A DNA stretch of 64,000 nt. Source: Macrostomum lignano. Lineage: Eukaryota. The position numbers were made by a program, and so were the translations under genes. The stretch lies in contig NIVC01001799.1 of the NCBI GenBank assembly GCA_002269645.1, forward strand, positions 95,347 through 159,346, given 5' to 3'. Below the pieces are notes generated by a model, which was given only the letters and a program-made list of their open reading frames with translations, had not been told where the DNA came from and ran no database searches. Every line of letters starts with the position of its first letter. The stretch's first letter is position 1. Shown here one piece after another: positions 1 to 64,000 of the stretch.

Positions 1-217
1 CTCCTTAATATCAAAAGATTTTAAATAAAACCTCTTGAAGGATTTTGCATTCGATGTGCATTTTAAACTGCCATAGACAGCCAAACTATGGGGACATTAG
101 TAGTAATATCTTGGGTTAAAAATAGCTAATACTCAAGTCGAAGCAGGATACAGTGGCTCGGTGGAAACGAGCTTTGAACGGGGAATCATGTGCCGCTAAT
201 TATACTGTAGGGTCCAC

Positions 218-760
218 CTATAAGGGCCGGGCAAGCAGCGGTATGCTCTCGGGCTTGCAAACGTCGGGGAGAACCGGGTTTGGCCCGAGGTGAGTGAGCC
301 TGAAGACTGGGCAGGGGCAGATAAAGTGCTCATGGTTTTCACTGCCGGCGCGACAAAAAGGGGCACCGCTCCTCAGGTACCTGGTCCTAAAGGAAACGGT
401 GGCAAGCAAAGCAGCCATGTCCGGAGAGGGCCACGCGCCATGCTGACTGCTCTAAGATCCCTGCGGGTTGAGCCAAAGGCGAGCTCTACGCAGGAGGGGG
501 AGGGACAGGGGACGGCAGCGAGGGATTGTCTGCAATTGGGATTTGATCACCGAGATGGGGATGGGGCCTCTGGGCCCGGCCTGAGAAGCGCGCTGGCGGA
601 GCTGGCCTTGGCCAGCAGGTCCGGGATCTATTTGAGCTGCACCTCATTGCCCAGCGCGAGCCCATTGAGCTGGGCGTTATAATCCAGGACAGATTTGGAG
701 CTGGTAGTACTATGGCAGAGAGCCCGAAGGGCTGCTTGGCTGTCGGACTGAAAAATAGTA
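218..760 (-). mobile_element. Decayed 3' fragment (RNase H + CCHC zinc-knuckle region) of a non-LTR retrotransposon related to the element at 45568-51323
   Basis: The minus strand reads IFQSDSQAALRALCHSTTSSKSVLDYNAQLNGLALGNEVQLK*IP-DLLAK, then APFCRAGSENHEHFICPCPVFRLTHLGPNPVLPDVCKPESIP. These match the intact ORF2 in this window (IHSDSQAALQALCHTTTNSRTVADCARQLNLLARSNTVRLKWIP...; CPFCECDNEDAQHFVCHCPFFNRDRLRYLGPNPSIDEVCQPDSIP). There is a premature TAG at 628-630 replacing Trp, plus deletions. Confidence 0.88.
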
Positions 761-1245
761 TGGGACCATATGTACACGCGAGTGCTTTTTAAAGTTTCAG
801 ATGCGAATGCAAAGTAAAATCCGTCAATTGTAAAAAATGACGAATACGAGCGTACAATACAACCTTTGGCCCAGTTCTACTCTTCTCAATGAATCATATT
901 GTTCTTGCTCATTCTAATAATTCGTTAATGGTATAAACGTAAACAAGTGGACTGCATTGACAATTATTCATGCCTTGTACTTGAGTATAGGCTGCAGAAT
1001 ACGGGTCAACCTTTCTCATTCGATTGGTACCGAGGAAGGTTATTACACTTCTATTGTACAGGCATTTAATTAGACAGCATACGGAGGGGCTTTAAAAATA
1101 AAAAATTATTAACATACGTTTAGTTGCGTAGGAGGATATTTAAAACCGACACAAACTCGAATTGTTGCGTTGTTCAAAAAAGTAGCCATGAAATATTTGT
1201 ATGTAGTTAGCCTGGACAGTGTTGAGTAGCTTACTGACGAGTTCG

Positions 1246-2580
1246 TTACCGTTCCGTACCGGAGTTCTTGTGCCGCTTCTTCTTGGCTATGCACGTGGCA
1301 GATTTGTTCCAGTCGCCGCACTTCATTGGAACAAAAGAGTGACTACCTATGTGGCGCCGCGCCGGTGCACTTCCTGCTTCGCTCTTCAGTGATTCGTCGG
1401 CAGCTGTTGTGCTGTGCGGAGAGGAGCAGCTGCTGCTGCTGCTGCTGGATGTGCTGGACAAGTTGTAGTCATGCAGGTGAGACATTCGCCGGCTCAGGTA
1501 CGCCAGCCGTGGATTGACTGGATGCGACTGCTGCGTACCTGCTTCGAACGGGTTTTCTGCATAATACCGCTGCATTGGATAGGCGGACCTGGGCTCTAGA
1601 TACGACTTCTGCTGAGATAGGAAATCTTGCTGTTGTTGTTGAAGAAGAAAATTACTTTGGATATTGACCGGTGGATAGTATTGCCGTTGAATGTGAGGTT
1701 TCTGCTTCTCTGCATAAGACTGCGGCTCAAATTGCTGATGCAACTGTTGTGGCTTGTGTCGCGATTTAGCCGGTCGTGGATGCTTGGAATGGGGCAGACG
1801 GTGCAGAGGAGGCTGCACCTGAGCTTCAGGATACAGCAGCTGTTGCGCTTGCATTGCGTTTGGAGGACCTGGCGGGGGGATTTTTTGCGGAATAAACTGC
1901 TGCTGCTGACCTGCAGCCTGGGGTTGGTAACCGGACTGCTGTTGCGACCGTTGGTTTGGCCCCTGGTTCCGCAAAATCGTTGCACCTTGTTGCATCATCA
2001 TCTGCGCCTGTTGAGTCAGAAGCGTCTCAGCCAGAGTTGCTGAGTTTGGTGACGAAGTCTGCGAATAGGCCAGGACTGGGCTGCTGCACTGTTGGACTCC
2101 TTGGCTTTTGCGATTGCGCCATCTGGCGTTGCTGCCGCCTTTGCAAACTGCACCAGAGTTCGATGCTGAAGTACCAAATCTTCTGCTTCTGGCGTTGCTC
2201 TGGTTTTCATCGTCGCCTTCCTCAGCTGGCTGCTCCTCGCCAATGCCACCGCCGCCGCCAATACCACCACCGCCGCTGCCGCCGCCGTTGCCACCGCCAC
2301 TGCTGCCGCCACCGCCACTGCTGCCGCCACCGCCACGGACGCCGCCGCCGAGGCCACCGCCACTGCTGCCGCCGCCGCCGCCATCGCCTCCACCACCGCC
2401 GCCACTATCGCTACCCTGAATACCCTGATCGCAGATGATGTTCCACAATTCCTTGTGGTAGCGCAGCTTGCAAGCTTGAATCCGATCGCGAGCTGGGGCC
2501 AGGTCGACGCCAAGGTCGATTATGCTGCCGAACAAACCGAAGGCAGGGGTGCAGAAGACCGTGTACTTTTTACCGGACAT
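1246..2580 (-). CDS. Uncharacterised 444-aa single-exon ORF, Gly-rich then Gln/Pro/Ser-rich (probable disordered protein)
   Basis: Long open frame in a GC-rich island with AT-rich flanks. The ATG has an A-rich context (taaaaaATG) and CAG/GGC codon runs like those in the confirmed exons. No domain recognised. Confidence 0.5.
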   Translation of the reverse strand: MSGKKYTVFCTPAFGLFGSIIDLGVDLAPARDRIQACKLRYHKELWNIICDQGIQGSDSGGGGGGDGGGGGSSGGGLGGGVRGGGGSSGGGGSSGGGNGGGSGGGGIGGGGGIGEEQPAEEGDDENQSNARSRRFGTSASNSGAVCKGGSNARWRNRKSQGVQQCSSPVLAYSQTSSPNSATLAETLLTQQAQMMMQQGATILRNQGPNQRSQQQSGYQPQAAGQQQQFIPQKIPPPGPPNAMQAQQLLYPEAQVQPPLHRLPHSKHPRPAKSRHKPQQLHQQFEPQSYAEKQKPHIQRQYYPPVNIQSNFLLQQQQQDFLSQQKSYLEPRSAYPMQRYYAENPFEAGTQQSHPVNPRLAYLSRRMSHLHDYNLSSTSSSSSSSCSSPHSTTAADESLKSEAGSAPARRHIGSHSFVPMKCGDWNKSATCIAKKKRHKNSGTER

Positions 2581-4307
2581 TTTTTACTTATTAATTCCTC
2601 TTATGCATGCATGAGAGCTTAAGCCAAGTTATGGCTTTTTGCTTGGGCATGAAGAAATTGTTCATTTGCCAACGATAGAGAGAATTCTAAAGCAACTGAT
2701 CTCGTACCATAGAGATGAAAAGGACAAGGAGGTATATGCTCATGTTTGCATAATAATTCTATATTGTATTGCATTCATGTACAAGCAAGCCGGTTACGAA
2801 GCTTTGTATGTCTTCTCGGTTTATTGATTTATTTATCAATATCAAAATGACATTTACTAGGTAGCCAGCTTCACAAAAGTTTTGAGGCGAGAGGGCGAAA
2901 GCAATGGTGATAAAAGCCTGGCAGAGCCAATCAGCTCCGAGCAAACAGGCTTGAGCCAGAGCTACTAGCAAGAACAACACGTACAAATACTAGGCTAAGA
3001 TATGAGACGCAGTATAAAGCACAACAAGCATGTGGTAGAAATTGAAAAAGTGCAGAACACCGTCCGTTAGGCGCAGGACGCAAAGCTCTAGAGAACGCAT
3101 AGCGCTGAATGGGGTTTTGCCATAGACAAATTCTGTCGATAAAAATCCGCGCTAGATAAATCCCATTTCTCGAAAGCATGCTCAATGCACCAGCGATATG
3201 ATAAATACATGTATATACATGTACATGTGTAACCGACCTTCCCAGCTCATTTCTAGAAAAATCAACTGCAAGTGTATAGCGTTTTAATTCAAGGTGACCA
3301 TGGATTTTAGCTTCAGAAGTCCAGATTTGTACACCATACATTTGCATGTCTGTAGCTGTCGTAAATCTTCCCCAAGCACTCCAAACCGTTACGCCCCGAT
3401 CGACCTCGCTCTACACTATAATTAAATCCCTTTTGCTAAAAAAATGTGGACCACAAATGCCTGCAAGTAGTTTTTGACCTATTCAAAATCCGAGAAGAGA
3501 CAGAAGCATAAGCGCATATATCCTGAAGTAGTTGCGGCCGGGCGACACGATCAAGGCTGACTTAAAGTGTCTTTAATAAGTTGTAATGCTGGGCAGAGGA
3601 TGTAAATGTAGTAAACACGAATTAAAATAATGGACTGACCTCCGGTTAGGCTACGTCAATCAGGCGCTCTAGGAGTGTCATCAATTGCAAATTGGAAAAG
3701 TGCATAAGAAACAAATATGCAGGATTAGCAACAGAATTAAAGTGCATGTTCATTAGTAGTGACTTGCATGTTACAATTCTACACACTCGATACGAACGTG
3801 ATCTTTTTCGGATACTCTGCAGTCAGTTTAAAACTGGACTATGAACACAAGCGTTAAAAACTTTGAGACTTAATTTAAATCAAATGAATCAAATTACGCA
3901 ATTGTGGTTAAAGGCTTGGTGGTTAAAGTGCAAGATACGTGTTTATTCCAAAAAATAAATTAACGGTTTTTGTAACATAGAAACAAAACTGATATTACTT
4001 GTGTAGTTTTTGAGGTAAAGCTTAAATTTGATTCAAACAAGAAGAAATTTTTTAAAAATACATTTTTAGCCTTGGAATTAAAAACTAATATTAACTAGAG
4101 AATTGTACATTTTTGTTTGCTGACACATCACACGATTTTGCTTATGTTCTCTCCTCAGCATTTGTTTCTCTTGTATATTGACCTCATTACAAGTTGCCTT
4201 TCTGTGCATCTGGAGGTTTGATAAGAAGAGTAGTCAGATATCAGTTTCAGTATCAAATCTGTACGTTCTCTCTCTAATTATCCTAAATTCTGACCAAGAA
4301 GTCAGAA

Positions 4308-7300
4308 ATGCTATCCAAATTTGAGTCGAAATCTGCACGAGTGAAGGGTAAGTACAATTGCGGAATTTTAAACAATTTATTTTACAATGTATTTTTAATT
4401 AAAACTTTTGCATATTCAATAGATTTTTTTCTGATTGTGCCTATTAGTCAAATTTTTAGACAGAAGTGCTATAACCTAATATGTATCTTGTAGGCCTAAT
4501 AATTTTGTTCCAGACAAAATGACTAACTTAGTGGAAAAATGGCTCTCTACAATTATTACTAGACAGAAAGGTGGCAAACAAAGCAATAGAAGAATCATTG
4601 TCAATTGCTAAGGTGGCCATGGCCTTCCTCTCAGCTATGACCTAGCTATGTAATATTTATAATGGCAGTGCTTATCCCCATGGTACCGTAGTAATAATTT
4701 CTGTCTTATTCCAACGGTACCGTGCGAATAATTTTCTGCTTATCCGCACGGCACACTGACGAGATAGCTGCCCTATCTTCTACATATGCCGTGTGGGAAG
4801 TTTAGTACATACGATTTGAGTGCAGTATAACAACATAACTTGGCTTGAACATTTGTTCTAAAGAAATAAAGATTTAACGACTTTTCTATGAGAAAGAATT
4901 TTTTTGTGTAGTAACAAATAATTTAAATTGCGTGCCGTGTGGATAAGCAGAAAACTATTCGCACGGTACCGTTGGAATAAGACAGAAATTATTCCTACGG
5001 TACCGTGGGGATAAGCACTGCCATTTATAATTAATTGGATTGTTGGATTGAATTGTATATAGCTTTTCTCAAAAACATTTAGTATCTAACCCTAAGTGTT
5101 TTTATCTATTGAAAATGACTAACATAATTGATTCTTTTGTTTATCACTATATTGTAGCCAATGTTGATATATATATACTTATGTTAGGTCATTAAAATTT
5201 AAAATTAATAAAAATGAATAGATTTAACCTTTGAAATAAATAAAGAAACTAGACTTTTTTGCTATTTTCATGATATAGACCAATGTATAATAGCTTTATT
5301 CTTTTATATCCTAAATGTGCAATTTTGTTTTAATGTATATAATATTAAAAATATTGTAAATATTTTGAATATTATGATTGTGACAACTCTTTTGTTTTAA
5401 ACAGCACCAAGAAAAACCTATAAATACAAGTATATAAGTTGCCAACAGGGAAAACTAAACCTGTGTGCTTCTTTTTAGGCTTCTACAATGAAAATAAATT
5501 GAGCAATATTTCTGTCTTAGTCATTTAAGGATACCAAAGACCCTAAGCATTGAAAGAACTCATTCAATTCTTAGAACAAGATTAGAACTAGACTTCTAGA
5601 TTTAGAATCTAAAAAATCACTTCAGGGTAGAACATCTACTAAATGGTTAGGAATATTTAGACCTAGGATCTAAGAACTTACCTCAAAGCAAAATATCTAC
5701 CAAAGTGTAAGTTGTGACCCTTTGATCCTAGTAATGCCTGGACTAAGAAAAGCCCCTAAAAGAGAGAATTAATACAGATAGAAGTTTAGTGTTATAGATT
5801 GCTCAGGCCAAGAGTACATATATATTACCTGCTTAAGATGATATATAAGCAGTACTACTAGCACAAAGTACAATGTTAAAAATACATCAAAATGTCACAT
5901 TAGAAATGGAAACTTTCTACAACTTGGTTGTAGCAATAAGATTAGTTTCAAAAGATAGAATAATACCCTTTCCACAAATATGTAATTTTTTTCTATTGTA
6001 TCTAATATAATTTTTATAGCCTATTTTGTTTTTGATTAAGAAAAAAGCAAATCTAAAAAAACTAAAAATTTAAGCAAGTTTTTAATATTTGAAATTTAAT
6101 ATGCTAATTAAAAATTGAAATAGAAGTTTACTATAATAGCACTGCATTTTTAATGACCTTTGTTCAAATTATGAACTTCATTCAATTTTGAGTTATATTT
6201 ATAACAAGTATTTTTCATTGTAAAAAAGTCTTTCTGTTTTGCATATTTGCTTTTTAGTCTATAGAAAAGTCATTTATTTGCAAAATTATACCAATTTTAT
6301 ATGTAAAAATGAAGGCAGTCTTTATTATTTTAACAAATATAAGATAAGAATGCTTGCCTAAAGTAGTAAGAAATATTGAGATGATTTTAAAAAACTTTAA
6401 AATATTATTTATAGCTACAGCTCTAATTTCAGCCAATGAAAAAACTCTTTTTTATACAGTAGGCTAAGCTTTTGATATTTATTGTATTACTACAGTGTTA
6501 TTTTTCAATGTTAATTTGATAAATGTATCAAATTATAGACTAGTGTGTTTAATCATTTAATTGCATTTTGTGTATTAAAAAGTGGTTAGACATATGTTTT
6601 TAATTAACTTTTGTCTTTTACCATATTTATGGTTTAAATACCATCTACCACTATTTGGCCAGTATTTATTAATATATTGCACATAAATTTTGGCTAATAT
6701 TAGCCTGTCCAGAAAGCTTATAAAGCAAATTTTTCCTAAGCCCAAGCCACTCACATTAACTCATGGATGCAGGCCTCTCCTTCCATCCCAAGCGGCCATG
6801 GATCCTGTGCTCTCTGCACAATGGCGTTATCCAGCTCTGGGACTATCGAATGCGCACTCTTATTGAGAAGTTCGATGAACACGAGGGCCCAGTTCGAGGC
6901 ATCCATTTCCATGGCAACCAGCCATTGTTTGTGTCCGGCGGAGACGATTACAAAATCAAGGTGTGGAATTACAAGCAGCGCAAGTGCCTGTTCACCCTGC
7001 TAGGCCATCTGGACTACATCCGAACTACATTCTTCCATCACGAGTATCCGTGGATTCTGTCCGCTAGCGATGACCAGACAATCAGAGTGTGGAATTGGCA
7101 GGCTCGCACTGCTATCTGCGTGCTAACTGGCCACAGTCACTACGTTATGTGCGCCCAGTTCCACCCGAGCGAAGATCTGGTTGTCAGCGCTAGCCTAGAT
7201 CAGACCATTCGAGTCTGGGATATTAGCGGCCTGCGCAAGAAGAACGTGGCTCCGGGACTTGGCGGTCACGACGATATCGGAGGTTACAGAGGCGGCGGCA

Positions 7301-10300
7301 TGCAGGTTAGTTGAGCTTATAGTTGTTGAGGCCAATTTTGCCTGAAAAATGATTAAACAGCACTGTTTATTGTGAACCATTTGCCCAGGGTCCCGGTCAT
7401 ACCGACTTGTTCGGCACCACCGATGCCATTGTGAAGCACGTGCTAGAAGGCCACGATCGCGGCGTCAACTGGGTGATGTTCCACCCAACTATGCCCGTCA
7501 TTGTTAGCGCCGCCGACGACCGTCAAGTGAAACTGTGGCGAATGAATGACAGCAAAGCCTGGGAGTTGGACACCTGCCGAGGCCACTATAACAACGTGTC
7601 CTGCGCCATCTTCCATCCCCGTCAAGAGCTCATGCTCAGTAATAGCGAGGACAAGAGCATTCGAGTGTGGGACATGGCCAAGCGGACCTGCGTGCAAACG
7701 TTTCGTAGGGACAATGACCGATTCTGGATTCTAACAGCGCATCCGTCATTGAACCTGTTCGCTGCTGGGCACGACAATGGCATGGTCATCTTCAAGCTGG
7801 AGCGGGAGCGGCCCGCCTACTCGGTTAGTGCTGCTGCAGATCCTATTCCGGTAGCTGAGATCCCATTCACGTAGCTGAGATCCCATTCCGGTAGCTGAGA
7901 TCCCATTCCGGTAGCTGAGATCCCATTCCGGTAGCTGAGATCCCATTCCGGTAGCTGAGATCCCATTCTGGGTAGCTGAGATCCTATTCCGGTAGCTGAG
8001 ATCCCATTCCGGTAGCTGAGATCCTATTCCGGTAGCTGAGATCCTATTCCGGTAGCTGAGATCCCATTCTGGGTAGCTGAGATCCCGTTCCGGTAGCTGA
8101 GATCCCATTCTAGGTAGCTGAGGTCCGGATCCCATATCCCTCACTCCCGATCCCCAGTGAGCAGGCAGCAAAAGCAGAAATCCCAAACACCGTCTCCTAT
8201 TCAGATCCACGAGAACTGCCTGCTATACGTGAAGCAGAAGACGCTTCGCCGGCTAGACCTGAACACGAACAAAGACCAGCCGGTGCTGCAGCTGCCAAAG
8301 AAGGCCAACTACACCAGTCTGACTTACAACCCAGCCGAGAATGCCGTACTGCTGGGCTGCCGCAGCGCTAATCCGGACAATTCCACCTACGAGCTGCACT
8401 GCTTGCCAAGAGACGCCACCGATTCGGCTGTCGATGCCGCCGACTCGAAGCGATCTTCGGGCCTGACCGCAATCTGGGTGGCCCGCAACCGGTTCGCCGT
8501 GCTTGACAAAGGCCACACGCTGGCCGTTAAGAATATGCGCAACGAGGTGTCTAAGAAGTTTCAGCTGGCCAACGCTGAGGAGATTTTCTACGCCGGTACT
8601 GGCTGCCTGCTGGTGAAGGAGCCCGACACCGTGTCGCTGTACGATGTGCAGCAGAAACGTGCTCTCAGCTCTGTGAAAGCTGCTCAGGTAAGATTAAATA
8701 TTTGTTGGTTGTTTCCCGGATTTCAACATTTCATTAATACTCATCTAGGTTTCGATTGGGTACAGTACGTATCTGAAAACAAATATCCCAATATCCTGAA
8801 CGGCTCCAGATCTCACTGTCCTGAGCAGCTCCTGATCCCTAATATCCCTAATCCCTGATCCCTAATATCCCTAATCCCTGATCCCTAATATCCCTAATCT
8901 CTGATCCCTAATATCCTTAATCCCTGATCCCTAATATCCCTAATCCCTGATCCCTAATATCCCTAATCCCTGATCCCTAATATCCCCAATCCCTGATCCC
9001 TAATATCCTGAGAGTTCCTGATCCCTAATAATATCCCTAATCCCTGATCCCTAATATCCCTAATCCCTGATCCCTAATATCCTGAGAGTTCCTGATCCCT
9101 AATAATATCCCTGATCCCTAATATCCTGAAAGTTCCTGATCCCTAATAATATCCCTAATCCCTGATCCCTAATATCCCTAATCCCTGATCCCTAATATCC
9201 TGGAGAGTTCCTGATCCCTAATATCCTGAGCAGTTTCTGATTTCTAATATCCTGGAGAGTTCCTGATCCCTAATATCCTGGAGAGTTCCTGATCCCTAAT
9301 ATCCTGGAGAGTTCCTGATCCCTAATATCCTGAGCAGTTCCTGATCCCTAATAATATCCCTAATCCCTGATCCCTAATATCCCTAATCCCTGATCCCTAA
9401 TATCCTGGAGAGTTCCTGATCCCTAATATCCTGAGCAGTTCCTGATCCCTAATATCCTGGAGAGTTCCTGATCCCTAATATCCTGGAGAGTTCCTGATCC
9501 CTAATATCCTGAGCAGTTCCTGATCCCTAATAATATCCCTAATCCCTGATCCCTAATATCCCTAATCCCTGATCCCTAATATCCTGGAGAGTTCCTGATC
9601 CCTAATATCCTGAGCAGTTCCTGATCCCTAATATCCTGGAGAGTTCCTGATCCCTAATATCCTGGAGAGTTCCTGATCCCTAATATCCTGGAGAGTTCCT
9701 GATCCCTAATATCCTGAGCAGTTCCTGATCCCTAATATCCTGAGCAGTTCCTGATCCCTAATATCCTGAGCAGTTCCTGGTCCCTAATAATTCAAAATTA
9801 CCTCTCGTCCTCTCCGTCCGCAACAAAACAGGTGCGCCAGGCGATCTGGTCTGCCGACATGTCCAATGTGGCCCTAATCTCAAAGCTGACCGTGACCCTG
9901 TGCGATAGGAAACTGGCCACCCTGTGCACAGTGCAGGAGAGCGTCCGGATTAAGAGCGCCGCCTGGGACGACTCCGGCGTGCTGCTGTACACCACAGCCA
10001 ATCATATTAAGTACCTGCTGACCTCCGGCGATAATGGCATTATTAGAACCCTGGACGTGCCAATCTACCTTACTCGGGTTAAAGGTGAGCTTTTAAACTG
10101 GCAAAAGCGTTTCAATACATATCGGTGTCATCTTTACCATGTAGATTTTTTCAATACATATCGATAGTAAATTATTGAATTATCATATTATCAATACATA
10201 TCAGTTATATTTATTATTTAGCGTTTTTCGATACATATCGGTGCCATATTTACCATTTAGAATTTTTCGATACATATCGGTGTATCTTTACCATTTAGCA

Positions 10301-13300
10301 TTTTTCGATACATATCGGTGTCATCTTTACCATTTAGCATTTTTCGATACATATCGGTGTCATCTTTGCCATTTAGAATTTTTTTCGATACATATCGGTG
10401 TCATCTTTACCATTTAGCGTTTTTTTATTCATATCGGTGTCATCTTTACCATTTAGCATTTTTCGATACATATCGGTACAATTCGATACATAGAGATAGT
10501 TATATCGTGCTCCTCATACCCTCAAACTAGGCACCTCTGTCTACTGTCTGGACCGCGAATGCGTGCCCCGCGTGCTGGGCATCGACCCCACCGAGTACCG
10601 ATTCAAGATGGCCCTGGTGAATCGCAAATACGAAGAGGTGCTGCACATGGTGCGCCACGCTAAGCTGGTTGGCCAGGCTCTCATCGCCTACCTGCAGCGC
10701 AAAGGCTACCCGGAGGTGGCGCTGCACTTTGTCAAAGACGAGCGCACCAGATTTGGCCTGGCCGTCGAATGCGGCAACCTTGACGCCGCCCTGGAGAGCG
10801 CCCGGGCCCTTGACGACAAGCAGTGCTGGGAGCGGCTGGGCGAGCTGGCCCTGGCCCACGGCAACCACCAGATGGTGGAGATGGCCTACCAGCGCACTAA
10901 GAATTTCGACAAGCTGGCCTTTCTATACCTGATTAGCGGCCAGCTGGACAAGCTGCGCAAGATGATGCGCATAGCTGAGATTCGCAAGGACACCAGCGGC
11001 CACTTCCAGATGGCTCTGCTGCTTGGCGACGTGTCCGAGCGTGTCCGAGTTCTGCGCACCTGCGGCCAGACCGGCCTGGCTGGCCTCACCGCCGCCGCGC
11101 ACGGCCTGCAGGAGGCCGAACCGGGCGCCGCCGACGATCCGGCGGCTGGCCCGCCGACGGTGACGCCGCCGCCGAACGCTTCGCTGCTGCAGCCGCCCTG
11201 CCCGCTGCGCAGCCAGGACTCCAACTGGCCGTTGCTAACCGTTACTAAGGACTTTTTCGAGGCCGCCATGCGAGCCAGGGGCGCCGGTGGAACTGCCGGA
11301 GCCGCCGCCGCCGCTGTCGCATCAGCCGGGCCGGCGTCCGCTGTGGCCGCCGTCGAAGTCGAAGAAGCCGAAGTCGGCAGCGGCTGGGGCGACGACGAAG
11401 ACGACGAGAACGCATCCAAGGGCGGCGCCAAAGGCGAAGGCTCCGACGTCGAAGATGAGGAGGGCGACGGCTGGGAGGTCGACGACGATTTGGACTTGCC
11501 AGCCGACGCCGGCGGTCACGACTCTGCGGCTGGCGGTGGCGGCTACGTGCCGCCCGTGCGCGGCCCGCCTCCCAGGCAGGTCTGGACTGCCGGCTCCCAG
11601 CTGGCTGCCGATCACGCCGCTGCCGGCAGCTGGGAGTCCGCGATGAGGCTGCTTGCGCAACAGGTTTGGCTTTGCAGACCTTAGGTGTCTTGCTTAGGTC
11701 ACTCTAATTGTCACTCCGCGTATTAGGTCACTCTAATTGTCACTCCGCGTATTAGGTCACTCTAATTGTCACTCCGCGTATTAGGTCACTCTAATTGTCA
11801 CTCCGCATATTAGGTCACTCTAATTGTAACTCCGTGTCCTACGACACTAATTGTCACTCCGCATATTAGGTCACTCTAATTGTCACTTCGCGTGTTAGGT
11901 CACTCTAATTGTCACTCCACTGACTCTTTCAAACCGCTTGCAATTCTTCAGGTCGGCGTGGCCCGCTTCGAGCCGCTCAAGCCGCTGTTCGTAGCCGCCT
12001 ACGCCAGGTCCCGGGCCTGCCTGCCCACCCTGGCCGGCTCGCCGCCTCTCTTTGCCGCCCCTCTGCGCAACTGGAAGGAGGCCGGCAGCGGCGGCCAGCG
12101 CGGAGGCGGCGGCGGACTGCCAGCGGTGGGCATCCGGCTCCGTCAGCTGCTGGACCGGCTGCAGACTGCCTACGGTTTGACTACTCGCGGCAACTTTGCC
12201 GATGCTGTTGATCGATTCCGTCAGTGCCTGCTGGGCGTGCTGATGCTGGTTGTCACTAGCAACCAGGTGAGTTTACGAAGGAGAAATAGATTTATCTATA
12301 GATATTGTCGACTTATCTATAGCTGATTTAGATTCATCTGTGGATATTGTAGATTCATCTGTGGATATTGTAGATTCATCTATAGATATTGTAGATTCAT
12401 CTATAGATATTGTAGATTCATCTATAGATAATGTAGATTCATCTATAGATAATGTAGATTCATCTGTGGATATTGTAGATTCATCTGTCGATATTGTAGA
12501 TTCATCTGTGGATATTGTAGATTCATCTGTCGATATTGTAGATTCATCGAGAGCTAAGAATAGATCTTGTTAACTTATCTATAGATATTGTATATTCATC
12601 CATAGACACTTTAAGCTTATCTATAGAGATAGTGTCGATCAATCAGTAGATAATGATAATTATCAGGAGATTGACGTATATGGTCTAAAAGTCGACAATC
12701 TATAGACACTGTCTACAATCTAGAGCACATCAGCTAAACTATTTCTTAACTTCTATTCGCAGGAGGTGGCGGAGGCCAAGCAGCTCATTGAGGTGTGCCG
12801 CAACTACATAGTAGGCCTGCAGATGGAGCTGGCCCGCAAGGCTCTGCCTCGGACTGAGGAGATTCGCTCAGCCGAAATGGCCTGCTATTTCACTCACTGC
12901 GACCTGCAGCCAACCCACACTATGCTGACTGTCCGTTCGGCTTTGAAGATTCTCTACAAGCTGCGCAACTTCGCCACCGCTGCCATGTTCGCCAGGCGCC
13001 TGCTTGAGCTCGGCCCCAAGCCCGAGGTGGCCAACGAGACTCGGAAAATCTTGCAGACCTGCGAGAAGAATCCAACCGACGCCAGACAGTTGAACTACGA
13101 TCCGCACAATCCGTTCGACATCTGCGCCGCCTCCTACGTGCCTATTTATCGGGGCAGGCCGCTTGTGAAGGATCCGCTGTCCGGGGCCTGCTATGCTCCC
13201 GAGTTTGCCGGCCAGCTCTGCCGGGTCACTCAGGTATGTAATGTCCCTCTGACATATCACTCCGTGCCTACTGTCACTCTGACATATCACTCCGTGTCTA

Positions 13301-14064
13301 CTGTCTACTGTCACTCTGACATGTCACTCCGTGTCTAGCGTTACTCTTACATGTCACTCCGTGTCTAGCGTTACTCTTACATGTCACTCCGTGTCTAGCC
13401 TCACTCTGACATATCACTCCGTGTCTACTGTCACTCTGACATGTCACTCCGTGTCTACTGTCACTCTGACATGTCACTCCGTGTCTACTGTCACTCTGAC
13501 ATTTCACTCCGTGTCTACTGTCACTCTGACATGTCACTCCGTGTCTAGCGTCACTCTGACATGTCACTCTGTGTCTAGTGTCACTCTGACATGTCACTCT
13601 GTGTCTAGTGTCACTCTGACATCTCACTCTGTGTCTAGTGTCACTCTGACATCTCACTCCGTGTCTAGCGTCACTCTTACATATCACTCCGTGTCTAGTC
13701 TCACTCTGACATGTCACTCCGTGTCTAGCGTCACTCTTACATGTCACTCCGTGTCTAGTCTCACTCTGACATGTCACTTCATGTCTAGTGTCACCCCACC
13801 TTGTCACTCTGCCACGTCAACTCCAAATCTAGTGTCAATCCGCCAACTCTTTCTGGATCCAATGTCACTGCCATGTCACTCCATGCTAAAATCACCCCAC
13901 CATGTCACTTTACCTTGTCCCTCTGCATCTAATTTCACTCTGGCATGTTCCTACAATTTCTTGCGCTTTATTAAATGTCACCCTGTACTCTTGTGCCATT
14001 GCAGTGCACGGAGATCGGCAAGGATGTCACGGGCTTGAAAATCAGCGCTCATCAATCGCACTGA
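4308..14064 (+). CDS. COPA: Coatomer subunit alpha (alpha-COP), 9 exons, about 1240 aa
   Basis: Exons: 4308-4347, 6773-7305, 7389-7823, 8205-8687, 9832-10084, 10531-11663, 11952-12266, 12763-13233, 14005-14064. All introns are GT-AG with consistent phases; the total of 3723 nt gives 1240 aa + stop. The N-terminus [23 protein letters not shown], the WD40 repeats, [28 protein letters not shown] and the C-terminus [13 protein letters not shown] all match the alpha-COP family. Confidence 0.97.
4664..5022. mobile_element. MITE with 91-bp terminal inverted repeats and 9-bp target-site duplication (Mutator-like, non-autonomous) in COPA intron 1
   Basis: 4664-4754 (GGCAGTGCTTATCCCC...) is the reverse complement of 4932-5022 with only about 4 mismatches. 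ATTTATAAT is directly repeated at 4655-4663 and 5023-5031. Confidence 0.9.
7839..8120 (+). repeat. 20-bp minisatellite (GTAGCTGAGATCCCATTCCG) in COPA intron 3
   Basis: Direct tandem copies visible. Confidence 0.95.
8830..9790 (+). repeat. Composite minisatellite (core CCTGATCCCTAATATC with CCTAAT / CTGGAGAGTT / CTGAGCAGTT variants) in COPA intron 4
   Basis: Tandem copies visible. Confidence 0.95.
10090..10480 (+). repeat. About 39-bp minisatellite (ATACATATCGGTGTCATCTTTACCATTTAGCATTTTTCG) in COPA intron 5
   Basis: Degenerate tandem copies visible. Confidence 0.9.
11692..11915 (+). repeat. 29-bp minisatellite (TAGGTCACTCTAATTGTCACTCCGCGTAT) in COPA intron 6
   Basis: Tandem copies visible. 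Confidence 0.93.
12326..12548 (+). repeat. 21-bp minisatellite (GTAGATTCATCTGTGGATATT / ...CTATAGATATT) in COPA intron 7
   Basis: Tandem copies visible. Confidence 0.93.
13238..13795 (+). repeat. 30-bp minisatellite (ATGTCACTCCGTGTCTACTGTCACTCTGAC) in COPA intron 8
   Basis: Tandem copies visible. Confidence 0.95.
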
Positions 14065-15983
14065 GTGATGAAATAAAGTACATTGAACAATTATAAACTC
14101 TGCTTCTTGATTGAATCTTCTTCCGCCTAGAAGATTCTTTATCTTAGCAAATTAAATGAACAGTTTCTTCTTTGCTGCTTCTGTCTGCTACAATCAGACA
14201 CATTGTGCTGATGTGTGACTGACAGGTGATTTGGGGAATCAAGCTTATTGTCAAGCACGAGTTTGTCTGTCAGCACTAAGCCGCATGCACTCTTTAACTT
14301 CCTCATCTATTAAATTGTAGATCCCCTTTATATAAAATCACAAAAATGCCAACAGGTTCATACAGTAATTCAAGCAAATTTTCAACTTCATTATTTCAGT
14401 TTTTAGGCAGTAAAAGTTTTGTTTGTTTTCTCTTTGTTAGATAAACAATTATTGGCCTGTTGCTGCTTTTGTGTTGCCTGTCTGTTGGTTGGCTGTTGTT
14501 GTTTTTTTAGTTTATTACTATATTGCCTGTCCTCTCTGCCCCTGAGTCCCCCCTGGTCAGGAGACTCACTCGGTGGTTTGCTTGTATCTGTGTGCGTCTC
14601 CTTATCAAGTTATAATTCACCCGCAAATATTTCGGTGTCTGTCATTTACCTTAGTCCCAGAGAATAATAATTCATATTTATTGATCCCAGTAAATTTCTC
14701 TACTCCCAACAATATGAGCGTAATATGCTTAGTGTGCTACTATTTGTCCGCTAACAGTAGTAGCGTGTTGCGAAGTTTATTTTTTTGATAGATTCTATTA
14801 TTAGCTGAATGGGCTATGGATTTAATTCAATTTTTTATGATTTATGATTAATGATTACTAATTATAATTGTTTGCAATGTAATAAAACCTTTGTTTGTCT
14901 GCGCGGCTACTCTCACTATAACTCACATAACCATACATACCTAATCGGTTTTTGCGTGTGAAGACCAAAACATTTCTGTTATTTTGCTGTCTGCCTGTTT
15001 TGCTTAGTCTTCTCGCATCTGACACTGAGGGTAGCCATGGAGTTGAAAAAGTTTATTAGGCATATTATAGCAAAACTGTTCGAGTGTTGTTATTGACAAA
15101 TAAATAAATATTACCATTATTACTATGGTCCTATTCCGACACCTGTTAGCTTTTGATCTGAAATATTAATTATAGCCTATAAAAGCTAGGCTAGGCTAGG
15201 CTATCTTGATAAATAGTGTTTATAATGATAGGTTGGCTTGAATGTGTTGACTTATTTTTTCGCGTAATATAGTTTTATACGATACATATCGGCAGTTGGC
15301 TGAGTACCTAACAAAGACTGTACATCTATACCTACCAACTGTCACAGATCCACCCGCGCCACGTTGAAAAAAACAAATCCGGAAAAGGTGCGATAATAAA
15401 TACTTAAGGCGCGAATTCAAATGCTTTTTTCTAAGAAAGTTTTCGTCCAGCGTATTGCAATTGTATACATAATGGAATATCGCGACTCTGTTTAAAATAA
15501 AGTACACGACGTCTATGTCCCGCTCAGCATCCATCATCAACATCCGGGAACAAATTTACCCCGGCTGCTGAATCAACAAATGGCTGATCGCATGCGAGCT
15601 GTCCATTCAGTCCCATTGTGATATCGTCTTTTTATATTCTTTTAGATTTAGGCCCGATAGATTCTTCTTATCATAATAGGATGATGCTTCTCTGACAGCG
15701 GCACTGAGCTGCACGCACAGGGCGGAAAGAATCGCATTCAGCTGTAAAACTGCTCATGCTGTGCAGGGACTGCATGGCTGATCTGTTTCCGCGATTATAA
15801 AACATAAGAATAAGCTCGTTTAGTGCACTGATCGAGTTTGTGAGGAACGGTTTGCCTCTGTTTATTACTTTTGACTGATTCCTAGGCAAAGGAAGGCTTC
15901 TAGAGAGACGCTGGAGTGCCAAATGTCAGTTTTTATTACATTTAACAATCAACATTTCTAAAATTATAGTAGAGGCAGATACT

Positions 15984-17350
15984 GACAGACACTGAGACAG
16001 ATGCTGCACGAGACAGACAAGATACTAAAACAGGACACTGAGACAGATGCTGCACGAGACAGGCACTGAGACAGACAAGATACTAAAACAGGACACTGAG
16101 ACAGATGCTGCACGAGACAGGCACTGAGACAGACAAGATACTAAAACAGGACACTGAGACAGATGCTGCACGAGACAGATAAGATACTAAAACAGGACAC
16201 TGAGACAGATGCTGCACGAGACAGACAAGATACTAAAACAGGACACTGAGACAGATGCTGCACGAGACAGACAAGATACTAAAACAGGACACTGAGACAG
16301 ATGCTGCACGAGACAGACAAGATACTAAAACAGGACACTGAGACAGATACTGCACGAGACAGGCACTGAGACAGACAAGATACTAAAACAGACACTGAGA
16401 CAGATGCTGCAAGAGACAGGCACTGAGACAGAAAAGATACTAAAACAGACACTGAGACAGATACTGCACGAGACAGGCACTGAAATAGACAAGATACTAA
16501 AACAGACACTGAGACAGATACTGCAGAGACAGGCACTGAGACAGATACTGCAGAGACAGGCACTGAGACAGACACTGAGACAGACACTGAGACAAACACT
16601 GAGACAGGCACTGAGACAGTCACTGAGACAGACACTGGGACAGACACTGAGACAGACACTGAGACAGGCCCTGAGACAGGCACTGAGACAGTCACTGAGA
16701 CAGACACTGAGACAGTCACTGAGACAGGCACTGAGACAGACACTGAGACAGGCACTAAGACAGTCACTGAGACAGATGCTGCACGAGACAGACAAGATAC
16801 TAAAACAGGACACTGAGACAGATGCTGCACGAGACAGACAAGATACTAAAACAGGACACTGAGACAGATGCTGCACGAGACAGACAAGATACTAAAACAG
16901 GACACTGAGACAGATACTGCACGAGACAGGCACTGAGACAGACAAGATACTAAAACAGACACTGAGACAGATGCTGCAAGAGACAGGCACTGAGACAGAA
17001 AAGATACTAAAACAGACACTGAGACAGATACTGCACGAGACAGGCACTGAAATAGACAAGATACTAAAACAGACACTGAGACAGATACTGCAGAGACAGG
17101 CACTGAGACAGATACTGCAGAGACAGGCACTGAGACAGACACTGAGACAGACACTGAGACAAACACTGAGACAGGCACTGAGACAGTCACTGAGACAGTC
17201 ACTGAGACAGACACTGAGACAGTCACTGAGACAGGCACTGAGACAGACACTGAGACAGTCACTGAGACAGACACTGAGACAGTCACTGAGACAGGCACTG
17301 AGACAGACACTGAGACAGGCACTAAGACAGTCACTGAGACAGACAAGAAA
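15984..17350 (+). repeat. Composite satellite built on the 12-bp unit GACAGGCACTGA/GACAGACACTGA plus longer units, with a 567-bp higher-order duplication
   Basis: Tandem copies visible. Identical repeat-derived ORFs start at 16404 and 16971 (offset 567). Confidence 0.93.
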
Positions 17351-18109
17351 CTAAAATAGACACTAGGACAGACACAATACACACTAAAACAGACACCGCA
17401 GAGACAGGCTTTTAAAACTGTAAAAAATATACCTCAAAATCCATCTTCAGTGTCTAAAATTCCTGGGTGCCTTGCCAAGCGTAAAGGGACTTATTTCCAG
17501 GAAACTTCCCAATCCGACCCCCACCGCGGATTGCCCCTCGGGTGTGGAGTGAGGACGAGGAGGAGGGGACTAAACTTGGGGATCAGCCTCTGCTGCTTTT
17601 ATCTCTCGCGGGGATTCGGAGCAGCCGAAGTGATGCAACGTCAATAATGCGGCTTGGGGATCACATCGGATGGCCTGCTGGGGAAGAGGGGCCTTGGAAA
17701 CTAAGGTTTTTTCTCGTATGCCACTGCAGCTCAGAATAGTGCAAGGCGCGCGGTTGACCCGTTCTGCAGCTGGGAGAGACTGCTTTGACTTGACCATCCC
17801 GCGGGGAGTTGTGGGGCTGCAGTGCTGCCCTGGCTGAGCCGACAATGTATGTTGCCGCGAAATTCAAGTTTCGTTCAATTTTGACTTTAATTTTTGTGAT
17901 AGCACAAAAAATTATAAATTGGATTTTACGGCATCGCTAGCAACTATATTAAGGTTTAATTAAGGCACTGCTCAGAGTTGCCAAATAAAAAAGGGGACTG
18001 ATGCAACAGGCACTGTAGGAAAAGTACATCCCATGGAAGATGCTGTCGATTTATTATAGAGGTGGAGACGTAAGTAAAATTTATGATAGGCAGGATTGGG
18101 TAGTTAAGG

Positions 18110-18540
18110 AGGGGGAGAAGTAGCTCGTAGAGAGGGGAGAGGTAGAGAGGCGAGGGGTAGAGGGGAGAGGTAGAGGGGAGAGGTAGAGAGGGGAGAGGTA
18201 TGTAGGGGAGAAGTAGACGGCAGAGGTAGAGGGGAGAGGTAGAGAGGGGAGAGGTATGTAGGGGAGAAGTAGACGGCAGAGAAGTAGAGAAGGGAGAAGT
18301 AGAGAGGAGAGAGGTAGGTAAGAGAAAGATAGACAAGAGAGAGGTAGACAGGAGAGAGGTAGACAAGAGAGAGGAAGACAAGAGAGAGGTAGACAGGAGA
18401 GAGGTAGACAAGAGAGAGGTAAACGGGAGAGAAAAAGAGGGTTAAGTAGACTGGAAAGAAATAATGAGAAGTGCAGTAAGATGGGGAGGGGTAGAGAGGG
18501 AGAGGTGGAGAGGGGAAAGGTAGAGTGTGAAGAGGCAGAG
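18110..18540 (+). repeat. Purine-rich low-complexity repeat (AGAGGTAGAGGGGAG-like)
   Basis: Visible A/G-rich degenerate tandem repeat. Confidence 0.85.
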
Positions 18541-18838
18541 ATTGTGATTGAACAAGTGCACCCGGCTGCTCAAGTCGCACGGCCCCAATCCACAGCTGCA
18601 AAGAAAACTCGATGCAATTTGGTGCCTTAAAGCGACTTGAGGAACTTGCTTAAGACGACGATTCTGTCATGAAATTGTTGCCATGCCAGTCACGTCCGCC
18701 AGCAGGCCAATCAGCTGGAAGTGAAACTTTCTGCTCCCCTGGTACTGCCCACAGAATCTGATCTCTACGTGTACTCCGGTGACCTGGGTCTTATGGGTGC
18801 TTGCTTTTTCTGGACCGGCTTTCGGTAGAGGGAACATG

Positions 18839-19300
<462 letters not shown>

Positions 19301-19696
19301 AGACACCGATAGCGGCAAGCCGCAGGCATTATCAAGCACTGAATCGGGCTCCACACGGCGGGAGCAGCTCATTCAGTTTCGAATATCTGAGCCGATCAGG
19401 GCTCATAAACCAGTTGGCTTTCGCGGGAGCCCCCGAGGGCGCCTGATCGAAACTGAGGCGATCGGGTCGAGCCTTCCGCTCCCGCTGCCGGGGAAATGTC
19501 TCCAGCCTATCCTGGGAAATAAATCATGGTTTTGTGTTCAAGAGAAGCAGCCCAGTTTTTCTTTTGAGCTGTATAAAAGAAATAATAATTTTTTGTATTT
19601 GCTCAAGGGAAACAGTCAAGTGGAAAGGCCTAGGTAGAAAGCCAAGATAATTAAGTGAGCTGTGATCTATCTGGAAATCTAGGAATCCTGGGAGTC

Positions 19697-20384
<688 letters not shown>

Positions 20385-20647
20385 ATATTATATCAAGGGT
20401 CTTATTCTCTAATGTTTTATATATCGATAGTTACTGATATCCCATTATTCTCAATTTTCTACTTGATTGAGTTTGCAGCCTCAGGCCAGCACTTGTCTAA
20501 AGCGCTGGAGCCCAAATGAGCTCAGAGAGAGCGGAGCTGGCAAGTAGGCAAGAGCCGAGAGAGCATCAAGAAGCATGGAGAGGTCAGCTGTGGTCACAAG
20601 ATGCTGATTTAATCGACCCCCTTGTAAAAGACAGCTTGATGCTGGCA

Positions 20648-20661
20648 GTTGTCATGGCAAC
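20648..20661 (+). promoter_or_regulatory. Candidate RFX X-box (GTTGTCATGGCAAC) upstream of the GPCR
   Basis: Matches the X-box consensus GTHNYY-AT-RRNAAC and is 13/14 identical to the palindrome GTTGCCATGGCAAC. It lies about 200 bp upstream of the ATG at 20860. Confidence 0.45.
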
Positions 20662-20859
20662 AAGGTTTGATAAATTTTTAACTGTTAAAATTTTCTAAAA
20701 AAGGGTAGGAAAAGACAGATTGGGAGACAGGGGCAGCCAATCCATTCGGAGAAGATCCTCATTGGTTCTCATAGGCGATAATTGCAAGCCCCAGGTATGG
20801 GAAAGGGGTACCCGACTGCGCTGCAGCCAGAAGACCGAGAGCCAGACAAAGAAGAAAGC

Positions 20860-22713
20860 ATGGACCAGCAGCAGGTCAACTGCCTGTCGGTGGCACCGTC
20901 GAACTACACGGATGTGCTGCACTACAAGCCTCTCAGAGCCGCTCTCGCGCTGGCGTGGACAGGCGTCGGGCTGATGATGTTCGCAGGAAATCTGCTGGTG
21001 ATCATCACAGTCTGGCTGAATAAAGCGATGCACACGCCTACGAACTGGTACATCTTGAATCTGGCTGTCACGGATCTGCTGGCCTCGGTTGTGGTTGTAC
21101 CGTTCAAAGGTCTGCAGCTGATGGGGCCGTGCTGGATGGCCGCGGCCGTGTTCAACAGAGTCGGCTGTCCGCTCATCAGCTTCTTCCTGATGCTGCTGGT
21201 GTTCACGAGCCTGCTCACCCTGGTTGCCATCTGCATTGAGCGGTGAGTGGGATCTGGGTTTCTTCCGAGTAAGGGATTATCTCACTTCCTCCTCATGAGG
21301 ATGGAGATCCCTCTCATCTCCATCCTCACGAAAGGAAAACTGAGAGTGACTAGACTGGGAGTGACTGAGAATAGAGAGAGAGAGAGTGACTAGACTGGGA
21401 GTGACTGAGAATAGTGAGAGAGTGACTAGACTGGGAGTGACTGAGAATAGAGAGAGAGTGACTAGACTGGGAGTGACTGAGAATAGTGAGAGAGTGACTA
21501 GACTGGGAGTGACTGAGAATAGTGAGAGAGTGACTAGACTGGGAGTGACTGAGAATAGAGAGAGAGTGACAAGACTGGGAGTGACTGAGAACAGTGAGAG
21601 AGTGACTAGACTGGGAGTGACTGAGAATAGTGAGAGAGTGACTAGACTGGGAGTGACTGAGAATAGAGAGAGAGTGACTAGACTGGGAGTGACTGAGAAT
21701 AGTGAGAGAGTGACTAGACTGGGAGTGACTGAGAATAGAGAGAGAGTGACAAGACTGGGAGTGACTGAGAATAGTGAGAGAGTGACTAGACTGGGAGTGA
21801 ATGAGAATAGTGAGAGAGTGACTAGACTGGGAGTGACTGAGAATAGAGAGAGAGTGACAAGACTGGGAGTGACTGAGAATAGTGAGAGAGTGACTAGACT
21901 GGGAGTGAATGAGAATAGTGAGAGAGTGACAAGACTGGGAGTGACTGAGAATAGTGAGAGAGTGACTAGACTGGGAGTGACTGAGAATAGAGAGAGAGTG
22001 ACTAGACTGGGAGTGACTGAGAATAGAGAGAGAGTGATAAGACTGGGAGTGACTGAGAATAGTGAGAGAGTGACTAGACTGGGAGTGACTAAGAATAGTG
22101 AGAGAGTGACTAGACTGGGAGTGACTGAGAATAGTGAGAGAGTGACTAGACTGGGAGTGACTGAGAATAGTGAGAGAGTGACTAGACTGGGACTGACTGA
22201 AAATAGAGAGAGAGTGACAAGACTGGGAGTGACTGAGAATAGTGAGAGAGTGACTAGACTGGGAGTGACTGAGAATAGTGAGAGAGTGACTAGACTGGGA
22301 GTGACTGAGAATAGAGAGAGAGTGACTAGACTGGGAGTGACTGAGAATAGTGAGAGAGTGACTAGACTGGGAGTGACTGAGAATAGAGAGAGAGTGACAA
22401 GACTGGGAGTGACTGAGAATAGTGAGAGAGTGACAAGACTGGGAGTGACTGAGAATAGTGAGAGAGTGACTAGACTGGGAGTGACTGAGAATAGTGAGAG
22501 AGTGACTAGACTGGGAGTGACTGAGAATAGAGAGAGAGTGACAAGACTGGGAGTGACTGAGAATAGAGAGAGAGTGACAAGACTGGGAGTGACTGAGAAT
22601 AGAGAGAGAGTGACTAGACTGGGAGTGACTGAGAATAGAGAGAGAGTGACAAGACTGGGAGTGACTGAGAATAGTGAGAGAGTGACTAGACTGGGAGTGA
22701 CTGAGAATAGAGA

Positions 22714-22769
<56 letters not shown>

Positions 22770-25700
22770 GAGAGAGAGAGAAGAGAGGTCACGGCGTGTT
22801 TAAAAAAATCAAAGACTTAATTAATTTAATATGGGCTACCGGTTTCGAGCCTCTGGGCTCTTCGTCAGGCCAAAAAATCTGTGTGTCATGCAATTCAAGT
22901 TGGTCTTTTAAGTATTATTTTTCTTAGTCTGATAGAATTGATGAGTAGTTGTACATATGAGGGATGTACATTTAAAACCCTGTTTTGCCTAGCTCTAACT
23001 TGTCCCAGAGGCTTTCCACCATTCATTTTAAACGACAGTATATTTGTTATAAAAAATTGTTATTTCGAAGTACTATACGATATGCGATACTATACGATTA
23101 GATGAAATGCCGGTATTGGGGGTAGGAGCATAAAAATCAATATTGAGCATACAATTAAGCAGTTTGAATAAAATAAAATAAATGACACGTGAATAAATAT
23201 TGTACTTTAATAGGGTAAAAATAGCGCATTGGTTAAAATGATTCAATGTTTCCTGGCTGAGACTTGAACTTATTGGGAGCCAGGAGGCTCTGTAAGTTAC
23301 GTTGCCGTGTAAATGCGGGCATTATGCGGGAGCCTGGTTTATTTTGTAGCTTATCAAAGTTTTTAGCAATCTCGTTGGCAAGTCAGACCGTAGATGGGTG
23401 AAAAGGAAGGACCATTGGGATGGGTCGGAGAAGATGATTGTCGACCCTGATGTTCGTACCTGGCGGTTTGTCAGTCCCTAGTCTAGCCAGTCACTAGGCA
23501 GCCTACTTTTATCGATTTTGATATTTAAGTGCCAGCTAAATCTAAAGTTGAAATTCGATTGGCTAGATGGGTACAAGTGAGCAGTGAACGCAAACACAAG
23601 TATGAGAAGTATGAGATTGCTGGGTGTCAGGCTTAGCATCATTCTTAAAGCCATAGTTTTAATTCTGAAATTTCGTCGAAGCATTGATTTCCCTATAAGA
23701 AGCTTCCGCTCCGAAGCCGCTTTCCTAACTAATCCTTTGAGAGTCTTTAGAACCTTTTAGGTATCTCAGTATCTCAGGCTTGATAAAGTATTTAGTATAA
23801 AGTTCTCAATGAACTTTCACCAGCACGACGACACAGTGGCAACTCTTTCTGCCCCTCTGCAGGCGCACAGTCCCCCTAAACCCTTTCTGCCCTTCTGCGT
23901 GCGCACAGCCCCCCCCCCCTAAACCCTTTCTGCCCCCTGCGTGCGCACAGCCCCCCCCAAACCCTTTCTGTCCCTCTGCGTGCGTACAGCCCCCCCAAAC
24001 CCTTTCTGTCCCTCTGCGTGCGCACAGCCCCCCTAAACCCTTTCTGCCCCTCTGCGTGCGCACAGCCCCCCCAAACCCTTTCTGTCCCTCTGCGTGCGCA
24101 CAGCCCCCTTAAACCCTTTCTGCCCCTCTGCGTGCGCACAGCCCCCTCCAAACCCTTTCTGTCCCTCTGCATGCGGACAACCCCCCCCCCCCACCAAAAA
24201 ACACCTACTCCCCTACTCTCACCCCTAACCCGAGTGCGCATTCCACAAAATAGAATATGTGTACAACTGCGAACTTTTCACAACCCCCTCAACTTGCAGT
24301 TTCCTGGCAATCGTGCACCCGCTGCGCAGCAGGCTATTTCAATCGAATCGTCGCACCTGCCTATTCATTTTGCTTACCTGGGCTGTGCGAGCGCCTTCTG
24401 CCTCGTGCAGGCTCTGCACGCCAAGCCGACACCATTCTATGGGGTGAGTCAGTACGGCGAGATGCGCAACCAGCATTGCCTGGATAGCCTGGACAATGTC
24501 GGCCGAAATGTCTACGTGCTGTCCTCGTTCGTCCTGCTGTTCCTGTGCCCCCTGCTGGTCGTGGCCTACACCTCCTGCGCCATCGTGCTGGCTCTAGTTC
24601 GACCCGCTCCAGTTCAACTCGAAGCCTGTCCGGGCGGCGGCGCCAGCGGCGGCAGCGGCGGAGGCGGAGGAGCCGGCGGCGGAAGCAACAGAGAGGAGAG
24701 CAAGCGGAAGGTAGTCTCAGCATCTGGTTGAATCTGACCCAAATAATTTCATACTTAAGGAATATAATGCATAGAGAATCTCATCTTGGAGAATCTTACC
24801 TGGGAATCTCACCCTATAGAATCTCACCCCATAGAATCTCACCCTATAGAATCTCACCCTATAGAATCTCACCCTATAGAATCTTACCCTATAGAATCTC
24901 ACCCCATAGAATCTCACCCTATAGAATCTCACCCTATAGAATCTCACCCTATAGAATCTCACCCTATAGAAACTCAACCTATAGAATCTCACCGAAGATA
25001 ATCTCACCCTAGAAATCCCTAGAAATAGAGATTCTCGTCATAGATCACCGTAATCACCGTAGATCACCTAAGATAATCTCACCGCAGATAATCTCACCCT
25101 AGAATATCTCACCCGAGAGAATCTTAACCCAGTGAATCTCAACCCTATCTATTCCCATTACTGCTTTGAAACGATGCAATTAAAAAATCAATCCTAAGCT
25201 CCTAATTAGCAACGGGCACAGGCCAGCACAGTCCAACTCGAAGATCCCACGATCAAAGAACACTTTGAGGCCGCGATCGATCTGCAAAACAACTTAAACT
25301 CTTTGGCTTGCCCTGCCTCAGTGGTTCCCGAGCTTCCACTCTGGCAAAAAACGGTGTTTTGAAATTCGAATCTTACAGAGCGAAAACAGAATGGCCATTC
25401 GGGAGAAAATCTTACGGAATAAAATTTCCCGATAAACTTTCGAAGCGGCCGACGGGGATGGGATGGTCCGAGATGCACACATGCAGCTTCACACTGAACC
25501 CTCAGGCTCTTACAATCCCGCTTCATCAAGCGCGTCTAAGAGAAGTTTCTCAAATTTCTCAAATTTCCAAACTTGCTCAGAAATAGAAATTGACAGCTCC
25601 CTTCTGAATAAGCGAGTGCTCAAGCTGTGTGCTTCCAAGCCCCCGAGGCTGAACACTGAGATTATAGAAATCTAATTCTATCGTTCATTTTAACTCACAG

Positions 25701-26216
25701 GTGGCCAAGATGATGGTGGTGGTGGCCTGTCTGTACCTGGTGTCCTGGGTGCCCTGGTACTCAACTAACGTGATCGGCCTGGTGTACAAGAACATGTACG
25801 ACAGGAACTACGGCTTGCTGATGGTGCTGCTGCATCTCATCGGCTTCGTGAACTCCATGAGCAACCCGATTGTGTACTATTTCATGTCGCAGAGGTTCCG
25901 TCTGGGGTACCGTCGGGCCCTTTGCTGCTGCTGTCCCGGCGCTGTCGGCGGCAGCAGCGGAGGCGGCGGCACCGTGAGCACCTACAGTCAGCACCACCAG
26001 CAGCTGCTCAAGCAGTCAACCACTCTGAAGTCGGCACCGATGCACAGACAACAGCGGAAGAGCACTGAAGAGTCCTCTGCGATCTTCTGCGAGAGGCAGG
26101 CGAAGGCCGATGACGGAGCTGGGAGCCGCGCGGAGCAGCACTTCGAGATGCAATCCCGCTGCGGCCGCCCTGCCGACTGCGGCAGCGACTCCTTTCGCGA
26201 TGACGGCTACGTCTGA
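20860..26216 (+). CDS. Class A (rhodopsin-like) peptide-type GPCR, 3 exons, about 436 aa; one apparent -1 frameshift at about 24387
   Basis: Exons: 20860-21242 (alternative ATG at 20797), 24300-24710, 25701-26216, all GT-AG. Motifs: N-glycosylation site NYT, GNLLVI (TM1), TPTNWYILNLAVTDLL (TM2), C at the top of TM3, ERFLAIVHPL, KRKVAKMM, SWVP, NSMSNPIVY...RFR. One base is missing in TM4 (TWAV/ASAF). The ligand family cannot be assigned by eye. Confidence 0.9.
21340..22785 (+). repeat. 36-bp minisatellite (ACTAGACTGGGAGTGACTGAGAATAGTGAGAGAGTG) ending in (GA)n, GPCR intron 1
   Basis: Highly homogeneous tandem copies. Confidence 0.97.
23840..24175 (+). repeat. About 38-40-bp C-rich minisatellite (CTCTGCGTGCGCACAGCCCCCCTAAACCCTTTCTGCCC), GPCR intron 1
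   Basis: Tandem copies visible. Confidence 0.9.
24775..25135 (+). repeat. 15-bp minisatellite (TATAGAATCTCACCC), GPCR intron 2
   Basis: Tandem copies visible. Confidence 0.92.
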
Positions 26217-26219
26217 CTG

Positions 26220-28015
26220 GGCTGACCAGAAATGACAACTGACCAGAAATAACAACTGACCAGAACTGACACCTGACCAGAACTGACACCTGACCAGAAC
26301 TGACACCTGACCAGAACTGACAACTGACCAGAAATGCCACCTGACCAGAACTGACACCTGACCAAAATTGACACCTGACCAGAAATGACACCTGACCAGA
26401 AATAACACCTGACCAGAACTGACACCTGACCAGAACTGACACCTGACTAGAACTGACATCTGACCAGAAATGACACCTGACCAGAAATGACATCTTACCA
26501 GAACTGACACCTGACGAGAAATGATACCTGACAAGAAATGACATCTGACCAGAACTGATATCTGACCAGAAATGACATCTGACCAGAACTGACACATGAC
26601 CAGAAATGACACCTGACCAGAAATGACACCTGACCAGAAATGATACCTGACAAAAAATGACATCTGACCAGAAATGACACCTGACCAGAAATGACACCTG
26701 ACCAGAACTGACACCTGACCAGAAATGATACCTGACAAAAAATGACATCTGACCAGAACTGACACCTGAGCAGAACTGACACCTGACTAGAACTGACATC
26801 TGACTAGAACTGACACATGACCAGAAATGACACCTGGCCAGAACTGACACCTGACCAGAAATGATACCTGACAAAAAATGACATCTGACCAGAACTGACA
26901 CCTGACCAGAACTGACACCTGACTAGAACTGACATCTGACCAGAACTGACACCTGACCAGAACTGACACCTGACCAGAAATGAAACCTGACCAGAAATGA
27001 CATCTGACCAGAACTGACATCTGACCAGAACTGACATCTGACCAGAACTGACACCTGACCAGAACTGACACCTGACTAGAACTGACTCCTGACCAGAACT
27101 GACACCTGACTAGAACTGATACCTGACCAGAACTGACACCTGAACAGAAATGACACCTGACCAGAAATGACATCTGACCAGAACTGACACCTGACCAGAA
27201 ATGACATCTGACCAGAACTGACATCTGACCAGAACTGACATCTGACCAGAACTGACACCTGACCAGAACTGACACCTGACCAGAACTGACTCCTGACCAG
27301 AACTGACACCTGACCAGAACTGACACCTGACCAGAAATGACATCTGACCAGAAATGACACCTGACTAGAACTGACATTATCTGACCAGAACTGACACCTG
27401 ACCAGAAATGACATCTGACCAGAACTGACACCTGACCAGAGCTGACACCTGACCAGAACTGACATCTGACCAGAACTGACACCTGACCAGAAATGACATC
27501 TGACCAGAACTGACACCTGACTAGAACTGACATCTGACCAGAACTGACATCTGACCAGAACTGACACCTGACCAGAACTGACACCTGACTAGAACTGACA
27601 CCTGACTAGAAATGACATCTGACCAGAACTGACACCTGACCAGAAATGACATCTGACCAGAACTGACACCTGACTAGAACTGACACCTGACTAGAACTGA
27701 CATCTCACCAGAACTGACATCTGACCAGAACTGACACCTGACCAGAACTGACACCTGACTAGAACTGACACCTGACTAGAACTGACATCTGACCAGAACT
27801 GACATCTGACCAGAACTGACACCTGACCAGAACTGACACCTGACTAGAACTGACACCTGACTAGAAATGACATCTGACCAGAACTGACACCTGACCAGAA
27901 ATGACATCTGACCAGAACTGACACCTGACTAGAACTGACACCTGACTAGAAATGACACCTGACCAGAACTGACACCTGACCAGAAATGACATCTTACAAG
28001 CAGTGACACCTGACA
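26220..28015 (+). repeat. 17-bp minisatellite (TGACCAGAACTGACACC) beginning directly after the GPCR stop codon
   Basis: About 100 tandem copies visible. Confidence 0.97.
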
Positions 28016-28324
28016 GTAAAATAGTCAAATGAGTCATTAAATTTTGCAGCCGCAGTTCTGCATGTACACTTATAGTCAAACCAGATGCACAATTAATTGC
28101 ACGGTCGAAACTCAAAATTTCAAGCAGGCGCACCTTGGATGTCGCTTTAACTTCAAGCAATCATATCCCTGTTCTTTTTGTTATACACAAGCTACAGCCC
28201 AAAATTGGGCGTCTTGTCAACGTCTTATAATAAATCCTAAAACATTAACACCGCTTGCAGAAGTGCATAGGTGTTCCACTTAACTCATTACTTAACTAGA
28301 AACTTGTTCGACCTGTGACTGATC

Positions 28325-29290
28325 TCTATGACTGAGGATGAATTCTATGACTGAGGATGAATTCTATGACTGAGGATGAATTCTATGACTGAGGATGAAT
28401 TCTATGACTGAGGATGAATTCTATGACTGAGGATGAATTCTTTGACTGAGGATGAATTCTTTGACTGAGGATGAATTCTATGACTGAGGATGAATTCTAT
28501 GACTGAGGATGAATTCTTTGACTGAGGATCAATTCTTTGACTGAGGATCAATTCTTTGACTGAGGATCAATTCTTTGACTGAGGATAAATTCTTTGACTG
28601 AGGATGAATTCTATGACTGAGGATGAATTCTTTGACTGAGGATCAATTCGATGACTGAGGATCAATTCGATGACTGAGGATCAATTCGATGACTGAGGAT
28701 GAATTCTTTGACTGAGGATCAATTCTATGACTGAGGATCAATTCTATGACTGAGGATGAATTCTATGACTGAGGATCAATTCTATGACTGAGGATCAATT
28801 CTATGACTGAGAATCAATTCTATGACTGAAGATCAATTCTATGACTGAGGATCAATTCTATGACTGAGGATCAATTCGATGACTGAGGATCAATTCGATG
28901 ACTGAGGATCAATTCTATGACTGAAGATCAATTCTATGACTGAGGATCAATTCTATGACTGAGGATGAATTCTATGACTGAGGATCAATTCTATGACTGA
29001 GGATCAATTCGATGACTGAGGATCAATTCTATGACTGAGGATGAATTCTATGACTGAGGATGAATTCTTTGACTGAGGATCAATTCTATGACTGAGGATC
29101 AATTCTATGACTGAGGATCAATTCTATGACTGATGATCAATTCTATGACTGATGATCAGTTCTATGACTGAGGATCAGTTCGATAACTGAGAATGAATTC
29201 TATTATTGAGGATCAATTCTATGACTAAGGATCAATTTTATGACTGAAGATCAATTCTATGACTGAGGATGAATTCTTTGACTGAGGATC
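28325..29290 (+). repeat. 19-bp minisatellite (TGACTGAGGATGAATTCTA)
   Basis: Tandem copies visible. Confidence 0.97.
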
Positions 29291-29460
29291 ATATTATATA
29301 TGTTAAAAAATTTTACGAGCTAAGGAACTCATGCTCAATGACGTTTTTCTCATCTATATTAAACATCCATGTTCTGTGCGGATTATGGAAAATCGCTTTT
29401 GTAGACATTTTCCTGGAGAGAATAATCGCATATCCAGTGAATAAAGACTACAGCTTCTTA

Positions 29461-32400
29461 AGAACTCGAAACTTCAGGAACTCGAAACTTCAGGAACTCG
29501 AAACTTCAGGAACTCGAAGCTTCAGGAACTCAAAACTTAAGGAACTCAAACTTCAGGAACTCGAAACTTCAGGAACTCGAAACTTCAGGAACTCGAAACT
29601 TCAGGAACTCAAACTTCAGGAACTCGAAACTTCAGGAACTCGAAACTTCAGGAACTCGAAACTTCAGGAACTCGAAACTTCAGGAACTCGAAACTTCAGG
29701 AACTCAAACTTCAGGAACTCGAAACTTCAGGAACTCGAAACTTCAGGAACTCGAAACTTCAGGAACTCGAAACTTCAGGAACTCGAAACTTCAGGAACTC
29801 GAAACTTCAGGAACTCGAAACTTCAGGAACTCAAACTTCAGGAACTCGAAACTTCAGGAACTCGAAACTTCAGGAACTCAAACTTCAGGAACTCGAAGCT
29901 TCAGGAACTCGAAACTTAAGGAACTCGAAACTTCAGGCACTCGAAGCTTCAGGAACTCGAAACTTCAGGAACTCAAACTTCAGGAACTCGAAGCTTCAGG
30001 AACTCGAAACTTCAGGCACTCGAAACTTCAGGCACTCGAAACTTCAGGAACTCGAAACTTAAGGAACTTGAAACTTCAGGCACTCGAAACTTCAGGAACT
30101 CGAAACTTCAGGAACTCGAAACTTCAGGAACTCGAAACTTCAGGAACTCGAAACTTCAGGAACTCGAAACTTCAGGAACTCAAACTTCAGGAACTCAAAG
30201 CTTCAGGAACTCGAAACTTAAGGAACTTGAAACTTCAGGCACTCGAAACTTCAGGAACTCGAAACTTCAGGAACTCGAAACTTCAGGAACTCGAAACTTC
30301 AGGAACTCGAAACTTCAGGAACTCAAACTTCAGGAACTCAAACTTCAGGAACTCGAAACTTCAGGAACTCAAACTTCAGGAACTCGAAACTTCAGGAACT
30401 CAAACTTCAGGAACTCAAACTTCAGGAACTCGAAACTTCAGGAACTTGAAACTTCAGGAACTCGAAACTTCAGGAACTCGAAACTTCAGGAACTCGAAAC
30501 TTAAGGAACTTGAAACTTCAGGCACTCGAAACTTCAGGAACTCGAAACTTCAGGAACTCAAACTTCAGGAACTCAAACTTCAGGAACTCGAAACTTCAGG
30601 AACTTGAAACTTCAGGAACTCGAAACTTCAGGAACTCGAAACTTCAGGAACTCGAAACTTAAGGAACTCGAAACTTCAGGCACTCGAAACTTCAGGAACT
30701 CGAAACTTAAGGAACTCGAAACTTAAGGAACTCGAAACTTAAGGAACTCGAAACTTCAGGAACTCAAAACTTCAGGCACTCGAAACTTCAGGCACTCGAA
30801 GCTTCAGGAACTCGAAACTTAAGGAACTCGAAACTTTAGGCACTCGAAACTTCAGGAACTCGAAACTTCAGGAACTCAAACTTCAGGAACTCGAAACTTC
30901 AGGAACTCGAAACTTCAGAAACTCAAACTTCAGGAACCGAAACTTCAGGAACTCGAAACTTCAGGAACTCGAAACTTCAGGAACTCAAACTTCAGGAACT
31001 CGAAACTTCAGGAACTCAAACTTCAGGAACTCGAAACTTCAGGAACTTGAAACTTCAGGAACTCGAAACTTAAGGAACTCGAAACTTCAGGCACTCGAAA
31101 CTTCAGGAACTCGAAACTTAAGGAACTCGAAACTTAAGGAACTCGAAACTTAAGGAACTCGAAACTTCAGGAACTCAAAACTTCAGGCACTCGAAACTTC
31201 AGGCACTCGAAGCTTCAGGAACTCGAAACTTAAGGAACTCGAAACTTTAGGCACTCGAAACTTCAGGAACTCGAAACTTCAGGAACTCAAACTTCAGGAA
31301 CTCGAAACTTCAGGAACTCGAAACTTCAGAAACTCAAACTTCAGGAACCGAAACTTCAGGAACTCGAAACTTCAGGAACTCGAAACTTCAGGAACTCAAA
31401 CTTCAGGAACTCGAAACTTCAGGAACTCGAAACTTCAGGAACTGGAAACTTTACGTACTCGAAACCTCACGTACTCGAAAAAAGTTAGACACTTCACAAG
31501 CTCGAAACTTCAGGAACTCAAACTTAAGGAACTCGAAGCTTCAGGAACTCGAAACTTCAGGAACTCGAAACTTCAGGAACTCGAAACTTCAGGAACTCGA
31601 AACTTCAGGAACTCGAAACTTCAGGAACTCGAAACTTCAGGAACTCGAAACTTCAGGAACTCGAAACTTCAGGAACTCGAAACTTCAGGAACTCAAACTT
31701 CAGGAACTCGAAACTTCAGGAACTCGAAACTTCAGGAACTGGAAACTTTACGTACTCGAAACCTCACGTACTCGAAAAAAGTTAGACACTTCACAAGCTC
31801 GAAACTTCAGGAACTCAAACTTAAGGAACTCGAAGCTTCAGGAACTCGAAACTTCAGGAACTCGAAACTTCAGGAACTCGAAACTTCAGGAACTCGAAAC
31901 TTCAGAAACTCAAACTTCAGGAACCGAAACTTCAGGAACTCGAAACTTCAGGAACTCGAAACTTCAGGAACTCAAACTTCAGGAACTCGAAACTTCAGGA
32001 ACTCGAAACTTCAGGAACTGGAAACTTTACGTACTCGAAACCTCACGTACTCGAAAAAAGTTAGACACTTCACAAGCTCGAAACTTCAGGAACTCAAACT
32101 TAAGGAACTCGAAGCTTCAGGAACTCGAAACTTCAGGAACTCGAAACTTCAGGAACTCGAAACTTCAGGAACTCGAAACTTCAGGAACTGGAAACTTTAC
32201 GTACTCGAAACCTCACGTACTCGAAAAAAGTTAGACACTTCACAAGCTCGAAACTTCAGGAACTCGAAGCTTCAGGAACTCGAAACTTCAGGAACTCGAA
32301 ACTTCAGGAACTCGAAACTTCAGGAACTCAAACTTCAGGAACTCAAAACTTCAGGAACTCGAAACTTCAGGAACTCGAAACTTCAGGAACTCGAAACTTC

Positions 32401-32620
32401 AGGAACTCAAACTTCAGGAACTCGAAACTTCAGGAACTCGAAACTTCAGGAACTCGAAACTTCAGGAACTCAAACTTCAGGAACTCGAAACTTCAGGAAC
32501 TCGAAACTTCAGGAACTGGAAACTTTACGTACTTGAAACCTCACGTACTCGAAAAAAGTTAGACACTTCACAAGCTCGAAACTTCAGGAACTCGAAAGTT
32601 CAGAAACTCGAAAGTTCAAC
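29461..32620 (+). repeat. 16-bp satellite (CGAAACTTCAGGAACT) whose monomer contains a perfect nGAAnnTTCnnGAAn heat-shock element; higher-order cassettes present
   Basis: Tandem array directly visible; the monomer parses as cGAAa-cTTCa-gGAAc-t. Confidence 0.96.
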
Positions 32621-33455
32621 GGTTTATTGAGCAAATGAAGCTAAACAGCCAACATTTTAATCAAATTCAGTGTCTGTGGAGAAACCAGGAAAAAAACAGG
32701 TCAAGCTTTTTTGCAGAGTTGAATTTTTACGATGTTTTCAACTTGCTCATAACGGAATCGATGACCAAACTCAAATGCTATGCAGCCAGTAATTCGATGC
32801 CTGCTTAATCCGGATCAATCAAGAAATGCACAGGAAGTAAGCAAATCCTGCATAGCAACTACGGGCGGATAAACTGGCTGATTGATAGTTGATTCCTAGA
32901 TGCCCGGAATTATCCATGTTGCCATGCAGTGAGAATTATTGCCAAGGAAGCGGAAGGACTGATCCAGGCGATGAGGCACCGCTATTGATGCGCTGCAGAC
33001 GGGACAGCACAGGCTAATGAGGCCGCACTTGAGAGTCTTCCTCAGTTTAGGAGGAATCCCGAGAACCCTCTCGTCTCCTTTTCTTTCAGCTTCACCTGAT
33101 GGCGGAACTGTTGAAAGCAGGTCTCAGCAAGGGGGGGGGGAGTTGAGCTCAGAGTTTCTCTTAATAAAATCTATCGAGCCGCAAAATCATTCCGGAAAAC
33201 AGAGTTGCGAAGCATATCAGCTTGGCTGGTCCTTGTCTCAGATTGCGATAATTAACATTCTCGTCTAGTTGGTTTATGATGCTAAACTGCATCGACAACA
33301 AGATGGAGGAGCAAAGCGATTTACGAGCGATTTGTTGACAGTAATGAATCTGCACTTTTGATGGTTTGGTAATCACTTCCCGGCCGGCCTATTTGGTTAA
33401 GGGTATTAAATAATTGTAATAACCTCAAGTCATGGGTTTATTACAGAATAAATAA

Positions 33456-34054
<599 letters not shown>

Positions 34055-34489
34055 GGAAAGTGGAACAGTCGCGTTAACCAATGAATCTAGGTTAAAATGG
34101 AAAACATAACACACTAAAAGTCTGCCATTAATTACCAGTTAAACAAAGGCATGAAGAAACAAGCAAAGGTGATTCAGAATTTATATTTTAGCAATGAAGG
34201 CTCTCACCACCTGCCGGTTGCATAACTAGCATTGACGAAAACAAAACTCAGAATAAAAACAAGGCGTACAAATAAAGCAATACAGGTGGATAGAATGGCG
34301 GGATCGAGGCATTGGCCAGAGGCGGGAGGATCAGGTCAGGAACTACGCACGCTTATGGTCAGCACGACATAGAAATCGTTGGAAACAGAAATCGTGTTAG
34401 ATTTTTAAAATCGACAAGGAGAGATGGGGAACAAAAAAACACCAACAATAAACAGGCCTATCCTGACTAGGTAATAAAAGCTTCTGTTT

Positions 34490-34945
34490 ACCTTAGATAC
34501 GGCTATACGACCCATAGCAACTGATTGATTGCCTTGGATACCATCTTGAAAACCATAGCAACGATTGTTTCCCTTAGATACGGCTATACGGCCCATAGCA
34601 ACGAATTATCTACCTTGGAAACCGCCATTCAAGCCATAGCATCGGATTGTTTAGGTTGGATACGGCCATTCGAGCCAAGGCAACAGATTGTTTCCCTTGG
34701 ATACGGCCTTTCGAGCCAAAGCAACTGATTGTTTCTGTTTGATAAGGCCATAGTAACGGATTTTTTACCTTAGATACGGCTATACGGTCCATAGCAACGA
34801 ATTGTCTATCATTGATCGATACCGCCATTCAAGCCATAGCAACGGGTTGTTTGCGTTGGATACGGCCTTTATAGCCATAGCAACGGCTTGTTTATCTCGG
34901 ATGCGGCTAAACGGCCCATAGCAACGGTTAGTTTACCTTGGATAC
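34490..34945 (+). repeat. Degenerate about 40-bp tandem repeat (TTGGATACGGC...CCATAGCAAC...)
   Basis: GGATACGGC and CCATAGCAAC recur at about 40-bp spacing, roughly 11 times. Confidence 0.8.
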
Positions 34946-35134
34946 GGGTCATTTTTCCTAACAAAACCAACCTCAACACAAAAAACGCACTAGCAGTTCA
35001 ATAAGAAGCAACAAAAACCACAATACACATAAAATGAACAGAACATAGGTATACATACTGCCAGCATATAAATATAAGCAAATACATCCAATGGAATCTG
35101 GGTGGACAAACACTGTAAGCCGCTGCTCAGAACC

Positions 35135-56316
<21,182 letters not shown>

Positions 56317-57004
56317 GCAAATAATATGGAATCTTGAATTAAAATAAAATGCGCTTTCAAGCTACTGATAGTAGAAATATTTGAATTTTTACAAAACACT
56401 ACAGACATTACAAGTTAAATTAACAGATACACTATAGCAGAGCTATTCTCTAGAATTTTTTACTAATTCGATGCAGCTCGAAGAGGCTGGATATCCATCC
56501 ACTGAACCTGACATAGCTATGATTTAATTATCATGAAAAAATTAACACAGTTTACCAGAGTTTGTAACAACTACAAACGGCGTATACAAATATATGTGTA
56601 TATATATATATATTTAATAGTATATTCACAAAAAATTTAGATCAAAGATGTGCTGATTACTCTGACTAGGCCACAATGAGACAGATTATTAAATTAATTA
56701 ATCAAGCAGTACGCACAGTTAATAACAAACAGCTGTGACTGGGCCTGGACGAGACATATAATACTACTATGCAAGCGTTTTTTATTAATTTCAAAATTTC
56801 CATGATTCTTTGAACAGCGAGATTTTATTCTTTTTTTATTCAGAGTTGCACAATAAAGTTTAACGATGGCCTACACAGAAGCGGAACTGCGGATAGCTAA
56901 TAAACAACTTGCGCCGATGGCGTTCACTAACCGCTAAACGCGAGACACACAAGAGATGCAATTAAAAGCTGTGCTTGAGTAGGTGCTCCAAGACAGAGTA
57001 AAGT

Positions 57005-57790
<786 letters not shown>

Positions 57791-58239
57791 AGGTAGATTA
57801 GCTCAGTGGCTGTGCACTAGTGAATTCCAGTTCATAAGGACGTTTGCAATCTACCGACATGTGAAGTAACAAATATTTCACAGTGCACATCATCAGCTCA
57901 ATAACTTATTTCAGAGCACGACATGAAAATATCAAAAAACGGGCCAGTAACAAAACTGGAGTTCAATAAAAATGCGCTCAAAAATTATATAAATAGAATT
58001 GAAAACACGATTATAAATCAAAGGTTTGTAACTGTCCGCATATAAACAGAGCATTCAGAAAAAACACGTTGGACACGCAACAACAACAGAACTGAAAATA
58101 CAATTTTTTTTATTTCGTCTTTTAACCCGAAATTTTCGGCGAACACGATAGCAAGCAAAGGAAACAGACAAGCCGTCTACAACATTAATAAACGGGTATT
58201 ACAGTATTGCTTTCAGTCTTCAGACTAAACAGCCGCGGT

Positions 58240-60921
58240 CTATCTGGTGTAAAAGACTCGATAGTAGAGCCACTTGGAGCGCCACAGCGAGTAAGAGTTG
58301 TCGAACTTCAACAGGTACACACCTCTGCCAGGGTACTGGTGGCTGCCGCAGTAGACCTCCTCGTGGCAGTCGCGCCTGTACACTGGTATGATCTCGTCGA
58401 TTGATTTATCGTCATCGCGGCGGCGTCGAGAACCACGCTCGGGATCGTCGGGGCGCTCCACGTCTGACGGCGGAGTGAGGTGGTTGGCGGAGTGGGGTGG
58501 GTAGCGGAGTGAGGTGGTTGGCTGAGTGGGGTTGGGTAGCGGAGTGAGGTGGTTGGCGGAGTGGGGTGGGTAGCGGAGTGAGGTGGTTGGCGGAGTGGGG
58601 TGGGTAGCGGAGTGAGGTGGTTGGCGGAGTGGGGTGGGTAGCGGAGTGAGGTGGTTGGCGGAGTGGGGTTGGGTAGCGGAGTGAGGTGGTTGGCGGAGTG
58701 GGGTTGGGTAGCGGAGTGAGGTGCTTGGCGGAGTGGGGTTGGGTAGCGGAGTGAGGTGGTTGGCGGAGTGGGGTTGGGTAGCGGAGTGAGGTGGTTGGCG
58801 GAGTGGGGTTGGGTAGCGGAGTGAGGTGCTTGGCGGAGTGGGGTTGGGTAGCGGAGTGAGGTGGTTGGCGGAGTGGGGTTGGGTAGCGGAGTGAGGTGCT
58901 TGGCGGAGTGGGGTTGGGTAGCGGAGTGAGGTGGTTGGCGGAGCGGGGTGGGTAGCGGAGTGAGGTGGTTGGCTGAGTGGGTTGGTAGCGGAGTGAGGTG
59001 GTTGGCGGAGTGGGGTGGGTAGCAGAGTGAGGTGGGTGGCGGAGTGAGGTCAGTGGGGGAGTGAGGTGGTTGGCGGAGTGAGGTGGTTGGCGGAGTGAGG
59101 TGGTTGGCGGAGTGAGGTGGTTGGCGGAGTGAGGTGGTTGTGGGAGTAAGGTGGTTGGCAGTGAGGCGGTGGCGGTGGCTGGGTGTCGGATTGAGGTGGG
59201 TGTCAGAATGCGTTAGCACCCTATAACAGAGTAGTTCTCTTTACACTAAAATAAAGTTCCGCAATGCTCAAAAAGCTGCTCACCGCCCTCGCCGCGCGGG
59301 GCTTCTCCATCTTCTCCTTCATCATCGTCCTCTTCGTCGGAGCTTTCGCTAATTTGCACTGTCACCTTGTCCGACGGTGTGATAGTCCATTCGAAATAGA
59401 CGCCAAATCCCAAATCGTAATGATCAGTGGCGAATTCCCAAACAATGCACGTGCCCTCCTCGTGGGTTGGAACCCGGACCTACGAGCAAAATTAGCGCAC
59501 GCTTGAATTTAGAAAAAAATTGAATTAAAATGCAGATGAACATTGAAAGATTTGGCACCTACAGTGGCAGTAGCCAGAGACCCGATCTTAATGCAGCAGT
59601 GCTTGCTGTCGCGCAGAATCTCTTTCTTAAATTCGGCAATGTTCTGGCGAGTCCAAATACTGGCGGGAATCAGCTGCGGCATCTCGGGCAGGGGCTCTGA
59701 AGTTTAGAGATTGGGGACTCACAGTTTTGACGAGAATTAGGAAGGTGGGTGCTTGGCGGAGGTGGGTGGAGGAGTAGGTGGATTTGCAGAGTGAGGTGCT
59801 GGGCGGAGTGAGGTGGGTGCTTGGTGGAGGAAGGCGGGTGCTTATTGGAGTGAGGTGGGTGCTTGGCGGAGGAAGGGGTGCTTGGCGGAGCGAGGTGGAT
59901 ATTTGGTGGAGTGAGGTGGGTGCTTAGTGGAGTGAGGTGGGTGCTTGGCGGAGTGAGGTGGGTGCTTCGCAGAGTTAGGTGTAAGCGTGGTGGACGGAGG
60001 CGGGTGATCACCAAGCCACTGCTCACCGTCGATGCCCTCCAGGGCGGGATCGCCGCTCGGCGAAATCGGCAGAACCGCAGTTCCAGAATCAGCACTGGCC
60101 GGAGGCGCTTCATCATCTCCGGCGGCGTCGGTTTCGGCTCCACCGTCGAGCGATTCAACGGCAACATTAGCAGCCTCTTGGTTGCTAGGGCTAGACGAAT
60201 TCGGTTGCCGGCGCTGCATAAGTAGCTGCCTGGCCTGCTCCCTCTGATGATGCAACTGCTGCTCATAGGACATGCTAATGTACTGCTGATAGTGCTGCTC
60301 CTGCAGCTGGCTAATGAGCTCCTGCTGCTTAGCTGCATTGTTGGGATGCTGCTCGGCTGCGTACTGACGGAACTGGATAGCCGTCTGCTGGTTCAACGCC
60401 TCGCGAGTCTGCAATCTGAAAGTTTTAGGCTGGGAAAAATGCGGAATAGAATCAAATTCTTGACAAGCCACTGTCAGATTAACACAAGCATTTCTGCATT
60501 TTAGAGTAAGACTCAAATTTCAGTCATTTGGACCAAAAGAAAAGCTCGACAGGTTGCTTTCACAAGCTCGAAGCTCGAAACTTCACAAGGTCTAAACCGT
60601 TTATGCTGCGAGCTACAAGCTGGCGACAATGACAAACAGGACTTCTCACCCACTGAACTGAAAGTTGACAAACAGTTTTTACCAAACAATACGCCTAAGA
60701 AGTGGCCTGTCTAGTTACTACTATAAGCGTATGTGGGGCAGACTAAGACACCATGGTCAAATCCATATTATACTGAGTACTAACTCTTGCTCCTGGCTGA
60801 GGTGTTGCTGCTTTTGCTGCGGCAGCTGTTGCTCAGCAGATTGCTGCTCCGGCTCTTGCTGCTCCTGCTCTTGCTGCTCCTGTTGCACCGACTGCTGCTG
60901 CTGCTGCTGCTGCTCAGACAT
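58240..60921 (-). CDS. ACBD3: ACBD3 / GCP60-like Golgi scaffold protein (Q-domain + GOLD domain), 5 coding exons, about 359 aa from the first in-frame ATG; 5' end uncertain
   Basis: Exons (minus strand): 60921-60785, 60415-60027, 59696-59563, 59479-59284, 58463-58240, GT-AG with consistent phases. Diagnostic segments: [17 protein letters not shown]...[82 protein letters not shown] further upstream intron is probable at 61004-61260. Confidence 0.9.
58470..59170 (+). repeat. 35-bp G-rich minisatellite (GCGGAGTGAGGTGGTTGGCGGAGTGGGGTTGGGTA) in the last ACBD3 intron
   Basis: Tandem copies built from 17-18-bp subunits. Confidence 0.94.
59745..59970 (+). repeat. About 21-bp G-rich minisatellite (GGAGTGAGGTGGGTGCTTGGC) in an ACBD3 intron
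   Basis: Degenerate tandem copies, related to the 35-bp unit in the last intron. Confidence 0.8.
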
Positions 60922-62050
60922 TTGCGCTGCTATTGGCAAGATTTTCTGCTTGGATTTTTTGTTTGCTTTGCTGCCTTCTAGTCTTCTGCCTTGGAAAGAA
61001 GTGCTGGAATGAGTAATATGAGGTTTTGGTTTTATTAATTCGAAATGAGTTAAAAAGGCCCGTTATTCTGTTCAATTAATCTTCAAAGCGTGTCCCCCCA
61101 CCTGTCCCCATGCAAACAAGCAAAGTAGCAAAGAAACAGCTAATTTAACAAGAAACTGATAAAAAGCAAAAAACAATTGCTGGGTGGGGCCTCTAATAAA
61201 GCTGAAGCCTTCATCCCAAAAAAACAGGAAATTCCCCTTTGGGACTTTTATATAGCTTACCTTCTTTGCAATATCCGAGCTCTCTCCCTATGACTGCAAT
61301 TGAAGCTGGGAATAACAAAATGACTCGAAAACACAAAAGAGAAGGCTAGTGTGATAAACAGGCTAGGCCAGAGGGTGGAGCTGGAGAGTAAGTCGCGGGG
61401 TGAAAAATGCAAAACTAAAACGAGCAAGGGAAGAAGAAGCCTGGCTACCGCGCTTCTGTCTGCCTTATCGACATCTTTTGCACTCGATTTTTGTTCGCAA
61501 TCAGGCGCGCATGCAGTGAGAACACGCCCGCCACTGCCAGCCAATCCCCAACACACCCAGGGACTCGTACTTCCCTCTCCACCTCATCCCTCTCTTTACT
61601 CACTCCAGCAGGTCCCCTTCCCGTAGCATCTGACAACCCTGTCCATTCGAGCTCTAGTTAAAGGCAGACCTTAATCAAACTCCTGCCCCCTGCTCAAAAT
61701 CTGAGTCTTCTGAGAGCATTAGGGCTAGTCAAGAAAGACGGAGGATTATATCTCTCGCCCAACAGTCAGTCACTGTACTTCCTAGATGGTCTCTGTCTTA
61801 GCCTCGGTCACTGCATGCCTGTTCTAATTTGAGCAGCTGCTTTTAATGTGCCTCACCATCTCTTATTTTTACTATGTAAAACCTGCTTAAAAATAACAAC
61901 TGATTCTTCTAATTGAAAATTGATGAGACAAACCAGTATTTGCTTAATATACTACTTATAAGTAAAGCTACTGACTTGAGAAAATTAAATTAAAAAAATA
62001 TTTAGCATAAAAAATTAGACTAAATTTAATTGAAACATGGTGCTATTTGC

Positions 62051-62509
62051 GGTCACTGGTCAGATCGTCATATTCCATTTCATCATATTGGATGACGAAG
62101 TGACCAGAAGCAAAGTAGCTTGAAAAAAATATGACGAAGTGACCAAATATTTAGTTATGCTGGATACTTCGTCATCAACCAATCAATCTGTGCATGCATG
62201 ATTTGAGTTAGTGTAAAATAATTTTTTGTTTAATAGGCCCCTAACTATAAGCTGCGGCAAGCAATACCGATCGATCAACAGGTTTTATCAATCGAGATGA
62301 CAAAATGACTGGGATCATTAGGATTCCAAGTAAATATATTTAATTGCCACAATAATTCACTTGAAGTTGGAACTAATATGATTGGTGGATGACGAAATGA
62401 CTCTCTTCAGGTAGTGCATGTTAATTAAGATGACGAAGTGACCATAGTCGAGGTGAGCACCCCAGACACCCAGATGACGAAATGGCAGATGACGAAATGA
62501 CTAGGAACC
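62051..62509. mobile_element. Degenerate MITE-like element with imperfect about 36-bp TIRs and an 8-bp target-site duplication
   Basis: The left end GGTCACTGGTCAGATCGTCATATTCCATTTCATCAT matches the reverse complement of the right end (GGTTCCTAGTCATTTCGTCATCTGCCATTTCGTCAT) at 28/36. Flanks are CTATTTGC (62043-62050) and CTTTTTGC (62510-62517). Internal GATGACGAA(G/A)TGAC motifs recur. Confidence 0.65.
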
Positions 62510-64000
62510 CTTTTTGCAAATACTCTGTATTGAAGTGTTGCAATAGTGAGCCACGTAATTGACTTTAGCAACTTAAAGCCAACTTTTTTAGTTTTCTAAA
62601 GTTTGAACATTGTTGTCTAGAAAAAAATTTTTTTTGGACTACCATACACTGTAAATTGTATGTGACCAAAAAAGCTGCTGAACATCATTAGGCCAAAAGT
62701 GGCTGAATGCAAATACAGTTAAACAGTATCCAAACTGAGCAGAAATGAACATAAATTATACATTTTAGTGATTTTACATAACCCCAAGCAATAATCTATA
62801 CATATAAAGTTTAAAAGCCAATAAAATTGATTTAATATATAGAGGTAAAAATTTTTGTAAAATCAGTTAAAATACTTGCTTTAAAAATTACAAAAGACAA
62901 AAAAGATAAACTTAGCAAATGGACTTTTTATCAAAATTGAAATCTTTCATATAAGTATATATAATTTATTAATAACACTTTTGTTAAGCATTGTAAGTTT
63001 ATTGTTCTAAAAACCTTTGTTACTTTTATTGCAGTTTTAAAAAAGTTGTTTTGTCCTGCTCACTTTGTAATATGAGTTTCATTTTTATTTTATTTTTTAT
63101 ATAAAGTGAAAGTGGTATAACTAGATACATTGACTTGAGACTTATTGTCCCTTCAATTTTTCTCCTTGTCAGATTTTCTTAATACTGCTATGCTACTTTA
63201 TTTGCTGTTAATTGTTAATTGTTTATTGTTTATTACATTGTTTATTCATTGTATATATTATATAGCTATATGTAAATATGTATATATTGTACATAAAATG
63301 CCCCAAGGGCCTACAAAATTGTCCCATTTTAGCATCAGTATCAGATGGTTATTGGACTAGAGTGCAATTATTGGGAATTTGTGTGAAGATGGAGTCATCT
63401 ATTCAAGCCTTTTTAATGTATGTCATATCATTTTGGCACTCAATTTAAAACATGACCATTGCATAGAAAATTCTCTAGAAATACTAGAGATTAGTCTGGG
63501 TTTGCAGAACCTGAGACATGCCACCAATCCAACTGTGTAAGTGCCATCTGCATTATTCTAGAATCAATCTAATGAAAGACAAATAACTATATGTTTTATC
63601 TTTTTTACTTTATGCTTCTCTTGTAGGGCTTTATTAATAAAAAATCAATAAATTGTCAATAGAAACTCAATTTGACAGCATTCAGCAAACATTTAATTAT
63701 TAAATCATAGCTTTTAACTTGATTGATTATGCTATGCTTAATACTTTTCTATATAATGCAGTGAGCTAGGCTTTTTGCAGCAAATCATTATTGCTAATGA
63801 AATGACTTTACTATGTGACTCTAGAAACCAGAACTAGTCCAAGCAGTAAGTAGAAGCAGTTGTCAATGGGTGCCAATGCCCCCCCACAACAAAGGCCTAG
63901 GTATCCAGCAGTGCCAGAAAATAATGGCCATTGTTTTTTTTTACTTGCAGGGTCTTGTCTACACACAAGATCTATATAGAGCAAGGCTATATAGTCAACA

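Follow-up and report, generated by a model that had tools for sequence, protein, structure and literature searches.

The 64-kb stretch of Macrostomum lignano DNA analysed here (the window) carries, between two genes whose 3' ends converge, a 16-bp minisatellite whose consensus unit contains a complete heat-shock element (HSE). To its left lies a rhodopsin-family GPCR gene on the plus strand, whose stop codon ends at 26216 and which leaves the array 3.2 kb downstream. To its right lies a SEL1L-like gene on the minus strand that starts near 56316, more than 20 kb from the array, and whose C-terminal transmembrane and tail ORF probably ends at 35135, as judged from the ORF list only, with the array some 2.5 kb past this probable stop. 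A first-pass annotation of this DNA had described the same pair, a GPCR gene and SEL1L with 3' ends converging on the array, and we recovered the same arrangement; the array occupies a convergent 3' intergenic region, downstream of both genes and far from both promoters. The features of the region are:

25701 to 26216, plus strand: last coding exon of the rhodopsin-family GPCR (7tm_1; TM6-7 and tail)
26222 to 28014: 17-mer array, 105 copies, in the same intergenic region upstream of the HSE array
28325 to 29291: 19-mer array, 51 copies, same intergenic region
29292 to 29461: left spacer of 170 bp (32% GC, no copy elsewhere in the window) separating the 19-mer array from the HSE array
29462 to 32618, plus strand: 16-bp minisatellite with unit CGAAACTTCAGGAACT (TRF, segmentation, per-position profile)
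32619 to 33455: right flank of 837 bp, unique within the window
33456 to 34055: (ACAG)150, same intergenic region
34485 to 34947: 41-mer array, same intergenic region
35135 to 37247, minus strand: 3' part of the SEL1L-like gene, with Sel1-repeat exons at 36018-36620 and 36771-37247

Tandem arrays make up 41% of the window, in 49 blocks, and 80% of the GPCR-SEL1L intergenic region; the HSE array is not the largest of them, a 12-mer array reaching 3.6 kb. Kinship of the 17-mer and 19-mer units with the 16-mer was considered and rejected, their scores being no better than those of shuffled units. Both flanks of the HSE array are non-coding. The right flank (32619-33455) contains no ORF of more than 83 aa, is not repeated elsewhere in the window and has no Rfam match, and an Rfam scan of the whole 26-36 kb interval (E <=0.1) was likewise without a match. 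Neither 29292-29461 nor 32619-33455 contains LTRs, inverted or direct terminal repeats or TE ORFs, and no second copy of either flank was found within the window, where a single TE was detected, a LINE unrelated to the array that lies 13 kb away from it and is 96-100% identical to M. lignano proteins. A COPA exon, also in the window, has a best match that is 56-58% identical. The minus-strand TATATAA noted in the first-pass annotation is indeed present at 29300-29294, in the 32% GC spacer and about 160 bp from the array edge; the heptamer occurs 15 times in the window, and this copy would point away from the HSE array and into the 19-mer array. No other feature suggestive of a transcription unit or structured element was found.

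TRF reported a single array at 29462-32618 with a period of 16, 200.9 copies and 90% matches, and our own segmentation of its 3,157 bp gave 200 head-to-tail units, degenerate at the array edges, 102 of which are exact copies of CGAAACTTCAGGAACT. The unit parses, as had been proposed, into cGAAa-cTTCa-gGAAc followed by t, and so contains the three contiguous, alternately inverted nGAAn pentamers by which an HSE is defined here (nGAAnnTTCnnGAAn). This 9-position motif is matched exactly in 115 of the 200 units, intact GAAnnTTCnnGAA being present in the 102 consensus units, in ten units with cGAAgcTTC and in three with tGAAacTTC. The earlier reading of well over 100 HSE repeats, with these two variants retaining the motif, is borne out, and the variants that it listed as breaking the HSE are all real: a 1-bp deletion at G2 (30 units), TTC to TTA (18 units) and GAA to GCA (14 units). 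HSE density in the array is 36 per kb and the longest run of consecutive intact units is 10. As a period of 16 bp does not keep the 5-bp register, no HSE extends into a fourth in-register pentamer. The rest of the 64 kb holds no three-pentamer HSE (0.5 expected), and none lies at the promoters of the neighbouring genes within the window.

The HSE was the sole exact match to the unit among some 20 classic motifs scanned. None of its three pentamers (cGAAa, tGAAg and gGAAc) has the AGAA context, which is the one preferred by HSF. Single-stranded array DNA folds less readily than shuffled controls do (z = +2.3), and no hairpin or cruciform potential was found in the array. The cyclic 16-aa translation of the repeat is identical across all three plus-strand frames; searched against 5.8 billion protein clusters, it found no relatives and one weak match (P0121, 41% identity), a search uninformative with regard to the host genome. 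On inspection, P0121 proved to be a degenerate low-complexity repeat on a Logan contig, unrelated to the array, and was set aside. The exact two-unit pattern had no match in metagenome contigs or in prokaryotic genome contigs, a result equally uninformative about the host genome.

A depletion of substitutions at the GAA/TTC positions, which the first-pass annotation had put forward as a check on function, is absent, variants being evenly spread over the monomer. When the nine core (GAA/TTC) positions of the unit were compared with its seven free positions, variant types filled 8 of 36 possibilities in the core and 6 of 28 outside it (Fisher p = 1). Counted by copy, non-consensus calls numbered 93 in the core and 37 at free positions (10.3 versus 5.3 per position), that is, core positions varied about twice as often as free ones. 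Only 58% of the 16-bp slots carry an intact HSE, the per-position profile revealed no constraint at any group of unit positions, and all tests for selection on the HSE across 29462-32618 were negative. Concerted evolution weakens selection on individual monomers, and the lack of constraint is therefore compatible with a function exerted by the array as a whole. The internal organization of the array comprises:

30638 to 31428, plus strand: perfect 380-bp internal duplication (30638-31017 identical to 31049-31428)
31289 to 32189, plus strand: perfect 325-bp duplication (31289-31613 identical to 31865-32189)
31444 to 31502, plus strand: 59-bp block, four diverged units long and lacking an HSE (GGAAACTTTACGTACT CGAAACCTCACGTACT CGAAAAAAGTTAG ACACTTCACAAGCT)

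A higher-order repeat is punctuated by the 59-bp block, which occurs five times (at 31444, 31741, 32020, 32190 and 32518), its copies lying 170-328 bp apart. Two further perfect duplications, of 260 bp each, occur at lags of 297 and 279. The 380-bp duplication includes many HSE-broken units, with only 46% of its 16-bp slots intact, and the intact fractions of 46% and 59% in recent duplications compare with 58% for the whole array. Recent duplications (260-380 bp) do not favour intact units, HSE-broken ones having been copied as readily. With its degenerate edges, its five 59-bp blocks and its perfect duplications, the array has the anatomy of a normal product of slippage and unequal exchange.

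Short-unit tandem arrays are exceptionally abundant in the M. lignano genome, about 15% of whose 764 Mb consists of simple and tandem repeats (PMC5730564). Our simulation gave a probability of 1.45e-4 that an array of a random 16-mer carries the HSE, in agreement with the figure of about 1e-4 per array ventured beforehand. From these two values some 20 chance HSE arrays are expected genome-wide, a rough scaling which treats units as independent and random in composition, and which is good to an order of magnitude only. Against a chance origin, the unit matches a 9-position motif exactly and no other classic motif in our scan, the event has a p of about 0.005 within the window alone, and even a two-pentamer HSE is absent from all 36 other window arrays with a period of at least 13. 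Among UCSC-hosted genomes with annotated Helitrons, a survey located dense clusters of HSEs in three Caenorhabditis genomes only, in Helitrons (PMC6927752), and by that yardstick the 36 per kb of the array is unusual.

Taken together, we consider the array to be an ordinary, essentially neutral M. lignano minisatellite that is incidentally HSF-competent and whose match to the motif arose by chance (probability about 0.65). Short head-to-tail units, higher-order blocks, perfect segmental duplications and variants unconstrained by the embedded motif, all characteristic of minisatellites, were each found here. A founder 16-mer would have happened to contain three inverted nGAAn pentamers and would have been amplified through replication slippage and unequal exchange, the HSE being multiplied passively and not because of being an HSE. 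The by-product would be a locus with as many as about 115 separate trimer sites, spaced at one per 16 bp, none of which extends to a fourth pentamer. That such sites could bind HSF is made credible by experiments in the same species, in which canonical HSEs, defined by exactly the motif that is repeated in the array, were required for the heat induction of LTR retrotransposons, one to four HSEs sufficing for a more than 250-fold response (PMC12801592). Binding of HSF to the array in vitro is thus very likely on our analysis, and heat shock may lead to occupation of the array, provided that its chromatin is open; with 115 HSEs, an accessible array would hardly be inert. Whatever local transcription or HSF titration followed would be a side effect and not a product of selection.

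The alternative closest to the earlier interpretation is that of a selected platform, onto whose intact units HSF trimers would load upon heat shock. The array could so buffer HSF, in the manner of a miniature stress-body nucleator, work as an enhancer inducible by heat, or serve as an upstream activating region; in this last role it would use the minus-strand TATATAA at 29300 to drive a non-coding RNA that crosses the 19-mer array and then the 17-mer array and is antisense to the 3' end of the GPCR gene. The 115 canonical HSEs and their density speak for this possibility, as do the dependence of M. lignano LTR promoters on such elements for their heat response (PMC12801592) and the TATA-like heptamer 160 bp from the array edge, which has the array on its upstream side. 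We nevertheless consider it unlikely. Variants are not depleted at core positions and HSE-broken units have been freely amplified; the array lies downstream of both neighbours and over 20 kb from the SEL1L start; TATATAA is frequent in the window; no pentamer has the AGAA context; and some 20 such arrays are expected by chance. Moreover, two HSE-bearing LTR families of M. lignano showed no heat induction (PMC12801592). What is supported of the earlier interpretation is the presence of canonical three-pentamer HSEs at 36 per kb and, with them, a very likely HSF binding in vitro; the core constraint is absent, and the comparison with a stress-body locus is not supported by size, 3.2 kb being about 300-fold below the roughly 1 Mb of the Drosophila AGAAT satellite and further still below the multi-megabase human HSat3.

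The motif might instead have been inherited from a TE promoter rather than matched by chance, an internal segment of an HSE-bearing LTR (Mag, CsRN1, Gmr1) or of a Helitron-like element having been tandemly amplified. TE-internal segments commonly seed minisatellites. In addition, M. lignano LTR retrotransposons have gained HSEs independently at least four times (PMC12801592) and Caenorhabditis Helitrons carry dense, partly overlapping HSE clusters (PMC6927752). A TE origin is however improbable given flanks that, within the window, lack LTRs, terminal repeats, TE ORFs and a second copy, and given that the sole TE detected is the unrelated LINE. That part of the length of the array, or its perfect duplications, is an assembly artefact seems more improbable still. 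Assemblies of M. lignano have been described as redundant and as difficult to build owing to simple repeats (PMC12801592, PMC5730564), and several stretches of 260-380 bp within the array occur as 100% identical copies. However, the distinctive variant units in the duplicated blocks keep a consistent nested order, and unique sequence borders the array at either end; an assembly error would in any case alter the copy number and not the nature of the repeat. Least probable, and in our view scarcely credible, is that the unit serves another GAA/GGAA reader, whether IRF/ISRE-like (GAACTCGAAACT) or with an ETS-type GGAA core, or a structural role of the DNA. The junction-spanning GAACTCGAAACT differs at a single position from the ISRE consensus GAAANNGAAACT and each unit holds a GAAACT half-site and a GGAA core; however, the exact match is to the HSE only, the ISRE and ETS consensus forms being unmet, the single strand folds less than shuffled controls, and no group of positions is constrained.

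A neutral minisatellite would provide a clean cautionary example: among roughly 10^5 tandem arrays, a handful of perfect, highly multiplied 9-position matches is to be expected, and such a motif match alone would say nothing about function. The more consequential possibility, that the array is a working HSF-recruiting locus which would bind on the order of 100 HSF trimers per copy on heat shock and either fire a repeat-derived non-coding or antisense transcript or measurably buffer free HSF, is in our estimation decidedly unlikely. If true, it would represent a compact minisatellite of complete canonical HSEs, not of pentamer mimics, and a third independently evolved, structurally different satellite tuning of the heat-shock response after those of primates and Drosophila; HSF titration by satellites has been described for only two lineages, both with Mb-scale pentamer satellites. 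It would also allow a direct test of the number of clustered HSEs needed for sink, enhancer or promoter action. The locus is small and flanked by unique sequence and can therefore be cloned and deleted, and M. lignano is the one flatworm for which stable transgenesis, a validated reporter assay for HSEs and published RNA-seq after heat shock are all available.

Human HSat3, (GGAAT)n, and the Drosophila AGAAT satellite, for which HSF sequestration and heat-shock transcription have been proposed (PMC9032817; bioRxiv 10.64898/2026.08.24.746661; PMC11526998), share with the array a tandem organization, a unit that resembles the nGAAn pentamer and many candidate HSF sites in cis. They are, however, 5-bp direct repeats that merely mimic an HSE, whereas the 16-bp unit of the array holds the complete inverted three-pentamer element. 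They also extend over about 1 Mb to several Mb of pericentric or Y heterochromatin, whereas the array spans 3.2 kb between two genes. It is neither a pentameric direct repeat nor, going by the size of the local copy, a heterochromatic array of Mb scale, as stress-body satellites are. With Caenorhabditis Helitrons, Arabidopsis ONSEN and the Mag, CsRN1 and Gmr1 LTRs of M. lignano it has in common a canonical nGAAnnTTCnnGAAn multiplied by a repeat-generating process (PMC6927752; PMC12801592). The TE-borne HSEs, present as one to four per LTR or as Helitron clusters, lie upstream of a TE promoter and have spread by transposition; the array is associated with no recognisable mobile element, as far as its flanks could be compared within the window, and its copies arose through local tandem amplification. 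TCAST1 of Tribolium is a 360-bp major satellite whose action depends on siRNA and H3K9me3 rather than on an HSF motif. Euchromatic TCAST1 repeats near genes, with a proposed heat-stress-specific effect on these genes, have been reported, and the array resembles them in being a tandem repeat near protein-coding genes (PMC4537270). The closest likeness is to generic neutral minisatellites, which have the same short unit, degenerate edges, higher-order blocks, unconstrained variants and clustering with unrelated arrays, and from which the array differs only in that its unit coincides with a famous transcription-factor site.

The array, a 16-bp minisatellite occupying 29462-32618, was called by Tandem Repeats Finder as a single block (period 16, 200.9 copies, 90% matches), and dynamic-programming segmentation against CGAAACTTCAGGAACT resolved it into 200 units, 102 of them exact. 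The unit parses as c-GAA-a / c-TTC-a / g-GAA-c followed by one extra T, and a complete heat-shock element (HSE; nGAAnnTTCnnGAAn), the three contiguous, alternately inverted nGAAn pentamers that form the site of an HSF trimer, covers 15 of its 16 bases. The HSE is intact in 115 units (102 consensus, 10 cGAAgcTTC, 3 tGAAacTTC), bearing out the first-pass annotation, which had described a three-pentamer HSE repeated more than 100 times and whose descriptive statements about the array were all confirmed. Sites occur at 36 per kb, the longest unbroken run being 10 units, and no nGAAnnTTCnnGAAn-type HSE was found in the other 60.8 kb of the window, where 0.5 would be expected. Because the period is 16 rather than 15, a fourth in-register pentamer is never present in the array, which is therefore a series of separate minimal trimer sites and not one long cooperative HSE.

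We favor, with a probability of roughly 0.65, the view of the array as a neutral minisatellite founded on a unit that chanced to be a canonical HSE. Slippage and unequal exchange would then have multiplied this 16-mer, carrying the HSE along passively. One line of evidence is the distribution of variants. Of 14 distinct types, eight affect the nine core GAA/TTC positions and the other six the seven free ones, that is, 8 of 36 versus 6 of 28 possible changes (Fisher p = 1); the depletion of substitutions at GAA/TTC proposed earlier as a test was not seen. Counted by copy, non-consensus calls number 93 at core and 37 at free positions (10.3 versus 5.3 per position, copies not being independent events). 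The commonest variants all break the HSE, and are those the annotation had named: deletion of G2 (30 units), TTC to TTA (18) and GAA to GCA (14). The motif is not under constraint in the array. The unit has one CpG, where part of the variation is concentrated (C1 to T, G2 to A, G2 deletion). As the CpG observed/expected ratio of the window is 0.61, ordinary mutational bias may contribute.

The unit map consists of nested blocks, among which exact-match analysis identified the following perfect internal duplications:

30638-31017 = 31049-31428, 380 bp
31289-31613 = 31865-32189, 325 bp
two further duplications in the array, 260 bp

Four strongly diverged, HSE-less units form a 59-bp block that occurs five times between 31444 and 32518. 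Recently duplicated blocks are not enriched in HSEs (46% and 59% intact, versus 58% in the whole array). Such a pattern is characteristic of slippage and unequal exchange that copy whichever units are present.

The simulated chance of an HSE in a given array is 1.45e-4, in agreement with the earlier estimate of order 1e-4, and that of an HSE in any of the window's 37 arrays with a period of at least 13 is p ~0.005; not even a two-pentamer HSE is present in any other array of the window. Simple and tandem repeats take up ~15% of the 764-Mb genome (PMC5730564); dividing that share by the mean block size in the window (538 bp) gives ~2 x 10^5 arrays genome-wide, some three-quarters of them with a period long enough for the motif, and roughly 20 HSE-bearing arrays would be expected without selection (an order of magnitude, assuming independent units and random composition). 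The match is thus more than chance for one array, but not for the genome. We note that the motif was found post hoc, as the annotation acknowledged.

The genes on either side were placed as follows:

ending at 26216, + strand, last exon of a rhodopsin-family GPCR (Pfam)
ending at 35135, - strand, probable transmembrane and tail exon of a SEL1L-like gene (inferred)
36.0-37.2 kb and 51.5-52.0 kb, - strand, Sel1 repeats of the SEL1L-like gene (Pfam)
near 56.3 kb, - strand, signal-peptide-like first exon of the SEL1L-like gene

The Pfam placement agrees with the earlier location of the array between the converging 3' ends of these genes. It sits in an 8.9-kb intergenic region, 3.2 kb beyond the GPCR stop and ~2.5 kb beyond that of the SEL1L-like gene, whose start is over 20 kb away. 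Tandem repeats make up 80% of this region, in the order 17-mer x105, 19-mer x51, 16-mer x200, (ACAG)150 and a 41-mer array. The 17-mer array (1.8 kb, to 28014) begins five bases after the GPCR stop codon; the GPCR 3' UTR is therefore either very short or tandem repeat.

That the array is a selected HSF platform, serving as a sink, an enhancer or the upstream activating region of a minus-strand transcript driven from the TATATAA at 29300, appears unlikely. The motif itself and, by inference, its binding potential stand from the first-pass interpretation; a selected function does not, given a motif without constraint. The 3'-3' position also argues against it, and the minus-strand TATATAA, confirmed at 29300-29294, is an ordinary heptamer present 15 times in the window. 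Since SEL1L is controlled by the ER unfolded-protein response and is not known as a classical target of HSF, having it nearby does little for the case. Size also counts against a platform: the satellites known to nucleate stress bodies, Drosophila AGAAT (~1 Mb) and human HSat3 (multi-Mb), are hundreds of times larger (PMC9032817; bioRxiv 10.64898/2026.08.24.746661; PMC11526998). Derivation from a transposable element is improbable, the flanks giving it no support: neither spacer (29292-29461, 32619-33455) has a second copy in the window, a meaningful ORF or an Rfam match. We regard an assembly artefact in array length or unit order as very unlikely, and consider it least plausible of all that the unit is another factor's site or plays a structural role. 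Among ~20 classic motifs scanned against the unit the HSE was the sole exact match, an ISRE lying one mismatch off across unit junctions, and the single strand showed no folding potential (z = +2.3 versus shuffles). The array is a tandem repeat coinciding with an HSF site.

Tandem arrays account for 41% of the window (49 blocks, 24 of at least 300 bp), the largest being not the HSE array but a 12-mer (CTGTCTCAGTGC) x304 (3.6 kb, 40836-44442). Besides intergenic DNA, they fill introns in COPA, the GPCR and the SEL1L-like gene (e.g. 40836-44442, 21342-22721, 26222-28014). An (ACAG)n/(CTGT)n family occupies four sites on both strands (18838-19305, 33456-34055, 39518-40116, 57008-57789), and longer units resembling its derivatives (GAGACAGACACT, CTGTCTCAGTGC) form kb-scale arrays at 15972-17345 and 40836-44442, suggestive of families of related arrays rather than independent origins. 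Arrays 30 kb apart, at 24774-25145 (GPCR intron) and 55144-55628 (near the SEL1L-like 5' end), share a GAATCTCACC core and appear to form a dispersed minisatellite family.

An apparently full-length non-LTR retrotransposon (LINE) with open ORFs lies at 45568-51323 (+):

46551-47504, + strand, ORF1-like ORF
47501-48991, + strand, AP endonuclease
48988-51210, + strand, reverse transcriptase and RNase H

It is inserted in a 15-mer minisatellite (TCTCCCCATCCCCAG; flanking arrays 45369-45567 and 51331-51714) within an intron of the SEL1L-like gene. TCCCTAATCTCCC occurs on both sides and may be a target-site duplication; the element's 3' tail is short and CTAAGT-like. Its reverse transcriptase/RNase H ORF is 96% (70% coverage) and 100% (20% coverage) identical to M. 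lignano UniRef proteins, so the element is probably young; this match places the window in M. lignano or a sibling species. The best relative of the COPA (coatomer alpha) exons at 6763-13338 (+) is 56-58% identical over its full length, though the protein collection includes M. lignano proteins; either the public proteome lacks this gene model or the DNA belongs to a sibling Macrostomum. Upstream of COPA, a 444-aa ORF (1246-2580, -) carries a Gly-rich stretch, encoded by a (GCC)53 array (2245-2403), and then a Gln/Pro-rich low-complexity region.

In M. lignano, a free-living flatworm, the HSF hypothesis is cheaply testable, as data and tools already exist. Ustyantsev et al. (2025), searching with the same regular expression as the first-pass annotation, reported four LTR-retrotransposon families with one to four canonical HSEs and more than 250-fold induction at 37 C; an isolated LTR promoter in a transgenic reporter lost its heat induction once the HSEs were mutated, and another two, single-HSE families showed no induction (PMC12801592). 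The HSE therefore works in M. lignano near a promoter but is not sufficient alone. From the motif and this function, the array is probably biochemically competent for HSF and may be incidentally occupied after heat shock. That paper mentions no tandem or satellite repeats (PMC12801592), and as far as can be seen an HSE minisatellite in M. lignano is previously unreported. Among the UCSC-hosted genomes with annotated Helitrons surveyed by Garrigues et al., HSE-rich 1-kb windows were conspicuous in three Caenorhabditis genomes alone, and the C. elegans clusters lie exclusively within Helitrons (PMC6927752). The array is unusual by that yardstick; the tandem-repeat load of M. lignano, far above that of a typical genome, is a sufficient explanation. 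Compared with element-borne HSE clusters, the array could work alike but does not belong with them, as it does not lie in a mobile element. It could likewise work as HSat3 and AGAAT do without being one of them, those satellites having a pentamer unit and Mb-scale heterochromatin whereas the array is a kilobase-scale repeat of a 16-bp unit.
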